In this document: in pieces, positions 1-64,000 of the stretch
How positions within the stretch are numbered: the stretch's first letter is position 1
Layout of the letters: every line of letters begins with the position of its first letter
Source of the DNA: a virus
DNA: 64,000 nt
Virus record (IMG/VR): IMGVR_UViG_3300030419_007010
Span: 32,001-96,000 of that record
Reading direction: 5' to 3' (one strand)
Translations under genes and position numbers: made by a program
Notes under the pieces: model-generated
What the model was told of the DNA's origin: nothing
Seen by the model: the letters and a program-made list of their open reading frames with translations, nothing else
Databases searched by the model: none

Positions 1-815
1 CCTGCGTGTGTAGGGTGCGTGCCAATCCCAAGAGTACCAGTTACAGTAGCATTGTTATACACATCTAGAGCATTTCTAATAGTAACAGAGCCAGTTACAC
101 CAAGGTCGCCTTGCGTTTCGATTCCACCGACATTGAAAATCTTGGCGGAGCCTGATATGTCTCCAATAACGGTAAGCGGGTGTGTAGCCGTGGCGCTTCC
201 GATGTTTCCGCCGACTAGTGCATTATTTCTCACTGTCACCGAGCCAGTTACACCAAGTGAGCCTTGTGTTTCGATTCCACCGAGATTGAAGATCTTGCCA
301 GAACCGGATATATCACCCCCAACATGCACGGTGTGAGTCGGTACCTCTGCACCGCCAAAATATGTTTTTTGGTTTTGAACTCTTATAGCATAATTTGAAT
401 TATAATCGTATAGTAAAAGAGACTTATGCGCAGTAGGACCCCAGCTATAGTGTGAATTATTAACAGTTGATGACAACGCAAGTGCAACATAATTTCCATA
501 CATGTTTAAGTTGCCCGACATCACAGTATTGCCAGACACGTTAAGATCACCTGCTGTTTCAACGCCTTTAACAAATATTCCTACGCCAGACCCGGAGACA
601 CGGCCGTCGGCATAATTGGTACCAATATTATAAAAATTACCGTAATTATGTATCGTATTGCCGCTTACTTCTAGAGTGCCTGTGACCAGCATTGAGCCAG
701 AAACAACTACAGAACCAGTTATTTCTGTTTTTTGCTCGCCCTGCTTGTTCTCTGAGACAATAGAGCCCGTGCCGTAGATTGCTTGTCCTTCTGAACCGGT
801 TACTATTAATGGCAT
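1..815 (-). CDS. Tail fibre-like repeat protein, runs off the left edge of the window
   Basis: Not in the ORF track. ATG at 815-813 overlaps the TAA of the upstream gene (TAATG). The frame is open to the window edge (MPLIVTGSEGQAIYG...GDISGSGKIFNLGGIETQGSLGVTGS...) and carries the same repeat as the 1117-aa neighbour. Confidence 0.8.
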   Translation of the reverse strand, partial: MPLIVTGSEGQAIYGTGSIVSENKQGEQKTEITGSVVVSGSMLVTGTLEVSGNTIHNYGNFYNIGTNYADGRVSGSGVGIFVKGVETAGDLNVSGNTVMSGNLNMYGNYVALALSSTVNNSHYSWGPTAHKSLLLYDYNSNYAIRVQNQKTYFGGAEVPTHTVHVGGDISGSGKIFNLGGIETQGSLGVTGSVTVRNNALVGGNIGSATATHPLTVIGDISGSAKIFNVGGIETQGDLGVTGSVTIRNALDVYNNATVTGTLGIGTHPTHA

Positions 816-3800
816 TAGTCTTCGATCTCCTCAAGCATCATTTTATATTTCTTATTTGTCTTGTTATTGATCACAGATAAATATTCTTCTTCCTCAACAA
901 TTGTCCAATCACCTCTATCATTTTTCAAATGAAGGTCGCCGGTGTAAATGTTTGCCCAGCGCTTAGACTCGGATCCGAGATCAAATGTGTTGTCAGTTCT
1001 TGGCATTACGTTGCCGGCGGTGACTGATCCGGTTACGCCAAGGTCTGCAGCAGTTTCAATACCGCCAAGATTGAAGATCTTACCCGAACCAGATATGTCA
1101 CCGGAAACCATCAAGGGATGAGTTACAGATGCAGCGGCGGCATAGCCAATTTGTGCTGAAGTAGCAAACCTTGAGTTACCGTTTATAACACTTGTTCCTA
1201 GAATTGTAGCAGAACCGGTTACGCCAAGACCACCTTGTGTTTCGATCCCGCCCACATTAAAGATCTTACCCGAACCAGATATATCTCCAGCAACAGTTAG
1301 TGCGTGTGACGGCGCAATATTAGATAATCCTACTTTCCCATCTCGGATCCATAAAGGAAAAGTTGTATCATTATAATCATATATACGAAGGTCTCTGGAG
1401 GTGGTAGTAAGCGTATAATGTGCTATTGTGGACGTAAGATACAGCGACGAGGCCCCGCCGCCCTGGATATACATACTCCCGTGACTGTACATGCTCCCGG
1501 AAGATATAACATTGTGTCTGGAAATTATTGAACCGGTTACTCCAAGCTCGCCTTGTGTCTCGATTCCGCCAGTGTTCAGGATCTTACCGGAGCCTGATAT
1601 ATCGCCGGCGACAGTTAATGTATGAGTAGGTGTGGTAGTGCCAACGGCTAACATAGAAGAAAAATATGAGTTAGCAGTACTTTGTATAGCCGCGGCAGAA
1701 GTTGTTCCTCTAATTGTGACAGAGCCTGTTACACCTAAATCACCTTGCGTTTCGATCCCGCCGACATTTAAAATCTTGCCGGAACCGGAGATATCTCCAG
1801 TGACAGTTAATGTCGCGCCGACCGTGAGTGGGGCGTATATTCCTCCATACAGATAAGCCGGTCCCCTTACGATCATTGAACCAGTTACACCAAGCGCGCC
1901 GTGAGTTTCAACCCCTCCATAAATCAGAGCGCGACCGGAACCTGAAATGTCTCCAGCAACGGTTAAAGCGTGGGTCGCAAATCGATTGTTTACTGCAAGA
2001 TAGCCGCTGGTGGTTAATGTGCCAGTGACTTGATGATTGTCCGCCGCGTTATCGCCAAATTTTGTAGAGCCGCTGACACCTAAGCCCCCTGCAGTTTCGA
2101 TGCCGGCCATATTAAAGATCTTTCCGGATCCTGATAAGTCGCCAACTATGGTTACAGGATGTGTCACAGTCGCCGAGGCGGCGTTGTCCCCAAGAACGAC
2201 CTTGCCATCTCGCGTTAAGAAGGGATAGTTAGTGTTGCCGGCACTTTTATCTGTTAAGTAAAAAGTTCTGTTTGCCTGATTAAACTCAAAGAGAGTGTTT
2301 TGTGCAGAAGAGGTTGTTCTGAAGAAGATTGGTGATGCCCGAGACTCGATCCTCTGAGATGTATACAAAACACCAGTGTGAAAAGTCGCATTTGCGAACT
2401 CGGCGTTTCCGGAAACTATCAAGTCATCATTTACAGAAACTGGTTCGTTTGCTATTATTCTACCGGTAAACGTATGTGTGTCGTCGTTGGTATTACCAAA
2501 TGTTGTAGAGCCGCTCTTGTGTAGCGTAGTGGAAACAACCGTATGATTATGCTCTGTAGTGTGGAATTGTTCGGCATAAACGTTTCCACTTACATATACT
2601 GAACCAGAGAACTGATGGACATCTGACGCGTCGTCTCCAAATTTTGTTGCTCCTGCCAATGTAGTGCTACCAGAAACATTTAGCACTCCTTCTGAAACTA
2701 GACCAGTTTTAGATTGTATTGTTGCGCTGGAACTAAGATAAGCTGCAACTCCAATGAGCTTGTCCGCGGAAATCAGTGTCATGCCGGTGCCGGCGGCATA
2801 TTGTATATAAGCTACCCCGCCAGCATAATGCTGGGCGCTCGTTCCTAGGAAACGAATATAAGTATCATCAGTTTCCTTATGTCTAATATATGATGAAACT
2901 TCAAGATCTCCATCTATATAAACATTGCCAGTATGTTCAGCAATTCCTCTGAATAACGCGGACCCAGTTACACCAAGATTTCCTTGCGTTTCGATCCCGC
3001 CGACATTTAGAATCTTGCCAGAGCCAGATACATCTCCCAGTGTTTTTATTGAGCCAGTTACACCAAGATTTCCTTGCGTTTCGATCCCGCCGACATTTAG
3101 AATCTTGGCGGAGCCTGATATATCTCCCGTTACTGTCAAGGCATGAGTAGGTAAGTTAATACTATTGATAGCGACATACCCGTCATACATAGACAGCGGA
3201 TATCCTACTGCGACGGATCCGTTCTCGCTGGAAAAATTAATCAAACGTAGTCCGCGAGGGGATGATGGGGTCCATCTAAAGTCAGTATTGGAGGAACTTA
3301 GCCGTACAGGAACAGTGTCATTGATGATTAGGCCACCATTGAATGTGTGAGTGTCAGTTCCGTCACTTCCGAATGTTGTAGATCCCCTAATGGTAGCAGA
3401 GCCTGTCGCACCAAGATCTCCCTGTGTTTCGATCCCGCCGACATTTAAGATCTTGCCAGAGCCTGATATGTCGCCGTGAACAGTTAGTGCGTGAGTTGAA
3501 GCTATATTTTCAGCCCATGTGCCGCTTACTGAAATATTTCCTCCAGTATAAATGCTGCCACTAAATATGTGCTGGTCTCCGGGGCTATCGCCGAACGCTG
3601 TTGATCCGCTCTTCGCTATATGAGTAGTTGTAACAGTGTGATTATGAACTGTGGTATTTAATTCTTCAGCATACAAAGCGCCGCTGACATATAAACTACC
3701 GGTAAATTCATGAACATCTGCAGGAGTTAAGCCAAATACTGTTGAGCCTCCCGAACCGTTGCCATACATTATAGAAGATATAGTATCGGTATAACTTAAT

Positions 3801-4168
3801 TTTTGCCAAACACTGCCAGATGTGGAACCTGAAGTGTAAGTGAATACAACAAAGTCGCTTATTCTCCAAGTATCTTCATTATCCACGGGAGTGGTGCCAG
3901 CCGCAGAGACCTTCCAAAAATCGCCAACCGTTGCAGTTAGATTAGTCGTGGCATGGTAACCGCCAAGCTCATTTGGCGCCCTTTGTAAAACATTACCTGA
4001 TGGAAAAAGTCTTGTACAATTATGGGCTGCCCATGGATTTGAGCCATCACCATTAACGCCGGTCCAGCCCGGGCCAGGGTTAGCTAAAGTTCCGCTATTG
4101 GTGCTTGCGTTCCAATAGCCTTTGAACCGGCCAACTCCTAAAAATACTGGTAAATCTGGATATCCCAC
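815..4168 (-). CDS. Long tail fibre / virion fibre protein with Gly-Ser-Thr repeats (1117 aa)
   Basis: Nine copies of a ~32-aa repeat (HxLTVxGDISGSGKIxNxGGIETQGxLGVTGS) and six GxTxFGxxxxDxHxF/V repeats. The C-terminus DLGSESKRWANIYTGDLHL...WTIVEE...KKYK resembles fibre ends of marine T4-like phages. Confidence 0.75.
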   Translation of the reverse strand: MGYPDLPVFLGVGRFKGYWNASTNSGTLANPGPGWTGVNGDGSNPWAAHNCTRLFPSGNVLQRAPNELGGYHATTNLTATVGDFWKVSAAGTTPVDNEDTWRISDFVVFTYTSGSTSGSVWQKLSYTDTISSIMYGNGSGGSTVFGLTPADVHEFTGSLYVSGALYAEELNTTVHNHTVTTTHIAKSGSTAFGDSPGDQHIFSGSIYTGGNISVSGTWAENIASTHALTVHGDISGSGKILNVGGIETQGDLGATGSATIRGSTTFGSDGTDTHTFNGGLIINDTVPVRLSSSNTDFRWTPSSPRGLRLINFSSENGSVAVGYPLSMYDGYVAINSINLPTHALTVTGDISGSAKILNVGGIETQGNLGVTGSIKTLGDVSGSGKILNVGGIETQGNLGVTGSALFRGIAEHTGNVYIDGDLEVSSYIRHKETDDTYIRFLGTSAQHYAGGVAYIQYAAGTGMTLISADKLIGVAAYLSSSATIQSKTGLVSEGVLNVSGSTTLAGATKFGDDASDVHQFSGSVYVSGNVYAEQFHTTEHNHTVVSTTLHKSGSTTFGNTNDDTHTFTGRIIANEPVSVNDDLIVSGNAEFANATFHTGVLYTSQRIESRASPIFFRTTSSAQNTLFEFNQANRTFYLTDKSAGNTNYPFLTRDGKVVLGDNAASATVTHPVTIVGDLSGSGKIFNMAGIETAGGLGVSGSTKFGDNAADNHQVTGTLTTSGYLAVNNRFATHALTVAGDISGSGRALIYGGVETHGALGVTGSMIVRGPAYLYGGIYAPLTVGATLTVTGDISGSGKILNVGGIETQGDLGVTGSVTIRGTTSAAAIQSTANSYFSSMLAVGTTTPTHTLTVAGDISGSGKILNTGGIETQGELGVTGSIISRHNVISSGSMYSHGSMYIQGGGASSLYLTSTIAHYTLTTTSRDLRIYDYNDTTFPLWIRDGKVGLSNIAPSHALTVAGDISGSGKIFNVGGIETQGGLGVTGSATILGTSVINGNSRFATSAQIGYAAAASVTHPLMVSGDISGSGKIFNLGGIETAADLGVTGSVTAGNVMPRTDNTFDLGSESKRWANIYTGDLHLKNDRGDWTIVEEEEYLSVINNKTNKKYKMMLEEIED
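2964..3107. repeat. 54-bp exact direct repeat with 90-bp period inside the fibre gene
   Basis: ccagttacaccaagatttccttgcgtttcgatcccgccgacatttagaatcttg at 2964-3017 and 3054-3107. Confidence 0.9.
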
Positions 4169-4185
4169 TTATTGTTCCCGCTTAA

Positions 4186-4689
4186 TTAATCCATTCCATA
4201 GTACTCAATAATAACTGTCAGAGTACCAGAGGTTGAATTAGTTGTACCATTCCCGCTGCCGGCATTACAAATATACACATATTGATCAGAAGTTCCATTT
4301 CTTACAGTATCTCTGCAAATCCACACTTCCTTTGGATCGTTTTTTAAATCAATATCTTCAGCGCTGGCGCTGTCTGTGCTGTCAGTATTGGATACGCCAG
4401 CACCTAATATTTCCGTTCCAGAAGAAATGCTAGAATCGGCCGCTGTACCAGACGTAGCAGATAATTGAATATTTACCGAGTGTGTTGATAGATTACTAGC
4501 CGTCTTTACTGCTGCAGCGACAGTTGTTATGATGGCTCCGGCAGGAATTTTAACATCAGCTAACTCAACTATAACTGTATTATCGCCACTGTGTGCATAT
4601 CTAATATCTTGATCAACCGATATAATATGTTTTCCTATACCAACGGATAGATCTGGTGTTGATGTTCTGCTCGGTGTAAACTTTGCCAT
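4186..4689 (-). CDS. Hypothetical protein, possible virion decoration protein (167 aa)
   Basis: Beta-rich pattern IPAGAIITTV...SGTLTVIIEY. Located among structural genes. Confidence 0.45.
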   Translation of the reverse strand: MAKFTPSRTSTPDLSVGIGKHIISVDQDIRYAHSGDNTVIVELADVKIPAGAIITTVAAAVKTASNLSTHSVNIQLSATSGTAADSSISSGTEILGAGVSNTDSTDSASAEDIDLKNDPKEVWICRDTVRNGTSDQYVYICNAGSGNGTTNSTSGTLTVIIEYYGMD

Positions 4690-5126
4690 TATACTTCTTT
4701 CCCATCTACAACGAGGGTGTCAAGGCCCGCGCCGGTCATGTAGTTGTCGTCCATCTCGCCAGTTTCTATACTGGTTAACTCGGCCACGACTTCATATGCG
4801 CCGTTGTTACCTTGAGAAGTAATATAAATTTCCTTGCACTTAACATTAAATGTGATCGAATCTCTATCTTCAGTGAGAGTAACATAATGCAGTCCGTTGA
4901 AAACTTTTGCCTCTGCTTTGTCTGCAAAATGAATTCTTAAGTCGACAGCAGATTTATTAATAACTGTTACTGATTTTGCAATATAAGGAAAAGTAATTTT
5001 ATTTTGTACGTTATTGTCAATATCGGTTGAGCCGGTCATATATGGTTTACCAGAAACTTGATAAGAACCTACATTTGAAATTCCCGGAAGATAAGATTGA
5101 AAACGATTATTGCCTGTGTTTGCCAT
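4689..5126 (-). CDS. Hypothetical protein, probably structural (145 aa)
   Basis: AGGAG Shine-Dalgarno upstream. TAATG coupling to the next gene. Confidence 0.55.
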   Translation of the reverse strand: MANTGNNRFQSYLPGISNVGSYQVSGKPYMTGSTDIDNNVQNKITFPYIAKSVTVINKSAVDLRIHFADKAEAKVFNGLHYVTLTEDRDSITFNVKCKEIYITSQGNNGAYEVVAELTSIETGEMDDNYMTGAGLDTLVVDGKEV

Positions 5127-5146
5127 TTTTTTCTCCTAACACACTA

Positions 5147-5383
5147 TTAAGTATACTTAATTTGTAGTTTTTTTCTTCTTTGAGCTTCAGCTTTTCTAAC
5201 ATTTTGAAGCTTTTTTAATTTTGCTCTTCGTCTCTTCTTTGAAGGCTTCTCGAAAAACATTTTTTCTTTGTATCTTTCAATGACTTTTTCTTTTTTAACT
5301 TTTTTAATAAATTTTTTAATTAATCTGCTGGTGTTTCCGCCAACTTCTTTTAAAGAAACCTCAACATGTACTGGTTTAGCCAT
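5147..5383 (-). CDS. rpsU: Phage-encoded 30S ribosomal protein bS21
   Basis: 78 aa and very basic. LIKKFIKKV...VIERYKEKMFFEKPSKKRRRAK matches the bS21 signature (LrrFkr...r.ffeKPs.kRr). Confidence 0.85.
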   Translation of the reverse strand: MAKPVHVEVSLKEVGGNTSRLIKKFIKKVKKEKVIERYKEKMFFEKPSKKRRRAKLKKLQNVRKAEAQRRKKLQIKYT

Positions 5384-5395
5384 TGTTTTTCCTTT

Positions 5396-5815
5396 TTAAA
5401 TTAAGTGCTTCCACTTGCCATTAGCAAGATTCAAAATACCGTCGATATTTACTCCGGGATCTTCAGCGCTTTGGCCGCCAAGTGGCCCTTTTCCTGGTGC
5501 ATCTGGGGGGAGGTCGTTTCTATCGATTCCCTCGAATACATTTACTCCAGTTACTTTTGTTGATTCGTTAAGTTTGCGAATCCTTTCCTGTCTTTCTGCT
5601 TCAGCCTTCTCTTCTAAAATTCTTAGCTTCTCTTGCTTCTCGGTATCATCTGGCTTGGTTTTGATCGTGACACCTTCTGTCACAACTCTTCTAGTCTCTA
5701 AACCAGAAACAACTTCGGTAATAATTCCAGATAAAACACCGTCTTCAAAAATGCATTCTTTAATACACTCTTTAATTAAAGGCTTAAGTACTTGTTTTAA
5801 TTCATTTTTCTTCAT
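5396..5815 (-). CDS. Hypothetical protein (139 aa), possible prohead core/scaffold-related
   Basis: N-terminus MKKNELKQVLKPLIKECIKE followed by a charged coiled segment. Lies in the head-assembly region. Confidence 0.5.
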   Translation of the reverse strand: MKKNELKQVLKPLIKECIKECIFEDGVLSGIITEVVSGLETRRVVTEGVTIKTKPDDTEKQEKLRILEEKAEAERQERIRKLNESTKVTGVNVFEGIDRNDLPPDAPGKGPLGGQSAEDPGVNIDGILNLANGKWKHLI

Positions 5816-5825
5816 TGTTATCCTT

Positions 5826-6914
5826 TCATGGAGCGGGGAAGGCCCCTGCTCGAATCCTGTCGCTCACAGCCGCAGCATTCTCCTCGCCGGAAGTTTTTAA
5901 AACGTTATCTTTTTTTGCTATAGCATTAAGCACATCTTGCAGCTTTAGAGGATCAAGAAGATCACGCGTGTGTAAACTATGTAGAGCGTTTCCTACAGCC
6001 TTTGCAAGATCTGCAGAACGCTGGGGGCTGTCGTCGGCGCTATATTTTTCAAATGCTTTTAATAGGAGAGCCGTTACAGCTTTGCGCTCACCTTTTGTCC
6101 AGCCGCCATGGCCGACTGGCTCGGAACCTAGCGCTCCCTTGAGGCGATCAAGAATTCCCTCTTGGTATATCTTTTCTTCGGAAAAATGTCTCGTCTGCCA
6201 ATCATCTCGAAGGTCCTCCACTTTTGTCTTCAGCCAGTCGATGAGTTCGTGATTCCCCCCAACACCAGTTTTTAAAAGATCGCCGGCCGTTTTGATCGCC
6301 GCGGCGGGACTCTCTTTCTCTAAGTCATTGATAGTTTTGGTAACCTCTTCAAATTGTTTGTTATAGGCCTGAACTCTGGCTTTAATTTTAGCGTCGTACT
6401 CGGGGTTTGGTGGATAATCTTTCCAACTCTCTAATACGGCTGATGTCTCTTCTTTAATGATTCTTGCCAATTCTTCTTTGGTGATATTCATTTTGGATTC
6501 TTGCTGGGTGGATTCGTTATAACGGGTCCAGATGGGCCTCGGGCGGTCTTGGCGACGTTGGTGGAGGTAGGGGCTCGGTCGGTCTCCGGAGAGGCGCCAT
6601 GTGTTTCTGATGCTTTCGGCGGCCTTTCGCGCCTTTTCGGCGAAGTCGCCTTTGATGCGCATGGCGTTGATGCAATCCATATGCTTTTTTAGAAGGGCTG
6701 ACTCTAGCGGACTTCCGGGTGGTAAATCCAGGAGGCCGGCGTCCTTGAACTCGTTGGCCAATTGCTCAAAGCACTTCTCCCGGGCCTGGATGGACATGGT
6801 GTTATATTTCGGGTGAGGGTGCTCCTTCTTCGCGCGTAGCCGCCACCGCGGTGGATTTGAATTATTTATCTCTTCTCTAATGATTTGTTCCAGTTGTTCT
6901 CTTGTAATTCCCAT
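5826..6914 (-). CDS. Leader-family protein with two leader copies (362 aa), putative internal head protein
   Basis: Begins MGITREQLEQIIREE. A second copy MNITKEELARIIKEE starts at residue 142 (ATG at 6491). Immediately downstream of the prohead protease. Confidence 0.6.
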   Translation of the reverse strand: MGITREQLEQIIREEINNSNPPRWRLRAKKEHPHPKYNTMSIQAREKCFEQLANEFKDAGLLDLPPGSPLESALLKKHMDCINAMRIKGDFAEKARKAAESIRNTWRLSGDRPSPYLHQRRQDRPRPIWTRYNESTQQESKMNITKEELARIIKEETSAVLESWKDYPPNPEYDAKIKARVQAYNKQFEEVTKTINDLEKESPAAAIKTAGDLLKTGVGGNHELIDWLKTKVEDLRDDWQTRHFSEEKIYQEGILDRLKGALGSEPVGHGGWTKGERKAVTALLLKAFEKYSADDSPQRSADLAKAVGNALHSLHTRDLLDPLKLQDVLNAIAKKDNVLKTSGEENAAAVSDRIRAGAFPAP

Positions 6915-6916
6915 TG

Positions 6917-7549
6917 TTAATCTCCCAAGATATCATCAAGAACATTGTTGATTCTTTGAGTTTTTGTAGTATTTTGCTGGTTTTCTGCCAGTCCGATAGA
7001 AACTCTACTTCTTGACCCGCCTTCCGGATTCAAGTAAGCCCCTGGCGTTGAAGGTTCCGAAACAATATCAAAGCAAATAAGCTGAAAATCATCTTCAACC
7101 ATTGTTATGCCGTTTGATTCTTTTACTGAACCTAATCCTCTCGAAGAAATTCCTAGTTTTACTCCCGATTGAAGCAAAGCTTTTAATACTTTGCCCGAGG
7201 GGGTATCCAAAACTTCAATTTTGCCCATTACATTATCGCCATCCCACCAAGTTTTCGTAACAAGATGAGAAGCGTTCTTCAAGTTGATAACAGAATCATC
7301 AGGATGATCTAGTTCTCCCAACGATCTTCTTTCTTGAACCGCTCTTTGGTAATTTTCTACTTCTCTCTGCAAAGTTTCTTTACGATAGATTCGACCATTA
7401 CCATTTTTTGTTCCGGCGCGTTGAATCACACCAACAAGATAAACCGATCCGCCATCAACACGACGTTTTTCGTCTTCGGTTAATACAGTTAGATCACAAA
7501 TGCCATCCGGACATAATTGGAAATATTCTTGTAAAAGTGTTTTTGACAT
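6917..7549 (-). CDS. Prohead protease, T4 gp21-like (peptidase S77)
   Basis: NGNGRIY, LGELDHP, ASH, TPSG, GISSRGLGS and FDIVSEPSTPGAY motifs. Likely start MSKTLLQEY at 7549; the ORF track extends it to 7570. Confidence 0.93.
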   Translation of the reverse strand: MSKTLLQEYFQLCPDGICDLTVLTEDEKRRVDGGSVYLVGVIQRAGTKNGNGRIYRKETLQREVENYQRAVQERRSLGELDHPDDSVINLKNASHLVTKTWWDGDNVMGKIEVLDTPSGKVLKALLQSGVKLGISSRGLGSVKESNGITMVEDDFQLICFDIVSEPSTPGAYLNPEGGSRSRVSIGLAENQQNTTKTQRINNVLDDILGD

Positions 7550-7555
7550 AATATT

Positions 7556-7575
7556 AAAAAGCAGGCGCAACCTGC
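7556..7575 (-). terminator. Putative rho-independent terminator or attenuator hairpin
   Basis: Minus strand reads GCAGG-TTGCG-CCTGC followed by TTTTT. Confidence 0.5.
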
Positions 7576-7580
7576 GCGAG

Positions 7581-7631
7581 CTAGCTACCCTTGCAACAGC
7601 GTCTTACTTCTGGCCTGTTTTGGCGTCTCAT
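7581..7631 (-). CDS. Putative 16-aa small ORF MRRQNRPEVRRCCKGS
   Basis: AGAGAGGATAAAGA-ATG gives a good SD and spacing. TAG at 7583-7581. Overlaps the 3' end of the 114-aa gene in another frame. Confidence 0.4.
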   Translation of the reverse strand: MRRQNRPEVRRCCKGS

Positions 7632-7929
7632 TCTTTATCCTCTCTATTTTTATTCCACAATCTCCAAAAACCATATTCAATATATATGAAGTTCCGGAGC
7701 TTATGCATCCCAAAAGGAGCGCATTTACTAAATTATATTCAAAACTAAATAGTTCCGTTAAGTTACTAATTCCCAAAAGAAATACACCAACCCAAAAGCC
7801 CATGCACATGGGACATTCAAACAGTTCACCCATTTTTCCTTTAGTTGGCCTTATAGAATTGAAAATCTTTCCATAAACTAATATTTGAGTCATGCCGTAA
7901 GCGCAAAGAATAAAATAGATTAAATCCAA
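7585..7929 (-). CDS. Small membrane protein, DUF1360-like (114 aa)
   Basis: Hydrophobic segments plus a CPMCMGFW motif (CxxCxxxW). Confidence 0.6.
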   Translation of the reverse strand: MDLIYFILCAYGMTQILVYGKIFNSIRPTKGKMGELFECPMCMGFWVGVFLLGISNLTELFSFEYNLVNALLLGCISSGTSYILNMVFGDCGIKIERIKNETPKQARSKTLLQG

Positions 7930-8514
7930 TTATTCCTCCTTGCTTTCTTCTAGACGATAAATGTTAGCAATACCAAATGGTTTGATTCCCGGACGAATTG
8001 AGCCCTTGTCCGTATGATGGTATCTTTCCGGATCGTATTCGGTAGAATCTTCTGGTCCGGGTTCGGCCAATCTTCTCTCCTCTTCTGCATCGAAAGCCTT
8101 TTCGAATTCGAAGTATGGTCTCTCTTTTTCTATGAACTTACTGATAGTAAATAAAGCGATTTGTGTAGAATTATAATCTTTGCTCTCGCAAATTTTCGCT
8201 TCCATAGAAGAATAAATATTCCCGCCTTGTATTGAGTCGTATTCGATAACGCCTTTTCTTCTTAAAAACCCGAAGAGGCGATCTTGAGCATTATATACTT
8301 CATCACCGAAAACTTGTTTAGCAAAAGCGACAATCTTATTCTTTGAAGGCATCAAAACAATATCTATATCTTTATGATCAAAAATCATAACGTTGCCATC
8401 TAAAGTTCTACGAGCGTTTAATTTAATAGTTACTGCAGAGCTTTTTGGCTTTTCCTGTTCCGGAAGAGCTTCTTGTGTTTTTTGTTGATTGCCAACTTTT
8501 ACTGTTATTGCCAT
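7930..8514 (-). CDS. Hypothetical protein (194 aa)
   Basis: Tightly packed ORF with TAATG coupling in the head module. Confidence 0.65.
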   Translation of the reverse strand: MAITVKVGNQQKTQEALPEQEKPKSSAVTIKLNARRTLDGNVMIFDHKDIDIVLMPSKNKIVAFAKQVFGDEVYNAQDRLFGFLRRKGVIEYDSIQGGNIYSSMEAKICESKDYNSTQIALFTISKFIEKERPYFEFEKAFDAEEERRLAEPGPEDSTEYDPERYHHTDKGSIRPGIKPFGIANIYRLEESKEE

Positions 8515-9335
8515 TAGCTTTGTATCTCTTTTACTAAACTTTGAATTTTCATAATCTTTTGAATCATACTCGAAGTTATTTCTGTGTTTCTAAACTCTTC
8601 TATTGTATTAATAACTTTCTGTGTTTTTTCAAAAATCAAAGGATTGCTTTTAACCGCCTCGGAGTGAAGCGATTCTGTCATTTGGGTTTTTAATCTTCCA
8701 ACTTCTTCATTTAAGAAGACTTTGAACTCAACACCATTGTCTGAAAAAGAAGTAATATACTTATTCAGCAATTCTTTTTGTTCTTCTTGCAGGTTCTTGG
8801 AATAAATTGAATTAAAGTTTTTTGTAAATGTATTAAAAACCAACTTGTCGGTTGTCACAATTTTTTCTTTTAGCATTTCCTGTGGCTCGCTCAACTGGCC
8901 AATCACTTTTTCTTCTAAAAGAACTCGTTTTTTAGGTCCATCTTCTTCATTGAAAAGTTGATAGATCGTGGCGATATTTTTATATTGCGGAACAAAGTTA
9001 GAAAATATATTTCTTGAGAGAGATTTGTTTATTTGATTAATAAGTTTGCTTTGAGCTTCAAAAACCTCTTCTCTATCTAAACTTTTATATTCTCTTCTAG
9101 CTTCGTATACTAGCTTTTCTGCTATTCTGCTTGACAAGTTTCTACTTTCTAATAAAGATTTATAAATATCTAATTCTTTTTTGAGAATGCTGTCTTTTTT
9201 AAAGTTTTCTTTTATTAGTGAAATAATCTTGTTTTTTGTTTGTGAATTATTCTTGACAATTGATTTTGTTAGTTCTTTTACAAGTGCTTCAAATAAAAAC
9301 GCTGTATTTCTTTTCTTATTATGTCTAAACTTCAT
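8514..9335 (-). CDS. Hypothetical helical protein next to portal (273 aa)
   Basis: Long ORF overlapping the portal stop; K/E/L-rich. Confidence 0.7.
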   Translation of the reverse strand: MKFRHNKKRNTAFLFEALVKELTKSIVKNNSQTKNKIISLIKENFKKDSILKKELDIYKSLLESRNLSSRIAEKLVYEARREYKSLDREEVFEAQSKLINQINKSLSRNIFSNFVPQYKNIATIYQLFNEEDGPKKRVLLEEKVIGQLSEPQEMLKEKIVTTDKLVFNTFTKNFNSIYSKNLQEEQKELLNKYITSFSDNGVEFKVFLNEEVGRLKTQMTESLHSEAVKSNPLIFEKTQKVINTIEEFRNTEITSSMIQKIMKIQSLVKEIQS

Positions 9336-11316
9336 TCTTTTTCGTCTCCAACAATTCCATTTCGTTGATTAACTGCTTTATATCATGATCAACTTTTAAT
9401 AAATTATCTTCATCTCTTTTATAATTAGACTCTAAATTCTCTGAAATACCTTTTGCTAGTCTTCGCATGTCGTCAGCGCCTTTCCAGATATTTCTTGTGG
9501 TATTTTTTGTTAATTCATCTGCCCACACACCCTTATAATGTCTTTGCCTTGCGGAGCCGGCATAATTGGGATTTTTTTCGGGCATATACCACTTTTTAGA
9601 TTTCGGAGTAGTTGTTTGTACGCTCGTGCCTTTCTTTCTAACTAGCTTTATAGGCATCTCCTTTCCATCATCTCTTTTTGCCGGGGCAGCGAGCAGGGCA
9701 CCGGGATCGGCCGGCTCTTCAGCGCCAGCTTCGGGCACTGCCAATTCCTCATCACCAGCCGCGATGGCTTCTTCTTCGGGCGGCAGGCCTCCACCAAGAT
9801 CGTCCATCGGTTCATCGAGACCCTCCAGATCACCAAGTCCTCCGGCTCCAGGTTCGGCGCCTGCTGTGACTTCTTCAACTGTTCTTTCTAGAGCAGCCTC
9901 AAACTTTCTGTCATAGAACATCTCTCTCTGACATCTAGTAAACTCTTCTTCGGACATGCTGAATAGGTGATCTGAAATCCATCGCTTGCTGAAATATCCT
10001 TCGGTGGCTGCGCTAGCAACATCAAATTTAGTTCTCCAGTGTTCTAGTTCCTGCATCTCTGCTAGTTTAGATGGATTGTTCAAAGCAATCTTGAACGAAA
10101 CCAAGTCGGCGCCTCTGTAGCCAAGAGTAAACAAATGGACAATGCCAATTTTCTCTAGTTCTGAAATTATAACTCTTTGAAGCCTCTGAATGGTTCTCGC
10201 AAATCGAATATCTTTTTGAGCTAGCGTTGTTTTATCTTCTTCTGCGCCGCCTTCCGTCTGCGCCAAATAAGATGCCGGTATCTTTAGTGCCGAGAATAGC
10301 TTATCTCGCAAATATTTGATATCATCAATATCACCAGTATACGTGCCGCCCGGTAGAGACTCAACTTTAGAAGAAGTATCCCCGCGAACTGGAATAAAGT
10401 AATCTTCTTCAACGCTCATCGGGTTATAACGCAAATCGACGCGTCCGGTATCTTGATCGATGACCTGATTTCTCTTCATTTGCGTCATGACCTTCTGCAT
10501 ATACTGTTCAACATCGGCAGGAGGAATATTGCCTACATCAATATAGAAAACTCTTCTCTCTGGCGAGCGGACAATACGATAGGCCATTACGGCGTCTTCC
10601 ATAAGAGTTAGCTGGCGCCAAATTCTTCTAGCCGGCTCCAAAATAGAGGTTCCATAAGGAGAATACTTATCGTTGCCTAAAATTCTAAAGTGTGCAATCT
10701 GCCAGTTCTCAAATGTAATGCCACCGGTGTTCCATTGATACTGAATATAGTTTGGATTAGTCTTGTCTTCACCCTCAAGTCTTTCTATTTCTTGCGGAGG
10801 CAGGCCAACTGCATATTGGATGCCTTCTTGTTCGTCAATATCTAAATAAAGAAAGAAGTCGCCGTATTTGCACATTGTGCGAGCCCAGCCGAATAAATTA
10901 AATTCAATATTTAATACATTCTTATATAAGTTATCCAAAACTGTTTTTATTTCTTCGTTATGACAACTAATTTTCATCAACGGCTGCAAATCGCTAGATG
11001 TAGTCATCTCGTCTGCATAAATATCAAGCGCTGAAGCGATTTCTGGCGTATATTCCATCTGATCAAAGTCAACATACCGATCGGCACGGTTTTGATTCGC
11101 CATATAATTGGCTTGAATTGAATCATAAGGATTATACTCTGACTTTTTAAACTGTTGACCGGAAGATGAGCGAATATTATACTTTGATATTTCTCTACGA
11201 TGAGGTTGTCGAGGAAGCTGCCTACGATAGTTTACAATCGGGCCTGACAAAAGTCGCGTGAGTTTTCGGAATAATATATTTTTTGAATTTCTAGGGTTAT
11301 TTTTATTTTCAGCCAT
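9325..11316 (-). CDS. Portal protein, T4 gp20-like (663 aa)
   Basis: EIASALDIYADE, LMEDAVMAYRIVRSPERRVFYIDVGN, EEDYFIPVRG, LPGG and DIKYLRDKLFSALKIP motifs. Long acidic C-terminal extension. Confidence 0.95.
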   Translation of the reverse strand: MAENKNNPRNSKNILFRKLTRLLSGPIVNYRRQLPRQPHRREISKYNIRSSSGQQFKKSEYNPYDSIQANYMANQNRADRYVDFDQMEYTPEIASALDIYADEMTTSSDLQPLMKISCHNEEIKTVLDNLYKNVLNIEFNLFGWARTMCKYGDFFLYLDIDEQEGIQYAVGLPPQEIERLEGEDKTNPNYIQYQWNTGGITFENWQIAHFRILGNDKYSPYGTSILEPARRIWRQLTLMEDAVMAYRIVRSPERRVFYIDVGNIPPADVEQYMQKVMTQMKRNQVIDQDTGRVDLRYNPMSVEEDYFIPVRGDTSSKVESLPGGTYTGDIDDIKYLRDKLFSALKIPASYLAQTEGGAEEDKTTLAQKDIRFARTIQRLQRVIISELEKIGIVHLFTLGYRGADLVSFKIALNNPSKLAEMQELEHWRTKFDVASAATEGYFSKRWISDHLFSMSEEEFTRCQREMFYDRKFEAALERTVEEVTAGAEPGAGGLGDLEGLDEPMDDLGGGLPPEEEAIAAGDEELAVPEAGAEEPADPGALLAAPAKRDDGKEMPIKLVRKKGTSVQTTTPKSKKWYMPEKNPNYAGSARQRHYKGVWADELTKNTTRNIWKGADDMRRLAKGISENLESNYKRDEDNLLKVDHDIKQLINEMELLETKKNEV

Positions 11317-11318
11317 TT

Positions 11319-12896
11319 TTAACCTTTAAGCAGCCACGAATATTCTTGATATTTCTTTTTCTCGTCTGTTTCTTTTATAGGACGAAAGCCCTGTTGGCCC
11401 GGAATATTTGTATTGATTTCGGAAGATGTTTTCTTTATAGCTCCCAAGAAAGCTTTCTTATATTCTAGATCTCTTTGGTTCATTGTAAATGCTGTATCCT
11501 TGATCCAGCATCCGATTGCACAAGATATAATTAAATCATCATTATATTTTTTCATTGCTTGTGGTTTACCATGATTCCAAACAAAAGTTTTCATTTCATT
11601 AAATAGTCTTCTAGAATATACTGTAATTAGTTTATTTCTAATGAATTCTTCCATTTTCGCCACAACTAGAGGGCGCGTCTTTAAAGACATCGTAAAACCA
11701 GGAACTGTATTAGATTTATATTCTGCCGTAATTGGGTCTACATAATCGTGAGAAGACTTGTAAGAATAGTAAATGTTAGGATAATTCATTTCCTGAAGTT
11801 TTTCCAGTACTGCCCATCCAATAGAGTTATTTTCAATAGCAACCATGCAGTTGCCGTACTCTTTTCCAACCTCATTTAAAAGGTTTGAGAATATATCGGG
11901 TGTAGGCTTGCCTCGGTACTCTGCTACAATCTCCATTGTCTCTATTTTTAAGATATGAAAGACAGAGAAGTCGGCGCCATCTCCGCGAGCGACGTCTGCA
12001 GAAATTAAATATGTAGAGCCTTGTTGGAACTCTTCCCAAATCCAGAAGTTTCTATCGAAGCCAGTTTTATACTTTGGCTCTTTTATAGATTTTTCTATTC
12101 TTTCCATATCTTCTGGGTGGAATACCGTCTCACCAGACATGTTGAAGTTGCATTCAAGCTCTTGAGCAATTTGGCGGCGAGACATGTTCATTGTTTCTTT
12201 TTCGAACCACTCCTGATCTCGTTCAGGATGCACATCCCACGGCAAAATAGTCGAATGAAAATCGTTTTTGTCCTCTTCAGAATCAATATAAGTCTGATGG
12301 AACCAGTTTCCAACACCATTCGGAGTCGATAGAGCAATGCAGCGGCCACCAGTTGATAGCGTCGGGTACAGGCCTGTCCAAAGCTCTTCCAAGCCCTCTA
12401 CGTGTGCGGCCTCATCGATTACAAGTAGTGAAAGAGCCTCTGAACGACCTGCGTCGCCTGAAGTAGACGACGCTTTAATCTGCGAGCCGTTCGATAATTC
12501 GAAAGAAGTTCTGTTGTCTACTGAAATTGTTGCTATTTTCAACCAACTGGGCAAGTTTTTAATAATTGATTTTACTTTTTTAACAAGATTTGCTGCAGTA
12601 TTAAACTTTGTAGCAATCACAAGAATGTTTTTGTCTCGATGAAACATCATCATCCAAACAATATAAGCTGCTGAAATAGTTGATATTCCTAACTGGCGTG
12701 CTTTTAGGATAACATTAAATCGATAGTCGTTAAAATCATTTATTAAATCTTCCTGGTAATCAAACATCTTAAAAGGGATAAGACCTTTCAGTGGATGGGA
12801 GATTTTTGCGTAAGTATTAATAAAATAGCCAGCGTTCTTGCCGCATTTAACTATCTCTTTGAGTGCCTCATCTCTTGAGATTTCGTATGACATCAC
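11319..12896 (-). CDS. terL: Terminase large subunit, T4 gp17-like
   Basis: Walker A KARQLGIST, Walker B LLVIDEAAH, STPNG coupling motif, and nuclease ADVARG...D...DD. Confidence 0.95.
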   Translation of the reverse strand: MMSYEISRDEALKEIVKCGKNAGYFINTYAKISHPLKGLIPFKMFDYQEDLINDFNDYRFNVILKARQLGISTISAAYIVWMMMFHRDKNILVIATKFNTAANLVKKVKSIIKNLPSWLKIATISVDNRTSFELSNGSQIKASSTSGDAGRSEALSLLVIDEAAHVEGLEELWTGLYPTLSTGGRCIALSTPNGVGNWFHQTYIDSEEDKNDFHSTILPWDVHPERDQEWFEKETMNMSRRQIAQELECNFNMSGETVFHPEDMERIEKSIKEPKYKTGFDRNFWIWEEFQQGSTYLISADVARGDGADFSVFHILKIETMEIVAEYRGKPTPDIFSNLLNEVGKEYGNCMVAIENNSIGWAVLEKLQEMNYPNIYYSYKSSHDYVDPITAEYKSNTVPGFTMSLKTRPLVVAKMEEFIRNKLITVYSRRLFNEMKTFVWNHGKPQAMKKYNDDLIISCAIGCWIKDTAFTMNQRDLEYKKAFLGAIKKTSSEINTNIPGQQGFRPIKETDEKKKYQEYSWLLKG

Positions 12897-12898
12897 AA

Positions 12899-13441
12899 TT
12901 ACTTCTGTGGTGCTCTCTGATTTTTATTCTCGGCCTTCTTGCCTAATCCGCCCAAACCCAAGAACTCTCTAAAGCTCGAATCTAGACGATCCTCTGTTGG
13001 TTCTAGACGATCAACTACATCATCTAATCCGCCGATCTTGTAGACCTTCGTAGCTTGGCACCAAACTCTAACTTTCGAAGTCTTTTGAATTAGAATATCT
13101 GCTTCTGCTGCTTCTTTTAGAGATAAAGTATTGCCAGTAATTTTTTTGTATTCTTTCTTAAGATATTTAACAATATCACTAAAGGCGCTTTCAATTACAT
13201 CTTCATAATTTGTCGAATATACATCGCGTAATTTAATGTCAGATTGATAAAGAACAACCAGTCTAGAGCCGTCGATTCTGACCTTGAATCCATCAACCAC
13301 TCTAGAATCCGTAATTGGATTTCCCTCTTCTCTTCTTAAACCTACTTTAAGAGGCTCGCCTTTTTCGTCAAGGGCTCCATCATATGCATTTGCTGCAGCT
13401 TGGGCAATGCCTCTAACGACATCTAGTGCTTTCTGTGACAT
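12899..13441 (-). CDS. Hypothetical protein (180 aa)
   Basis: AAGGAG SD and TAATG coupling. Directly upstream of terL. Confidence 0.65.
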   Translation of the reverse strand: MSQKALDVVRGIAQAAANAYDGALDEKGEPLKVGLRREEGNPITDSRVVDGFKVRIDGSRLVVLYQSDIKLRDVYSTNYEDVIESAFSDIVKYLKKEYKKITGNTLSLKEAAEADILIQKTSKVRVWCQATKVYKIGGLDDVVDRLEPTEDRLDSSFREFLGLGGLGKKAENKNQRAPQK

Positions 13442-13827
13442 TATTTATCTCCTTTATTTGGGCGCCAGCCTTTTTGCCAGCGTTCCTCTCGTCCTTCTAC
13501 ATATTGGACAAAACATTTAAAACAACAATCAAATTTTGACATGTATACATCATCTTTTATATCAAACGAATAAGTTTCGCAAACTAAACAAGTTCTTTCT
13601 AGCTCTTTATTAAGTAGTTTTTTGGGAACTAAAAAACCATTAGTTTCGACCTTTTCTAGTTGTTCTTCTACTTTGCGCTCTTTCTCTGCTAATTCTTTTA
13701 GCTGCTCAAGATACTCTTTTTCTTTATTCTCGTCCCAATCTGATTTAGGATTACGAGTAGTCAGTTGGCCATATTTGCTTGAAATAGCCTTTTCGAGCTT
13801 TGCGATATAATTCCAGTCTTTTTCCAT
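13441..13827 (-). CDS. Hypothetical protein with a putative zinc-binding motif (128 aa)
   Basis: Coiled coil followed by CLVC...CCFKC. Confidence 0.65.
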   Translation of the reverse strand: MEKDWNYIAKLEKAISSKYGQLTTRNPKSDWDENKEKEYLEQLKELAEKERKVEEQLEKVETNGFLVPKKLLNKELERTCLVCETYSFDIKDDVYMSKFDCCFKCFVQYVEGREERWQKGWRPNKGDK

Positions 13828-13865
13828 AACCTATAGTATATAATGCTTTTTATATAGTTTTAACC

Positions 13866-13904
13866 AAAAAAGCATGGCCCGCTCGGAGAAAACTCCGAGC
13901 GGGC
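13866..13904 (-). terminator. Rho-independent terminator after the 906-aa fibre gene
   Basis: Perfect 12-bp stem GCCCGCTCGGAG/CTCCGAGCGGGC (13877-13904) with a 4-nt loop. A T6 tract follows 5 nt later on the minus strand. Confidence 0.8.
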
Positions 13905-13946
13905 GCTGTCTAAAAAATAGACGTTGTTAACAAAAGTTAACGAGAC

Positions 13947-16667
13947 TTAGCTATTATCTTTCGAAAGCTTCGCCTTTAATTCTTCAATTTGCTCTTGCTG
14001 CTCTTTGACAGCTTCAACAAGTACTGAAGTTAACTTAGCATAATCAATACCAAGAGTACCTTGATTTGTTGTAGAAACAACTTCTGGTACAGAGTTCTTC
14101 ATTTCTTGAGCCAAGAAACCGATCTCTTGCTTCTCTGGATTGTGCTTGAATTGGTAAGTTACACCTCTCATCGACATAACCTTGTCAAGAGCGCTATCAA
14201 GGTTCTTGATATCTTTCTTGAGGGTTTCATCAGAATTAAGGACGAACGCATCAGCAGTAACATTTGCACCTTCTGCCAAGTTAAGATCAACTCCCACTTC
14301 AATAGACTCAGAGCTGTTGGTTGTAACAAACTTCAAGTAAGAGTTGTCACCTTCTCTAAAGTCTAGAGCGTTGGAACTGTTGTCAACTAGCCTGGCTCCG
14401 TTTCCGCCTACAAAGTATACATCCTGACCAGAAGCAACACTTAAACCAGTGGAAGCTGTCACCTGGGCCATGATACCAACAACATCGGAGGTCGCGTTAC
14501 CGAGAGTAGTGTTTCCTAATGCTGAGAACGTGTTGCCGTTGGCAACTGTGGTCACTGCATTGAACGTCGCGCCGCCGTCGAAGACAGCTGAATCTGAGAA
14601 AGTGCATGCACCGCCGGCGGCGATGGTGATAGCAGCAGTATCGCTTACTGAACCAATTGTACCGCCGTCTGCTACTGTCATGCTAGAAGCATTAACGTTA
14701 CCACCAGAACTGTAAATTACAGCTTTGTTGTTTACAACGCTATTGGCAGATGAACCATCAAGCAAGTTGAGTTCGCCAGCATCTGAAGTAACGAGTGTAC
14801 CTCCGAGCTTAAGACCATTGGTGCCATCATGTGAGGCAATATCATAGTCATAAGCGCCATCGCTGAAAGTAAGATCGCCGTCGCCGTTCCAGGTCAGCGA
14901 AGCGGCGACGTCAGCGGTACCAATAGTACCAGCAGACTTAATCAAGATATCGTCTTTGAAGGTTACGATACCGGTAGATGCTAAAGTCATGACATCAGCA
15001 ACCGTTGCGTTTCCGATTGTACCGCCGTCTTTGATCTTAATATCGTCTTTGAAAGTTACGATACCGTCTGCAGCAAGCGTCATTGCATCAGCAGAAGTTG
15101 CGTTACCGATTGTACCGCCGTCTTTGATCAAGATATCGTCTTTGAAGGTTACGATACCGTTTGCAGCAAGCGTCATTGCATCAGCAGAAGTTGCGTTACC
15201 GATTGTACCGCCGTCTTTGATCTTAATATCGTCTTTGAAAGTTACGATACCGGCGCTGGAAATTGTCATTGCATCATAGGCACCGTCGGAGCCGATATTA
15301 CCGTCGTTCTTGACAGTAAGGCGGCCAACGAAGTGACCGTCATTGCCGTAGACATCACCAGAGGCTGAAAGGTGGGCCGCGGACGCAGCGGTAGAGCCAC
15401 TAACAACAACACCATTAAGTTCCGAATCCCAAGAAAGGGTACCTGCAGCAGCAGTTGGGCCTTCCATGCCGTCGGGTGATCCGTGACCACCGAAAGCAAT
15501 ACCAGCACCATTGACGTTGCCGCCAGTTGAACCGGAAGCAAGTACGATGTACTTGTCGGCAACTTCTAATGTGTTGACTGTCTTGGTAACACTGTTAATT
15601 GTGTTGACGTCAAGATGATCAACAGCGATATAAGAAGCGCTCAGAGAGCCATTGAGTCTCACATCGTGTGCATAAATGCTTTTGAACAGAAGAGAGTTAG
15701 TTCCTAGATCAACATCGTTGGTAGTAGTCGGCTTAAGAACTCCGTCGACTAGCTGAACTTGCGATGTTCCGGCGATATCAAAGATATGACCAGCGGCATC
15801 ATTAGCTCTATATGTGATCTGACCATCGGCAGTCAAAGCGAGATCGGCATCTGTGCCAGTGCCGTCGGCTGTGGCGATCGTGGAAGCACCATTAGTTGTT
15901 GATGTGATCGAAAGTGTATCACCAGAGCTTGGAGTCATGACGATTGAATCGTCTGTGATAACAGTAGAGCCAACGGTGTAACCTGAAGTAGTAGCAACTG
16001 CGCCGTCGGTACCGACTGTGAACTCGCTGCCATCGGTAGCGAACTCGTCGGCAGTAAGGCTCCCGGCAGCAACAACTACGCCGGCATTGCTAACAGTGAA
16101 TTTGTTGCCGCCGTTGTCAATTTCGATACCACCGTCGAGGTTAGAAAGACCCGTGACAGCAAGAGTGCCAGCAGCGGCAAAGTTCTTGTTTGCTGTTACC
16201 GTCTCAGAGCCGTTACTTGTAGCAAACGTCATGTACGCGGCGTCGGCCTCTTCGATTACTAAAGCCGTGGCCGAGTTGTCCGGGATCTTAACAGATCCGG
16301 CTGATCCGAAGGTGAGTGCTCCGTCACCACCGTTTAGTGTGACATCACCTGAAAATGTCCAATCACCGCTAACAGTCTCGTCAAGGTTGTGACCAAGAAT
16401 ACGAGCTGGTTTTGATAACTCAAGGTTGTCAGTTGATGGCTTTAGAAAGTAAAGACTGCCTGTTAAGCCGGCTTGCACACTGCTTTGTTCCAGATCGGAG
16501 CCAGAAGCAAAAAGTCGAATAACAGAACCAGAAGCTTGCAGCGAACCAACTTGATCCGAAGCAGCGTCAGTTTCACTGTCCCAACGACTTGAAGTTATGT
16601 TTAATTGTAAGACGCTTGCACCAAACTGTGCTACAGTTGGCTTTCCGTCTAGTAATGAATGTCCCAT
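13947..16667 (-). CDS. Tail fibre with C-terminal intramolecular chaperone (peptidase S74) (906 aa)
   Basis: SDETLKKDI...RGVTY...IGFLAQE...IDYAKLTSVLVEAVKEQQ followed by a coiled coil. G/S/T/D-rich body. Confidence 0.85.
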   Translation of the reverse strand: MGHSLLDGKPTVAQFGASVLQLNITSSRWDSETDAASDQVGSLQASGSVIRLFASGSDLEQSSVQAGLTGSLYFLKPSTDNLELSKPARILGHNLDETVSGDWTFSGDVTLNGGDGALTFGSAGSVKIPDNSATALVIEEADAAYMTFATSNGSETVTANKNFAAAGTLAVTGLSNLDGGIEIDNGGNKFTVSNAGVVVAAGSLTADEFATDGSEFTVGTDGAVATTSGYTVGSTVITDDSIVMTPSSGDTLSITSTTNGASTIATADGTGTDADLALTADGQITYRANDAAGHIFDIAGTSQVQLVDGVLKPTTTNDVDLGTNSLLFKSIYAHDVRLNGSLSASYIAVDHLDVNTINSVTKTVNTLEVADKYIVLASGSTGGNVNGAGIAFGGHGSPDGMEGPTAAAGTLSWDSELNGVVVSGSTAASAAHLSASGDVYGNDGHFVGRLTVKNDGNIGSDGAYDAMTISSAGIVTFKDDIKIKDGGTIGNATSADAMTLAANGIVTFKDDILIKDGGTIGNATSADAMTLAADGIVTFKDDIKIKDGGTIGNATVADVMTLASTGIVTFKDDILIKSAGTIGTADVAASLTWNGDGDLTFSDGAYDYDIASHDGTNGLKLGGTLVTSDAGELNLLDGSSANSVVNNKAVIYSSGGNVNASSMTVADGGTIGSVSDTAAITIAAGGACTFSDSAVFDGGATFNAVTTVANGNTFSALGNTTLGNATSDVVGIMAQVTASTGLSVASGQDVYFVGGNGARLVDNSSNALDFREGDNSYLKFVTTNSSESIEVGVDLNLAEGANVTADAFVLNSDETLKKDIKNLDSALDKVMSMRGVTYQFKHNPEKQEIGFLAQEMKNSVPEVVSTTNQGTLGIDYAKLTSVLVEAVKEQQEQIEELKAKLSKDNS
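14925..15275. repeat. Tandem 93-bp (31-aa) repeat, about 4 copies
   Basis: DAMTLAxxGIVTFKDDIxIKDGGTIGNATSA repeated; units alternate KIK/LIK with near-identical DNA at a 186-bp offset. Confidence 0.9.
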
Positions 16668-16810
16668 AAATATTTTCCCCCTATTATATGGTTTATAAAA
16701 TTATGGACAAGACAAAATCATCCTGCCCAAGTTAAGTAGATCTTCACGCGGGAAAAGAAGAAAAATAAAAATGAAAAATATACTGAAAAACTTTATTTAG
16801 AGACGTAAAT

Positions 16811-17716
16811 CTACGTTTTTGTTGATCTATTTAGCTTTAAAAATTTATATAAAAAATTTATATGTTTTTCTTGTTTCTCGATTGTTATTTGTTGTTGCTT
16901 AATAGATTCAACCAATAAGCTGGTTAATCTAGAATAATCCAGACCTGAAGCGTTTTCTTCATCCTCATATGAAACAACTTCTGGAATTACTTTTCCTATC
17001 TCTTCTGCGATAAAACCCATGTCTCGTTTGCCAGATTCTTTCCAGTCAAAATAAACACCTCTTAGCTTCTTTAATTTATTTATAGCGTTATCTATCTCGA
17101 CAATGTTTTCTTTTAGCCTTATAGAACTAGGCGTCATGTACGTTGAAGCTTTTATTGGAGCATATGCAGTTATATTGACTGCTCCAGAAGTGCTCTGGTC
17201 GGATGTTGTCTCAATAAAAGCAAACTCGTCGTCGCTCTCATCCCAAACCAAAGCTTGATTATTTGCACCGCCTCTTTTAAAAATAACACCATGATCGGAA
17301 GTAGAAGCGGTACCGGAGTTATCATATCCGATCAACAAATAATTGTTATTAACGTATGAAATATTACCAGTAATTGTTATTGCATCAGATGAAGCGTTAG
17401 TTGTTATAACTACATTTGCGCCAGCAGTTAGTGTTAAGCTGTCTGTTGCAGAGTCTGCGACCACATCATCTTGGCCGGAGACACTGATTGTTTTAAATAC
17501 ATTACTGCCTCCGCCGGCTGCAGAAGCAATAGTGAGTGTGTCTGTGCGAGCATTTGTAGTTAAGGTAATATTACTTCCGGCAGCGATGTTTAATTTATCT
17601 GCTCCATGATCCGCAATAATATTGCTTTGTCCAGAAACAGCAAGAGCAGCGAATGATCTAATTTTGCCTTGCGCTGTTCTTCCGCGAGAGCCTCTTCTTA
17701 CGCGTCCTCGACCCAT
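16811..17716 (-). CDS. Short fibre/spike protein with S74 chaperone (301 aa)
   Basis: SSIRLKENI...LRGVYFDWK...GFIAEE...LDYSRLTSLLVESIKQQQ. Two SF/VFxxxxVSGQxxxxAD repeats. Arg-rich N-terminus. Confidence 0.8.
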   Translation of the reverse strand: MGRGRVRRGSRGRTAQGKIRSFAALAVSGQSNIIADHGADKLNIAAGSNITLTTNARTDTLTIASAAGGGSNVFKTISVSGQDDVVADSATDSLTLTAGANVVITTNASSDAITITGNISYVNNNYLLIGYDNSGTASTSDHGVIFKRGGANNQALVWDESDDEFAFIETTSDQSTSGAVNITAYAPIKASTYMTPSSIRLKENIVEIDNAINKLKKLRGVYFDWKESGKRDMGFIAEEIGKVIPEVVSYEDEENASGLDYSRLTSLLVESIKQQQITIEKQEKHINFLYKFLKLNRSTKT

Positions 17717-18196
17717 TCATTCGTTTTCCTTAATTTCTACTGCTGCATAAAATATAGCTATTGATGTTACAATGCCAGCGACTACTCCGCCGGCCATCCA
17801 CCAATGATTGTAGTCATTGGGGTTATCTTTTAATATGTCTCTTAATCTATTTATCTCGTCGTTCTTTATTTTCAACAAAGAAATATGTTTATCTTCAAGA
17901 GAATCGTGCTGTGCTTGCAGAGTTCCCAACTGTAGATCGTATTGAGCTTTTATCTTTTTAATTTCCAAATCTAGCTCTAGATCATATTTCAATAGTGAAT
18001 ACTTCTTGTCAACATTAATCTTCGCTGCTGCAATAGAATCTAGAAGTATTCCGGAATAAGGAGCTAGTTCGCCTTTGTTTATAGTAGTTAGCTTTCCTTC
18101 TTCTTCGGCATCTTGCGCCAAGACGACAGTAGGCAAGAAGGCCATAACTATAACCATAAATAATGATAATATTCTTTTAGACATTTTTAACTCCAA
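17717..18196 (-). CDS. Secreted coiled-coil protein with C-terminal membrane anchor, possible spanin component
   Basis: Signal-peptide-like MSKRILSLFMVIVMAFLPTVVLA, then a coiled coil, then TM WWMAGGVVAGIVTSIAIFYAAV. Confidence 0.5.
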   Translation of the reverse strand: MELKMSKRILSLFMVIVMAFLPTVVLAQDAEEEGKLTTINKGELAPYSGILLDSIAAAKINVDKKYSLLKYDLELDLEIKKIKAQYDLQLGTLQAQHDSLEDKHISLLKIKNDEINRLRDILKDNPNDYNHWWMAGGVVAGIVTSIAIFYAAVEIKENE

Positions 18197-18593
18197 ATAA
18201 TTTGCTCATCTCTTCTGCTAGTTTATCTGGATTTTCTTTATTCTCTCGAACAACTTTGTCTAGCTCTTTCTTTTTCTTCTTCTCTAGATCGTCGATCTTA
18301 ACATCATATTCTTTTTCTATGTTCTCCAGAATAATTCTGTGCTCTTCGATAAGCATATTTCTTTTTTCAATTTCTTCTTTATGTGTTTTGTTTAATATGT
18401 TGATCTCTTCTCTGTATTTTTGATCAGCTATATCAAACATCTTAATTAATCTTTCGTTGTCTTTGCGAAAAACAATCCACATAGCCAACGTATAAACGAT
18501 AAGTGCTGGGACGTACCAATAATTTTTTAGTACAACCCAGGCTTTTTTAATAGCCAACTTTGTAGCGGGCCATGTCATCGACCACTTCTCCAC
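18177..18593 (-). CDS. Putative inner-membrane spanin (Rz-like)
   Basis: One N-terminal TM helix followed by a long charged coiled coil. Directly after the holin-like gene. Confidence 0.5.
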   Translation of the reverse strand: MEKWSMTWPATKLAIKKAWVVLKNYWYVPALIVYTLAMWIVFRKDNERLIKMFDIADQKYREEINILNKTHKEEIEKRNMLIEEHRIILENIEKEYDVKIDDLEKKKKKELDKVVRENKENPDKLAEEMSKLFGVKNV

Positions 18594-18772
18594 ACGGAAG
18601 CGAGGTCGACGGCAGCTTCAGAACCAATGTATACCAGCGAGACCGCTACCCAGTCCTCTGATGTTACGCTGCTAGTTAAAGCTAGACCAGTCGCAGTCAA
18701 CCAAACTAAAAGTTTCCTGCTTGTTAATTTTGATAAAGCTCTATCTAAAAACGCTTTTGCTTCTTCACTCAT
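18575..18772 (-). CDS. Putative holin (65 aa)
   Basis: SRKLLV start of TM1, two hydrophobic helices, basic C-terminus, strong AAGGAGG SD. Confidence 0.6.
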   Translation of the reverse strand: MSEEAKAFLDRALSKLTSRKLLVWLTATGLALTSSVTSEDWVAVSLVYIGSEAAVDLASVWRSGR

Positions 18773-18796
18773 AATATAAACCTCCTTATTATGTAA

Positions 18797-21700
18797 TTAG
18801 AAACTAACATAAGCATATCCGTCCTTTTTCTCAATAATAAGTTGAGAATCTACACAATCTTTCAACGAGTCCAAGTGCGAAATCAATACGACTGTTTTAA
18901 ATTGTGTCTTAACCATGTCCAACATCCTGACAAAGCCTTCCATATTATCTTCGTCAAGCGCAGTACCGGGCTCGTCGAGAATAAATATATCAGACTTTGG
19001 AAGAGTCGAGACATTTAACAGCGCCAAGCGGATGGCCATTGCAGCAATAGTTTTTTCTGCTCCGGAACCCATTTCGATCGGACGTGGATCGTGGCGCGGG
19101 TGTTTAATATGAATATCCAGCTTCTTACCATCTTCTTCAAAGAAAATTTCAAACTCTACAATATTGGTAAGAATTTTAGATATTTCTTCGTTAATGATTG
19201 GAAGCTTTTTCTTAATAATATCATATGATATGCCGTTAGTATGCATGCATCTCAAGTATAAATCAATAGAAGAATATTCATTTTGAAGAGTTATATACTC
19301 TTGTTGTTGTTGCTCTAAATTTTTAACACTCTGTTCCAAAGAGCCGTGAACTTTATAAAGCTCCAAAGTCTCTTCATTGCATTTCTCATATCTATCTTTA
19401 AAATCGACATGTTTATTAAAAGTGTGCTCTTTTTGTTTAATAAGCTCTTCAAGATTTTCTATAGTTTCTTTATTGTCTTCATACTCTCGTTTTTTATCAT
19501 TAAGATCTTTTAAAGCGCTCTGAGTCTTTAAGAGTTTGGTCTTGTTCTTTTCTATCAAAAGTTTGGTGTTGTTGACAGAACGTTGAACTTCGTTTCTCTT
19601 TTCTAAAAGTTTATCATACTTTTCCAGATACTCGTTAATTTTATCTGGCTCCAATGACGAAACTTCTTGTTCCACTTCTTTCTTGAAAAAGCTTAATTCT
19701 TCGATTGAAACCTGTACTTTCCCAATTTCGTTTTTGGATTCATATGCGTCTTTGATAAATTTACAACTAGGAAAACTATCGCCACACGGCACTTCGTCGA
19801 GGAGTTCAATCTTCTCACCATGGTGGCTAAACTTCATTTCCAAGACTTTTAGCTCTTGTTCAAAGTTCTCAATTTTCTTTCTATGTTGCTGAATTAACAA
19901 AGCTTTTTCTTCATATGAAGCATAATCAAAGCTGCTAATGAACTCTTCCATTCTCACGAGAAGGTCCCTGTTGTCGCTCAATCGAGAACTGAATTCAGTG
20001 CTTTGTTCTTTGACAGTCTCAAGAAGCTCTTCTTGTTCATCAATTCTTCGATTCACAAAAGCAATATCAATAATCTCCGCAGGAATTGAATCAATCACAG
20101 AATTTAAGTCATTGATCTTGCCAGCCAGTATTTCAATATCTTTGCTTAAAAGCTCGCATTCTTTCTTTTTTCTCTCCGCAACAATTTCATTTAAGACCAA
20201 TTCTTCGTTAGCTAGTTTAATTTCTTCTTTAAAATCACGACCTTCTAGGCGTTTTAAAGCCGCGCGAATTTCAGAAGCTTCTTCTTTGGCTAACTTAAAC
20301 TTCTTTTCAAACAACTCTAAATCTAGAAATTTAGCTAGAATTTCCTTTCGCCGGGTTGAACCTTCATTAATAAATGAAAGCGAACCTAACTGGCTAGCCA
20401 TTGAAGTCATAAGGAAATCTTCGATGGTTCCAAACACCTTCTTGATATTCTTGTCGGTGTCCATTCGGCTCAAGCCGTTCAATGAATCGACTTCTCCAGT
20501 TGTGTTGTTGCGCTTAACAAAATTAACATCAGTTTTTGCTTCAAGAGTAACTTCACCTTTAAGCTTCTTTGTATATTTTTCAGAAGTTCTCTCAATCAAA
20601 TAAGTGTTATGGCCAACATCAATTTCTATTTCGCCAACACATGATTGTTTATTTTGATTAATAAAGTTAAGATTCTTTCTTACATTCTTCGAAGTTGAGT
20701 TGTATAAAGTGTAAAGAATACTATCAACAATGCTGGACTTTCCTGAATAGTTCTTGCCAAACACGCCCAGAATTCCATGAGAGTTTCCAAAGTCGATTTC
20801 ATTATCTGAACCATAATTGAAAAGATTATCCCACTTCACGCTTCGCAAACGCCAGTTTACGTTTCTTGCAACTTCTTCTTCTTGTTCAGCTAAAGTGTTA
20901 TATCTTTTGTTGAGATCAAAAATAATATCAAGAAGTTCTTCCGGAGTATCATACTCTTCAAGATATCCAGAAATAAGCTTTTCTTGGGTTTTCAGATTTC
21001 TTAAATCTTCTTGGACCAAGTTTTTTGCTAATTCAGATACATTGGCGTTGTCTTCTGCTCTGTTAAGGTAGGTGATAGCTTCTGGCTTAAAACGGTGTTT
21101 AGCTACGTCTATTGCCTTCCTCACGGCATCCAAGGATAAATTACTAGTGGATACCAGCCTTAACCTCGCGCCTTCCGGCAAGGAGGTGTTTTTGGGCATC
21201 CTGCCCTTCTTGGTTAGCTCGATAGTAATAAAGGGCTTTGGATTAGAAATTGGGATATGCTTGACAGTAAACTCTTCTTTGTCTTTGATATCCCAAACCA
21301 AGAAGCCTTTATCGTTTGTCTCGCCGTGATTCTGCTGAATAGTAGAACCTGGATATCTGACTCGACCTTCGGGATCTAATGCCTGATTTGTCTTGTGGAT
21401 ATCACCAAGGAAGGCAAAATCGAAATCCTTAAAGATTGTAATGTTGTCATCAGTGTGTTCTAGTGTCCAACCAATGTCGGTTTTTGAACTAGAGACAGAC
21501 CCGTGATACAAAGCGATATTCACGGCATCTTTATTTGATGGTTTAACCCAATTCTCTCTATCAAAGACGGAAAGCACGTTAAAATAGAAGCCGTCTTTAA
21601 GCTTCATCTCTTGCGAATCTTTTAGGAGATATAGATCGGGGTGATCAAGCGAACGAACAATTGGTGTCAAAGCATCGAGACGGCCACTGTTTTTCAAGTT

Positions 21701-21946
21701 CCCGTCGTGATTACCAAGAATTACAACTGTTGGTGCTATATCAGCTAATGAAGACAGAAACCAGCTGACCATACTGATCATCTCTGGACTCATGTCGGTT
21801 TTTGTGTGAACTAGGTCACCACATATAACGATGTTATCTACTTCTTCTTTTCTTAAAACATCATAAAGCTGTTTGAAAACTGCTCTATATTCAGTATGAT
21901 ATTTTAATTTCCGAATGTGAACATCTGCCAGATGGGCAATGCGCAT
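18797..21946 (-). CDS. Fused Mre11/SbcD nuclease and Rad50/SbcC ATPase (T4 gp47-gp46-like) (1049 aa)
   Basis: Phosphoesterase motifs DVH, GDLVH, GNHD, YHG, GDIH. Walker A GKNYSGKS, long coiled coil, signature GSGAE, Walker B ILDEP, ISH. Confidence 0.92.
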   Translation of the reverse strand: MRIAHLADVHIRKLKYHTEYRAVFKQLYDVLRKEEVDNIVICGDLVHTKTDMSPEMISMVSWFLSSLADIAPTVVILGNHDGNLKNSGRLDALTPIVRSLDHPDLYLLKDSQEMKLKDGFYFNVLSVFDRENWVKPSNKDAVNIALYHGSVSSSKTDIGWTLEHTDDNITIFKDFDFAFLGDIHKTNQALDPEGRVRYPGSTIQQNHGETNDKGFLVWDIKDKEEFTVKHIPISNPKPFITIELTKKGRMPKNTSLPEGARLRLVSTSNLSLDAVRKAIDVAKHRFKPEAITYLNRAEDNANVSELAKNLVQEDLRNLKTQEKLISGYLEEYDTPEELLDIIFDLNKRYNTLAEQEEEVARNVNWRLRSVKWDNLFNYGSDNEIDFGNSHGILGVFGKNYSGKSSIVDSILYTLYNSTSKNVRKNLNFINQNKQSCVGEIEIDVGHNTYLIERTSEKYTKKLKGEVTLEAKTDVNFVKRNNTTGEVDSLNGLSRMDTDKNIKKVFGTIEDFLMTSMASQLGSLSFINEGSTRRKEILAKFLDLELFEKKFKLAKEEASEIRAALKRLEGRDFKEEIKLANEELVLNEIVAERKKKECELLSKDIEILAGKINDLNSVIDSIPAEIIDIAFVNRRIDEQEELLETVKEQSTEFSSRLSDNRDLLVRMEEFISSFDYASYEEKALLIQQHRKKIENFEQELKVLEMKFSHHGEKIELLDEVPCGDSFPSCKFIKDAYESKNEIGKVQVSIEELSFFKKEVEQEVSSLEPDKINEYLEKYDKLLEKRNEVQRSVNNTKLLIEKNKTKLLKTQSALKDLNDKKREYEDNKETIENLEELIKQKEHTFNKHVDFKDRYEKCNEETLELYKVHGSLEQSVKNLEQQQQEYITLQNEYSSIDLYLRCMHTNGISYDIIKKKLPIINEEISKILTNIVEFEIFFEEDGKKLDIHIKHPRHDPRPIEMGSGAEKTIAAMAIRLALLNVSTLPKSDIFILDEPGTALDEDNMEGFVRMLDMVKTQFKTVVLISHLDSLKDCVDSQLIIEKKDGYAYVSF

Positions 21947-21986
21947 ACTCTTATCCTATATATCTGCTCATTATGAGCCACAATAC

Positions 21987-22015
21987 ATTCTAGCAAATCA
22001 TAAGGGACAAGTCAA
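21987..22015 (-). promoter_or_regulatory. Sigma70-type promoter for the Mre11-Rad50 gene
   Basis: TTGACT (22015-22010), 17-nt spacer, TAGAAT (21992-21987), with an extended -10 TGn. Confidence 0.75.
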
Positions 22016-22022
22016 GCTTTTT

Positions 22023-22424
22023 TTAATAACTTGTTGGTCCCGAATTTCTAGTCAATATTGGCTTAGATTCCTCTTTCTCTTGTGCCCAACTTGGAGTTGG
22101 AAAGTTTGGCACGGCTTCTTTACTTTTATCTAGTTTGTTTCCGTAGCCTTGTTCTTCGAGCGCAACTAATGCATCTCGAAGGTTTTGTGCTGCGTCAACA
22201 ACTTGTTCTGGTAATATGTCTAGTGGAAGCTCTTCTAAAATTCTAGAAGCTACTTTAACGTTATTATATACTGCGTCTGGATCTTCTTCTGAAGTGTCCA
22301 TAAGATCTGACGGGCCTAGGCCTTGGGGTTCTGGTGTGACGCCGGTGGCAATAGAGAACGGGCCGATAGTCTCTTTCAGTTCTTCTTTAATGATTTGTTT
22401 TAATCTTGTTTTAGTTATCTTCAT
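22023..22424 (-). CDS. Leader-family protein (MKITKTRLKQIIKEE...)
   Basis: Likely start is the ATG at 22424 with GAGGAAGAG upstream, not 22499 as in the ORF track. Confidence 0.65.
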   Translation of the reverse strand: MKITKTRLKQIIKEELKETIGPFSIATGVTPEPQGLGPSDLMDTSEEDPDAVYNNVKVASRILEELPLDILPEQVVDAAQNLRDALVALEEQGYGNKLDKSKEAVPNFPTPSWAQEKEESKPILTRNSGPTSY

Positions 22425-22737
22425 TGATCTCTTCCTCAAGCGGCGCGTGAGCCGGCGTGGATCCGCGGGGGCGTTCGGCGCCGGCGAGAGGTTCTCCAAT
22501 CGATTCTGAGTCTATAAAATAAGAAAGTGTCTCTAGCATATCCCGCACAATTTTCTGAACCTCTTTTTCTGGCATATGAGGATGATTTTGGCGAAGCTTC
22601 ACGGTCAGCGCAGTACCGAGTTCGTGTCTAGTGGCTTCTGTCAAAACTAATTCAGTTTCTTTTTTAGAAGCAGAAGCTTCTACTAGATCTAGTTCTTCTT
22701 TAATAATTTCTTTTAGTCTTGATTTTGTTATTTTCAT
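22411..22737 (-). CDS. Leader-family protein (MKITKSRLKEIIKEE...)
   Basis: Shared N-terminal leader; TAATG coupling. Confidence 0.7.
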   Translation of the reverse strand: MKITKSRLKEIIKEELDLVEASASKKETELVLTEATRHELGTALTVKLRQNHPHMPEKEVQKIVRDMLETLSYFIDSESIGEPLAGAERPRGSTPAHAPLEEEINEDN

Positions 22738-23066
22738 TATCTGGGAGCCCTATATGTATCTTCACCAGTGCGGGCGAACTCAGCATCACTCTTGGCGAAG
22801 GAACTAAGCCCATGTTTTCGTTTAAACTCTATAGCAATTTCATCAACCATCGTCTTAAGTCTTCCACCAGTAATAGATTTTCGAATTGTTTCTAAAGCCT
22901 CTTCTGCTGAAAGTTTTACTTGATATAACTCGTCGCGACAGGCTTCTACTGATGCTTGTGCGCGCTTCTTGCCAAATAAATCAATCTCGTTGATTTTCTT
23001 TTCAGCCAATACATTAGCTACTTCTTCTTTAATGATCTGTTCTAGTTGTGATTTTGTTATGTTCAT
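22737..23066 (-). CDS. Leader-family protein (MNITKSQLEQIIKEE...)
   Basis: Shared N-terminal leader. Confidence 0.7.
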   Translation of the reverse strand: MNITKSQLEQIIKEEVANVLAEKKINEIDLFGKKRAQASVEACRDELYQVKLSAEEALETIRKSITGGRLKTMVDEIAIEFKRKHGLSSFAKSDAEFARTGEDTYRAPR

Positions 23067-23413
23067 GATATTATTTGCTTAACTTATCCGTTATTATATC
23101 TACTAGATCTGCCCATTCAGCCGCCGGCGAGGACTTGCTCGGGAGAAGGATCTTCGCGCCTAGGGTATAAAGCAGGTTTTGTGCAAACTCTTGAGTTAAA
23201 TATTCCGGGAGTCCACCGCCCAAACTTGCGCCATCGCCGGTCGCGATGGAATAATAATCATTAAGAACTTCAGGATTTATTTTAGCTTTTTGCAAAATTT
23301 CTTCCGGGGAGGGCGGAGAACCAGGGGCCTCTCTTAAAATATTCTCTATTACTTCTTCTTTAATGATCTGTTCTAGTTGTGATTTTGTTATGTTCATGAT
23401 ATTATTTGCTTAA
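23019..23413. repeat. 64-bp exact direct repeats flanking one leader-family gene
   Basis: tacttcttctttaatgatctgttctagttgtgattttgttatgttcatgatattatttgcttaa at 23019-23082 and 23350-23413. Confidence 0.92.
23071..23397 (-). CDS. Leader-family protein (MNITKSQLEQIIKEE...)
   Basis: First 16 codons are identical to those of the downstream gene. Confidence 0.7.
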   Translation of the reverse strand: MNITKSQLEQIIKEEVIENILREAPGSPPSPEEILQKAKINPEVLNDYYSIATGDGASLGGGLPEYLTQEFAQNLLYTLGAKILLPSKSSPAAEWADLVDIITDKLSK

Positions 23414-24351
23414 GTAGAAAGCACACTCCTTAATAAATAGTTAGAACTATTCATAAGTATAGCATTTTTTTTGCGCTCTTCAAACTCGCTTTTGCTCATC
23501 TCGCCAACATCTGAAAATGGGAAGATATTTATCTTATAAACTTCAATCCCGTATTCCATCAAATTGTTGATCAATCTCAACGCTTTTTTCTCAACATCAG
23601 GATCCAAAGCGATATATATTGTTGTCTCGTTTGCTGCAAGTTCTTGAAATAATTTAGAGTTTTCTTTTAACGTCGAACCCAAAATAGGAATTGCGCTCGG
23701 TCCAGCAACAATGGCATCATAAACGCCTTCAACCAAAGTGACGCTTTCTTTCCAATTAACATATAGATGATTAAATATTATATCCTTCTCAACCGGCGGG
23801 TTCTTATACTTCATCCAATCGTCAACATATGTTCGAGAAACAAAGTAATTGCAATATCCTGTTAAACCAAAAGAAGGAACGATTATTCTATTTGCGTATT
23901 CTCCTTCTGAACAATATCCTATTTTCCATCGGACAATATCCTTTTCTGTTATGCCACGAGACTTAAGATATTTTCTTGCGGCCAGCGAGCCAATAGAGTT
24001 GTTTCCGTTGGCTAATGATATAAATTCTTTTGGCAAGCCAACTTGTTCTTCTAATGTTTTTGTTTCTTCTGTTCCGAAGATCGATTCTTCAAAATCGTTA
24101 ACATCAACAGAGCCATCCAATTCTTTCCAAGATTCAATCTGTTTGAAGTTGCCGAAGCGCCGGATGAGTCTTGAGATGTTTCTTCCACTATAATCACAGA
24201 TCCAACATTTGAAAGCATTCTTATCAACATTAACTGATAGCTTGTTTTTATGGTGCGTGCATTCTGGACAGCGAAAAAGAAACTCTTCGCCAGTTCTATA
24301 AAACCGGCCGAGGATATCAACTAGGATTCTTCTTTTTTCTGCTTCTGCCAA
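23410..24351 (-). CDS. DNA primase, DnaG/T4 gp61-like
   Basis: Zinc ribbon CPEC...CWIC, YLKSRGI, RIIVP, KYKNP, and TOPRIM EGVYD...LDPD. Confidence 0.9.
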   Translation of the reverse strand: MAEAEKRRILVDILGRFYRTGEEFLFRCPECTHHKNKLSVNVDKNAFKCWICDYSGRNISRLIRRFGNFKQIESWKELDGSVDVNDFEESIFGTEETKTLEEQVGLPKEFISLANGNNSIGSLAARKYLKSRGITEKDIVRWKIGYCSEGEYANRIIVPSFGLTGYCNYFVSRTYVDDWMKYKNPPVEKDIIFNHLYVNWKESVTLVEGVYDAIVAGPSAIPILGSTLKENSKLFQELAANETTIYIALDPDVEKKALRLINNLMEYGIEVYKINIFPFSDVGEMSKSEFEERKKNAILMNSSNYLLRSVLST

Positions 24352-24848
24352 AGACTGTAACCTGCGCGAGCGATGACGATTGCGTCCGCTCTGTCGTATG
24401 TACCGGGTTTTGGATTACCCTGCTTTGTATATACAATATCAAAATCAGATTCGTTTGTCAATACATATTCCAAAACAACTTGTTTAGCTTTCGTTCCGCG
24501 TGGTATTTTAATTCCACACATCTTTCTTGCTGACGTAGCTGCCAAATAATCTGGCTCCATTGCAAAATGTCTATAGCAAATCCACGAGACAACACCGTTG
24601 AATCTAGAGAGAGTTGATAAAGTTTTTGCCGACGAGAATCCAGATCGGAACGATTGCAACGATTGCTCAATAAAGATCCTATCTGGCTTTATGGGAAAGC
24701 TTTCTATCTTTTCTCGAATAACCTGCGCTTTGGTAAAAAAGTTTTTATATTTGCGCAGATCCCAAACGTCGCTATGAACCAACTCTCCATTATCGTCCAC
24801 AACGGCAACACCAGTTATGCTGGTACTGACGTCTAATCCTAAAATCAT
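24321..24848 (-). CDS. RuvC-like Holliday junction resolvase
   Basis: ILGLDVSTSITGVA, IFIE and DRADA acidic catalytic pattern. Confidence 0.8.
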   Translation of the reverse strand: MILGLDVSTSITGVAVVDDNGELVHSDVWDLRKYKNFFTKAQVIREKIESFPIKPDRIFIEQSLQSFRSGFSSAKTLSTLSRFNGVVSWICYRHFAMEPDYLAATSARKMCGIKIPRGTKAKQVVLEYVLTNESDFDIVYTKQGNPKPGTYDRADAIVIARAGYSLWQKQKKEES

Positions 24849-26018
24849 TTAAAAGTCCAATTTTAATTTGAACGTATAATCCTTATCTTCTGTCTTTTTG
24901 ACTGGATTGGCAAGTTTTGCAACTGCAATTAAATTCTTATCTTTATCATAAATGCCAATTTTAGAAATATACGTCTGCTTTTCAAAGCTAGCAGTATATT
25001 CATTATACGGGCTTTTGATAATATTTTTAATAACTAAATTAGGATTTTCTTTATAATGTTTTCCAACTGTGCCTGTTTGTATGTTTTGAATCTGCCCTTT
25101 GCTAATAAAAGTCGAATTGTTGGAATTATTCAATGCAGCTTTTGGAGCATGCGCCATCATTGTTATAGTTGGAATATAATTTGTCCCTTCAAATTCTAAA
25201 TTAAAGCTCGAAGAAACAATCCTATCATAAGAATCTCCTTGAGAATTAAAGTGAATCCATTTTGGATTAGAATTTGAACCGCCGGCAATATATTTTTCTT
25301 GATGGCTCTTATCAATTCCAATAGCGTTTGTTCCTGTTAGAATTAAAAACCCTTCATTATATAATACAACGCCAGCTACAGAGCCTGAACCGATACTATC
25401 GATTGGGCCGGATTGTACTAAAGCACCGTCTCTATTTTCGTCTGTTGCTTCTGCAATCAAAGTTCCAGTAACATAAAAACTTAATTTAACTGTGCCTTTC
25501 TTTATTGAAGAGCCGTAGAAAATAGAAGGAATACTGATTAAAGTTAATTCATCTTGAGCAAGATCGTGATAAAGGCTAGCTGAATATTGATAATGAGGAT
25601 TTAGCCGAGAATAATAGTCTAAAGTAGTCCTTAAAGATTGAATCCGAGGGCGGGCATAAGTAGTAGCATAATAATCTCTAGAAATAGTGGCAGTCATCGG
25701 ATAACTTCCACTTATAACATCACCAAAATTAAAGTCAGTATTAAAATTCGAAGTCGTTATAGTTTTAAAACTAGTTGAGCTGCCTTGTTTTGTTACAAAC
25801 GGATAAACTAAATTATCATCTGGCCGATCAACACCGGGGCCTCTATTTACATTTATTTCGTAAAGATTTATATGACCGTTAGGAATATTTGGATTAGAAG
25901 AAGTTTGGCTAGTATTGTTGTAATATACCGATCCGCTCCAAGTTAATAACTCAACTTTAGGATGGGTTTGGATTCTATTACGAAATATGTCATTTTTACC
26001 AAACTTATAATAAGGCAT
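24849..26018 (-). CDS. Virion structural protein, baseplate/collar-like (389 aa)
   Basis: C-terminus ISKIGIYDKDKNLIAVAKLANPVKK...FKLKLDF. Paralogous to the neighbouring gene. Confidence 0.6.
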   Translation of the reverse strand: MPYYKFGKNDIFRNRIQTHPKVELLTWSGSVYYNNTSQTSSNPNIPNGHINLYEINVNRGPGVDRPDDNLVYPFVTKQGSSTSFKTITTSNFNTDFNFGDVISGSYPMTATISRDYYATTYARPRIQSLRTTLDYYSRLNPHYQYSASLYHDLAQDELTLISIPSIFYGSSIKKGTVKLSFYVTGTLIAEATDENRDGALVQSGPIDSIGSGSVAGVVLYNEGFLILTGTNAIGIDKSHQEKYIAGGSNSNPKWIHFNSQGDSYDRIVSSSFNLEFEGTNYIPTITMMAHAPKAALNNSNNSTFISKGQIQNIQTGTVGKHYKENPNLVIKNIIKSPYNEYTASFEKQTYISKIGIYDKDKNLIAVAKLANPVKKTEDKDYTFKLKLDF

Positions 26019-26039
26019 AACTAATTGTTCCTATAACAT

Positions 26040-26047
26040 TAATTAGT
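26040..26047 (-). promoter_or_regulatory. Candidate late-promoter motif ACTAATTA
   Basis: Recurring nCTA[A/T/C]TTA motif just upstream of gene starts; intergenic here. Confidence 0.5.
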
Positions 26048-26054
26048 GTTAAGC

Positions 26055-27233
26055 CTAATAATCTAATCTAACTCTTAAAGTAAACTCCGTAGTTGGATCT
26101 TTCTTAAGTGGTTCTGAAAGTTTCGCAACAGCCAACAACTCGTTATCTGCAGAATACAAGCCAACTGTTGTGATATAAGAAACCGGCATATCTGCGGAAA
26201 CATTTTTAGTTACGAGCTTGCTATTAGAAACATATGTTGGGTTAGCACTGTAATTAAACTCGTTATGATTTGCTCTCGCATAATAAATGGTTGAGTTAAG
26301 TTCAACAGTATTATTAAAACTAACGTTACTTACTCTGTTCCTAAATCCATTACATAGAGTTTGGATTGTTGAGCCGGTGGAGTGTCGCCAGATTGGCGTG
26401 TTTGTGGTACCAAAAAAGGATGCCATTGTGCCGTGAGGCAGAGAACCAGAATCAGCAGTTGAACCGGTAGTATTATGGCTACCAGGAGAACGTCCCGCAT
26501 TATTAGCAAAAATAGATGACGTAATTACAGCGATACCTGCTTGATAATAAATTAGTCCCAGGCCAGAACCAGGAACAATATTAGCAGATGACGAATAAAG
26601 AATACCATATTCTCCTGCTGGGGAGTTTACGAAATAATTATTTGTTGCATCATAATCACCAAGAGTGAATAGGGCGTCTCGTCGTGAGCCAAAAGAAGCC
26701 GATAAGCCCGTACTGTAGTCCAGAGGAACATTGTCCCAAGAGCCGCCTGTAACGAATGATAGTGCCATGGAACCTTTCTTAACTTCGTCCTTGGTTAGAA
26801 GCCTAGCAAAAGAAACAAAGAAACATTCGTCAAGTGTCTCCCCGCCGCCAGCAATATTGCCATCGCGATCGAAGTCTCTAATTGTGCCATCTTGTTTATA
26901 TCCAGCTAGTGTTTGTGCCATCTGTGCGTAAATTCTTGATTTCTTATCCAACTGAGTCGACTCGGCGCCGGCGGAGGCCAGCGAAGACGTTATTGTTGGC
27001 GAAATGCCATAAGTAATATCAAAGATGTGATTTGCGGAAGAACTTAAATAAGGATAGTCATAAACTGACTGAAACATTCCGTGTGAAAAATTCTTAATAT
27101 TTTCTTCTGTTCCACCTTCACCTCGTTGGTAAGTGCCTGAAACGATTGTTCCTGTAATGGGGATTGCTTCATGTAATAACGTTCTAGTTGAAGTTACGTC
27201 GTTATTTGTTAAAGACTTAAAGGATGTTGCCAT
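26055..27233 (-). CDS. Virion structural protein, baseplate/collar-like (392 aa)
   Basis: C-terminus ITTVGLYSADNELLAVAKLSEPLKK...LRVRLDY. Shares the KKG and GxxxYxxG segments with 24849-26018. Confidence 0.6.
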   Translation of the reverse strand: MATSFKSLTNNDVTSTRTLLHEAIPITGTIVSGTYQRGEGGTEENIKNFSHGMFQSVYDYPYLSSSANHIFDITYGISPTITSSLASAGAESTQLDKKSRIYAQMAQTLAGYKQDGTIRDFDRDGNIAGGGETLDECFFVSFARLLTKDEVKKGSMALSFVTGGSWDNVPLDYSTGLSASFGSRRDALFTLGDYDATNNYFVNSPAGEYGILYSSSANIVPGSGLGLIYYQAGIAVITSSIFANNAGRSPGSHNTTGSTADSGSLPHGTMASFFGTTNTPIWRHSTGSTIQTLCNGFRNRVSNVSFNNTVELNSTIYYARANHNEFNYSANPTYVSNSKLVTKNVSADMPVSYITTVGLYSADNELLAVAKLSEPLKKDPTTEFTLRVRLDY

Positions 27234-27258
27234 TTTTTATACCTTCTAAAATATTTTA

Positions 27259-28284
27259 TTATACTTTTCTAAGAAATCTAATCGGAATGTCAATTCTGTA
27301 TCCAGTTGTTACTCCGGTTACTCTTACAATTGTATCGATGTATTTAAATGTAGCTGCGGTGAGCGTGGTACCATCAGTGGTACCTAGGTTCATTCTTCCA
27401 GAGGAGCCATCTGCGGTTTCTTGTCCACCATACCTATCAAACAAGTAAGTGCTCTGTTGCAACTCTAATGATGGCTTAACGCTGAAACGTAATATGCTTC
27501 CTCTTGGGCCGGCAATAACTTGATTAGCTGCGTCAGATTGGGTGTTGGTGTTATTTGTTACCATTGAGGCATCCGCGTCAGAAACATAATAGCTAGCTAT
27601 TTCGTCGTCATCTTTGAATGCATATGCGATTGGAGATTCGGGGGTGGGCCCGGGCGGGGTAATAGAGCCAAATCGGTTATCGATCTCAATTAAATACTGC
27701 GTTTCATATAAGTCTTGATCAATCTGCAAGGACGGCGATATTTCATTCGTATCCAGACCTTGGTCAATACGAATTCCATTTGTTTGAGCATTATAATCTG
27801 CAACGGCTGCATCGTTAGGATTCCCAGCAATAACACCCTGGGCGGCTTCGCTAGCGCCGGCGGAGGATACGCATGCGTTAATCGTCTCATCTGTACATGC
27901 AATTGCGGTTAGTAATTTTTGGTTCCCTTCACCTTCAAGAGTGCCAAGCGGGGAAGCTAGCATACTCATGTTTTGAGCGACTCCATTCCTCTTAAGTCTG
28001 GGCAGGTAAAGTAAATTCGTTCTAGAAATCGAAATTAATTTTGATTTCATCGTAGAAGTATTGTTTGTAAAAGACTCTAAAATAGGCGTTTGTAGAACCT
28101 TTAAATCATAATATGCAGAACCGCTAGCATGATTCTTATCATAATTTCCATAATTTATTTCTTCGTCGCCTAAAGCAAATTTTGCAATTTTAAAGCTTCC
28201 GTCTCCTCTAGCTAATCTAAATCTTCCTGTATCTGTCAATACTGCGTCAAGAATTATGTCGCCAGAATTATCTAAAAAACCCAT
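27259..28284 (-). CDS. Virion structural protein (341 aa)
   Basis: N-terminus ILDAVLTDTGRFRLARG...KFALGDEEINY. GAGGAG SD. Confidence 0.6.
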   Translation of the reverse strand: MGFLDNSGDIILDAVLTDTGRFRLARGDGSFKIAKFALGDEEINYGNYDKNHASGSAYYDLKVLQTPILESFTNNTSTMKSKLISISRTNLLYLPRLKRNGVAQNMSMLASPLGTLEGEGNQKLLTAIACTDETINACVSSAGASEAAQGVIAGNPNDAAVADYNAQTNGIRIDQGLDTNEISPSLQIDQDLYETQYLIEIDNRFGSITPPGPTPESPIAYAFKDDDEIASYYVSDADASMVTNNTNTQSDAANQVIAGPRGSILRFSVKPSLELQQSTYLFDRYGGQETADGSSGRMNLGTTDGTTLTAATFKYIDTIVRVTGVTTGYRIDIPIRFLRKV

Positions 28285-28306
28285 ATCACGGTCTCCTCGC
28301 TCTTAA

Positions 28307-28314
28307 TAATTAGT
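28307..28314 (-). promoter_or_regulatory. Candidate late-promoter motif ACTAATTA
   Basis: Intergenic, about 22 nt upstream of the ATG at 28284. Confidence 0.5.
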
Positions 28315-28356
28315 ATATAATATCAATAATTTACTTTTAAATCATTTAGTTAAAAT

Positions 28357-31356
28357 TTATTGTTGTCTCTGTTTGTTTGTGAATTTAAAATTAATGTCAA
28401 TTTTTCTACCAGTCTTTTTTGATGTAACTCTTAATTTATACCTTGGCACCGAGCCAGAAGGTTCGGTCCAAGTTCCTTCGCTAGGGTTATATTCTCCTGA
28501 TTCAGACGAGAAAATCTTTTTTTGTTTTACTCCAAAGTTAGGACTTATTAAATTGGGATTTTTTTGCTCATCTGCCGAAATTATATTTGAATTATTGTAA
28601 TCTAGCTCGTCTTGTCCCAAGGCCGGCTTTATTAATAAATATTTTCTAAAATCTCTAGTAGCATAAGAATCGATAGCTTCTGGAAAAGTATACTCTTTAA
28701 TCAAGGGCAGGATCGCAGCTTTAGAAACATCGCTGCCGTCTTCTAGCGTAACTAATTCAACTTCGAAAACACCCGTAGGATTAGACATATGACCATTCTC
28801 GTCAATGGCTCTAAATGTATAGTAGTATTTTTGATTCGGACTTATTGTGTCAATATATGAAGTTTTTTCAATATTTATTGGTTCCTCTATTTGAAAATCA
28901 TCATAAGACAGCGGCGCGGTAGCTGTTCTGAATATTTGATAAGACACATTTGCATCATCTGTTTGAAAATTTATAGGATCGTCCGAACCAAGACCTTGTG
29001 AATCTCTTATTTTTGAAAATTGTTCGCCGTCTTCAAGGGCTAAAGAAATAGGATCTAAAGTATAGTCACCGACGCTAGCGTTTAACATAATGAAAATTTT
29101 ATTATGGATTCCGCTAAAAGGCACAATATTAACATCCGGAGGTACAGGAGGTCTATCAAGCACAATCGTTGGCTTCGTATCTAAAACATTAAAATATGGT
29201 ACCTCAATTAGTCTTAACGAAGATTGCGTCAAAATATTAAATGAAGCTTGCATATATATATTGCCGGCAGGTTCTATTAATTCAGGAACGGGCATGCCAA
29301 ATTCTTCTTCTATACCAGCGGCTGATGTAGAACAATCTACCGGCGTATTCGAACTGTCCTCATCACAGTCCGGTACCGGCGCACCATCGGGAGGCGGATC
29401 GGACACTTCATCGGTATCCCAACTATAATAGTATTCTACGGGACCAGTATATTTATACATTGTACCGGGGACGGCGTGGTAAGCATAAACTCTATATTCA
29501 TAGTATTTATCATATTTTACCTGTGTGTCCAGAATATTAATAACACTCTGCTCGGCCATGTTTGGAACTAATATGTTTTGTATTGTGTTGCCGTTGCTGC
29601 TTTTTTCAATTCTATAAAACAAAATTTCCGATTCTTCGTTTTTCTCTCCTTTCATAATTTGTTCATAATCTCTAGATTCTTGATCTAATAATTCTACTAT
29701 TTTTGCGTTGGCAACTGTTGAGAATAAAAATTTAAGCAAAGAGTCTTGTGGATTTATAAAATCTATTTCGTTATTGGAGACAAACGTTGTTACTTCTTGG
29801 TTTTGTAAACTAAACACATCCCCGGGATTTTCCGTATATTTCTTGATTATATTGTTGAGATCCCAAGATCTTCTATCACTATCAGCTATAGTGTGCTTTT
29901 TTTGTGTTTCTGTTGTTTCTTCGGTTAGTTCCGTAAACGGGGTTATAACAGCTTCTGGTAGTGTATAAGCCACGTTAGCCATTACGGGAGCCATCATACT
30001 CGTTTGATTAAGGACATTCGCAATATTCTTCTTCTTGTTCGTATTAAAACTAATTCCGACACTCATGGGATGTTGTGATCTTACGGAATCGAACTCTTTA
30101 AGCAAATCTTTTCTAGAATCTGTTAAGCAAATATTAGTATATTTACTAGCGATTTTATCATGAATCGGGCCCGGAGAGGAGGTTCCTGCCAAAAATTGTT
30201 CTGTGCGCGCTGAATATAGTTTGTAATATAGTTCTTTATCAGAGCTACCAGCTAGCTGATGGTCTATTCCGTCGTCTCCTTTGATTGTATTGCCATTATA
30301 AAGATTGTTAAGGGTGGCATAATTTGTATCCATGCCTGTTACTTCTTGATATTCTTGCGCAAAAACTTGGCCGGCGTTTAGTTTAATCGATTCTTTAAAA
30401 ATATCACGAAAAACCAATTGATAAAATTCTGGTAATCCAGAAAACATTCCGGGTGGAGATTGTTCGTTGTCATTATAGCCGGCGATCTCCGGGAATGCAT
30501 AATACATTGGTAGCGCTTTTTCTGATATGCTTTTATCCGAAATCGTTTGCCTGTACTCATCGAAATTAAAATCAGGAGAATAGTGTACGTCTATATTCGC
30601 ATGCAGAGCCCCGGGTAAAGAATTTAAATTATTTAGTTCAGTGTTTGTAAAGGCTCGATCATATTTAAAAGAATAATCAAAAAACCATGTATCGAAGTTA
30701 ACAATTGATTTTAATTCTGCTCCAGTAGCAACTTTACTCAAACTACTATTATAGTAGCTATATGTTCCATCAACGAACAGAGATTCAAATCGTGACTTCA
30801 TCAAATTTGAATCAAAAGAATCATTTAAATGAACCAAACTAACATGAACTCTCATAGTTTCTTTTTCTTGCTTCGTGAAATCAAAAGTATATTCATCGTC
30901 AACAACAGGATCCTGAACAACAGTCTTGTCCGGCTCTATATCAAGATAGGAGCCAAACTTCAAATGCATGAAGTCCGTATGTAGATTTCCCGCTAAATCG
31001 ACACTCTTAGCAGTGTCCGGCATGCCTAAAGGAAATATCTGTGCTTCTGAAAAAGAATTAAACCAATCAACCAAAAATCTATCTTTTGCATAATACGGGC
31101 CGCCGGGGTGTTGAAACACCAATTGTTGTGTATCATCTTCGTTGATAACACTCCAGGTTGCATCAAACAAAAATCTTAACCGGTCGCTAGAATCATATAC
31201 GGAAGAAAAAATTGGATATCCATTTATTAAATCCCCTGTCTGATTAAGTTCACCAAAAGAACTTTTCGATATAGCAATCGTTTTCTTACCAATGTTAGTA
31301 GCACCGGCGCCGGCGGGGACAATTGATGAATTCATATTTGAGGCTTCTGAAGGCAT
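28357..31356 (-). CDS. Large hypothetical protein with FN3-like segments (999 aa)
   Basis: YQIFRT...SYIDTISPNQKYYYTFRAID...S and FYRIEK...DTQVKYDKYYEYRVYA patterns. AGGAG SD. Confidence 0.55.
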   Translation of the reverse strand: MPSEASNMNSSIVPAGAGATNIGKKTIAISKSSFGELNQTGDLINGYPIFSSVYDSSDRLRFLFDATWSVINEDDTQQLVFQHPGGPYYAKDRFLVDWFNSFSEAQIFPLGMPDTAKSVDLAGNLHTDFMHLKFGSYLDIEPDKTVVQDPVVDDEYTFDFTKQEKETMRVHVSLVHLNDSFDSNLMKSRFESLFVDGTYSYYNSSLSKVATGAELKSIVNFDTWFFDYSFKYDRAFTNTELNNLNSLPGALHANIDVHYSPDFNFDEYRQTISDKSISEKALPMYYAFPEIAGYNDNEQSPPGMFSGLPEFYQLVFRDIFKESIKLNAGQVFAQEYQEVTGMDTNYATLNNLYNGNTIKGDDGIDHQLAGSSDKELYYKLYSARTEQFLAGTSSPGPIHDKIASKYTNICLTDSRKDLLKEFDSVRSQHPMSVGISFNTNKKKNIANVLNQTSMMAPVMANVAYTLPEAVITPFTELTEETTETQKKHTIADSDRRSWDLNNIIKKYTENPGDVFSLQNQEVTTFVSNNEIDFINPQDSLLKFLFSTVANAKIVELLDQESRDYEQIMKGEKNEESEILFYRIEKSSNGNTIQNILVPNMAEQSVINILDTQVKYDKYYEYRVYAYHAVPGTMYKYTGPVEYYYSWDTDEVSDPPPDGAPVPDCDEDSSNTPVDCSTSAAGIEEEFGMPVPELIEPAGNIYMQASFNILTQSSLRLIEVPYFNVLDTKPTIVLDRPPVPPDVNIVPFSGIHNKIFIMLNASVGDYTLDPISLALEDGEQFSKIRDSQGLGSDDPINFQTDDANVSYQIFRTATAPLSYDDFQIEEPINIEKTSYIDTISPNQKYYYTFRAIDENGHMSNPTGVFEVELVTLEDGSDVSKAAILPLIKEYTFPEAIDSYATRDFRKYLLIKPALGQDELDYNNSNIISADEQKNPNLISPNFGVKQKKIFSSESGEYNPSEGTWTEPSGSVPRYKLRVTSKKTGRKIDINFKFTNKQRQQ

Positions 31357-31369
31357 AGATTACTCCTGG

Positions 31370-34300
31370 TTATCCTTCTGTATTTTCAATCGTAAAATAT
31401 TCGTCATATAGCGGCACATACATGGGATCCTGTTCCGATAAAGTCGTAACATTAAACAAGGGCTCATGATAATTAACTAGTCTACAATAAACAGTATTTG
31501 AATCATCACTGTTCTGTGCGCGCATTTGTTGTAATAAATCTGGCGTTAACAATTGCCAAATAGGAGACATAACATCGCCATTGTTTTCATATCCCGTTAA
31601 AGCCTGAACCGTGAATATAGTTTTATAGTTAAAATGATAATATGTATACAATCCAAGATTTGATAGGGCGCCCAGGGCGCCTTCGCCAGGGTCGGCGGCG
31701 ACTGTCATCCAAAATTTTGTAGACGGATTTTCAGATTCTGGATGGCCATGGCTGCTAGCATGAATTAGAGATATTATTTGATTTGGTAATGCAGAAAACT
31801 TGGTGTCGATGCTAGCAAAGGAATCCCCGGCCTGTTGATGCATCTCGTATACTATATTCCATAGAAGAGAATCCGAATCTGCGAGATTATACAATTGTAA
31901 ACTATCTCTAAAATTTGGACCCAGGCTATCCGCGAGTTCATGTATAGTTGGCAAAAGTTTTTTCATGATAATTAATTCTAGTGCTTTTCTGGACTGTATC
32001 AAGGGATCTTTATTCGACATTTTGAGTTTAAAATTACCATTTTCATCGTAATCCTCGCCGGTCGGGATTAATTTAATATCGCTTTCATCTCCACCGGCAG
32101 CTTCGATTTCTACTTCTTTATACCAATTTTTGTTCTTTGTCGCTTCAATCATCTGATTGTGCGGTATTCGTAAAATAGGAGAATCAAATTGTTCGCTTAC
32201 AGTACAATTTAATGAAGACATAATTTCTTTGGTTTTTAATATATTTCTAATTTCAGAGTGGCCTCCATGGCCTAGACTGTAGTTGAATCCGCCATCAGCA
32301 GTTAAAGATATATCTGCAGAGCCTATAGAAGACTTTGCAAGATTAGTTCTGATGATTTGTAATAAAGCTGCTTTATATTTTTGTAAAGCCGCCTTGTGGG
32401 CCAGATTGTACGTCTTTGCGGCGCCACCAATAGGTTGAATATTTTTTAGATCGCCTTCACTAAGCAATCCACAAACATAGGAGGGGGTTAAATAAGAATA
32501 AGCAGACGCCTCGGGATCTACTCCGGTTGTTATATATGTAGTTGTTCCTTCCGAAGACATAAGTAAATCATACGTATATGATTGAAATGTACCATCAGTT
32601 GGATCATATTCCAAGCTCTCCGGCTTAAAAAATTTGTAGTTTTCTTGTTTCGATCTTAAATCATAGTCCGCAAGGGAAAGAGTTTTAATACCAGCAACAG
32701 CGGGATTTGTGTTAGCCTCTTCATCTGCTAGTCTCAAACATTCATAGCCCATATGTTTGGCTATACTAGTTTTATATAAGTTATTAAAATCATGATGAAA
32801 ATTGATTACTTCTTGGGTAGTCGTTATTGAAGGTCCTATATTTTGGGATGCTCCGGTGGAACCTTGCTTGTTAGATGATATATTATCTCCCATAAACCCA
32901 GACATCGTGTCGACAAAAGTCGAAATCATACTCAAACAAGACTCAATACCTCTTGGTGAGCCATTTTGCGGGCTACATAAATTAGTTAATTGATTATAGA
33001 GCGCTTGTTTATCAAATTCTTTGGGTTGCAGCGATTTAGGAATAACCTTGTTCTGCTCAGTTTCTGGAAAATCTACGTCTAAATCTCTTGTGGCCCCAGA
33101 ATAAAAGATTTGCATCATGTTGGTAAACTCCAACAAAGCATTTTTCGCAAGTTCCCAGTGGCTTCCCTGTGCCGTAGGGTTAGGTTTTTGTTCCGACTTG
33201 TTTATAAACGTTTGTGTAAATTTTTGATATAAAATATTGTAATTTACAGTCGTCTTACCTGACGCGACAGATGAACCGACAGCCATATTATAATATTTCT
33301 CTAGATCGTTTATTTTTCCTCTAAAAGCTGCAATTCTGCTTTTAACATATTCTTTAGCGGCATTCCTAATATTTAAATCAATAGAATATTGATATTCTCC
33401 CCCAAAGATAGATGCGGCGGATGAGTCTGTTATATAAAAATGTCTTACTCCATTAAGGTTCTGACTAGATAAATACGAAATACCATCTAGTTCTTTAATA
33501 TCACCAATTTTAATAGTTTGTGTTGATGTTGTTGTAGGGCCGTCGGGGCCGGTGGGGTGACTTACTATTGTCGTCTCCTGGAAATTTGACTTTTCTTCTA
33601 AGGTGCTTCCAAGAGCGATACCATCTTTAGATGAAACTACTAATATTGGCAAGCTATCATCCTCGGTAGGATATTTATTAAAAGACTGATATTCTGATTG
33701 TACAGCACCGACCGCAGAACTTTGGTTATCAATTATCTTGTTTTTTATTCTTCTACGAGTTACTCTTATTGAAAGGATCCTGCCAGCGCTTAGAATATGC
33801 TCTTGTACGGCATGATCTGAATCTGCGTCTAAAAACATCGCAAACGGCGTATTATCTCGGAGTAACTTCCGAAAATTTATAGAAAACATTAGTTTATTGG
33901 CGCCGGATTTATCTGTCGTCATCGTTAGAGGAGAAATATAAGAAGATAAATTATGATGTAACTTTACGTTATCTTTTGGATAATTATATTTTAAGAAAGA
34001 ATAAACATCATTTTCTAAAGATTTGAAATCCAAAGAAGTTGGCTCAACGCGGTCAATCTTACGCATATCACTTACTATATTATTCGATATAACCTTTTTA
34101 TTAAGAGGGTATCCAGAGGGCGCTGTGGTGAAAACTCCATTTACAGATTGATAGGGTCCGTTCCAGATTTCATCTTGTTTGTCTGCTCTAAAAAATACTG
34201 TTTTAGTATTATTAGCTTTACCATCAACAACTACGCTATTGGTATCTAGAGGACCGTAAATTAAGAAATTATCCGGTAGCGAATTAATACCTAATAAATC

Positions 34301-34927
34301 TTTTGACGCCTCTTCATTAATATGCACAAAGGCAATTAAATGCAAATCTCCTTCAAAAAACATTTCAGCCTCATATGGAATATTCAAAACTTCCATATTT
34401 GTTTTTGGGTCATGTGTCTTATATTTTTTATATTTTTCGAATTCGCCCTCGCCGGCTCCCTGTTCATTAATAGAATCATTTAAGCTAATTGTTCTGCTTT
34501 CAATGCCGCTAGGGAGTGATTCATCATATGTGTCCGTCCATGCGTCATGAATACCCCATTTTATATATTTCTTAATAAACTCATCGCTGGAAACTTTATC
34601 CAGATGAGACAGATTACTAGCAGCGATCAGCGATAGGCTAAAATAATTTTTCGGATCCATTGTGACGTCATCGACCGTGGTGGCCATCGAAAAAGGCAGC
34701 TTACTATTATTAGAAAATGTGTTTTGCAAAACTATGTTAATAGAAGCTAAATCTTTTGTTCCGTCTGACGGCGCTGGCGCGTTATTTTCTTCTTGTACAT
34801 GTGGGTTATTACTACTAATTTTATTCAGATGGTTGCCATTATCATCGCGAGTCTCTAATACAACATTTGTCAAAATAGGAACAGGAATAATACTCTGCAA
34901 TATTGCTTCGTCATTTATTTTTGCCAT
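31370..34927 (-). CDS. Large hypothetical protein, probably structural (1185 aa)
   Basis: Long ORF with TAATG coupling inside the baseplate module. Confidence 0.65.
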   Translation of the reverse strand: MAKINDEAILQSIIPVPILTNVVLETRDDNGNHLNKISSNNPHVQEENNAPAPSDGTKDLASINIVLQNTFSNNSKLPFSMATTVDDVTMDPKNYFSLSLIAASNLSHLDKVSSDEFIKKYIKWGIHDAWTDTYDESLPSGIESRTISLNDSINEQGAGEGEFEKYKKYKTHDPKTNMEVLNIPYEAEMFFEGDLHLIAFVHINEEASKDLLGINSLPDNFLIYGPLDTNSVVVDGKANNTKTVFFRADKQDEIWNGPYQSVNGVFTTAPSGYPLNKKVISNNIVSDMRKIDRVEPTSLDFKSLENDVYSFLKYNYPKDNVKLHHNLSSYISPLTMTTDKSGANKLMFSINFRKLLRDNTPFAMFLDADSDHAVQEHILSAGRILSIRVTRRRIKNKIIDNQSSAVGAVQSEYQSFNKYPTEDDSLPILVVSSKDGIALGSTLEEKSNFQETTIVSHPTGPDGPTTTSTQTIKIGDIKELDGISYLSSQNLNGVRHFYITDSSAASIFGGEYQYSIDLNIRNAAKEYVKSRIAAFRGKINDLEKYYNMAVGSSVASGKTTVNYNILYQKFTQTFINKSEQKPNPTAQGSHWELAKNALLEFTNMMQIFYSGATRDLDVDFPETEQNKVIPKSLQPKEFDKQALYNQLTNLCSPQNGSPRGIESCLSMISTFVDTMSGFMGDNISSNKQGSTGASQNIGPSITTTQEVINFHHDFNNLYKTSIAKHMGYECLRLADEEANTNPAVAGIKTLSLADYDLRSKQENYKFFKPESLEYDPTDGTFQSYTYDLLMSSEGTTTYITTGVDPEASAYSYLTPSYVCGLLSEGDLKNIQPIGGAAKTYNLAHKAALQKYKAALLQIIRTNLAKSSIGSADISLTADGGFNYSLGHGGHSEIRNILKTKEIMSSLNCTVSEQFDSPILRIPHNQMIEATKNKNWYKEVEIEAAGGDESDIKLIPTGEDYDENGNFKLKMSNKDPLIQSRKALELIIMKKLLPTIHELADSLGPNFRDSLQLYNLADSDSLLWNIVYEMHQQAGDSFASIDTKFSALPNQIISLIHASSHGHPESENPSTKFWMTVAADPGEGALGALSNLGLYTYYHFNYKTIFTVQALTGYENNGDVMSPIWQLLTPDLLQQMRAQNSDDSNTVYCRLVNYHEPLFNVTTLSEQDPMYVPLYDEYFTIENTEG

Positions 34928-35979
34928 TAACAGATTTCTCCTGAATCGTCTTCAGAGTAAACATCAAACTTCTCAAGACCGCCGGCGTCGATGTCTTCGC
35001 ACTGGGTAAGTTTATCAGAGAACACTCCTTGACTCTTCTCACGAATATATTGGCATAGCACCGTAGGATCGATCTCCTCGTCTGTCTCTATATCAAAATA
35101 ATATTCCACATTATCTAAATCTGCTGTAGGGAATGCCAAGCTTATTTCGTCTTCATCGAGAACGCTTCCTTGAATTATGGGAGCTGTACCGGCAGCATAA
35201 GGAGGCATATCTTGCAAATTAACTTGGCCGGCCTGCAGGCCTTTTATATTTTTATGTGTTAAAAACTTAAGAGGTATTAATTCTTCATTGCCGGTAACGT
35301 TGCCGTCTACATCTTTTTCTTCTTCAATCACAAATAATTCTATATCAAAATTCTTAACAAAAAAATCAGTGTTTTTCTCTTCTATTTGTAATAATAAAAA
35401 GTCTTCTTCCACTTGTATCGCGGAAAACGGTGTCATTGAATTTGGATCGTTAAGATAATCTTGATCTAAAAATGTCTCATATGTTGCTTGTGATTCAATT
35501 TGGGGAATATTTATAATTTTTCCACTAGTATATTGACTTCCTGTTGTTTCAAAAACATTTTTATAATTCTTCATTGTCCCTTTCATAAAATCTACTGACC
35601 ATGCGGGAGCTTTATCATTATTATATTCGCTTGTTCCTAGAAACGAAATTAAAGCATTTCTATCGTTCGATGGCACTAGCCTAGTATTTTTTAATATAGC
35701 TTTGTCTTTTGCTGAAGGGCTAGAAATTAAATTATTAATTTTGCTAACTTGGCTTTCTATTCCAGAAAAAACATACTGTGTTTTTGTTCGAACAGCTTCT
35801 TTAATTCTATTTTCAGAATCATTTTGGACCTCTGAAATATTTGCATAGCTAGAATCATATATAATATCATCGTCAAAAAAGGCATAATATTCTGGTTGGA
35901 ATAATCCTTTAGAGAAAAGGTGCTTGCCATATTGAGTTAGCTCTATATCAATCACATCCTCTTTTTTATTAAAAAACAT
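34927..35979 (-). CDS. Virion structural protein (350 aa)
   Basis: N-terminus IELTQYGKHL...YYAFFDDDIIY resembles the N-terminus of 27259-28284. Confidence 0.55.
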   Translation of the reverse strand: MFFNKKEDVIDIELTQYGKHLFSKGLFQPEYYAFFDDDIIYDSSYANISEVQNDSENRIKEAVRTKTQYVFSGIESQVSKINNLISSPSAKDKAILKNTRLVPSNDRNALISFLGTSEYNNDKAPAWSVDFMKGTMKNYKNVFETTGSQYTSGKIINIPQIESQATYETFLDQDYLNDPNSMTPFSAIQVEEDFLLLQIEEKNTDFFVKNFDIELFVIEEEKDVDGNVTGNEELIPLKFLTHKNIKGLQAGQVNLQDMPPYAAGTAPIIQGSVLDEDEISLAFPTADLDNVEYYFDIETDEEIDPTVLCQYIREKSQGVFSDKLTQCEDIDAGGLEKFDVYSEDDSGEIC

Positions 35980-35981
35980 AC

Positions 35982-38900
35982 TTAATCTTCGCTCCTAGGA
36001 CCAAACATTATTTCTGCTGTTAGCTTGTTTAATTCTGACAGGGAATAAAAATCATGTGGCCAATTATACGAAATCTTTTCTTTGATTGAAACTGTATCAT
36101 TATCTTTAAAGGCATCCATATCCATCAACGATTCGTATCTGTTGTTCGCTCTCTTCTTTACTTTAAATACCAACCACTTAAGTTCTTGGTTAAATATTTT
36201 TTCTAAAGATGATTTATTCCCAGCAGGAGAATCGTCCGGGATATCTGGGCCATCATAATATTCTATTTTATTTCCCCCTGGCATATAACTTTTAATTTGA
36301 TCTAACATGCCAAAAAACTCCCAGCGATCAGTGCTTTTGTTAATGCCATGAGACTTAACGCTGAACTCTTGCTCGGCGGCGGTGGCTTGTTTTGGCATAA
36401 TATTTTGCCATATATCTCCAAGATCTTTTTTATCCAATTTGGAAGTTATTTCAAAAGTATACATAACAAAGGGTAATATACCTTGAGAAGTATTAACAGA
36501 GCCAAACGCATCAGATACTTTGGTTTCTGAATATTCACTAAGATTCGACTCGGAGAGACCTTGAGAATAAAAATCGATCATTGGAGGGAATATATACTTT
36601 CTCATATTTTTTATCAAGTCTGATATCGACGTCCGAGATCTCTTTACCGATCCTTCAATAGCCACATAATCTACCTCTGGATTGCGCAAATTCAAAAATT
36701 GATGATAATATGAATTTTGATTAATTGGAATTGCGTTAATTATATGCCCGTTCGAGACCTTTCTAAAAGGCTGGACCGTTAAGTTTTCGATCGGTTCCTC
36801 AACGTATGGTATTGCGACGATGCATTCTGCTACTTCAGCCGAATCTGCTAACTCTCCAACTCTTTTTTCAATTTCTGTGTCGCCCGTGGAATCAGCAATT
36901 GAATTCATATTAGTCATAGAATCAAATTTCAATAACTGAATCAAGCTGCCTGATTTATTAATATCATAATTTGGATCGTTCTGGTCAATGGCTTCTCTGA
37001 GATAGTACTTAATTCCTTTTTTAATCGGCTTGCCCCCTTCATATATCCATTGCGATGGATCTTCAGAATGCACGTTCGCATACGAATTCCAAATAGATCT
37101 TCCTGTTCGTTTACTAAAATATGGGCCGCTCTCTACGTCATGATTATAGCCACTGTCATAGCTGCTAGCGGAAACACATATAACGGGACATTCCCATTTT
37201 GGACGAATAGCCCAAGCAATTTTATCAAATCCGTCCGAGTCAGAATATCCTTTTACACCAAATTTTCCGTCGGGGCCGGCGAGGGCGCCGTATTGAACTT
37301 GTTTAACGGGGATCTTATCAAAAAGGTTCAAAGAAGCGGTGATGGCCATTGTATTTTTTGCAGCAATAGAATAAGGATGTAGAAGATCTTTCGCCCTAAT
37401 ATGAACGCCGGTGCGATTTCCATCTTGGTCTTTTACTATATCACTCTGGCGCTGTGGAGACAATAAATCAAAACTGGCATTAGAATTTGGAACAATGATA
37501 CTATCATATTCATTATAATAGCTCACACCTACTTTATCAGTCACGGAGCTGCCTTGAATTTGTGACATTATTTCATCAATACTAACAGCGTTCGCGCCTC
37601 CTTCTTCAGAATCTGGGGCTGTCCACCTTATTTGCGCTACCGATTTGCCATAATAATATGGAGGAGTATACATAGCATATGCTGGATCCATCTCGGAGTT
37701 ATTAAAGAACCTGTCCGCGGAACCAGACGTGGAACCGCTTGGTCTAGAAGCTATAGATTGCACGACGTGATCAAAATCAGATGATCCTGTTAACTGCCTC
37801 CAGCCGCGGGAAGCGTGGGGCCAATGCACAGTATCGACATCAGGCCTGTTCGGATAAACATCTTTACCGGCGTTGGCAGACGCGCTTCTTGCTGCTGGCG
37901 GGCCGAAGATATACCCTTTGCGAGGGCCGGCCTGTGGGTCGGCGAAGTTCCATTGATGATTAAGATAACCATGCTCTGCTGTATTGGGAGAAAACGCTCC
38001 CGTAAATCGACTTAATATTAGCTGATCTCGCGGGCCCTCAGCCATAACAAGATCATAAGTTACTGGATGTTCTATTTTCTCTAAAACAACCTCCATATAA
38101 TAAGTCTTTCCCACCTCTGGTGTATTCATCTGGCTACTGTCTGCAGAGAAAATTCCATTTCGGCCGCGGGATTTTAAAAAGAAATTAGGTACTTCTGCAA
38201 TAAAATTATTCATTGCTATTTCAAACTGTTTATTTCTTTTTTTGTCATCCCACACAAAAGAGTGAACCGAGCCATAATTCCAATCAAAAGACTGACCGTA
38301 GTCATCACTCGAACCGGCGGAGGGGCCCGAAGCAGAACCAAATGTTGGCTCAATCAGCGGTGATGATCTGGCAATCATCTTCGGTAGCCCGTTGAGGTCA
38401 AATCCGATGGCGTTCGGTACTAGCCTATCCAGATTAACAAGAGACTCAAAGGGTACCCTATAATCAGGATCTGTACTCAAACTTGATCCAGAAGCCCAAT
38501 TGTTTGTCATATTAAACCCAGTGGCGCCGCCCCAATTAGAATTTTCTCCTTCATTTGTTGCGGGAGCGTTTAAAATATAATTTGGCCAATCAACAGCTAT
38601 TCCAGATTTAATCGAATTAAATAAAATGCCAGGAGCAAATAAAGGTTGGAACGCTGCCTGCATCTTGCCGGCTTCATACAAAGCTTCGCCATGTGGTCCG
38701 ATAGTGCCTGTAGTGCGAATAAAGGGATTAATAGATTCTTGATATAATTGCGCTAATTGTTGAGTTCTTGTAGCAGGATAAAATCCGTTATAAGGTAATA
38801 ATTTTTTAATAGCATCTAATCTAAGTATTATATGTGTTGGAACAATATCTTGTTGTTGTGTTCCCTGTCCGGGGTCTAGAGAAGTCAAATCCTCGTGTAT

Positions 38901-41900
38901 TTTCTTTAAGCTAACCATGGAATCTGTGGTGCAATGATCATTTATAAATTGCATATCCCAATCAGGTTTCAAAGCGTTGGATCCCGGGCTATAGCTAGAA
39001 GTTGCTTTATATGCTCCGTCCAAAACAAAAGTTTTAGAACCAACTGTTAAAGCCTTGCTTTCATCGATCTGGCTAGCGGCTGCCGCTGGATTAAAGTCTA
39101 TCATATCAAAACTTTCCAAATAATAGTCAATCTTGTCTGACATCTTATACTCGGGTAACACCGCATAATCTTTTCCGAATCTTCTTATGTCTTCACTATA
39201 ATCTTCGTATGAGTCGTACCAAGGGTTTCTTCCGGCAATTTTATTTGCTCTATAATACGGAGCAGTCTTGATCCAGCCTTTTTGGCCAGAAGGAGCATTT
39301 TTGTAGAAATAACTTAGATTTGTAGTACCATATCCGGAATCAGTATAGCCCCACTCACTAGAAGCAGATGTGGATCCTAAAGGAAATTTATAAAAATACT
39401 TATCAGAATCTTGATCGGCGTCAACAGCAAACCAATTTGAATAAGGATCTCTATTAAAATACGCAGAAGCTGTTGGAATTCCCATTTTAAGCAAAGGAGT
39501 TGTATCTAAAGCTAGCTGGCCGGGAGAGCCTCTCAAACCTTGCAACGTATTTGAATCAATAGATTGGCCTTGCTCCAAATAGCCTGCAGGAGCATAGGGT
39601 CCTGTGGGATGGCTTCCAGAATAGAAGAGCCAACATTGTCCGCCCCCATATGCAGCCATCGTCGGACCAGAGGCACTAAGTGTGGCACCATATGTATTAT
39701 CATCCAAGGGCCACATAGATAACTGAACAGGGGTATGGGAAGTTCCAGAAAAAATTGGAACTCGATCGCCGGGGAAAGTATCAAACAAATAGGGAATCGA
39801 TCCAGTTGTTTGCCCCCCAAGCAAGCCACTATCAATTTTTTGACCAGAAATATTTCTGGCGGTACCGTCTGTACGCACTCTATCTGAATGTGAGTTTCTC
39901 CAAAAAGTTCTGTAGTTTACACTATCATAACCAGCTACAGCATCAGGGCCGTCCTGGGCCGCTCCTGGGAGTTCCGTGTAATTCGGCCTTCTGGATTTGC
40001 TGGCTATATATGTATTAATATCTTTCGGAAATATTGTCATGGAATACGCAAGAGATCTGAAATCTCCGATGGTTGTTTCCGAGCCATATTGGTCAGAGCC
40101 ATCTCTTATAATTGGAAGCAATAAATCATATGTTTGCTTTTCAGGAAATGGAATATTGGACGAAAATTTACCAGCGTCAGTTTTATTTATTAAATTCAAA
40201 TATTCATTTTTATAATATGCCCTATTATTATCATATGTGTGCTTTAAAGAAAACCCTTTGCCTTGTCCGAGTGGATCAAAATCTGTTCTAATTGGTTTAT
40301 TTCTAGAGGTTACTGCTGACTCTGTAAAAAATAATAATTTGTTTTTAAAAATAGATATTTGTGAAGCCTGCTCTACGACAGTGGCTTCTGAATTTCCGGG
40401 GGCATATCCTCCGGGCATCCCTTCTAGGGTGCCAAAGTCGTAGGTGCCTTCTGGCGCTCCGAGAGGGGGTTCAGGTTTTTGGCCGGGTATTTTATTTCCC
40501 ATGGGTGTATAGATATCAGTATTTTTTATTTCTTCTTCGACGACATTAACTGAATGCAAATTATTCTTTCTCAAATTCTTTGCAACTGGATGATCACCAG
40601 TTCTAATTTGTTTCCAAGAGGGATGTCCATAAGGGCCGTTGCGATGATGGAGAAGTTGGTTCAAAATACTTCCGAAACCTAAAATTTCTGGTTGGCCCGA
40701 GGTGTGCGACGCAGCGTATCCCATATGAATCAAAGCGCCCTGATAAGCAAAGCTAGTTATTGAATCACTATCATGCGCAGAAGCGGGATGGCCTAGGAAA
40801 TTTTGGTTAGATGTAATAGGATCAGTAATATTTGTATTCAATCCAACAAAGTCTACGGGTATAAATTTATTCATTGAAGCCGTGGCGCCGGTCCAACGAG
40901 CATAATTATTTAAAAAGCTCCCTACTTCGCTTTGAGCTAAGAATGTAATCTCCGAAGATTTTTTATCTGCACTATAAGCACCGGTGGCATAACCAAGGGG
41001 AGCAGATTCGCCTTGAGCATGTGTGTTAAGAGAAGCAGTAATCCATGCGTATTGTCTTTCTGATCTTGGAATTGTATGTTGGATATAGTAGTTGTCGTAT
41101 GAAGCGCTAACAACGCTAGCATATCCATCCTGTCCAGTTCCGGGCTCTAGTTGGCGACGGTAACCAGCATTCCTATGAATCTTGTGATAGCTAGCCGTTC
41201 CTGCAGACATGAAATCGATAGAAGCTGTATTGTCATTCATCTTAAAGCCGAACTTACGATTATGAGTTGTCAAGAATCCTCGTAGCGGCTGTCTAACTGA
41301 CAAGTTTCTCCAAGGCAATGCATTATATGGAGAGTAGGTTTCAGATGTTATATCCATTGCTCCGCGAGATAATACTTCGGGGCCACCTGGAGCAGAGAAC
41401 CTTTCGGCGAATACTGTTCTATTTCTAACATTGGTAGTACTAGACGTTAAATAAGAGCGGTCTGGTAATCTAAAGTCTAAGACGCCTGACACATAAGTAG
41501 ATATTGAAGGTTGCCACGCGGAGCCGGTTTCACCCTGAACTAACCACAGATTATTAACATCGCGGCCTTGAGTTTGAACAACTTGATAATTATCAGTATA
41601 ATTGCCCGCTCTAGTTGGGCTCGAACTGGTCATCTTAATATTACGAATGTTTACCGGTCGTTTAGCAAATTCATCGCGATAGTGCGTTGCTCTCGGCCGG
41701 TTAGCATCTTGATAAGTAACATCATAAACTCTAAATGAATCAATTACGTCACCAACAATATTAACATCGTCAATAGCGACGTCGCCTTCGTGAGTGATAC
41801 CTGAAGTATAAAGGAATCTTAAATATATTGGTGTCTCTGTTCCCTTGAAACTATTCAAATCAACCGTTGCCAATTTCCATGGCGCGACTGCGCTAGCTTG

Positions 41901-44900
41901 CTGTTGGCCGGCGATAGAAATTGCTGACGTGCCATCCCAATTGGTTACAAGATCTGTAGCTGTGCCAAAAGCAGAATCAGTAGAATATTGTATTTTTAAT
42001 TCTCCGCAATCCCAGCCAAACATGTGATAGCGGAATGATGCACTAAAATTATTAACGACATCTAAAGGATCAATAGAAGGAGTAACTAATCCGAAAGTCT
42101 TTCCATTAGTATTTGGTACGGATGTCTCCGCATACATATACCATCCAGAGGAATAGCTGCCTGACGGGCCTGTACCGAAAGTTGGGGTGCTACCCGACAT
42201 AGATATCCAACCAGAAGGATCAATAGCCGTAGAGCCAAGATTTTGCCAATCTGTGGGCAGATAACTTGAGGATGCTCTTAAGGATTCTGGAACAGAACTG
42301 CCGTATTCGAAACCTTCATCAATGAAGTTATTTAGGTATAAGCCTCCGATGGGAACCTTAAGATACCAGCCCTCTGCACGGGTTGACTCTGTATCAAGAG
42401 ATTTTTTGTCATCTTGGTAATTTAATTCTGTATGTCTATATTGTAAGCCACCAACATATTTTTCAGTAAATGGGCCCTGAAGTGGTGTTTCTTTAGTATT
42501 ACCGTAATAGTTGTCTTCGTGAAGATTAGTAATATCTAGCATTGTATTTTTGGCTAGATCTCCAACGTAACCTTGTGTAACTGAAGAAGAATGCAAACTA
42601 AACGGTACATATAGTTCGCCTTTACCAGTGGTATACTCACTATCTGTGGACATGTGAGTTGAAGCTTTAAATTTAATCTTACTTTCTGTTAGTGGATTAG
42701 TTATGTCATTGCAGTCAGTGTTCTCGACAAAATCATTTTTATGAATTCTAATAAAAGAATTGCTGTCATTCCATTTAAGTGTATTTTTGTAATAATCTTT
42801 CTTTTTGTTCTCGTAAGAATTTGGGCCGCCTTTTACATGTACACTCTTATCAACATCAAAACGATATGTCTTTGAAAGTTTTCTTAAGGCGTAAGTTGAT
42901 CCTTCGTATGCTTTCGAAGTAGAAGTATCGTATAATACAGGGCCAGAAGCAGATACTTCTGTTGTTATAGTCTTGAGAAGACTTTCTTTATCTAAATTAA
43001 CCCCGGGGACGCTCGAAGATATTTCAGCTTGCGATCTTTCGGCTCTTTCTTTCCACCAAAAACAATTTTTATTTTCAGGAAGAGGAGAATTTGGAAGAGG
43101 TGCATGTCCATATTTCCAATTATAAGATAGTTCATTAATTCCCATAACTTTAGCTACAGGATCTTTGCCTTTTGACTCTAGCGTTGGAAATTTAGTCCAA
43201 TATTTGTTTCTTTCAAGAATATGACTCTCAACCATATTATGGACTTGTCCCGACGTATTAGCAGAAGCGGGAATTAGATTCATAATCATTTTTGTGATCG
43301 ACGAATCAAACCATTTATAGAATTCTACATATTTGTCCAAGTCCGGAGTATTGTGAATTCTCTCAAAGAACAATTGTCTTAATTTTTCTAGACTTTTATA
43401 TTCTTGCCGATATCTATTAACCGGCTCGCCTATTAAATTACTGAAATCTTTTACAGATGAAAAGAAATTAAGAATCTCTTCAGAAATTGTCTGATACATG
43501 CTTTTTTCAATAGCAATATAATATTGTATTGGTCTTGTTTCTCTAGTGAACGTTGTATCATCTCTTTTTAGAATATTAACCATGTCAGAAGAGTTTAAAA
43601 CTTCCGGCAATTGCTGTCTTGCAGAGGGAGTATAAATTTTATCGACAACGTGATGACTACTGGTGACAAAGTATTGTCCCTTGCCAGAATGCAGATTATT
43701 TAATATTCCACTTAGCCTGCCATACCGGTCTGCATGCAGAGAAGAACCAGAGGAAAAATCATTTACATAAAAAATACCTGTTGAGTCCGAGCCCGTCACA
43801 TTCGAAAAATCCCAGTTAAGTGCTAGCGTTTCCATTTTTGGAATAAACGGATACGAGCCGTCTTTCCCGTCCGCATAAGTTGTTGATATTCCTGATTTAA
43901 ACAAATACGAATTTTTATATGGGTTATCGGAACCAAAGTTAAGAGCATCACGCGCGTGAGCTTGGATAACAGACGAAGTTAAATAATCTAACCAATACCT
44001 GACGGAAGAAATTTTAGCATTACTTTCTTTTAATATGGTACCTGTTGTGTTTGTTCTCAAGGCCCCGGCATAAACTTTCTTTGGAGCTGAAACTAAAATA
44101 TTACCAGTTAAATATGGCAATGATGATGTTAAGGAGAATTCATCAACTATTGTTCCATATTCTGTATTCGTGCCATAAAATTCTAGTATATAATCATCTA
44201 AAGCATTAGGAAGATGAATTGGTCCAGAAGATGAAAGTTTTGTACCCGTTACAATATCTGTAAACGGATGCTTCTTTGGCCTTACGCTTACGGCAAAGTT
44301 CCATTTAGAATTATCAAAAACATCATAATAAGTTGAACTAGAAAGGAAGAAATCATTATTTTCGTTAGTTAAAATAAATCTAGCGTCTAAAGAATCCTTG
44401 TCTGGCTTTACTGCATATACATTAAATTGAGCAACATTGCCGGTATGCCACGTCGTTTGATCAGTTGGTAGTCTTGAATCAACCTGATTCATACCAAAAA
44501 CAGAACATGTTAAATGAGGATATGAAATATAATATTTTTTGGTCTGCGATGGTTTAGGAAAAATAGCTTCTGCCTCTGCCGTAAACGAAAAACCGTCTAA
44601 ATATTTTTCACTGTCTACATCTGTTCCAGAAATAAACGAAACTGTATTGCTATCAATCGGATTGGCAGCCTGATATACTACCGCGCTATAAGCGGCGCGG
44701 TCCGTAGAGTAGTCCTCTGCTGAATATATATAATCATTAAAATCTGCGTACTTTTTAGCCTGCGAGATGGTTCTATAGTTTTCTTCTAGTTTATACGTAA
44801 CTTCATTGCCGTACAGATTAATCTTCAACAATTCGTCATCGATACCAAAGCATCGTATTAAATTTCTTAAAGCTCTCTCTGTTCCTTTTGATTTGTATAT

Positions 44901-46697
44901 TCTAGAAATGCCGTTATAAATGTTTTGATAAATAAGATTTTTTAAATCATGTAATTTCTCTTCGTATAAAGCGTGCTCGTTTCTATTATAATATTTTTCA
45001 AGAGCGGTGATGTCTTCAAACAATTCAGAAGTATCAAATCCGTAAGATTCCAGAAGATGATCAGAAAAAGGTCGAGGCTTATAGCTTAATTTATTTCCTA
45101 AACTACTAGATGGAAAACCGGCTTGTTTCAAATTAGGTAGATAATCGATCTGAAGCTGTAAGTTATCAAACACACTAGCCATTATATGTGTTAACTTCTT
45201 TAAATTATTACCATCTTTTTCTTCGTCCTCGTCAATAATCCAAGACGGAAAAGAGCGATAAATTGAAGAATTGTTACTGTAGTCCCATTCTTTAGCTTTT
45301 AAGGATGATGAACTAGCTAATTCTAAAACTTTTGGATGAAAAGAATAAACAATTGGATCTCGAAATTCTGTTGCCGAGGCGGAGGCTTCTACTATAGCAG
45401 AACTCACAACATTTCTGGAGCCAGAAGCGTATCCAACCCAAGAGCCGTTACTAATTCGACCGGAATAATCTAGTACCTTAGAATCAACAGAACCCGTTCC
45501 TGTGGCGCCTTCATTAAACTTATAATATACCCCCAGTTGTGTGTTAGCATCATCAGTATTTGTGCCTCCACCAACTTGAGTTCTCCAAAATCTGCCAATT
45601 TGTTTTGGAGTTCTTTCTGTTTTCCAATATCTAAATTCATCAATAGAGCCACTTAATTTGCCCCAGCCAGTAGAAGCATATGCTCCGGAAACACTAGTTG
45701 CTAAGGCCCCAATATAGCCTTTCATTGCTCCGGGGACAGAGCCTATGCTATTACCAAGAATTTTTTGCTCATGAAGTTGGCCGTCAACATATAGTCTCAA
45801 GCGCATGGCGCTGCCAGTATTGGCTACGGAGATAGCGTAATGTTTCCAAGTAGAACCAGTTATTGCTATATTACTACCGATAGACGTCGCTAAAGCGGCC
45901 GAAGAACCATCATAAATACCGCCGGCTGGACCACTAGTTGTTGTTCCGTGCGCGCCAGAAATAAGCGAAACCCAGAGTCTATCACCTGACCCTGTAGCTG
46001 ACGGGCGAGTTTCAACACGGAAGCGACCGTAGTCGTGATCACCAAAGTTTCCGCTATTCCATAAATCAAAGATAACTTGATTTGAAGATTCGTGTGGGCT
46101 TACAAATAAGCTTTTTTTCAACCAAAACTCAACAGTAGATCCCTTATCACCATCTAATAATAGATTGGATCCTCTATTAGAGGCAGTGTGAAATACATTT
46201 GCGGCTGGATGTTCATTGTAGGTTTTATTAAATCTACCGTCCTTCATATCTCCAGTCGGACTAGCATGAGGGCCGCCTTTAACTACAATAAATTCACCAA
46301 CACTGCTAGTAAAATAGCCTTGAGAACTATTTCCGAGCGTACCATAAGTTTTACCAATGTGGATATAACCTGTTCTTCTCGGGTACTCTCTCTCAAAAAT
46401 AAATTTATCTAAATATGAGGCAGAATTTTCCCATTCAAGCTTTTCTTTTAGCGAGCCGTCGTAAGGATACGTATTATATATTTTTTTAATAGAATTAGAA
46501 TAATACTGTTCAGCAGAGCCGTAGTGTGCAAAATTTTCAGGTTTAGAAAAATCAACCGGAGGAAGATACCTTTCTTTATCCTTGGCATGTGCAGTGAGAT
46601 AATCAACAGATTCTATACCATCAGTAAGAGTTTCTCTTGTTTTAGATGATAAAATTTTGCCTGTCTGATTCTTGTCAAAAAGATCCTTAATGCTCAT
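35982..46697 (-). CDS. Giant baseplate wedge-like protein with LamG-like and MAM domains (3571 aa)
   Basis: LamG pattern TVEFW...WKHYAI...LYVDG...GSIDEFRYW; wedge-like YKSKGTERAL; MAM pattern TPxxxTGP...YMYAETS...FRYHMFG...GDVAIDDV. Confidence 0.65.
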   Translation of the reverse strand: MSIKDLFDKNQTGKILSSKTRETLTDGIESVDYLTAHAKDKERYLPPVDFSKPENFAHYGSAEQYYSNSIKKIYNTYPYDGSLKEKLEWENSASYLDKFIFEREYPRRTGYIHIGKTYGTLGNSSQGYFTSSVGEFIVVKGGPHASPTGDMKDGRFNKTYNEHPAANVFHTASNRGSNLLLDGDKGSTVEFWLKKSLFVSPHESSNQVIFDLWNSGNFGDHDYGRFRVETRPSATGSGDRLWVSLISGAHGTTTSGPAGGIYDGSSAALATSIGSNIAITGSTWKHYAISVANTGSAMRLRLYVDGQLHEQKILGNSIGSVPGAMKGYIGALATSVSGAYASTGWGKLSGSIDEFRYWKTERTPKQIGRFWRTQVGGGTNTDDANTQLGVYYKFNEGATGTGSVDSKVLDYSGRISNGSWVGYASGSRNVVSSAIVEASASATEFRDPIVYSFHPKVLELASSSSLKAKEWDYSNNSSIYRSFPSWIIDEDEEKDGNNLKKLTHIMASVFDNLQLQIDYLPNLKQAGFPSSSLGNKLSYKPRPFSDHLLESYGFDTSELFEDITALEKYYNRNEHALYEEKLHDLKNLIYQNIYNGISRIYKSKGTERALRNLIRCFGIDDELLKINLYGNEVTYKLEENYRTISQAKKYADFNDYIYSAEDYSTDRAAYSAVVYQAANPIDSNTVSFISGTDVDSEKYLDGFSFTAEAEAIFPKPSQTKKYYISYPHLTCSVFGMNQVDSRLPTDQTTWHTGNVAQFNVYAVKPDKDSLDARFILTNENNDFFLSSSTYYDVFDNSKWNFAVSVRPKKHPFTDIVTGTKLSSSGPIHLPNALDDYILEFYGTNTEYGTIVDEFSLTSSLPYLTGNILVSAPKKVYAGALRTNTTGTILKESNAKISSVRYWLDYLTSSVIQAHARDALNFGSDNPYKNSYLFKSGISTTYADGKDGSYPFIPKMETLALNWDFSNVTGSDSTGIFYVNDFSSGSSLHADRYGRLSGILNNLHSGKGQYFVTSSHHVVDKIYTPSARQQLPEVLNSSDMVNILKRDDTTFTRETRPIQYYIAIEKSMYQTISEEILNFFSSVKDFSNLIGEPVNRYRQEYKSLEKLRQLFFERIHNTPDLDKYVEFYKWFDSSITKMIMNLIPASANTSGQVHNMVESHILERNKYWTKFPTLESKGKDPVAKVMGINELSYNWKYGHAPLPNSPLPENKNCFWWKERAERSQAEISSSVPGVNLDKESLLKTITTEVSASGPVLYDTSTSKAYEGSTYALRKLSKTYRFDVDKSVHVKGGPNSYENKKKDYYKNTLKWNDSNSFIRIHKNDFVENTDCNDITNPLTESKIKFKASTHMSTDSEYTTGKGELYVPFSLHSSSVTQGYVGDLAKNTMLDITNLHEDNYYGNTKETPLQGPFTEKYVGGLQYRHTELNYQDDKKSLDTESTRAEGWYLKVPIGGLYLNNFIDEGFEYGSSVPESLRASSSYLPTDWQNLGSTAIDPSGWISMSGSTPTFGTGPSGSYSSGWYMYAETSVPNTNGKTFGLVTPSIDPLDVVNNFSASFRYHMFGWDCGELKIQYSTDSAFGTATDLVTNWDGTSAISIAGQQQASAVAPWKLATVDLNSFKGTETPIYLRFLYTSGITHEGDVAIDDVNIVGDVIDSFRVYDVTYQDANRPRATHYRDEFAKRPVNIRNIKMTSSSPTRAGNYTDNYQVVQTQGRDVNNLWLVQGETGSAWQPSISTYVSGVLDFRLPDRSYLTSSTTNVRNRTVFAERFSAPGGPEVLSRGAMDITSETYSPYNALPWRNLSVRQPLRGFLTTHNRKFGFKMNDNTASIDFMSAGTASYHKIHRNAGYRRQLEPGTGQDGYASVVSASYDNYYIQHTIPRSERQYAWITASLNTHAQGESAPLGYATGAYSADKKSSEITFLAQSEVGSFLNNYARWTGATASMNKFIPVDFVGLNTNITDPITSNQNFLGHPASAHDSDSITSFAYQGALIHMGYAASHTSGQPEILGFGSILNQLLHHRNGPYGHPSWKQIRTGDHPVAKNLRKNNLHSVNVVEEEIKNTDIYTPMGNKIPGQKPEPPLGAPEGTYDFGTLEGMPGGYAPGNSEATVVEQASQISIFKNKLLFFTESAVTSRNKPIRTDFDPLGQGKGFSLKHTYDNNRAYYKNEYLNLINKTDAGKFSSNIPFPEKQTYDLLLPIIRDGSDQYGSETTIGDFRSLAYSMTIFPKDINTYIASKSRRPNYTELPGAAQDGPDAVAGYDSVNYRTFWRNSHSDRVRTDGTARNISGQKIDSGLLGGQTTGSIPYLFDTFPGDRVPIFSGTSHTPVQLSMWPLDDNTYGATLSASGPTMAAYGGGQCWLFYSGSHPTGPYAPAGYLEQGQSIDSNTLQGLRGSPGQLALDTTPLLKMGIPTASAYFNRDPYSNWFAVDADQDSDKYFYKFPLGSTSASSEWGYTDSGYGTTNLSYFYKNAPSGQKGWIKTAPYYRANKIAGRNPWYDSYEDYSEDIRRFGKDYAVLPEYKMSDKIDYYLESFDMIDFNPAAAASQIDESKALTVGSKTFVLDGAYKATSSYSPGSNALKPDWDMQFINDHCTTDSMVSLKKIHEDLTSLDPGQGTQQQDIVPTHIILRLDAIKKLLPYNGFYPATRTQQLAQLYQESINPFIRTTGTIGPHGEALYEAGKMQAAFQPLFAPGILFNSIKSGIAVDWPNYILNAPATNEGENSNWGGATGFNMTNNWASGSSLSTDPDYRVPFESLVNLDRLVPNAIGFDLNGLPKMIARSSPLIEPTFGSASGPSAGSSDDYGQSFDWNYGSVHSFVWDDKKRNKQFEIAMNNFIAEVPNFFLKSRGRNGIFSADSSQMNTPEVGKTYYMEVVLEKIEHPVTYDLVMAEGPRDQLILSRFTGAFSPNTAEHGYLNHQWNFADPQAGPRKGYIFGPPAARSASANAGKDVYPNRPDVDTVHWPHASRGWRQLTGSSDFDHVVQSIASRPSGSTSGSADRFFNNSEMDPAYAMYTPPYYYGKSVAQIRWTAPDSEEGGANAVSIDEIMSQIQGSSVTDKVGVSYYNEYDSIIVPNSNASFDLLSPQRQSDIVKDQDGNRTGVHIRAKDLLHPYSIAAKNTMAITASLNLFDKIPVKQVQYGALAGPDGKFGVKGYSDSDGFDKIAWAIRPKWECPVICVSASSYDSGYNHDVESGPYFSKRTGRSIWNSYANVHSEDPSQWIYEGGKPIKKGIKYYLREAIDQNDPNYDINKSGSLIQLLKFDSMTNMNSIADSTGDTEIEKRVGELADSAEVAECIVAIPYVEEPIENLTVQPFRKVSNGHIINAIPINQNSYYHQFLNLRNPEVDYVAIEGSVKRSRTSISDLIKNMRKYIFPPMIDFYSQGLSESNLSEYSETKVSDAFGSVNTSQGILPFVMYTFEITSKLDKKDLGDIWQNIMPKQATAAEQEFSVKSHGINKSTDRWEFFGMLDQIKSYMPGGNKIEYYDGPDIPDDSPAGNKSSLEKIFNQELKWLVFKVKKRANNRYESLMDMDAFKDNDTVSIKEKISYNWPHDFYSLSELNKLTAEIMFGPRSED

Positions 46698-48234
46698 TCT
46701 TTTCTACTCTAAACTTAAATGATTCTGGCTGTTCTTGATACGTGCCATTAATATAATACGAAAACTTTAATTCATACATGTACCCTGGTTCCAACAAAGA
46801 CATATCAAAATCTAAATAACTTCCTGATACATCGTATGACATTTTAGTATACTTTAAATGTCCGCTTCCTGTGCCATACGGAATTACTTCTAAGTTATCT
46901 TCTACTCTCACAATTTTGTAAAAAGCGTCTTCAATAATCTGTGTTGGAATTTCTTTAGTAACCTTTGTGTAAACCGAAGGACACCAGTCTTTATCTCTAA
47001 TAAATAATCTTAATTTTGGTTCTTCTTTATCATTATATGCTGATTTTAAGTCTAAGACAGACGTAACATATTTATTAGTTGGATTAATATTTGAACCTTC
47101 TAAAGTTTTTGGTACGATGGTTCCTGTATGATAATTTCTACTCCCTCCTGCATTTGGACTAGAGGTAGAGCCAGTGTACCATACATCAAATAATCGTGTT
47201 AATGGAGTCGATGCAGCAGTCAATGCAAAAGATGCAGAGTATATTCCGGTAGAAACATATGCGCCCGTAATAACAGTGGGAGTGTGTGAATTAACATGTA
47301 CTCCATCTGCGGTAGGTGTCAAAGCGAAAGTTGACGGACCATCGTTATGTAATGTTCCAGAGAAGATCTGTACATAAATTGCTTCTTTAGTTGTGCCGGC
47401 ATCTGGAATATTCTTTAGCTGCCCTCTAACAAAGTTGTACAAATAAATAGAATTTAAATTATCATCCCCAGTTGCTAATGAGCTGCTGTAGAAAAAGTTT
47501 CCTCTTTGATCTGATTTTGATGAATCCCATCTTGCTTCAATATTTGGTCTCTTGAAAAAATATTCAGAGCCGCGGCCAAAAAACTTTTTGGTGTAATATG
47601 ATTTTTCATCGTCACCAGATTGAGTTAACTCTTGAGAATCTATAAGTTTTACGGCGACGCCATAGTTGGTAAACCCGCTACCATCGCCGGTTCCTGTTCC
47701 AGATGAACCTATTAACCATTTCTCGACTAATGGAGAAATATCAACCTCTAAGTTTTCGGTTCCTCCAGAGAAGGATTGAGTAAATTTTGTGCCGGCATGA
47801 AAATCTCCGCCGGCGGTCGACCACGTAACATCATTAGATGAACTTACCCAGTTAGTGGCCCCTGTATCTTTATATTCTTCCATATCTAACCCAGTACCTT
47901 CGTCCCACGAAGCGGAAATTGGAAGAATTTCTAGAGTAAAATCTCTAGGTAATGTTTGTGTGTGCTTGGCGTTGTAGAGCCTTAAAAAGAAATCAACACT
48001 ACCACTAGCCGGGATTGCCCCGTCGTCGCGAGAAGCAGAAAGCGCACTAATGTCAAACTGCACTAAAGCACGCGAAGCCTCCAAAGAACCAGTGTCAGAT
48101 TGTGCAAATATAGAAAAAACTTCCATAACATCAGAAGCACCCATATTTGAAGCAGTTGCTCGGGTAATTAAGTTTTGTTTGAAAGCATTAGTTATTGTTG
48201 TATCTTTTGTAGCAAAAAATCTTTTTATAGCCAT
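46687..48234 (-). CDS. Structural protein with DNRLRE-like N-terminal domain (515 aa)
   Basis: KDTTI...NMG...RALVQFDIS...LRLY...SWDEG pattern. Confidence 0.55.
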   Translation of the reverse strand: MAIKRFFATKDTTITNAFKQNLITRATASNMGASDVMEVFSIFAQSDTGSLEASRALVQFDISALSASRDDGAIPASGSVDFFLRLYNAKHTQTLPRDFTLEILPISASWDEGTGLDMEEYKDTGATNWVSSSNDVTWSTAGGDFHAGTKFTQSFSGGTENLEVDISPLVEKWLIGSSGTGTGDGSGFTNYGVAVKLIDSQELTQSGDDEKSYYTKKFFGRGSEYFFKRPNIEARWDSSKSDQRGNFFYSSSLATGDDNLNSIYLYNFVRGQLKNIPDAGTTKEAIYVQIFSGTLHNDGPSTFALTPTADGVHVNSHTPTVITGAYVSTGIYSASFALTAASTPLTRLFDVWYTGSTSSPNAGGSRNYHTGTIVPKTLEGSNINPTNKYVTSVLDLKSAYNDKEEPKLRLFIRDKDWCPSVYTKVTKEIPTQIIEDAFYKIVRVEDNLEVIPYGTGSGHLKYTKMSYDVSGSYLDFDMSLLEPGYMYELKFSYYINGTYQEQPESFKFRVEKNEH

Positions 48235-48235
48235 T

Positions 48236-50035
48236 TTATCTAATTGTGCCCTTAATATCTTTGTTCGGATATCTTAGTTCTATTACTGCATCTTCTGGTG
48301 TTATTAACATCCTACCGTCTGGGGAAAGATTTTGATCAATTCCATATACTGACTCGGAGTAGTTACCTCCAGATTTATTTTTTATTCTCACACTTACCAC
48401 GTCTACGATACCCGGTGTATCATTAATAACATTATATATATCAGTTATATACATCGGTTCTCCCAGATCATAAGGTCTAGAAAATTTATTAGTCAAATTT
48501 ATTATGCACCGATTTAAAAGATCATATTTGTTGACCCCAACATCCGATACTGCTGTAAAGTCTATTCCTATATTAATAACTTTTCCATCCAAAATATCAA
48601 TTGTATCATTAATCATTTTATGCTGATTTAACCAAACTTTTAAATTTTGTTTAATAGTCGCGTTTGCTTTGGTTAAAAATCTATCAGTTCCTTGCATTAA
48701 AACATATAAATTAATATTTCTCTTAAACGAATCATTGTCATGTGTCAAATTACATCTCTTAATAGAACCAAATCTTGCCGGCATTTGGTACACCAAACTA
48801 CTATAGTCTTGCTTTGTTACTGCTCGGTTTTGAGAAGCAAAGAAATCTAGGGCATTTCTTTTTAGTTCTTGAGAATTGGTTGTTAATATGCCGCCTAATA
48901 TTGGTTCTGGATTTGTAACTTCCAGAGAGTCTTTAACTGCGAATTTAGTAGCTGTCGAAATTGCTTCTTTGGAAAATCTAAATATACCTGTCGAAACAGA
49001 ATCCACGGCGCCGGCGGCAGAGTTAACATCGTCTCTATTGTTTGCTCGGTATGTTACAGTCAAGCTAGTATTAGAAGGAGCAATACCAAATTTATCAGAT
49101 TCTAAAATTTTCGAAGGATCGAAATATTTATTAACTTCATAATTTCTTCCGTGTTGTTGCATAACAACTTCACTTGGGTGTCTTACTGAATCTCTGACAT
49201 TTTCTCTATCTGACCCATATCCAAATTGCAAAAATATCTGTGCGCCTTCGCGTTCTACAACATATCTTCTAGGGACAGGAACAGCTTTCAAAATTGATGG
49301 GGCTGTTATTTTGTCTTTATTTCTATTCTTCAGAGCCTTAAACACTATATTTTGTGACAAATAATCCACTTCAAAATATTCATGACCTTCAGAATCCACA
49401 ACCGACATTATTTCTGTCACGTTTCTTACAGGCAATTCTACCTTTAAAAATCTTTCAAAATCGCCAACTGGCAATATTTGTGTTGCTAGCTGTCCGGACA
49501 TTACCTGTCCGCTTGATTTAATCGCAAACTCTGTGGGATATCCGGTCGTTTCATTAACAGTAGCTGGAACGATTTCGTTGTTAGGGTGCGAAAAATCAAT
49601 ATCTTCAACTAAAGTATATTGAACTCCTGAAGTCGACGAAAACGTCGTGCCTTTTCTCAATATTGGTATATAATCTGTGTCCGGGCCTGTGGATTCTGCG
49701 TTGGAGGGTACAATTACGAACACAGAAACTTCCCCATGGGAGGCGATGGCGCCCTCTCTCTTGTATCCCAAAGTTCTAGCATGCTTCAAAATATTTTGAA
49801 ATTCTGTTGCTGTAGACATAAATGTCTCATTAACATTGTAATCCAAATAAAATGATAATATATCACCAACATAAGCAACCGTATCAAACATTAGAGAGGC
49901 GAAACTGGCGTCGTTAAAATCCTTAACAGTGTCAGGATAATATATTTTTGCATATTCAAGCAGTTCTTTCTTAATAGTTTCAAAATCTCTGCTTGTATAA
50001 TCAATTGGTGCTAGCTCTTTAATTTTATTTGCCAT
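48236..50035 (-). CDS. Baseplate wedge protein, T4 gp6-like
   Basis: DYTSRDFETIK...YPD...DF...AYVGDILSFYLD...NETF, LQFG and QNRAVTKQDY motifs. Confidence 0.88.
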   Translation of the reverse strand: MANKIKELAPIDYTSRDFETIKKELLEYAKIYYPDTVKDFNDASFASLMFDTVAYVGDILSFYLDYNVNETFMSTATEFQNILKHARTLGYKREGAIASHGEVSVFVIVPSNAESTGPDTDYIPILRKGTTFSSTSGVQYTLVEDIDFSHPNNEIVPATVNETTGYPTEFAIKSSGQVMSGQLATQILPVGDFERFLKVELPVRNVTEIMSVVDSEGHEYFEVDYLSQNIVFKALKNRNKDKITAPSILKAVPVPRRYVVEREGAQIFLQFGYGSDRENVRDSVRHPSEVVMQQHGRNYEVNKYFDPSKILESDKFGIAPSNTSLTVTYRANNRDDVNSAAGAVDSVSTGIFRFSKEAISTATKFAVKDSLEVTNPEPILGGILTTNSQELKRNALDFFASQNRAVTKQDYSSLVYQMPARFGSIKRCNLTHDNDSFKRNINLYVLMQGTDRFLTKANATIKQNLKVWLNQHKMINDTIDILDGKVINIGIDFTAVSDVGVNKYDLLNRCIINLTNKFSRPYDLGEPMYITDIYNVINDTPGIVDVVSVRIKNKSGGNYSESVYGIDQNLSPDGRMLITPEDAVIELRYPNKDIKGTIR

Positions 50036-50052
50036 ATCAAATACCCTGTAAC

Positions 50053-50060
50053 TAAATAGT
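50053..50060 (-). promoter_or_regulatory. Candidate late-promoter motif ACTATTTA
   Basis: Intergenic, about 17 nt upstream of the gp6 start. Confidence 0.5.
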
Positions 50061-50064
50061 ATTA

Positions 50065-50466
50065 TTAAACATTATTTATAAACAATGTGTCTGTAACAGA
50101 TAATGGCAAAATATGATATTTTATTTTAATAGATATCATGTGCGGGTCTTGCCAATCTTCCAATATTTTTTGATCGGATCCGGGAGAAAAATCTACATCC
50201 ATAATTTTTATAAATGGCATGTATTTTTCTACTTGAGTTTGTAACGTTGCCGGAAAGTCAAAATGAAAGGTTTCTTTGAATTCAAATAAGAATCTTTTTA
50301 TTCCTACTCCGAATTCAGGATCCATAATTCTTTCTCCTGGATTTGTTAAAACTAAAGTTTTAAAATCTTGTGCAATAGCTTCTTTATAAATCTTAATTAA
50401 CCTATACGGTCCATCTTTTGGATCATAAATTAAAGGTAATTTTGGACTTATCCCGTGAATAGACAT
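50065..50466 (-). CDS. Baseplate wedge protein, gp25-like
   Basis: LVLTNPGERIMDPEFGVGI motif; adjacent to gp6. Confidence 0.9.
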   Translation of the reverse strand: MSIHGISPKLPLIYDPKDGPYRLIKIYKEAIAQDFKTLVLTNPGERIMDPEFGVGIKRFLFEFKETFHFDFPATLQTQVEKYMPFIKIMDVDFSPGSDQKILEDWQDPHMISIKIKYHILPLSVTDTLFINNV

Positions 50467-50497
50467 AAGGAACCCTCTTGATAATATCTAGTTTGTT

Positions 50498-53400
50498 CTA
50501 ACATTCTTCACCTTCTTCGGAAAGTTCTTTTTCTGTTTCTATAGTCTCTACTTCTTCATTTAGCCACTTGTCATAATCATCTCCGAATCCTAACGAAACC
50601 ATTATTAGGTGAATAAACCCTAGAGGCGTAATAGGGGGACCGACGCCCGGGCCCATGGGTGGCGGGGCCCAGCCAATAAATCCTGCACCATATGGAATAG
50701 TTGACGGGAACAGCAAGAAACAGATTATTGGAAGCAAATATGGATCTACTGCTTTCATCGTATTTCTAGTTTTTCTAACAGCCACTCTAAATTCTAAATC
50801 TAACTCAGCTAGTGGATGTATACCCGCTGTCGCATTCTCATATCCCGGCCATGCGCTTCGGCGGGGATCCCCCTCTTGATCAAGAGTTGGTTCTATCCTA
50901 GTTCCTTCCTGGCCGGATTGTCCAGGTAAATAATTGGGTGCTATATAAATTTTTGTTTCTGGCGGCTTAATCCAGTCTTTTTCATTATCATAAAATTGTG
51001 GATAATCTTCTTTAGGATAATTATCTTCGAGAGTTTTTCCGGTCCCGTCGGGAACATCGCCTTTATATTCTCCGTAAAGAAGAGTCAAAGCATCAACCAA
51101 GGCTTGTTTTTTATTTGCCAAATCTTCTTTTAAATCTTGTAATTCTTGTTTTTTAACTTCTTTTTCTACTTGTTGTTCTGCATTAAATGTTGGCATTGCT
51201 TCCACCTGCTGTTCCATAGGTGGAATAGTTTGCTCTATTTGCTTAATTATCATAAAAAGGCCGTCGACTAAGCCCTTGTTAAAATCTACTACAGTCGCAT
51301 GCGCATCGAATGCTGCTTTTTTAACTTCTTCGGCAACTTTAAGAGAAGTTTCAACAATTAATATTATAGCATCGTTAATAGCTTTACCTGTCATAACACA
51401 GGGATCCGTAATTTCGGCCAAGGCTTTCAAAATTAATTTTGGAGTTTCCTTTACAATAGCTTTGAGCTGGTCTTCTAGAGGATTTTCTGGGAATCGACCG
51501 GTTGTAGAAGTGAAGTTTTGCATCTGGCTAAAGCCGACTGGGCCGCCAAAACTATTAATGAAGGGTACTCCGTCCGACAACTTGTCTACATCTCCAAGCA
51601 TATTTCTCATAAATGATAGAATAATTGTCTTTGTTCCGGTAAACTTGCTTAAGTCTTTAATATCAGTATTTGCGTATGAAGCATAAAAAGCATTCAATAA
51701 CAACATTCTTTCGTATTTGAATACATGTTTGAATAAAAATTTAAAATCATCAGACGCATAAAGATTTTTTAAAAGTTTACTATACGCACCAATGGTGCCC
51801 TTATAATACATTGTAACTAACTTATTATCTCCTAGATCACTAATCTTCAAATCCGAAGATTTTGGAGCTAGATCCGCGGCGCGTTCGCACAACTCTTCTG
51901 AAAATTTCCAAACAGGAATTTTTACGTCTGCTAGAGGTATCTTTGTAAACGCGTATCGTTGATTTGCAAGCTCATCCGAACTTTCAGTTTCTGGTGTTCT
52001 ATCTACGGCTCCTAGAAAAGTTTTATGTACCCAAGAAACTCGGCCGATATCTCCTTCATCATAATGATAATCCATGTCGTCCTGTATTTCACCTAAAAGA
52101 TCACATACACCTTTCGCGGTTTGACGAACTAGTGGTGTTTCCGCGCCCACGTATCCATATTTATCATCAGAAAAATAAAGAGGAAATTGATATACTAATC
52201 TTAAACCAAAACAAAAATTATTAAAATAATCATCTACTTTTGAAGTTTCATCTTCAGAAGAGTTTATATACTCTGACATTATTTTGCCCCAAGTATTTAA
52301 ATCAGCGACGCCATATTCATGTATTTTTTCTTTTTTAGCACTAACATTTAAAGAATAGCCAACTACCTCGCCGTTAACTGTAACCTCATTTTCATTAAGA
52401 AGATCCATAAATTTTGGTTTCTTTTTGTTGTATACATCATAAACATTAGCGTCAAGCGTGCTTTCGCCTGCAGTTTCGCTTTCTTTGTGATCAATCCAAA
52501 TATAGGGCTCAAGAACAAACATTCCCGGGTGATCTTTAATCGGCAGATACGCCGAAGATGGGTGTACGCCTGCATCAGAAGTTAAATTGCCACCATTTTT
52601 TTGGTTTGATGGATCCCAAATAATATTTCCTTCATAATCTTCTTGAAGTAGTTTTCTAAAGTCAGCCGAAGGGTTCCAAAACTCATGTCTATCATAGCGT
52701 ACACCTTTATTAATAATATGACTAGGCATAGAGGTGTCAGCTTCTCCAGTCGCGAACTCATTACCGGAACCAAACTTTACTAAATTGGTTACTCCGGCCA
52801 TGGCCGGCCACGTTTTAGAGTTCGTTGCCGGTGATGTAGCAATTGGACCCGGCTCGGTCGACTTATAGCCTCGATCCATCTCACCGACCCATTTAAATAA
52901 ATCCAAATGATTTCTAACTCTTGGAATAAATTTATGTTTCTTTTTATTTGATTTGAACACATTCCAAACAACTTCCACGACTTCTGAATATTCTTGTTTT
53001 AATAAAGTTTTAAACGCGTCGTCGCCGTTGGGCAAAGTGTGTTTTTCGCCCAGGAGATGCATGTGTCCGTCTGCGAATTGAACTAAATAATTTTTAATAA
53101 GGTGAGCATGTCCTGGGTGATCACCTTCTACAATTTCTTTAGCATACCCATTACCTTCCTCGTCGATAACATAAGTATGCACATGGGATATTTCACCATC
53201 AGGAGCGGGGGTCTCAGGGTGCTCTCTTGTTTTTCCGGCGCCGGCGGAAATCGTTTCTTTAATAATCTCTTTTGACTGTTCTAAAATAAACTCAAATATA
53301 TCCGGAACATCTAGCAAAGAGTTTTGTTCTTCTAAAATTGCGTTTTTTATTCTCGCGAAAGTCTGTTCAATAAAGAAATCATCATACAAGAGATTTTTAA

Positions 53401-56400
53401 AATCATATATCGGAATGAGAGGCATAAAATAAAACAATTCTTGAATTATTCCAATTTTTATTCTAGCAGATATTAGGCCGGCTATAGCTGCTTTTTCTAT
53501 TGGCCTTAACTCTCGTCGACTATTTAAACGCGTTTTCTCTCTTTCTTTTAAGTCTCGCATTTGTTTTGACATTGCAGATGCCTGGGAAGCTTCATTTTTT
53601 GCAGCTTCTTTTCTAGGTTTCGTTTTTTTACTCCATTCTTTACAGAGAGCATTTTTTAGCCTTTGATTAATATCTTCTTTAAGAGCATTTATTGTTAAAA
53701 CGCCCTCGCTAAAATCTGGGTTTTCTGGCCAGCAAACTGCAGAATTAGGGAAAAGTTTTCCAAATATTCTTTCAAACGTTTTTAACTCAAATGCAGGAGA
53801 TTGAAGATTAATTTTAGCCATACTCCCTAATATTTTTTGAGTAATGAGCGGATGAGCAAAATTAGTAAAAAAGTCTTGTGACTTTCGTTTCATATTTTCA
53901 CTTAAAGAAACGTCCGGGTATACTTTTTTAATATGATCTTGAATTTTTTGTGTTACAAACTCCCCAAACGCTTTATCCGCAGTGTCGAAATTCAAATCCA
54001 AATTATCTAAAAGAGTTTTATATTCATCTGTGTAGGCAGATTTAAAGTTAATTTCTTTAATTACGTTTGATGAACCGGGAGTATAATCTACAACTCTTCG
54101 ATTGTCTATAACTTTAATATTAAAAGAATCGGCAGGCTCGTTTTCCTGTGTATCGTCGTTTAAAATTTCTAATTGTTTAATTTGATATTTTATAGAACGG
54201 CCAGGGCCGCCGGCTTTAATTAAATCAGGATCATTGTTATTATCTTCAATTTGTTCTAATGTATTAGAAATTATATCTATAGCTTCAGACAGGTTCTGAT
54301 CTCTGGTAGCTAGAAAATCAAATGACTGCGAGTACTTTCGCAATAGTTGGGCAGCTTCTTCATCTTTTCTTGGAATTTTAAGAATATGATAGTTCTCGCC
54401 TTCGACGTCCTTTTCCCAATAAAAATTTTCTTTGTTTTGAAGAGTTTTATAATAATGCGCGAATGTTATAAACTTTCCTAAATTCATAAGTTTGGCAATT
54501 GCGTCGTCTTCACCATCGGGAACTAGTTTTGGAAGCTCGACGATACCGCCATTATCTTCTAGAATACTTTGAGGAAGTGTATTAGGGATAACAAAATCGA
54601 CAGAACCGAGACCTACGAGGGAGAGGTCGGCCGAGCCCCAATTTATTAAATCGTTGTTGGATTTTACTTGACCTACCAAGAGGCTATCAAAAAAGCCACC
54701 TCCTTCAACAACAGAATCTTCTAGTTTTCTGGGAGGAAAAGAAGCTATAGGCAAGAATCCCGGGAGAGGAGAAGCATCAGTAAGAGGATTCCCTTTTGGT
54801 ATAGTCTTAAGAAACTTGGTTTTAACATCATTCTCATCCCAACTTGTATCAAAAGTTACCTCACCAGATAATGCTTCTGGGCGCATCATACCAACCCATT
54901 TTTCTGTTTCGAAACCACTAGCAGCGTTGGTGATATTCAAAAGATCTTCAGGCTTTAGATCTGATAGTAAACTACCAAGACCTCGAAGCTCGCGATAAAA
55001 ACTAATAAGAATATTATCAAATATCGCGTCCATAACAGAATCATTGGCCATTTGAAGGCCAGGAGGAACCCCAGGCATCAAAGCGCCGTCTCCACAATTT
55101 AATGGAGGCATTTTATCATCTAAATATTCGCTAGCGTCTGCTTGTAATAAACCGGCTAAACCTTTGAGCTTATTAAGATCGTTGGCTAGTTGTTCTTTAA
55201 CCTTCTTTGTACATTCATCTTCTGGTAAGCCTGCATCTTTCAGAGCTTGACACTTTTGTTCCGTGCTATATAGATCATTACAGAAATCTTCAGAAACTGT
55301 TACAAATGTTTCAAAATTATCGCAAATTTCTAAATCAAGTTGTGAGCCTAGATCCGAAAAGAAAAATCGTATATCAGACTTTCTAGATAAAGCCGGCATA
55401 TATTCAGGGAAATCTTCCTGAATCAGATCTAATATTGATCCTAAAACAATTTCAGAAGGTTTTCCTTGTAATAAACGACATAATTCTCTAGCCGTTAGCA
55501 TATCTGAAACCTTTCCTAAAAATTCTCGAATTCTATCTGGATGATTGGGAAGATTCCAATTTGCAAAAGCGTCTCTAGGGGGCGGGCCACCTTGCGGGCC
55601 GAAGCCTGGAATTAAGTTTGTAGCTCCGCCAAAGGACTGGCTTTCTTCGTCATCTTCAGCAAAACAATTCTTAAGATAATCATCCAAAACTGCTTTAATT
55701 GTTTTTGCAATTTGTTTTGCCAAGACCGTAACTGTAGCTTTATAGACATCTTTCCAAAATTGATGTGAAATGCCTGCAGGTTCCCAAAAACTTATCGGCT
55801 TGAATGTTGGCCACTCTGGCCACGAAGGCAGCGCTTCACCAAATTCTGGTAAAGAAAAATCTCCACTTAACCATCTTCCTGGTAAGTCCATTCCCATTTT
55901 AACCAAGTCTTCACACAACCTTCTTAAATCGACAAATTCTTTTAATCCTTCGACATATCTTTGAACTTGCTGTGCATTGTCACTCATTGCCCTAGCACCT
56001 GAAGAAATGTAAGATTCTTGGCTTCCTATAGTATCTCCCGCTTGGGCGATAGCTTCAGCTCCGGAAATAATACCATCGGCGACTGCTCCTGGTACTGCGG
56101 CGCCCTCTGCTAATTTACTAGCTGCAACAGGGTCTGGGGCGCCGGATGTAGCAGTCATTAATTCGGTGTTGGTCGCGACAGCCTGACCATAGACTTCTGC
56201 AGAAGAAGCTTCTGGATTATTGGCTGTTACTTCTGTTAGTAGCGCTTGGAATTGTTCATTCTGAACTATCTTTCTAGTTTTTGGATTGCCATACAGAATC
56301 GCAGAGAAGCCGGCGATTCCTATTTCAGTAACAACATAATTAATAATCATCTCGCATATTGCTTCAGGAGTGCTTGGCAAATCATTTTTTTCCAAGATGC

Positions 56401-59131
56401 ACTTAATAATTTCTTCTGCATAAATTTTGATATCAACTTCATTAGCAATTAATTTATAAATCTCGTGAAGTTCCGCTAGTGTTGCAGACAGCGCGGGGTG
56501 TTTTGACAACCAACTAACAGTTTCCTGATCCTTCATTGGATCGCCGACAGCTTCTTGTGAATTTCTTCTTTCTTGTAGAATTATCTCCTTACATTCAGTA
56601 TCTGCTAGAATTCTATTTTCAAACTGTAGTTCTTCTTCAGACATGACAGGAATTCTATCAAACAATTGCATTTTTCTAACACATTCTTCGTATTTTGGAT
56701 CTTTTTTGTTTTTTGAGGGCCTAATCGCTACAATTGGAAATACAAATTTTGATACAAAGTCAATCCACTCGTCAGTCGAAGCAGACTGGCCATCTATGAG
56801 CGCCGTCTCATCTATATCCGCAAATTCAACAGTGATTGTTGCCGGGTATTCATCGCTGACCATTGAGCCGGCAACTGGTGTGCCCGCTTCATTGTAAAAA
56901 CCTTTTGGCCCCGATCTAGTTTCCATATATTCTATTATTCTTTCAGCATAAAGTATAAAAGCCCAAGTTCTTGGAGATACTTTGGTTCTAAGATAATCTA
57001 GCCCAACAATAAAAGGAACTAAATCATTCGGGGGCTCTGGTCTTTCAAACGAAAAATATACAATATTTAATCCAGTGTCTAGTCCAATTTCTAGTTGTGT
57101 ATTATGATTTAAATCAGGTGGTATTGGCATCATCCAATCGGTAACATCCCCTGCTGGCTCTTTAAATTTAATAACCTTGCCGCCCTGGCCTCTGAATTTT
57201 AAAAATTTCTGTATATGTAGTATTGACTCTCTTAAGAGATTTGCTTCTTTTTTGCAGTCCAGCGTTAGTACTTCTCCGCCGGTACTTTTATAAGATTCAA
57301 CGCGGGGATGAAATCTCTCTAATATAGCTGCAACTTGATCAATTTGCTCTATCAAATCTGCAGCAGCACTACGATTGATAGTGTGGATATCCGAACTAGT
57401 TCTTGTTATTTCAGCAGTCAAAGCCCACCACGGCTCGTCTTTGTATTTTACTTCCACGGCTCCGATTGCTTCGTCTTGCCATTCTTTAAGATTTTTATTT
57501 GATAAAGCATCAAACACATTCTGGGGTGCTCCAATCAATACAGAAAGAGGCTTCTTAGAAGGTCGCGTTGAAAGCTCGTATTTAATATAACCGAATGGGC
57601 GCCCATCGGCGCCGGGTCCGTATAGATCATCTGAGACTGAAGTGTCATAATCTTCCACAAGGGAATCTATGTACGCTCTCGTTTGTGAGAACTTTTCTGG
57701 TTCTGGGTTAAGATCTTTACCATAAAATTTTAATAATCTGGCGGCGCCAATATAAACAGCACTCTTTAAATCTTTACTTAAAGCTTCTATTTTCTTATCT
57801 TCTGTTGTTTCTTTTTTGCTACTACTAGGAACATTTACTTTAATAATATAATAATATTCACCCTTCTGGCCTGTATATGGATTAAAATCAACAAAAAGAG
57901 GCTCTTCTTGTTCCAAGATATTGACCCAATTGTCTCCAGAAGTTGATTCAAAAGAAGCTTCGCCAGTAGGTACTACTGGTCCCGGGGGTGGCTCGTTGAC
58001 CTTTAATCTAGGTTTTTCTGTCCCAAATCTAGTTAAGAGGTTTGCATCAATCCACCAGCCAGCATCTTTTAATTTTGGTCCGCCAGGGCCGCCAGTAGTT
58101 GGATTAGATTGAAAACTCTTCCATATAGTCCACCATCTAAATGGGTGTGTAAAATCATGTATATTTTCATTTTTTAGTTCTTCGCCAGTATATGGATTAA
58201 TATAAGACGAATCGAAATATCCTTGTGACTCCAAGACTTTTTGAGGAGGAGCTATTTTACAAAAAGTAGTCCCTTTAATCTTCTTTGATTCAAGAATTTG
58301 TACTTGTGATTTCCAAGGTATAAGAAAATCAACTCCGGCCGGAGCGTCATAAGTCACCCAAATCGTTTCACCTAATTTAGGAAGCTTAGATGATGGATCC
58401 GGACGGCTGTCTGGGTCTAGCTCTGTTTTTAAAAGAGGTAACACTCCGCCAGTCCAGTCTGCTTCCTGTCGATCTGGATGTTCGTATATATGATTGGTTT
58501 TTCTTAAATCCCCTTGTTCATCTGCTGCTGCGATGGCGGCATCAAGATCATCTTCTAGGGCTTCAAAAGCAGCAAGAGAAGCTTCAACATCTTCAATTGT
58601 TTCATCATCGGCGCCGAGATTTGCAAATTCCGGATCTGTATCCGGATGTTTAAGATACATATATTTATGAAAAATATAGTGTGTAGCGCCTTCGAGCTTA
58701 TTAGGGGGCTCATGGTTAACAAGAGCGGGATCATGTGCGGGTCCGGAAGCTTGGTCGGGCGAGTCGGGCGTTTCTATATCGGCAACCGGCGAAGCGTATG
58801 GTAAATGAACTGTATCTCCGACTTTGCCGGCGGTGGCGCCATTAAAATCTTTCCATTCCCCTTGAATAACAATATTATGAAACGGCTTGTGGGGTATGTT
58901 AGTATTCGTGAGATTATAAATCTCCAGCATTGCTTGATATCCCTGGCCCGGGCCGGCTGGAGTATCATTCGGTCCGTTCCAGAAGTTGGGCTCGCTTGCT
59001 TTAATCTTTGAAAAAGGTGGCAATTGCCAAACTCTTTCTACTATTTGAGATAACCCCTCACCCGACTTAATTGTAGTTGTTGGGTCGTTGTTGATGTATT
59101 CTTTACCGTTTATTATTATTTTTGATGGCAT
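50498..59131 (-). CDS. Giant hypothetical virion protein with LysM-like N-terminus (2877 aa)
   Basis: IKSGEGLSQIV...VGDTVHLP at the N-terminus and a His-rich HxH cluster. Lies between the spike gene and gp25. Confidence 0.55.
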   Translation of the reverse strand: MPSKIIINGKEYINNDPTTTIKSGEGLSQIVERVWQLPPFSKIKASEPNFWNGPNDTPAGPGQGYQAMLEIYNLTNTNIPHKPFHNIVIQGEWKDFNGATAGKVGDTVHLPYASPVADIETPDSPDQASGPAHDPALVNHEPPNKLEGATHYIFHKYMYLKHPDTDPEFANLGADDETIEDVEASLAAFEALEDDLDAAIAAADEQGDLRKTNHIYEHPDRQEADWTGGVLPLLKTELDPDSRPDPSSKLPKLGETIWVTYDAPAGVDFLIPWKSQVQILESKKIKGTTFCKIAPPQKVLESQGYFDSSYINPYTGEELKNENIHDFTHPFRWWTIWKSFQSNPTTGGPGGPKLKDAGWWIDANLLTRFGTEKPRLKVNEPPPGPVVPTGEASFESTSGDNWVNILEQEEPLFVDFNPYTGQKGEYYYIIKVNVPSSSKKETTEDKKIEALSKDLKSAVYIGAARLLKFYGKDLNPEPEKFSQTRAYIDSLVEDYDTSVSDDLYGPGADGRPFGYIKYELSTRPSKKPLSVLIGAPQNVFDALSNKNLKEWQDEAIGAVEVKYKDEPWWALTAEITRTSSDIHTINRSAAADLIEQIDQVAAILERFHPRVESYKSTGGEVLTLDCKKEANLLRESILHIQKFLKFRGQGGKVIKFKEPAGDVTDWMMPIPPDLNHNTQLEIGLDTGLNIVYFSFERPEPPNDLVPFIVGLDYLRTKVSPRTWAFILYAERIIEYMETRSGPKGFYNEAGTPVAGSMVSDEYPATITVEFADIDETALIDGQSASTDEWIDFVSKFVFPIVAIRPSKNKKDPKYEECVRKMQLFDRIPVMSEEELQFENRILADTECKEIILQERRNSQEAVGDPMKDQETVSWLSKHPALSATLAELHEIYKLIANEVDIKIYAEEIIKCILEKNDLPSTPEAICEMIINYVVTEIGIAGFSAILYGNPKTRKIVQNEQFQALLTEVTANNPEASSAEVYGQAVATNTELMTATSGAPDPVAASKLAEGAAVPGAVADGIISGAEAIAQAGDTIGSQESYISSGARAMSDNAQQVQRYVEGLKEFVDLRRLCEDLVKMGMDLPGRWLSGDFSLPEFGEALPSWPEWPTFKPISFWEPAGISHQFWKDVYKATVTVLAKQIAKTIKAVLDDYLKNCFAEDDEESQSFGGATNLIPGFGPQGGPPPRDAFANWNLPNHPDRIREFLGKVSDMLTARELCRLLQGKPSEIVLGSILDLIQEDFPEYMPALSRKSDIRFFFSDLGSQLDLEICDNFETFVTVSEDFCNDLYSTEQKCQALKDAGLPEDECTKKVKEQLANDLNKLKGLAGLLQADASEYLDDKMPPLNCGDGALMPGVPPGLQMANDSVMDAIFDNILISFYRELRGLGSLLSDLKPEDLLNITNAASGFETEKWVGMMRPEALSGEVTFDTSWDENDVKTKFLKTIPKGNPLTDASPLPGFLPIASFPPRKLEDSVVEGGGFFDSLLVGQVKSNNDLINWGSADLSLVGLGSVDFVIPNTLPQSILEDNGGIVELPKLVPDGEDDAIAKLMNLGKFITFAHYYKTLQNKENFYWEKDVEGENYHILKIPRKDEEAAQLLRKYSQSFDFLATRDQNLSEAIDIISNTLEQIEDNNNDPDLIKAGGPGRSIKYQIKQLEILNDDTQENEPADSFNIKVIDNRRVVDYTPGSSNVIKEINFKSAYTDEYKTLLDNLDLNFDTADKAFGEFVTQKIQDHIKKVYPDVSLSENMKRKSQDFFTNFAHPLITQKILGSMAKINLQSPAFELKTFERIFGKLFPNSAVCWPENPDFSEGVLTINALKEDINQRLKNALCKEWSKKTKPRKEAAKNEASQASAMSKQMRDLKEREKTRLNSRRELRPIEKAAIAGLISARIKIGIIQELFYFMPLIPIYDFKNLLYDDFFIEQTFARIKNAILEEQNSLLDVPDIFEFILEQSKEIIKETISAGAGKTREHPETPAPDGEISHVHTYVIDEEGNGYAKEIVEGDHPGHAHLIKNYLVQFADGHMHLLGEKHTLPNGDDAFKTLLKQEYSEVVEVVWNVFKSNKKKHKFIPRVRNHLDLFKWVGEMDRGYKSTEPGPIATSPATNSKTWPAMAGVTNLVKFGSGNEFATGEADTSMPSHIINKGVRYDRHEFWNPSADFRKLLQEDYEGNIIWDPSNQKNGGNLTSDAGVHPSSAYLPIKDHPGMFVLEPYIWIDHKESETAGESTLDANVYDVYNKKKPKFMDLLNENEVTVNGEVVGYSLNVSAKKEKIHEYGVADLNTWGKIMSEYINSSEDETSKVDDYFNNFCFGLRLVYQFPLYFSDDKYGYVGAETPLVRQTAKGVCDLLGEIQDDMDYHYDEGDIGRVSWVHKTFLGAVDRTPETESSDELANQRYAFTKIPLADVKIPVWKFSEELCERAADLAPKSSDLKISDLGDNKLVTMYYKGTIGAYSKLLKNLYASDDFKFLFKHVFKYERMLLLNAFYASYANTDIKDLSKFTGTKTIILSFMRNMLGDVDKLSDGVPFINSFGGPVGFSQMQNFTSTTGRFPENPLEDQLKAIVKETPKLILKALAEITDPCVMTGKAINDAIILIVETSLKVAEEVKKAAFDAHATVVDFNKGLVDGLFMIIKQIEQTIPPMEQQVEAMPTFNAEQQVEKEVKKQELQDLKEDLANKKQALVDALTLLYGEYKGDVPDGTGKTLEDNYPKEDYPQFYDNEKDWIKPPETKIYIAPNYLPGQSGQEGTRIEPTLDQEGDPRRSAWPGYENATAGIHPLAELDLEFRVAVRKTRNTMKAVDPYLLPIICFLLFPSTIPYGAGFIGWAPPPMGPGVGPPITPLGFIHLIMVSLGFGDDYDKWLNEEVETIETEKELSEEGEEC

Positions 59132-59141
59132 AATTTATTCT

Positions 59142-60074
59142 TTAATTTGTCTTATTCTTCTTACTCAAAAATGGTCTGTCTTGTGATAACCAGTATATCC
59201 TAAAATTATTAACTGTATTATAAAAATGTTCTATATCCATTTGTGTATCATCTGCTTGTTGAAACATTTTTTGTGGAACTTCAAGAATAGCATCTAGTGA
59301 CGCAAACGTTGGTTTTGCGAAAAAAGGAGAAGGATGATCGTGATGAGCTACAACTTTATTAATAGAAGTTTGATATCTAGTCCAAGTTTGAAAAATAGTA
59401 TTAGCACAATCGATTAAATATAAAATTTCTTCAAACATTAAAGCTAGCTGGTCGCCTTTAACCAGTGGTTCAAGGGCCGCATTTCCCCCGGTTCTGTTGC
59501 CAGCTATCAAGTGAATTCCGCCGATAGTTTCTAATTTACCATTTCTAGAATTAAAACCATCCATTCCTGTCACTAATTTTAAATTCTGCCTCGCCATAAT
59601 TCTAACTTCGTCCGCTTTAATGCCGATCCCGGATACTGCTTTTGGTTTTGGTCGCGGTTTTAAGCCAAAATAATCATCAATATCAGTTTTTTGGCTAATA
59701 TATATTCTTGCTGCATCTCTTTTGAAATCTGGATTTACAAACTGTGTTTCAAAATTAACTTCTCGGCACGGATGTCGGCCGACTACTATATCGATAGATC
59801 CGCATTGAGTATCTCCCTTACCACCATAGCCACTAGCTCTTCCAGATCGACGGTCTCGGCCGACTACTATATAAGCATTGTTTGCATTACTTGAACCTTC
59901 AACAACTTCTTCATAATCTGTTTTAATAAATATTGCGGACTGATCTACCGGTTTTTCTCCTGCAACTCCGCTTAATTTAAGCGTAACTAACTGTTCAGGA
60001 GTTAAATTTTTAAAAGTTACTTTATCTTCAGAAGATAAGCACTCTTGATCAATAGAGGGAATTTTTTTAGTCAT
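59142..60074 (-). CDS. Putative baseplate central spike (gp5 C-terminal / gpV-like) (310 aa)
   Basis: Short beta-strand runs (SIDIVVG, RIYISQ, IGIKADEVRIMAR, IHLIAG), LVKGDQL and an HDH motif. Follows the gp5-like gene. Confidence 0.55.
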   Translation of the reverse strand: MTKKIPSIDQECLSSEDKVTFKNLTPEQLVTLKLSGVAGEKPVDQSAIFIKTDYEEVVEGSSNANNAYIVVGRDRRSGRASGYGGKGDTQCGSIDIVVGRHPCREVNFETQFVNPDFKRDAARIYISQKTDIDDYFGLKPRPKPKAVSGIGIKADEVRIMARQNLKLVTGMDGFNSRNGKLETIGGIHLIAGNRTGGNAALEPLVKGDQLALMFEEILYLIDCANTIFQTWTRYQTSINKVVAHHDHPSPFFAKPTFASLDAILEVPQKMFQQADDTQMDIEHFYNTVNNFRIYWLSQDRPFLSKKNKTN

Positions 60075-60078
60075 TTTA

Positions 60079-62694
60079 TTAAGTAGCTACAGGCTGTTTT
60101 GATGTATCCTTTCCTGCTTCTTCAGCATCCATCTCTTGCGCTAGAGAAAATTTGTAATAGTCTAAAAATACTGTTGCTTTTTTACTCGTATGCTGGCCTT
60201 CATAACCTGCTCCCGGTAAAGAAGCCCATATTTTTCTAATCTTTTTAACTGCCAAAAAAAACTGTTGTTCAAACATGTTAGTTGGTTTTGCTCCAACTTC
60301 TGGAATTGCTTGTATTGTTGGCGGGCGTGTATCTCGACCAGTGCCAAAATCGCGGCCTCCCTGGGCCCATTGTTCCGGAGAGACAAAATTTTCTCCGCCT
60401 TCTTCTAGGATTCTTTTAATACCCTGGCTAGCTAAAAAATTAGCAACACATCTATCTTGATTCAATGGGCTAAAATCATTTTCATCAGAAGTATATAATT
60501 TACCCCATCCCGGTTTACCATTTTTGCCAAACCATGTTCCTTCCATAAACTGATATCTTCCTGCTGCAGTTGAATTATTTTTCCATTCCAGTGATTTTCC
60601 ATTTTCGTCGACTCTTCCAGTAAATCGATCCGACCATTTAAATAAAAGCCTGGGATGTCCGCCTTCATATCCAACAAAAGAATTTCCAACTGGTGATTTT
60701 GGCCCTAAACGAGTCGCTTCATTAGCATTTGTGTATTTCGGTAGGCCATTCTGGGCGCGTTGGAGAACAAAATCTCCTCCTACACATAGTTGGTATGGAC
60801 TAATACCGGAATGAGATTTTCGGCCACCTTCTCCAATAACGATCATTCTCATAAAAGCTCGTATATATTTTGTAGCATTTTTGTTTCCATCTTTTTTAGC
60901 CTCTTCCCAATTAAGGGCCAAAGGCTCAGTTTCATGTCTGTTTTTTGTGTTTCTGGTCCCCGGGGTACAAGGATCACAAGGTACAGGCTTACTAGCTTTA
61001 TCGTCCTCTTCTAACAATTCTTCAATAGCCTCTGCTTCTGCCTGCAGGTTATCTAGTTGCTCAGATACTACAGTTGTGTCTTCTCCCTTTTCTTGCATCT
61101 GCATTAATTGTTCTGTTTTAATATTGATTTCTTCATTTATTTTAGATAATTTTTCAACATATTCTTCTCTTTGTTTAGTAGAAATAGCTTTCGGCATTTT
61201 TTCATATTTTTTTATGTCTCTATCAAGTTCTTTTAATCTTTCTTGATCTCGTTCTGCTTCGGGAAGCTGCAAGATCTCGTCCTTTTCTTTTTTAGCAGCA
61301 AACAAGGCCGCAACTGGGTCTATTGATACTTTTGGAGATTTGCTCGACTGGGGGCCGGGGGCGGCCGATTTAGTAGAAGTTAACGACATTCCTCGCTCTT
61401 CGCTGGCTACTTTTTTAACATACTCCAAAGCAGCCTCTGTTGTTAAGTGTACGCCGTCGCCGCCGGGTGATTGATAGTTTGGTAAATAATGATCTTTTCC
61501 GGCGTAATTATCGTTGGCAGACCCAATTGGATTAATAAAAAATAAAGTTTTATCATATTCTGAAAAAGTTTTTAGAGCTTCTTCAATTACTAAATTAACG
61601 TTTTCTCTATAATTCCAGTATCCAGGCTGATCCCAATCGTGGCGCGGTACTTTGAAACCGGAAGACTTATTTGCAACAGTCGGCGGACACCCGAACCACA
61701 TAACAGTTTTCGATGATCCCAAACATTGTTTTGCTAGATCTATAGTTTTTGTTATAAATTCCTTTTTCCACGCTTTATATCCAGAGCTTCCAGGAGGATT
61801 ACTGGAACCATAATTGCTATTGCCGCCCAGACTAATGATAACCAACTCCGGATTTGTCGCCAGTCCGTCGTCTAAGAAGCCTTTTAATTCAAACCCAGGA
61901 GGATTTGGTTTTAAATCTACAGTTTTCCCTGGTTTTCTCCAGTGCCTCACTGCAGAACCTGATCGGGCCTTTCTTTTTATTGCCCACCCATGATGTTTTA
62001 AATAAGTTTCGAAAACTTGTCCAAACTGGCCTACCATTTGACTGTCACCAAACAAAAAAGCTGAACTATTGCTGCTCTTTGGCTTTAAAGAACCCCTTGG
62101 AGCAGGAAACAAACTAACATCGATTTTTCCGTCGGAGCCGGCCTTTCTTTGCAAACACCCTTGTCCCGGGGCGTATTCAAGGCAATTTCTTGAGCTTCTT
62201 TTAGTTCTTCCAAGGTTTAATCTTCCAGCCTTATCTTCTAGATAATCTTTATAAATAGGAGCATCTAAATTTTCTGCTCCCAAGTGAGAAACCAAAACTC
62301 GATCCCCGACGCGAGGGACGGGTAATCTATTATGTGCTGCCGTATATGTAGGGTGCATATCTATAACATAGTGATCCTTTGGTGAGCGAGGTTCTGAAAT
62401 CTGGGCATGCAATTCTGGGACTCTTACTTTGATTCTAATATGAGTTCTTCTGCGCGGCTGTTCATCGGATGCATCGAGAAAATTATTAGGTTCTGTCGTG
62501 CGACCCTCAACTCTTAGTACTACCCCAATCCAATCAACTCTTTTTGACAAAGCATCAGAAGAATAATGAGATTCCTGAATTTCTCTGGACATATCCTCAT
62601 AAGTGCTTACTTGAGAATCATATCTTGCCCCAAAAGTCTTTTGTGATACCGGATTTAAGTCTCCGTAAGCCGACCAATTGAAACTAAAACTCAC
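60079..62694 (-). CDS. gp5-like hub: OB-fold, SGNH/GDSL esterase and lambda R-type lytic transglycosylase (871 aa)
   Basis: OB-fold GVVLRV...RIKVRVPELH...PRVGDRVLV; SGNH GDS, G, GGN, DGVH; transglycosylase FMRMIVIGEG, STAAGRYQF, FSPLNQD, WASLPG. Confidence 0.8.
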   Translation of the reverse strand: MSFSFNWSAYGDLNPVSQKTFGARYDSQVSTYEDMSREIQESHYSSDALSKRVDWIGVVLRVEGRTTEPNNFLDASDEQPRRRTHIRIKVRVPELHAQISEPRSPKDHYVIDMHPTYTAAHNRLPVPRVGDRVLVSHLGAENLDAPIYKDYLEDKAGRLNLGRTKRSSRNCLEYAPGQGCLQRKAGSDGKIDVSLFPAPRGSLKPKSSNSSAFLFGDSQMVGQFGQVFETYLKHHGWAIKRKARSGSAVRHWRKPGKTVDLKPNPPGFELKGFLDDGLATNPELVIISLGGNSNYGSSNPPGSSGYKAWKKEFITKTIDLAKQCLGSSKTVMWFGCPPTVANKSSGFKVPRHDWDQPGYWNYRENVNLVIEEALKTFSEYDKTLFFINPIGSANDNYAGKDHYLPNYQSPGGDGVHLTTEAALEYVKKVASEERGMSLTSTKSAAPGPQSSKSPKVSIDPVAALFAAKKEKDEILQLPEAERDQERLKELDRDIKKYEKMPKAISTKQREEYVEKLSKINEEINIKTEQLMQMQEKGEDTTVVSEQLDNLQAEAEAIEELLEEDDKASKPVPCDPCTPGTRNTKNRHETEPLALNWEEAKKDGNKNATKYIRAFMRMIVIGEGGRKSHSGISPYQLCVGGDFVLQRAQNGLPKYTNANEATRLGPKSPVGNSFVGYEGGHPRLLFKWSDRFTGRVDENGKSLEWKNNSTAAGRYQFMEGTWFGKNGKPGWGKLYTSDENDFSPLNQDRCVANFLASQGIKRILEEGGENFVSPEQWAQGGRDFGTGRDTRPPTIQAIPEVGAKPTNMFEQQFFLAVKKIRKIWASLPGAGYEGQHTSKKATVFLDYYKFSLAQEMDAEEAGKDTSKQPVAT

Positions 62695-62696
62695 TA

Positions 62697-62999
62697 TTAA
62701 TCCTCCGATTTATTGATCAAATCAAAAATATCTTCCTTGTCTTGAGAAGTTAAACCGTCTTTCGTAGCAGTTCTTTTGTGTACCAAGCCAGCTATCTTTA
62801 CTAGTTGTTCATTTGATCTTTGAAGAGTCTCTAAATACTTCGAAGCAACTTGGCCAAGCTCCTTATGATCATAATTATTGTTCATACTTTTCATAAGGTC
62901 TGTTAATAAAGTTAAAGCCAGCGCCCTATCATTTTCGATATTCTCGCTGGCTGAAGTTATATATCCATCGATATCTTTTATGTTTTTCCCTCGTCCCAT
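62697..62999 (-). CDS. Hypothetical protein (100 aa)
   Basis: Helical ORF overlapping the end of the sigma gene. Confidence 0.6.
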   Translation of the reverse strand: MGRGKNIKDIDGYITSASENIENDRALALTLLTDLMKSMNNNYDHKELGQVASKYLETLQRSNEQLVKIAGLVHKRTATKDGLTSQDKEDIFDLINKSED

Positions 63000-63679
63000 T
63001 TTCTTTTAAACGTCCTATACTTTGATCTTATTTTATTAAGATTATTAACAACTTGCTTTGTATTAAGACCAGTTATTTCCCTAATGTATAGATAAATAGC
63101 TTTTTTATTAAAAATTTCGATTTCATCAACAGTTTCGAAAAGTATCTTTACTGCTTCAAGCACTTTTTTTTCATTATCTTTTAATTTTAAGTTATCCCAA
63201 GAATTAATTTCTTTCCAAAGATGTTGCCAAAATTCAAAATGTTCTCGATCGCTTTCATATGGATGATCAATGGAAAAGTGTTTTTGATGTACATCTCCGG
63301 AGATCTCTTCATATTGAACTTCTCGCTGGAGATTTCTGCTGTTTCTTTTTACCTTATGAATAAACCAATTCTTTGTAATAACACTGAAATAGGAAAATGC
63401 TTTTGACTTCTTCGACGGATCATACTTGTCCAAGATAGTCATAAGCCATACTTTACATTCTTCTTTAAGACTGTCTATATTTGGTAGATTCGTGAACTTA
63501 TATGTATAGACAATCTTATCAACCATTTCGTTAAAAGCCGGCTCTATATACAATACATAAAGTTCTGTTCTTACTTTATTATCTTCAGTTGAAGCATATT
63601 GAATAATTGCTTCTTCATGAACTTTTACAAAATAGTTATTTTTTTTAGGCTTCTTCGTCTTCTTCTGGCTCGTTGTCAT
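62978..63679 (-). CDS. Phage sigma factor, T4 gp55-like late transcription factor
   Basis: NNYF...AIIQY, and region-2-like LDKYDPSKKSKAFSYFSVITKNWF. Sits at the head of the structural gene cluster. Confidence 0.7.
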   Translation of the reverse strand: MTTSQKKTKKPKKNNYFVKVHEEAIIQYASTEDNKVRTELYVLYIEPAFNEMVDKIVYTYKFTNLPNIDSLKEECKVWLMTILDKYDPSKKSKAFSYFSVITKNWFIHKVKRNSRNLQREVQYEEISGDVHQKHFSIDHPYESDREHFEFWQHLWKEINSWDNLKLKDNEKKVLEAVKILFETVDEIEIFNKKAIYLYIREITGLNTKQVVNNLNKIRSKYRTFKRKWDEGKT

Positions 63680-63974
63680 CTATTTCCTCATCGTCTAAAT
63701 CTGACGAATATTTATCCTTGTAGAAATCTATATCTGAAACCACATCCTTCGTATGCTGTATCAGCCCTTCTAGAGTTTGATCCCCATAGAACATCTCCAG
63801 CTCGTGGACTGCCTCGATATGATTTTGTAAAGAAGACATAGTATCCAAAAGTTGATTTAGATCTTCGTTAACGTCAGAAAGTTCTACAACCAAATTTCTG
63901 ACAAACCAAGCTAGGCCTATGTTTAGTAGAACAGATAAATATAAGAAAAATGGGACCGGGCCCAGTACTGCCAT
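63645..63974 (-). CDS. Hypothetical membrane-anchored protein (109 aa)
   Basis: N-terminal TM, coiled coil and acidic tail. Confidence 0.55.
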   Translation of the reverse strand: MAVLGPVPFFLYLSVLLNIGLAWFVRNLVVELSDVNEDLNQLLDTMSSLQNHIEAVHELEMFYGDQTLEGLIQHTKDVVSDIDFYKDKYSSDLDDEEIDDNEPEEDEEA

Positions 63975-64000
63975 TAACAGTATAGAGTTAAGAACTAATG

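Follow-up and report, generated by a model that had tools for sequence, protein, structure and literature searches.

We find that a single peptide tag of ~22 residues heads at least nine otherwise unrelated proteins in the genome of an uncultured, marine, T4-like phage. Because the tag contains the cutting motif of the head-maturation protease, it is most likely this lineage's signal for loading proteins into the head. By analogy with the T4 internal proteins, we consider it probable, though well short of certain, that the tag is the marine T4-like lineage's equivalent of the T4 capsid targeting sequence (CTS). The CTS concept is not new and has been published for T-even phages; what is new here is the tag itself, how widely it is used, its presence in chains of fused modules, and the sharing of its slots with a second tag. 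The source is an IMG/VR virus record of 161,727 bp (89% complete), and the window referred to throughout is the 64,000-nt stretch of it that was analysed. Positions are those of the window unless they are marked as genome positions.

A shared tag heads otherwise unrelated proteins

The first-pass annotation of the window had reported six copies of a shared leader. All six are present on the minus strand, which carries the genes throughout the tagged region, and a strict tag pattern run against a six-frame translation of the window returned exactly these six sites and zero others. Four of the copies begin tandem genes (genes 1 to 4, Table 1) whose first 15 residues are nearly alike and whose remainders diverge; the other two belong to a 362-aa gene next to the prohead protease. 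The bodies behind the leader had been described as diverging completely, and a comparison of ten genome proteins (nine tagged proteins and the 139-aa core protein) found no significant pairwise similarity, with a best BLASTP E value of 0.012. The body of gene 2 is an orphan that recovered only itself from a search of 5.8 billion proteins, and the first 39 residues of this gene resemble an 83-aa gene found directly after the protease in three relatives (L007, L008 and L011). The body of gene 4 has weak relatives in the same slot of two related loci (L084 and L085), and gene 4 matched only unnamed viral clusters in the ESM Atlas, all below 0.9. An AlphaFold2 model of gene 1, made without an alignment, places a helix at residues 5-22; with a pLDDT of 48.6, the model is too poor for a fold search.

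The 362-aa two-tag gene shows weak matches to scaffold families from residue 133 onward. Its G+C content is 0.495 compared to 0.38 for the genome. The closest relatives have no such gene where the protease gene meets the 139-aa gene, which suggests that it is a recent insertion. We reject it as the main scaffold: that role belongs to a 364-aa gene that lies beyond the window, upstream of the capsid gene, which makes the two-tag gene an additional one. The first module of the two-tag gene and the gene 4 body may be distantly related (E=0.012). The 139-aa gene directly follows the protease in most related loci.

Scanning the full genome and its relatives with a tag profile, a check that the first-pass annotation had proposed, revealed more copies than first reported. 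Across the whole genome, ten profile matches (E<=0.001) fall on eight proteins, and an eleventh, weaker N-terminal copy is carried by a 321-aa gene (genome 150062-151027). Outside the window, a tandem run of three tagged genes occupies genome 139.9-141.5 kb, and one of the three also has an internal tag copy.

We also looked at candidate promoters. A sigma-70-like promoter (TTGACT, 17 nt, TAGAAT) sits in the 76-nt gap between gene 4 and the SbcCD-like gene (21947-22022). Matches to the T4 late promoter, TATAAATA, number 8 on each strand, which is no enrichment. A candidate late-promoter motif, CTATTTATTTA, is found upstream of the scaffold and two other genes, and a 10/11 match to it lies 43 nt before gene 1; allowing one mismatch, CTATTTATTTA is not enriched either (7 found, 5.2 expected).

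Table 1. Tagged genes, flanking genes and head-module markers (window positions unless marked as genome positions)
Feature	Position	Strand	Remarks
Tagged gene 1, 108 aa	23071..23397	-	Acidic body without relatives
Tagged gene 2, 109 aa	22737..23066	-	Basic body (pI 8.8)
Tagged gene 3, 108 aa	22411..22737	-	Acidic; start overlaps gene 2 stop
Tagged gene 4, 133 aa	22023..22424	-	ATG at 22424 used; mechanical ORF begins at TTG 22499
Two-tag gene, 362 aa	5826..6914	-	Tags at Met1 and Met142; between protease and 139-aa gene
Conserved head-module protein, 139 aa	5396..5815	-	Degenerate tag with two I-K-E motifs; 68 relatives cover body
64-nt perfect direct repeat, copy 1	23350..23413		16 nt upstream plus first 16 tag codons
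64-nt perfect direct repeat, copy 2	23019..23082		
Primase-like gene	23410..24351	-	Conserved upstream anchor of variable slot; 69 related loci
Fused Mre11/Rad50 (SbcCD-like) gene	18797..21946	-	Conserved downstream anchor of variable slot
Prohead protease, T4 gp21 type (Peptidase_S77)	6917..7570	-	PF03420 1.3e-31; phrog_207 5.8e-59
Portal protein, T4 gp20 type	9325..11316	-	Head-module marker; PF07230 2.8e-83
Scaffold, gp22 slot, 364 aa	genome 30483-31577 (L003:2080-3174)		Just outside window; directly upstream of capsid gene

The tag peptide is conserved and contains a candidate cleavage site

To describe the tag, we used a profile of 318 non-redundant copies drawn from the source genome, about 150 related loci and database proteins. 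The consensus, M-K-I-T-K-x-x-L-K-Q-I-I-K-E-E-L-x-x-V-L-x-E, has no Pfam counterpart, and full-text literature searches for tag strings returned no paper. The most conserved positions are M1 (87%), K2 (87%), T4 (86%), K5 (88%), L8 (96%), I11 (91%), I12 (90%), E14 (99%) and E15 (96%), with a weaker L16-x-x-V-L-x-E after this core. All 318 copies have a hydrophobic-x-Glu tripeptide with its Glu at residue 14, and 56% have a second one ending at residue 21 or 22, compared to a background of 2.9% per position. Most leaders had been said to be followed closely by a Glu site, and five of the six window copies do have hydrophobic-x-Glu within 10 residues downstream. The best candidate for cleavage is the invariant I-[KRQ]-E at residues 12-14 of the tag, and the downstream position stands as a second, less conserved site. 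The leader had also been called an amphipathic helix. We do not endorse the term, since shuffled sequences have a hydrophobic moment as high as that of the tag. Some tag copies are found at C-termini.

Tag copies differ from one another at synonymous codon positions, which argues that selection acts on the tag peptide. At least one neighboring gene pair shares identical tag DNA: genes 1 and 2, the exception among the copies, are alone in this, and the identity takes the form of the perfect 64-nt repeat.

Tagged genes turn over at a few fixed slots

Tagged genes enter and leave at a few fixed positions in these genomes (the primase|SbcCD and protease|139-aa slots), in agreement with the earlier proposal that cargoes vary at fixed loci. 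Among 69 relatives, the primase-like and SbcCD-like anchors are 3 to 1939 bp apart, with 0 to 4 genes between them. At this slot we counted 49 tagged bodies, 45 from relatives and four from the window, which form 23 clusters, 18 of them singletons. The protease|139-aa slot is likewise variable, being empty or occupied by one, two, or one long tagged gene.

The cargoes are mostly orphans. Across about 150 related loci the tagged bodies of the source genome are nearly without relatives, compared to 59 matches for the scaffold and 68 for the 139-aa protein. No known domain was found in 130 tag-bearing proteins, and the few Pfam matches were marginal and probably spurious. With cargoes that lack recognisable domains, there is no pointer to an effector function. 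The cargo modules have a median pI of 5.0, and 67% are below pI 6; these values are similar to those of control phage ORFs, indicating no charge bias.

Tagged modules are numerous, often fused, and share their slots with a second tag

An exhaustive profile search of 1.84 billion cluster representatives identified 11,354 tag-bearing clusters (50% identity) at E<=0.001. In five large or complete relatives, the source genome included, there are 6 to 23 tag copies per genome, often in long tandem runs. Many relatives fuse tagged modules into chains, and the top database matches carry 2 to 4 tags per chain. The joints of these chains are enriched in hydrophobic-x-Glu: for 247 non-redundant internal tag copies, the motif lies no more than 8 residues upstream in 70%, compared to 23% expected, which is not a clean statistic because the sequences are related to one another. 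The enrichment fits cutting at the joints, or alternatively the repeated fusion of neighboring cassettes.

A second N-terminal tag, M-K-x-L-[LFM]-E-N-W-R-x-[YF]-[LV]-N-E, is present on at least five genes at genome 135.7-144.2 kb, outside the window (L001:2209-3006 and L001:5782-8214), with a sixth, looser match at genome 135777. This tag also occurs at the C-terminal end of an 810-aa protein. In relatives, it appears directly after the protease (L081, L079 and L067) or the primase (L117), which are the slots of the first tag, and one database protein (P0080) has both tags in one chain.

The tag is linked to the S77 head protease

That the window encodes a gp21-like protease was confirmed by a Peptidase_S77 match (Table 1), and this prohead protease is presumed to be the enzyme that processes the tag. 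The T4-like head module around it also holds the large terminase, and a gp23-type capsid gene lies just beyond the window edge. By protease identity, the nearest cultured phages are distant, at 47% for Flavobacterium phage immuto and ~43% for cyanomyophages. Also within the head module is a 78-aa homolog of ribosomal protein bS21 (5147-5383; phrog_21469, E=3.7e-4). Elsewhere in the window, a baseplate/tail region contains giant ORFs at 35982-46697 (3571 aa) and 50498-59131 (2877 aa), with many PHROG-less genes around them.

T4 gp21 recognizes Leu/Ile-x-Glu, cleaves behind the Glu, and so trims propeptides of 7 to 65 residues from protein N-termini (PMC9026906). The phage's own head proteins have sites of this kind. 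Its capsid protein is predicted to mature at L-K-E59/A60, which aligns with the T4 gp23 site L-T-E65/A66 (T4 gp23 propeptide length from PMC9026906), and an A-L-[RK]-E motif at residue 17 of the scaffold is conserved in 55 relatives. Since these motifs and those of the 139-aa protein fit, the I-[KRQ]-E of the tag is the same type of tripeptide as the likely maturation sites of the head proteins.

The scaffold is conserved (55 non-redundant related sequences) and is homologous to the gene in the same position of phage immuto (2.8e-15). Both of its ends are conserved, with a start of M-L-E-Q-A-I-[IV]-D-A and an end of R-W-K-x-L-A-G-I, the latter loosely like the second (E-N-W-R) tag. The gp22-slot gene of immuto (L153:6925-8166), annotated as 'DNA polymerase phi-like', starts L-L-K-Q-A-I-A-E-A, much as T4 gp22 does. 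Immuto also has a 74-aa gene between portal and protease (L153:4654-4875) that starts M-K-K-S-Q-I-V-K-A-V-Q-E-V-L-E-E.

A degenerate DNA pattern for the tag matched at least 120 stretches in viral contigs, and all ten tested contigs found in this way, by tag DNA alone, encode an S77 protease (119-289 kb). In prokaryote genomes (one genome per species, 185,579 species), the pattern occurred in only 14 stretches, all on metagenome-assembled genome (MAG) contigs from scattered phyla, and a backwards control pattern had 0 matches in the same 185,579 genomes. An S77 gene was present in three of five tested tag-bearing MAGs; in one of these, a single 305-kb contig carries the S77 gene and eight tags, all on one strand. 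The tag thus appears confined to phages with an S77 protease, as far as these ten contigs and five MAGs go. The T4-like phage contigs with tag arrays in MAGs, such as L160, L165 and L168 (NHDW01000006.1, 305,838 bp), are probably mis-binned viral DNA. Their MAG labels include Methylococcaceae, Halobacteriovorax, Legionellales, Peribacter and others.

Some tagged genes are also close to the protease gene. One directly flanks it in 27 of 80 relatives, about three times a rough expectation, and these flanking genes include small acidic gp67-like proteins upstream of the protease. BLAST searches of cultured phages, with the DNA of the array and with the 139-aa and 362-aa proteins as queries, gave no match, and a 23-residue tag query against cultured phages gave one, at E=2. 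The tag was not seen in any cultured phage of the collection. A complex prediction for the scaffold (alignment A3) and the tag (alignment A2) scored 0.00 and carries no weight either way.

Comparison with known head-loading systems

The internal proteins of T4 have in common only an N-terminal CTS of 10-19 residues, which gp21 removes after Glu (PMC9026906, PMC3012670). The first 10 residues of IPIII suffice for incorporation, and the CTS alone packages foreign proteins fused to it (PMC9026906, PMC3012670). A passage of PMC3012670 that cites Repoila et al. 1994 describes the T-even internal proteins as highly diverse, sharing only the CTS that encapsidates them into the scaffolding core, and the CTS has been proposed as a general route by which T4-like phages load varied proteins (PMC9026906).

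The tag resembles the CTS of IPI, IPII, IPIII and Alt in being a short N-terminal peptide with hydrophobic-x-Glu on unrelated small proteins. Both kinds of phage have an S77 protease and a T4-type portal and capsid, and in both the genes concerned are scattered and hypervariable between related phages (for T4, PMC3012670 and PMC9026906). There are also clear differences. The tag has another sequence and is longer (~22 residues compared to 10-19); compared by eye only with the T4 CTS (MKTYQEFIAE; 10.1101/2021.01.19.427310), it shares only the order of two hydrophobic residues, x, and Glu. Tagged genes number 6-23 per genome compared to about 4 in T4, and their bodies are not basic, unlike the T4 internal proteins. 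Also unlike the CTS, the tag has internal and C-terminal copies, and its modules are often fused in chains.

The T4 core proteins gp22, gp67 and gp68 offer a further comparison. Their genes neighbor that of the protease, and the proteins are cleaved at L/I-x-E, with L-I-A-E/A at the N-terminus of gp22 and L-I-K-E-E in gp67. Relatives of the studied phage have a tagged, acidic, gp67-like gene in the place of T4 gp67. The 362-aa and 139-aa genes lie between portal and capsid, by the protease, as the T4 core proteins do, whereas the four tandem genes are 15 kb away. No PHROG or Pfam match above cut-off relates the tagged proteins to gp22, gp67 or gp68; only the separate 364-aa scaffold matches a gp22-slot gene of another phage. 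The tagged set is also much larger than the T4 set and, unlike the real scaffold of this lineage, is not conserved.

In giant phages (phiKZ, 201phi2-1, SPN3US), many head proteins are cut after Glu by a gp21-related protease, and proteins are carried inside the capsid (PMC9026906, PMC5694885). These giant phages form another group, whose virions have an inner body and an RNA polymerase. To our knowledge, the giant-phage propeptides are not one shared short tag.

A model for the tag and its alternatives

In the CTS-like model, the tag would give a protein affinity for the assembling prohead core, so that the protein would be built into the head before DNA entry. The S77 prohead protease would then cut the tag at I-[KRQ]-E and, in many cases, again at an L-x-E eight residues further along, releasing the body. 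In fused forms, the hydrophobic-x-Glu just before each internal tag would allow the modules to be separated. The bodies might either be kept and ejected with the DNA, or be degraded and expelled like scaffold. The proposal that the leader is a capsid-packaging tag came from the first-pass annotation, and part of it has held up, namely a shared tag on unrelated proteins, a gp21-type protease, Glu sites and variable slots; the amphipathic helix has not. The docking into the core, cleavage, injection and effector or anti-defense delivery that it also proposed are putative. Several observations count against a CTS reading. The tandem array lies between replication and repair genes, 15 kb from the tagged genes of the head module, and the candidate late-promoter motif upstream of it is not enriched. 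The tag lacks clear similarity to the T4 CTS and has no raised hydrophobic moment, and the cargo modules are not basic and have no recognisable domains. The C-terminal copies are not explained by a purely N-terminal propeptide model alone.

The tagged proteins could instead be accessory scaffold or core proteins of the gp67, gp68 and gp22 kind, which would take part in building or sizing the prohead core and be degraded and expelled at maturation; the tag would be a core-assembly helix with no part in delivery. We regard this as unlikely, though it has several points in its favor. Small acidic proteins encoded between portal and protease bear the tag at their start in the closest relatives, a placement like that of T4 gp67, which itself has the L-I-K-E-E motif, and the conserved 139-aa core protein bears a degenerate tag. 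The tag region matches scaffold families weakly, the cargoes are domainless, and the single structure model shows poor order. Conservation is the usual state of essential structural proteins, however, and here 18 of the 23 slot clusters are singletons and the slot may be empty, while the true scaffold and the 139-aa protein are conserved and the tagged bodies are not. Genomes hold 6 to 23 copies each and the clusters number 11,354, a turnover typical of accessory, conflict-driven genes.

The position of the main array, beside primase, RuvC-like and SbcCD-like genes and outside the head module, would be easier to understand if the tag had nothing to do with the capsid. It might act as the docking or recognition peptide of a modifying enzyme or of some other phage machine, with the link to S77 being one of shared ancestry only, and systems do exist in which one maturase serves many precursors. 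We find this improbable, given that the one invariant tripeptide of the tag obeys the cutting rule of the head protease, that the same motif recurs at the joints of fused forms, and that 27 of 80 relatives have a tagged gene right beside that of the protease. A radical-SAM gene was also not found in the 89%-complete genome. Conservation might, on the other hand, act mainly on the DNA, with the tag-coding stretch serving as a recombination site for cassette exchange and the peptide nearly functionless. The perfect 64-nt repeat brackets gene 1 and includes 16 nt upstream of its start, and cassettes are gained and lost at fixed slots, both as such a site would predict. This is very improbable: the other copies vary freely at synonymous positions with their amino acids unchanged, the peptide is kept across phages whose proteases are 57-90% and primases 45-54% identical, and recombination at the tag can follow from its conservation rather than cause it.

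A broader version of the CTS-like model is that marine T4-like phages (~120-290 kb) use two interchangeable N-terminal tags, the one described here and the E-N-W-R tag, to load more than 10,000 distinct, small, fast-turnover proteins into the capsid, either singly or in chains with protease-cut joints, and that these proteins would be ejected with the DNA as a host-takeover or anti-defense arsenal. We offer this only tentatively, and consider it doubtful in its full form.

If the tag works as proposed, thousands of unannotatable proteins of abundant ocean phages could be labelled as head-packaged, which would place them in a common context and make them easy to find. A mechanism of a few E. 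coli phages would be extended to a large uncultured group, on a much larger scale. The tag and the protease form a defined pair that can be tested. If the bodies are ejected, they would be a rich source of candidate proteins for host takeover or counter-defense in the first minutes of infection.

Follow-up and report, generated by a model that had tools for sequence, protein, structure and literature searches.

The window analysed here is a stretch of 64,000 nt (positions 32,001 to 96,000 of the IMG/VR record IMGVR_UViG_3300030419_007010), to which all coordinates below refer, from the 161,727-bp genome of an uncultured marine T4-like myovirus, a distant relative of T4. The runs that contain window DNA are marine. 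In addition to the head genes described below, the window encodes a large terminase as well as baseplate wedge and tail-fibre genes, and a RecA/UvsX-like gene lies elsewhere in the genome. The locus of interest is a tandem array of four small genes, designated A to D, associated with a perfect direct repeat. The initial annotation had placed this array between RuvC/primase and Mre11-Rad50, and the identity of these flanking genes was confirmed. The minus strand is the coding strand for all genes at the repeat locus, which, read in the coding direction, comprises the following features:

24321..24848, minus strand: RuvC-like Holliday junction resolvase (phrog_159, E 7e-11)
23410..24351, minus strand: DnaG-type primase (phrog_47, E 1.6e-35), the 3' end of which is the recurrent insertion junction
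23350..23413, minus strand: right (primase-proximal) repeat copy, made up of the last base of the final primase codon, the TAA stop, a 12-nt spacer and codons 1-16 of gene A
23071..23397, minus strand: gene A, 108 aa, with the leader MNITKSQLEQIIKEEV and a cargo without relatives; the bracketed 331-bp unit
23019..23082, minus strand: left repeat copy, made up of the end of gene A (LSK-stop), 4 nt and codons 1-16 of gene B
22737..23066, minus strand: gene B, 109 aa, with the same 16-residue leader as gene A
22411..22737, minus strand: gene C, 108 aa, with the leader MKITKSRLKEIIKEEL
22023..22424, minus strand: gene D, 133 aa, with the leader MKITKTRLKQIIKEEL
18797..21946, minus strand: Mre11-Rad50 (SbcD-SbcC-like) fusion protein, which closes the variable interval on its far side

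The two copies of the repeat, 23019-23082 and 23350-23413, are identical at 64 of 64 positions, with differing bases on either side of both copies and a distance of 331 nt from start to start. Each copy, on the coding strand, consists of one T, TAA, a 12-nt spacer and ATG plus 15 codons, the coding part specifying MNITKSQLEQIIKEEV. The TAA in the right copy is the stop codon of the primase, and the same bases in the left copy are read one frame over as L-S-K-stop, the end of gene A; the first 16 nt of the left copy are a copy of the primase stop and spacer. Within the first 20 bases of the repeat there are stops in all three frames, namely TAA, TAA and a TGA that overlaps the ATG. These findings bear out the initial annotation, which had described two identical 64-bp stretches bracketing a whole gene, each composed of a stop region, a spacer and the first 16 leader codons, and had recognised the double reading of the stop region as primase stop plus spacer in the right copy and as LSK-stop of the bracketed gene in the left one: the anatomy held in full, and the double reading was established from the reading frames. 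No exact direct repeat in the genome is longer than these 64 nt, the second and third longest (61 and 54 nt) both lying within structural genes, and in 20 shuffles of the genome the longest exact direct repeat never exceeded 18 nt. A repeat search also found diverged copies at the starts of gene C (72%) and gene D (66%), at spacings of 329 and 313 nt. The exact 64-mer had no match in IMG/VR, and a nucleotide search of 18797-24848 against cultured phages likewise gave no match.

A repeat of this kind could arise during assembly, by looping through a single-copy sequence or by the joining of two strain variants, since 64 nt exceeds common k-mer sizes; indeed, in another assembly, in which gene B lacks its first Met, the contig is broken inside the repeat. 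Logan contigs from run X1, which may be the source of the window, and from run X2, which belongs to a second study, were used to check this; in runs X2, X3 and X4, parts of the stretch are without contig cover. In X1 the repeat is a separate 64-nt piece with a depth of 37.6, while the 327-nt insert (23053-23379) has a depth of 18.3, the left piece (21400-23048) 17 and the right piece (23384-24900) 19.6. The repeat thus has about twice the depth of insert and flanks, as expected for two repeat copies and one gene A per genome, and because insert and flanks are equal in depth, the genomes that carry gene A also carry gene B. In X2 a single 478-nt contig (22902-23379, zero differences) spans gene B, the left copy and gene A. 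Taken together, the doubled depth in one run and the bridging contig in another make an artefact of assembly, the first of the objections foreseen in the initial annotation, extremely improbable. The equal depths in X1 also argue that any deletion allele is rare, or at least not common, in that run. A 331-bp deletion allele, a tandem copy and a circle are each composed solely of 31-mers already present in the reference and would thus escape notice in contigs, in which none of the three was observed. Contig joints around 22400-23349 were considered as alleles of the locus and rejected; their sides were short (24-45 nt) with 85% likeness, and we took them to be leader look-alikes from other phages.

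In the annotated frames of the array genes, the base composition at the three codon positions is that expected of coding sequence; in the frame of gene A, GC1 exceeds both GC2 and GC3. What genes A to D have in common is an N-terminal leader of 15-16 residues with the pattern M-x-I-T-K-x-x-L-x-x-I-I-x-E-E. Their remaining parts, here referred to as cargo, are unrelated to one another, and those of A, B and C are without recognisable kin. Pfam and PHROGs searches with A-D and eight further proteins gave no family above cut-off except bS21. In IMG/VR, gene A had no relative and gene B a single, leader-only match; no relative or family was found for the cargo of gene C; and a search with the cargos of A and B against 5.8 billion proteins, covering lengths of 59-191 aa, returned self-matches only. 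Comparison of the cargos alone by BLASTP, at E up to 10, gave no match between A and B. Models from the ESM Atlas were of low confidence (pLDDT 0.40 for A and 0.61 for B) and gave no usable neighbour. Residues 1-39 of gene B are similar (46%, E 2e-9 pairwise) to an 83-aa gene located behind the prohead protease of relatives, and gene D is the only cassette kept in close relatives, at 79-87% amino acid identity.

At least ten genes in the genome start with a leader of the form M-x-[IL]-T-K-x-x-L-x-x-I-I-x-E-E: four in the array, two in the 362-aa ORF listed below, three near 141 kb and one at 151 kb. For statistics on the leader, ORFs were chosen by residues 1-8 only from all the collected loci, which yielded 132 distinct ORFs. 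The motif [ILV]12-x-E14 is present in 125 of these, compared with a background frequency of 1.9% per position in the downstream parts of these proteins, and the information content is 3.6-3.9 bits at residues 14-15, falls to 1.8 at residue 16 and does not exceed 1.3 beyond it. The leader is conserved as a peptide and not as DNA, the synonymous sites having diverged: two leaders that agree in 15 of 16 residues have no more than 37-45 of 48 bases in common. Furthermore, the leader ends in the cleavage motif of gp21, I-x-E, and the head genes of this phage, listed here together with two further ORFs, are of the T4 type:

5396..5815: conserved core-like protein
5826..6914, minus strand: 362-aa ORF directly after the protease, with the leader at residues 1 and 142 and weak scaffold matches
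6917..7570, minus strand: T4 gp21-type prohead protease (Peptidase_S77; PF03420, E 1.3e-31, 110 bits against a cut-off of 27)
9325..11316: T4-type portal (Portal_T4; PF07230, E 2.8e-83)
just outside the window: gp23-type capsid gene (PF07068 Gp23, 200.8 bits)

Because of the I-x-E end and the T4-type gp20/gp21/gp23 head genes, the leader is most likely a T4-style capsid-targeting propeptide, cleaved after I-x-E by the gp21-type protease. At the protein level it would load the cargo into the prohead and then be cut off; both the targeting and the cleavage are predicted from sequence. Leader genes are found directly after the protease in this genome and in 8 of 76 relatives, with one further downstream in 2 more, which favours this assignment. 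Against it count the small share of relatives, no more than these 8, with a strict leader gene in that place, the siting of the array in a replication and recombination module, and the lack of enrichment of a late-promoter motif: TATAAATA, which we take to be the T4 late-promoter word, occurs 6 times in the window, against 7.2 expected, and nowhere near the array. Among cultured T4-like phages (Flavobacterium, cyanobacteria, Caulobacter), no protease exceeds 47% identity to the one encoded here. In searches for the leader outside the metagenomic collections, a 23-aa leader piece gave no tblastn match in cultured phages, and a leader profile run against Flavobacterium phage immuto, P-RSM6, S-SKS1, Cr30 and Mel-JY01 gave weak partial matches only, in 2 of these 5 cultured T4-like records, and therefore no cultured model is available. 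The leader peptide strings were not found in the literature searched.

The divergence of the leaders at the DNA level bears directly on the identity of the two copies. Selection acting on DNA or RNA, for instance on a translation-initiation region, a small RNA or a promoter, could keep two copies identical, and the module does combine three-frame stops, a start codon and an AT-rich initiation region. Promoter-like hexamers are also present within each copy, but on the strand opposite to the genes; on the minus strand, no promoter-like site was found in the repeat. Such selection is nevertheless hard to reconcile with the other leaders of the genome, at least eight in number, which differ synonymously and are preceded by unrelated sequence. 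Rfam gave no match in 21500-25000 at E up to 0.1, and the only two terminator-like sites in 21500-26200 lie within the primase and Mre11-Rad50 genes, with none beside the repeat copies or the cassette junctions. We therefore regard selection on the nucleic acid as highly improbable. Since other leader pairs have diverged at the DNA level, the identity between A and B is best read as recent. The initial annotation had likewise proposed a recent event, and this dating, although drawn from sequence comparison, agrees with the comparison of leaders: no other listed pair from one record shares an uninterrupted run of more than 25 identical bases.

A conserved gene order, RuvC-primase-[variable]-Mre11-Rad50, is seen both in IMG/VR and in metagenome contigs. 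In 63 of the 69 IMG/VR loci with both bounding genes, the interval between primase and Mre11-Rad50 measures 2-1968 nt, with no, one or two leader genes in 32, 27 and 4 loci, respectively. When both collections are combined, window included, there are 97 distinct loci, with an interval of -22 to 2069 nt as measured by the script and with 0, 1, 2, 3 or 4 leader genes in 48, 39, 7, 1 and 2 loci. The closest relatives differ in the genes that they carry. Locus L151, with a primase 94% identical in amino acid sequence and DNA 86% identical to the window, has the order primase-X-D; L152 (primase 86% identical) has primase-X and then the end of the contig; and L153 (primase 82% identical) has primase-X-Y-D, where the window has A-B-C-D. 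The initial annotation had suggested that cassette number and content would vary among relatives, and had named a fixed gene set as evidence to the contrary; the gene sets clearly differ.

The alignments to these relatives locate the differences precisely. L151 is homologous to the window through primase, spacer and leader as far as 23349, the base adjoining the leader-end boundary at 23350; homology resumes at 22434, ten bases before the start of gene D. For L153, homology stops at 23354 and resumes at 22424. Gene C matches gene X of the relatives over the leader plus five codons and over the last seven codons, the middle being unrelated, and the cargos of A, B and C are without counterpart in the closest relatives. 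As C shares only its ends with X, and the cargos of A and B lack counterparts, the cargo of X has been replaced and A and B are extra in the lineage of the window. Among 227 close locus pairs, which are not mutually independent, 92 had no break in the interval. In the remaining 135 the break came just before the leader start (23 pairs), fell within the leader (28), coincided with the leader end (11) or with the end of a leader gene (16), or was located at other sites (57), for the most part directly behind the primase stop. Alignments run through any similar leader, so the breaks at leader ends are compatible with crossovers in the leader and are not proof of them.

The origin of the repeat can be traced from the spacer. 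Apart from a few base changes, L151-L153 have kept the spacer behind the primase stop, which is orthologous to the spacer of the right copy, and the sequence upstream of C, D and Y is unrelated to it. The 16 nt before gene B are therefore a copy of the primase junction and not a product of convergence. To this copied junction the leader adds 48 of the 64 bases of the repeat, extending it from 16 to 64 nt.

Gene conversion offers another account, in which concerted evolution homogenised the leaders of two long-standing neighbours and no cassette was gained. A and B are adjacent, their leaders are similar enough to pair, and phage recombination is very active, with UvsX-like, Mre11-Rad50 and RuvC genes all present in this genome. 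Yet the identical stretch begins 16 nt before the ATG, taking in the primase stop and spacer, with nothing similar before C, D or Y, so that the conversion tract would have to end in non-homologous DNA. Conversion of leaders would not carry non-homologous upstream sequence, and duplication of the junction explains both ends of the repeat. Moreover, the ceiling on identical runs given above holds for the genome as well as the related loci, so that no other listed leader pair has been homogenised, and the closest relatives lack A and B altogether. For these reasons we judge gene conversion unlikely. If a single cassette had been duplicated in tandem and the cargos had diverged afterwards, this would account for the nearly equal lengths of the units (331 and 329 nt). 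The cargos of A and B are without any similarity, however, and the 64 nt are unchanged, a combination incompatible with tandem duplication under one molecular clock; we assign this scenario a next to negligible probability.

Three other lineages show what appear to be older duplications of the primase 3' junction. In L210 a 66-nt repeat with 97% identity (5822-5887 and 6599-6664 of that locus) has its copies 777 nt apart, around a 232-aa gene, and contains the last 60 or so bases of the primase, the stop and three bases. L018 and L175 have 66 nt at 91%, with copies 900 nt apart around a 279-aa gene, and L019 has 88 nt at 84%, 308 nt apart, comprising the last ten primase codons, the stop, the spacer and the leader. 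When 78 loci were tested for a second copy of the primase end, one was found in 4, with 33-38 of 40 bases matching; shuffled queries reached at most 26 of 40. In L210 and L018/L175 the duplicated junction takes in none, or the first few bases, of the leader of the downstream gene. The one feature common to the genes inserted in L210 and in L018 is another N-terminal motif, ...L-[IL]-M-E-N-W-R-E-[FY]..., which in most other genes that have it, and not in that of L210, ends in [LV]-x-E. Because the scars in L210 and L018/L175 occur without a shared leader, the recurrent element is the primase junction, that is, the 3' end plus spacer. That the duplicated junction in L210 and L175 needs no shared leader counts against the interpretation given below in so far as that relies on the leader.

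Two claims of the initial annotation are modified by these comparisons. It had proposed that leader DNA serves as a homology handle for cargo; this fits the one event at the A/B repeat, in which the leader supplies three quarters of the identical bases, and does not fit in general, as leaders diverge synonymously. It had also proposed the gain and loss of cassettes at the array; the comparative data support such turnover and do not support the leader as the general handle for it, a role in which the primase junction recurs instead.

Two classes of mobile element were considered for the array and set aside. An integron-type array has in its disfavour the neighbours (RuvC, primase and Mre11-Rad50) and the lack of an integrase match among the 14 proteins scanned; nor was there an inverted repeat at the cassette ends, as would be looked for in attC-type sites. 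Target-site duplication by a transposon was rejected because the duplications, of 64-88 nt, vary in extent and are not of fixed length, and because the insert is the 267-nt remainder of an ORF, with neither transposase nor inverted ends.

In our view the repeat is probably, with some reservation, a duplicated junction left by the recent stacking of one more cassette beside the primase, and the leader a capsid-targeting propeptide. The locus is a variable array of small genes that share an N-terminal peptide of 15-16 residues and carry unrelated, fast-changing cargo. Two routes could have led to the present arrangement, where R denotes the repeat. In the first, unequal exchange would have taken place between a primase-R-A genome and a primase-R-B genome; in the second, a small circle carrying R and the cargo of A would have integrated. 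The homology used in either route would be the primase stop, the spacer and the shared leader, and the product of either would be primase-R-A-R-B, so that the two routes are formally equivalent. The upstream end of the repeat would correspond to an illegitimate joint at the 3' end of gene A, and the downstream end to the point at which the cargos of A and B diverge.

With two identical copies at hand, the recombination machinery of the phage (UvsX/RecA-like, Mre11-Rad50, RuvC) could in principle delete gene A precisely, amplify it or release it as a circle of 331 bp. The initial annotation had noted that one crossover would cleanly remove a 331-bp unit, and the geometry of the repeat agrees: such a crossover would delete exactly A and keep primase-spacer-B intact, and the reciprocal product of exchange between the copies would be a 331-bp circle or a tandem copy. 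The recombination route, the excision and the formation of a circle are all inferred from the arrangement of the repeat.

We also put forward, as a more tentative and on balance doubtful proposal, that in this marine T4-like clade the primase 3' end serves cassettes as a dedicated docking site, and that cargo between two copies of the junction (primase end, stop and spacer, whether or not a leader is included) is a mobile unit which would excise as a circle of a few hundred bases and re-integrate by homology at the primase end of any co-infecting relative. If true, this would explain why unrelated genes with either of the two types of leader are found at one junction, with duplications of different ages in at least four lineages, and the locus would represent an integrase-free, integron-like array of capsid-delivered effectors.

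Turnover of accessory genes is fast in T4-like phages, and the range of hosts open to T4 is decided by the internal proteins that it injects. The addition of accessory genes has been documented mainly in coliphages, by way of non-coding PeSL cassettes. Here, in an abundant uncultured marine lineage, we find an apparently fresh, base-perfect scar of such an addition, with seemingly older scars of the same type at the same junction elsewhere, and part of the homology is coding sequence for the proposed targeting peptide. These findings suggest a concrete, testable route for the gain, loss and exchange of cassettes in ocean phages and provide a defined site at which natural variants can be counted in long-read viromes.

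With respect to the leader, the closest known parallel is the internal proteins of T4, which carry N-terminal capsid-targeting propeptides of 10-19 residues on otherwise diverse proteins; gp21 cleaves after L/I-x-E (PMC9026906 sections 2.5 and 2.6, the motif in section 2.5; PMC3012670). Each internal protein of T4, a group also treated in PMC12373910, blocks a particular GmrSD nuclease. As in IPI, IPII, IPIII and Alt, a short N-terminal peptide is found in A-D on small, unrelated and fast-changing proteins, it ends in L/I-x-E, the phage encodes a gp21-type protease, and the loci vary between related phages. The leader described here is longer than the T4 sequence, at 15-16 residues, and the two are likened by architecture and motif, not by sequence. 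Furthermore, A-D sit between primase and Mre11-Rad50, unlike the T4 ip loci, and are known here from genes alone. For the polymorphic ip loci of the T-even phages (Repoila et al. 1994, as cited there), PMC4122927 remarks that shuffling had been noted "without detailing a mechanism".

With respect to shuffling, the PeSL of the hyperplastic regions in T4-type phages is a non-coding element between ORFs, made up of an early promoter of the sigma-70 type and a stem-loop terminator (PMC2839356, PMC4122927), and circles of ~400 bp between repeated PeSL cassettes have been shown by inverse PCR in RB49 and phi1 (PMC2839356). The parallels with the shuffling described by Arbiol et al. (2010) and Comeau et al. 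(2014) are several: the phages are T4-type; small, non-essential ORFs without relatives lie between direct copies of an element; indels and replacements between close relatives (here L151 and L153 against the window) are bounded by that element; and the phage's own recombination is the presumed engine. The unit of 331 bp is near the size of the PeSL circles given in PMC2839356. The same source, citing Singer et al. (1982), states that less than 50 bp of homology suffices for T4 recombination, and the 64-bp identity falls within that range. The element repeated here is of another kind, being composed of the 3' end of a gene with its stop, the spacer behind it and the codons for an N-terminal peptide, with neither a flanking terminator-like site nor a standout promoter signal; in the accounts cited, circles are demonstrated for PeSLs only.

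A further point of comparison is the short-homology recombination of T4 reported by Srikant et al. (2022; PMC9391042), in which segmental amplifications and deletions arose at homologies of 2-10 bp under laboratory selection. There as here, direct repeats around a small accessory gene are substrates for rapid change in copy number, and the duplicated junction is the product that would be expected of unequal exchange. Unlike the events in that report, the homology in the marine phage is 64 bp long, natural, and links two distinct genes, not copies of a single gene. The repeat is, in sum, a variant of known T4-type modular shuffling.

Across four marine metagenome runs, the 44-nt leader of the cassette gene C (22694-22737), which encodes the N-terminal peptide shared by the cassette genes, was the sole part matched by many contigs (at least 85%), and these contigs diverged from the window on either side of it. 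Summed depth over the same 44 nt was 35-866, as against 0-30 alongside, and numerous loose contig ends fell at 22691-22694 and 22737-22740. The many leader-only matches, together with the raised depth, indicate that the leader of gene C is very widespread in marine metagenomes.

Further leader genes were found in the genome to which the window belongs (C1 coordinates refer to this whole genome), as was a second type of leader:

C1:139500-142000 (locus L233, ORFs 434-1339, 1329-1676 and 1673-2032), minus strand: second tandem array, three leader genes
C1, about 150.1-151.0 kb (locus L234, 263-1228), minus strand: 321-aa leader protein
Window 5826-6914, minus strand: 362-aa ORF directly after the prohead protease gene, leader at residues 1 and 142
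C1:24533, outside the window, minus strand: second leader type

The proteins of the second array are 301, 115 and 119 aa in length, the middle gene starting with GTG, and the 301-aa product carries another leader-like stretch near residue 210. Similarly, the C-terminus of the 321-aa protein is formed by a leader-like stretch (EEKLKRLIKNELKNNK). The 362-aa ORF has the appearance of two cassettes joined in frame, and a double-leader form of this kind also occurs in a relative, L073 (407 aa). Were the leader to act as a cleavage signal, the 362-aa ORF would constitute a small polyprotein.

The second leader type, roughly M-K-L-[LI]-M-E-N-W-R-x-[FY]-[VL]-x-E, is found at the N-terminus of unrelated proteins of about 60-540 aa; like the first leader, it closes with [ILV]-x-E in most cases. 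It was also identified in the related loci L018, L031, L054, L055, L117, L134, L139, L145, L146 and L210, among others, where the genes lie after primase, after Mre11-Rad50 or after the protease.

Other repeats, signals and large ORFs in the window were also noted:

23046-23074 and 23377-23405, plus strand: promoter-like hexamer pairs (TTGTGA, 17 nt, TATTAT, with TG), one per copy of the 64-nt repeat in the cassette array
35982-46697 and 50498-59131, minus strand: two giant ORFs (3571 aa and 2877 aa), tail and baseplate region

The hexamer pairs lie on the opposite strand from the genes and probably just reflect the AT richness of the DNA. A 906-aa tail-fibre gene (13947-16667) and a 1117-aa ORF (815-4168) contain exact direct repeats (15013-15199 and 2964-3054, respectively), 54-61 nt long at spacings of 90-186 nt, which are internal repeats of structural genes.

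Two more genes lie downstream of the protease:

5396-5815, minus strand: 139-aa core-like protein, kept after the protease in related contigs (41 sequences aligned)
5147-5383, minus strand: gene for a 78-aa protein resembling ribosomal protein bS21 (PF01165, 27.4 bits, cut-off 27)

The 139-aa product, whose N-terminus (MKKNELKQVLKPLIKECIKECIFEDG) comprises three I-x-E motifs in succession, probably belongs to the prohead core or scaffold; the same N-terminus bears a faint likeness to the leader. The bS21-like gene sits within the head module, downstream of the protease and the conserved core-like gene, and many related contigs have ORFs with N-termini that, judged by sequence, appear bS21-like. 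In the cultured Microcystis phage Mel-JY01, the annotated order is likewise protease, small gene, RpsU.

What the first reader, a model, noticed from the sequence alone, without database searches (positions are those of the whole stretch)
60079..62694. Tail hub fusing an SGNH esterase to a lytic transglycosylase: possible counter to peptidoglycan O-acetylation
Seen: a gp5/VgrG-like OB-fold, then a complete SGNH set (GDS near 62045, G, GGN, DGVH near 61450), a coiled-coil linker, and a lambda R-type domain with the catalytic Glu position intact (IGEG; STAAGRYQF; WASLPG). Established: lytic transglycosylases need a free MurNAc C6-OH to form 1,6-anhydro products, so 6-O-acetylation blocks them, and bacterial Ape esterases that remove this group are SGNH enzymes. 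Inference: the tail tip carries a two-step de-acetylate-then-cut enzyme. An alternative substrate is O-acetylated LPS or capsule.
Basis: partly seen in the sequence, partly recalled or inferred. Interest (0 to 1): 0.8.

Follow-up and report, generated by a model that had tools for sequence, protein, structure and literature searches.

The report
Tail-hub esterase fused to wall cutter
An uncultured T4-like phage carries on its tail-hub protein an acetyl-esterase-type domain, closest to the bacterial enzymes that handle acetyl groups on the cell wall, followed by a lambda-type wall-cutting enzyme. Related phages keep the same pair fused, split into neighbouring genes or matched with other sugar-chain cutters, which supports but does not prove that the esterase removes acetyl groups that would block the cut.

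Summary
Window 60079-62694 (-) is one 871-aa ORF in the baseplate region of a 161.7-kb T4-like virus contig. It has four parts:
- a gp5-type OB domain (1-165);
- an SGNH domain (195-445) with invariant GDSQ (S218), GGN (N292) and DGVH (D413/H416);
- a coiled-coil linker (446-590);
- a lambda-R/GH104 lytic transglycosylase (591-871), with profile E=2e-33 to PDB 1am7 and the catalytic Glu position kept (E622).

The de-acetylate-then-cut reading stays an inference, but comparative evidence strengthens it.
- The SGNH domain is nearest to DUF459/PatB, the peptidoglycan O-acetyl family, by best Pfam hit, top structural match and ESM Atlas shape search. Each line discriminates weakly.
- Among 116 representative hubs that share this OB domain, SGNH goes with glycan-cutting domains in 8 of 9 classified cases. 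Hubs without SGNH do so in 12 of 62 (naive Fisher p=9e-5; the phylogeny-corrected test had no power).
- A relative encodes OB, SGNH and LT as three adjacent genes in the same order. Another has an SGNH gene directly before an OB-LT gene.

Exceptions exist: SGNH hubs with a peptidase or a possible peptidase. The host is unknown. Earlier follow-ups in this scan reported an SGNH nested inside a lambda-type transglycosylase on other phage DNA. I class this as a new variant of a known kind, with no biochemical test.

The parts
60079..62694 (-). Whole gene: 871-aa tail-hub protein (OB - SGNH - coiled coil - GH104 LT), GTG start, stop at 60079-60081
62200..62694 (-). Residues 1-165: gp5-type OB-fold anchor domain
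   Evidence: Five-strand barrel in the model. ESM Atlas feature score 0.96 to a Gp5_OB cluster and TM about 0.5 to Gp5_OB/Phage_base_V clusters. hhalign places residues 80-150 on T4 gp5 19-98 in register, weak at E=0.032.
61360..62112 (-). Residues 195-445: SGNH domain, DUF459/PatB-like; S218 nucleophile, N292, D413, H416
   Evidence: Pfam DUF459 6.2e-5 and Lipase_GDSL_2 2.2e-3, both below the curated cut-off. Foldseek and VIA-align SGNH fold, top CjPatB 8gr2 at Z 16.3. Atlas top three rows are DUF459. Catalytic columns invariant.
60925..61359 (-). Residues 446-590: charged helical (coiled-coil) linker ending in the invariant CDPC motif (573-576)
   Evidence: Composition, weak coiled-coil PDB hits, conservation. 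Not folded.
60082..60924 (-). Residues 591-871: lambda-R type (GH104) lytic transglycosylase with two insertions; catalytic Glu position E622
62697..62999 (-). Conserved 100-aa gene directly upstream, syntenic with the hub gene in relatives; function unknown
   Evidence: Synteny in L003, L004, L006 and L009. phmmer 4.9e-27 to the L009 95-aa gene. No Pfam or PHROG hit.
59142..60074 (-). Conserved 310-aa gene directly downstream; possible central spike (an idea from sequence motifs only)
   Evidence: The 311-aa gene in L003 sits in the same position. Its sequence resembles the 324-aa gene after the LT gene in L009 by eye only; phmmer did not pair it with the L009 310-aa gene and the 324-aa gene was not in that comparison. 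No Pfam, PHROG or PDB hit.

Best explanation
This is the cell-wall-digesting subunit of the tail hub of an uncultured T4-like myovirus. It is the counterpart of T4 gp5* (OB domain plus lysozyme), but its enzyme part is built from two modules. The OB domain anchors the protein in the baseplate hub. After sheath contraction carries the hub through the outer membrane, the two enzyme domains reach the peptidoglycan. The PatB/DUF459-like SGNH domain (Ser218-His416-Asp413 triad, Asn292 oxyanion hole) takes the 6-O-acetyl group off MurNAc and gives it to water. The C-terminal lambda-type lytic transglycosylase (Glu622) needs that free C6-OH to form the 1,6-anhydro bond and then cuts the glycan strand, opening a local hole for the tail tube. 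Shown here: the domain identities, the conserved catalytic residues, the baseplate context, and the recurrent genetic linkage of this SGNH type with glycan-cutting domains. Inferred: virion location, the peptidoglycan O-acetyl substrate, the hydrolytic direction, and the order of action.
For: Context: gp25 and gp6 wedge genes, a gp55-like sigma factor, portal and TerL lie in the window.

LT domain: 1am7 at E=2e-33 with the Glu aligned and a matching fold. A cyanophage hub, A-1(L) gp15 (8kea), carries the same domain type.

SGNH domain: complete and invariant catalytic set. The nearest family by three routes is DUF459, which is PatB, the peptidoglycan O-acetyltransferase acting on MurNAc C6 (PMC9487903). 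The routes are: best Pfam hit, precomputed PF04311 on homologues, top VIA-align match CjPatB at Z 16.3 with NgPatB 14.9, NmApe1 14.7, CjApe1 14.2 and OatA 13.3 close behind, and the top three ESM Atlas shape rows, which are 100% DUF459.

Survey of 116 OB-hub representatives: 8 of 9 classified SGNH hubs carry a glycan cutter. These are GH104 LT in 1, GH108 muramidase in 3 and phi6-P5-like LT in 4. Only 12 of 62 classified hubs without SGNH do so (Fisher p=8.9e-5; p=3.3e-4 if P0009 is counted as a peptidase).

Gene fission: in L009 and L010 the order is sigma, 95 aa, OB gene, SGNH gene (P0070), coiled-coil-LT gene (P0054). In L013 an SGNH fragment lies just upstream of the OB-LT gene P0084. P0013 is a positional orthologue with a muramidase in place of the LT.

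Established knowledge: LTs need a free MurNAc C6-OH, and peptidoglycan O-acetylation occurs in Bacteroidota and other Gram-negatives (PMC1199599).
Against: - There is no biochemical evidence.
- The host is unknown. TerL is only 43% identical to Flavobacterium and Microcystis phages, so whether the host wall is O-acetylated cannot be checked.
- PatB is a transferase, not an esterase.
- The DUF459 score (22.9 bits) is below Pfam's cut-off (27.2), and the hit covers mainly the Block III region.
- The family profile did not list the PatB chains among PDB sequence hits.
- Structural Z scores for PatB and Ape are tied within 1-2 units with generic GDSL esterases.
- The association is not exclusive. 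P0105 pairs a divergent SGNH with an M15_3 peptidase. P0024 adds an amidase. P0009 and the 804-aa tandem paralogue in L004 carry an unassigned, possibly M15-like C-terminus.
- The phylogenetically controlled test had no power, with 1 independent pair on supported branches.
- 40 of 116 hubs are unclassified.
- The P5-like LT assignment is weak: PDB 4dq5 E=0.1, Pfam Peptidase_U40 0.022 and Transglycosylas 0.0074, plus motifs.
Confidence: 0.55

Rival explanations
1. The SGNH domain acts on another acylated envelope component met during penetration, such as O-acetylated LPS, capsule or exopolysaccharide, or outer-membrane lipids or lipoproteins. The LT acts on peptidoglycan independently of it.
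For: SGNH domains on phage tailspikes and fibres that de-acetylate surface polysaccharides are common. G7C gp63.1 (4qnl) aligns at Z 12.7, and many tailspike esterases appear in BFVD. Structural scores do not separate carbohydrate esterases, lipases and peptidoglycan enzymes. SGNH also occurs on hubs whose other enzyme is a peptidase.
Against: The domain sits on the central hub between the OB anchor and a periplasm-acting LT, not on a peripheral fibre. Its nearest family by three routes is DUF459/PatB. It is enriched with glycan cutters and stays next to the LT when the gene is split.
Confidence: 0.25
2. The domain works in the PatB direction, as an acetyltransferase that O-acetylates peptidoglycan around the entry site. 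This could limit further lysis or exclude other phages' lysozymes.
For: The nearest family is the PatB transferase (PMC9487903).
Against: No acetyl donor partner (PatA/MBOAT) and no membrane anchor are part of the protein. Acetylating the substrate would block the fused LT. PatB-type enzymes hydrolyse esters when water is the acceptor (PMC9487903).
Confidence: 0.07
3. The protein is a soluble endolysin used at the end of infection, not a virion hub component.
For: The best PHROG hit of the LT part is an 'endolysin' family (phrog_90). Lambda R itself is an endolysin.
Against: It has an N-terminal gp5-type OB domain and is 871 aa long with a coiled coil. It lies among baseplate genes in conserved synteny. 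The same OB domain is fused to many different wall hydrolases, as expected for tail lysins.
Confidence: 0.05
4. The SGNH domain is catalytically idle and serves as a glycan-binding or structural spacer.
For: The Block II glycine is not strictly conserved: RSGS here, GLGSS and GVSSS in P0004 and P0005. Some distant members (P0038, P0009) look degenerate.
Against: Ser, Asn, Asp and His are invariant across 12 members that are 25-55% identical.
Confidence: 0.05

Closest known systems
Phage T4 gp5 (tail-associated lysozyme of the baseplate hub)
   Same: An N-terminal OB domain is followed by a peptidoglycan glycan-strand-cleaving enzyme. The gene lies in a T4-like baseplate gene region.
   Different: The enzyme is a GH104 LT, not a GH24 lysozyme. 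An SGNH domain and a coiled coil are inserted between the OB domain and the enzyme. This ORF has no C-terminal beta-helix. The Pfam models Gp5_OB and Phage_base_V do not detect the OB domain.
Phage lambda R endolysin (GH104 lytic transglycosylase; PDB 1am7, 3d3d)
   Same: The sequence profile matches at E=2e-33. The catalytic Glu and the AGRYQ and WASLPGAGYGQ motifs are kept, and the fold is the same.
   Different: The domain here is about 280 aa with two insertions. It is part of a virion hub protein and is fused to an esterase.
Cyanophage A-1(L) hub gp15 (PDB 8kea; PMC10966104)
   Same: A myovirus hub that carries a lambda-type lysozyme domain together with other wall hydrolase domains.
   Different: It is a gp27-type barrel hub, and its partner domains are an endoglucanase-like and a peptidase domain. 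It has no SGNH domain.
PatB/DUF459 (PF04311) peptidoglycan O-acetyltransferase B, and Ape1 O-acetylpeptidoglycan esterase
   Same: SGNH fold and catalytic machinery. They are the nearest Pfam family and the nearest solved and predicted structures. Their substrate site, MurNAc C6, is the one that matters to an LT.
   Different: The score is below Pfam's cut-off. There is no membrane anchor and no PatA partner, and the proposed direction is hydrolysis. The inserted beta-sandwich domain of Ape1 is absent.
Staphylococcus phage phi11 Gp44 / 80alpha gp59 Tal (PMC4876445, PMC7048315)
   Same: A tail-tip hub protein fused to an SGNH/GDSL esterase domain of untested activity.
   Different: It belongs to a siphovirus of a Gram-positive host, is a gp27-like hub with no OB domain, and has no glycan cutter in the same chain.

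Membership tests
GH104 / lambda R lytic transglycosylase | Sequence similarity to lambda R across the domain | tested here: met
   Profile A4 against PDB: 1am7 at E=2e-33, covering residues 5-147 of 158
GH104 / lambda R lytic transglycosylase | Catalytic Glu (lambda Glu19) conserved | tested here: met
   E622 aligns with the Glu of lambda WSEGT and is nearly invariant in 23 sequences
GH104 / lambda R lytic transglycosylase | Lambda lysozyme fold | tested here: met
   Foldseek hit 3d3d at E=8.8e-4 with TM 0.73 by target; model pLDDT 83
GH104 / lambda R lytic transglycosylase | Produces 1,6-anhydroMurNAc ends | not testable with these tools
   Needs a muropeptide analysis
SGNH hydrolase superfamily | Block I Ser, Block III Asn and Block V Asp-x-x-His | tested here: met
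   GDSQ (S218), GGN (N292) and DGVH (D413/H416), invariant in 12 members
SGNH hydrolase superfamily | Block II Gly | tested here: inconclusive
   RSGS at 244-247 here, but the column varies in P0004 and P0005
SGNH hydrolase superfamily | Three-layer alpha/beta/alpha SGNH fold | tested here: met
   VIA-align Z 12-16 over about 185 residues to many SGNH chains; Foldseek E down to 1e-8
DUF459 / PatB (PF04311) | Score above Pfam's gathering cut-off | tested here: not met
   22.9 bits against a cut-off of 27.2, over profile positions 58-123 only. 8 of 91 family members match, with best E=2.2e-9
DUF459 / PatB (PF04311) | Closest structural neighbours are PatB/DUF459 | tested here: inconclusive
   CjPatB is top at Z 16.3 but tied within 1-2 units with generic esterases. 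The top three Atlas rows are DUF459 at TM about 0.5 by row
DUF459 / PatB (PF04311) | N-terminal membrane anchor and a PatA (MBOAT) partner | tested here: not met
   The domain is internal to a hub protein, with an OB domain upstream. A PatA gene was not searched for in the phage genome
Ape1 O-acetylpeptidoglycan esterase | SGNH domain with an inserted beta-sandwich (CBM35-like) domain | tested here: not met
   The domain is about 240 aa. Only about 190 of 350-365 Ape1 residues align, and the model has no extra domain
T4 gp5 family | Gp5-type OB fold at the N-terminus | tested here: inconclusive
   ESM Atlas score 0.96 and TM about 0.5, and a weak in-register hhalign match. No match from Pfam, PHROGs or PDB sequence searches, nor from a profile search of the T4 genome
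T4 gp5 family | GH24 lysozyme domain and C-terminal beta-helix (Gp5_C) | tested here: not met
   The enzyme domain is GH104, and the protein ends with it

The most novel reading that the evidence does not exclude
A PatB-type domain, from the family bacteria use to put O-acetyl groups on peptidoglycan, has been adopted by a lineage of uncultured T4-like phages and runs as a virion-borne de-O-acetylase. Together with a glycan cutter it forms a mobile two-step cassette found fused, split into adjacent genes, and paired with GH104, GH108 or phi6-P5-like cutters. This would be the first phage entry device aimed at peptidoglycan O-acetylation.
Probability: 0.45. Interest if true: 0.75.

Novelty: new variant of a known kind. 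Interest (0 to 1): 0.62.

Why it matters
O-acetylation of peptidoglycan is a widespread way for bacteria to resist lysozymes and to control lytic transglycosylases. I found no paper showing that a phage removes it. The closest were untested SGNH domains on Staphylococcus phage Tal proteins and in-silico suggestions. If the esterase de-acetylates the wall, O-acetylation would be shown to act as a barrier to phage entry and this cassette as the counter-measure. It would also supply a natural 'esterase plus cutter' design for enzymes that lyse lysozyme-resistant bacteria. The domains are small, separable and easy to assay, so the question can be tested directly even though the phage is uncultured.

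Tried and rejected
- tblastn of the whole protein, of the OB domain (E up to 1) and of the 8-kb DNA against 50,697 phage records gave no match. tblastn with a VanY-type OB hub (P0018) hit only the VanY part. The OB family is therefore not seen in cultured phages by these searches.
- Pfam Gp5_OB and Phage_base_V against the phage's own genome gave nothing.
- The OB profile against PDB, PHROGs, the T4 genome, and Flavobacterium phage immuto and Microcystis phage Mel-JY01 gave nothing. The genome searches had no positive control.
- The C-terminal domains of the SGNH hubs P0008, P0009, P0038 and P0081, and of the L004 804-aa paralogue, could not be assigned by Pfam, PHROGs or PDB. An ESM Atlas lead for P0008 points to a TIM-barrel, glycoside-hydrolase-like domain. 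hhalign of the P0009/804-aa type against VanY gave E=0.048, not significant.
- The phylogenetically independent contrast test had no power.
- Word-indexed searches with the SGNH region or its profile added almost nothing.
- Neighbour checks of six other hubs were limited by short contigs.
- The T4 late-promoter motif TATAAATA is not enriched: 6 found against 7.2 expected.
- psbA is absent, so there is no sign of a cyanophage.
- The 310-aa downstream gene has no PDB sequence match.
Full report
**Gene and context.** Window 60079-62694 (-) is a single 871-aa ORF with a GTG start. The window is bases 32001-96000 of a 161.7-kb IMG/VR virus contig. The surrounding genes identify a T4-like myovirus:
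- gp25 (50065-50466) and gp6 (48236-50035) wedge proteins;
- a gp55-like late sigma factor (62978-63679);
- portal, TerL, tail fibres and a fused Mre11-Rad50.

TerL is only 43% identical to its best cultured matches, Flavobacterium phage immuto and Microcystis phage Mel-JY01. psbA is absent. The host is therefore unknown.

Only five close homologues of the protein exist in 5.8 billion clustered proteins, at 55-70% identity and all from metagenomes.

**LT domain (591-871).** A single-sequence search already touched lambda lysozyme weakly. A 23-sequence profile hits 1am7 at E=2e-33 over almost the whole lambda enzyme. E622 aligns with the catalytic Glu, and the AGRYQ and WASLPGAGYGQ motifs are kept. 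The AlphaFold model (pLDDT 83) matches 3d3d with TM 0.73 by target. The next hit is the hub gp15 of cyanophage A-1(L) (8kea), whose residues 56-265 were called a lysozyme domain by its authors. A lambda-type cutter on a myovirus hub is therefore known.

**SGNH domain (195-445).** Pfam gives DUF459 (6.2e-5) and Lipase_GDSL_2 (2.2e-3), both under the curated cut-offs. The model of residues 1-450 (pLDDT 78.6) has an SGNH fold. In a search that aligns every PDB cluster representative, the top chain is Campylobacter PatB (8gr2, Z 16.3). Close behind are:
- Neisseria PatB, Z 14.9;
- Neisseria Ape1, Z 14.7;
- Campylobacter Ape1, Z 14.2;
- OatA, Z 13.3.

Generic GDSL esterases are interleaved with these, within 1-2 Z units. 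The ESM Atlas shape search returns three DUF459 clusters first.

DUF459 is the PatB family, the peptidoglycan O-acetyltransferase of Gram-negative bacteria. It uses the ordinary SGNH acyl-enzyme mechanism and hydrolyses esters slowly when water is the acceptor (PMC9487903). Three partly independent routes thus point to the enzyme family that works on MurNAc C6, but none of them is discriminating on its own. The family profile did not list the PatB chains among PDB sequence hits. GDSQ, N292, D413, G414 and H416 are invariant in 12 members that are only 25-55% identical.

**OB domain (1-165).** No Pfam, PHROG or PDB sequence search recognises it. The model shows a five-strand barrel. hhalign places residues 80-150 on T4 gp5 residues 19-98 in the expected register, weakly (E=0.032). 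ESM Atlas gives a feature score of 0.96 to a 'Gp5 N-terminal OB' cluster and TM about 0.5 to Gp5_OB/Phage_base_V clusters.

An exhaustive phmmer search of 1.84 billion representatives found 134 relatives. With the query and its close homologues, 120 proteins in the set share this domain. The parts after the OB domain carry VanY (32 of 106), Amidase_2 (15), GH108 muramidase (14), other M15 peptidases, GH25 and SLT. This is the picture expected of a tail-lysin anchor domain.

I classified the hubs with in-session jackhmmer profiles seeded from Pfam-labelled members. There are 116 representatives. P0001-P0004 were dropped, so P0005 stands for the query's cluster.

| Group | Glycan cutter | Peptidase or amidase only | Unclassified or none |
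|---|---|---|---|
| SGNH hubs (14) | 8 | 1 | 5 |
| Hubs without SGNH (102) | 12 | 50 | 40 |

- The 8 glycan cutters on SGNH hubs are GH104 LT (1), GH108 muramidase (3, one of which also has an amidase) and a domain I read as phi6-P5-like LT (4).
- The P5-like reading rests on ES...GYSGLW...HQQG motifs, PDB 4dq5 at E=0.1, and Pfam Peptidase_U40 (0.022) and Transglycosylas (0.0074).
- The single peptidase-only case is P0105, which has an M15_3 peptidase and a divergent GTS-type SGNH.
- Of the 5 unclassified SGNH hubs, P0101 shows an SLT-like MQSESGG motif. P0008 has a TIM-barrel, glycoside-hydrolase-like lead.

The naive Fisher test gives p=8.9e-5, or 3.3e-4 if P0009 is counted as a peptidase. 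On the OB tree, SGNH hubs fall in several lineages; supported branches force at least 2 changes and the best tree needs 8. The independent-contrast test found only one pair on supported branches and has no power. The association is therefore suggestive, not proven.

**Gene order.** P0013 (OB-SGNH-muramidase) sits behind the same 233-aa sigma and 100-aa genes as the window's gene, so it is a positional orthologue with a different cutter.

In L009 and L010 the same module reads as follows:
1. sigma factor (1.8e-86 to the window's);
2. a 95-aa gene (4.9e-27 to the window's 100-aa gene);
3. a 402-aa gene with a divergent OB domain and no enzyme;
4. a 229-aa stand-alone SGNH (P0070) with a complete catalytic set;
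5. a 310-aa coiled-coil plus lambda-type LT (P0054);
6. by eye, a relative of the window's downstream 310-aa gene.

The gaps between these genes are 2 and 16 nt. The three domains of the window's protein thus occur as three neighbouring genes in the same order.

In L013 the only 'OB-LT without SGNH' hub (P0084) has the C-terminal half of an SGNH gene directly upstream, at E=5.8e-14. Earlier follow-ups in this scan reported a further arrangement on other DNA, an SGNH nested inside a lambda-type LT on a phage spike. I did not re-test that.

**Counter-evidence.** The 804-aa gene after P0013 in L004 and L006 is a tandem hub paralogue with OB, SGNH and an unassigned C-terminus that it shares with P0030. 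By eye P0009 carries similar AMDF and VH[YF]DF motifs. The domain may be M15-like, and no PDB match was found. SGNH is therefore not restricted to glycan cutters.

**Mechanism.** The best reading is a gp5*-like hub subunit whose PatB-like esterase frees MurNAc C6-OH for the fused LT. I put this at about 0.55. Peptidoglycan O-acetylation has been measured in Bacteroidota and several Proteobacteria, and OAP gene clusters were also reported in a cyanobacterium (PMC1199599), so the target is plausible for a Gram-negative host. The host itself is unidentified. The rivals are given with their weights in the rival-explanations section: another acylated envelope substrate, the transferase direction, a soluble endolysin, and an idle domain.

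**Novelty.** Hub-borne lambda-type cutters are known (A-1(L) gp15). Hub-borne SGNH domains of untested function are known (phi11 Gp44 and 80alpha gp59). The idea that phage SGNH proteins may de-O-acetylate peptidoglycan has been raised in silico (PMC9862828). Four things appear new:
- the OB-SGNH-LT chain in a T4-like hub;
- its PatB-like affinity;
- its split-gene counterpart;
- the family-wide bias towards glycan cutters.

I class it as a new variant of a known kind, with interest about 0.6.

Noticed in passing
window 59142-60074 (-): The 310-aa gene directly downstream of the hub gene is conserved in position: a 311-aa gene in L003, and by eye the 324-aa gene after the LT gene in L009. It contains repeat-like segments and an HHDHPSPFF motif, which recalls the HxH iron-binding apex of gpV/gp138 spikes. 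It might supply the beta-helix spike that this gp5-like protein lacks. It has no Pfam, PHROG or PDB sequence match.
   Followed up: partly
window 62697-62999 (-): A 100-aa gene always precedes the hub gene in relatives (L003, L004, L006, L009), and its first 22 nt overlap the end of the gp55-like sigma gene. It has no family match and its function is unknown.
   Followed up: partly
window 60967-60978 (-), residues 573-576: A CDPC motif at the end of the coiled coil is invariant in all six homologues, within a conserved KPxPCDPCxP stretch. It could be a metal or disulphide site at the junction with the LT domain.
   Followed up: no
L004:3148-5562 and L006:4131-6545: These loci carry tandem hub paralogues. 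Right after the OB-SGNH-muramidase hub P0013 lies an 804-aa gene with its own OB and SGNH domains and a different, unassigned C-terminal domain that it shares with P0030. P0009 shows similar motifs by eye.
   Followed up: partly
L012:1428-3605 (protein P0107): A gene in a bacterial context, next to RelA/SpoT and GAPDH, encodes Metallophos plus a lambda-type LT. It then ends in about 85 residues that begin like an SGNH Block I (LYIGDSHVAG). It may be a truncated or frameshifted LT-SGNH fusion.
   Followed up: no
window 18797-21946 (-): A single 1049-aa ORF matches both the SbcD/Mre11-like (phrog_100, N-terminal) and SbcC/Rad50-like (phrog_77) families. The T4 gp47 and gp46 functions appear to be fused in one gene.
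   Followed up: no
window 50498-59131 (-) and 35982-46697 (-): Giant ORFs of 2877 and 3571 aa lie between the hub gene and the gp25/gp6 wedge genes and beyond them. The 2877-aa protein has no Pfam match at E up to 0.01.
   Followed up: no
OB domain family (alignment A6): The 80 aligned hub-anchor domains had no PHROG v4 match, and tblastn with two of them (P0001, P0018) found no OB match in 50,697 deposited phage genomes. The family appears to belong to uncultured phages only.
   Followed up: partly
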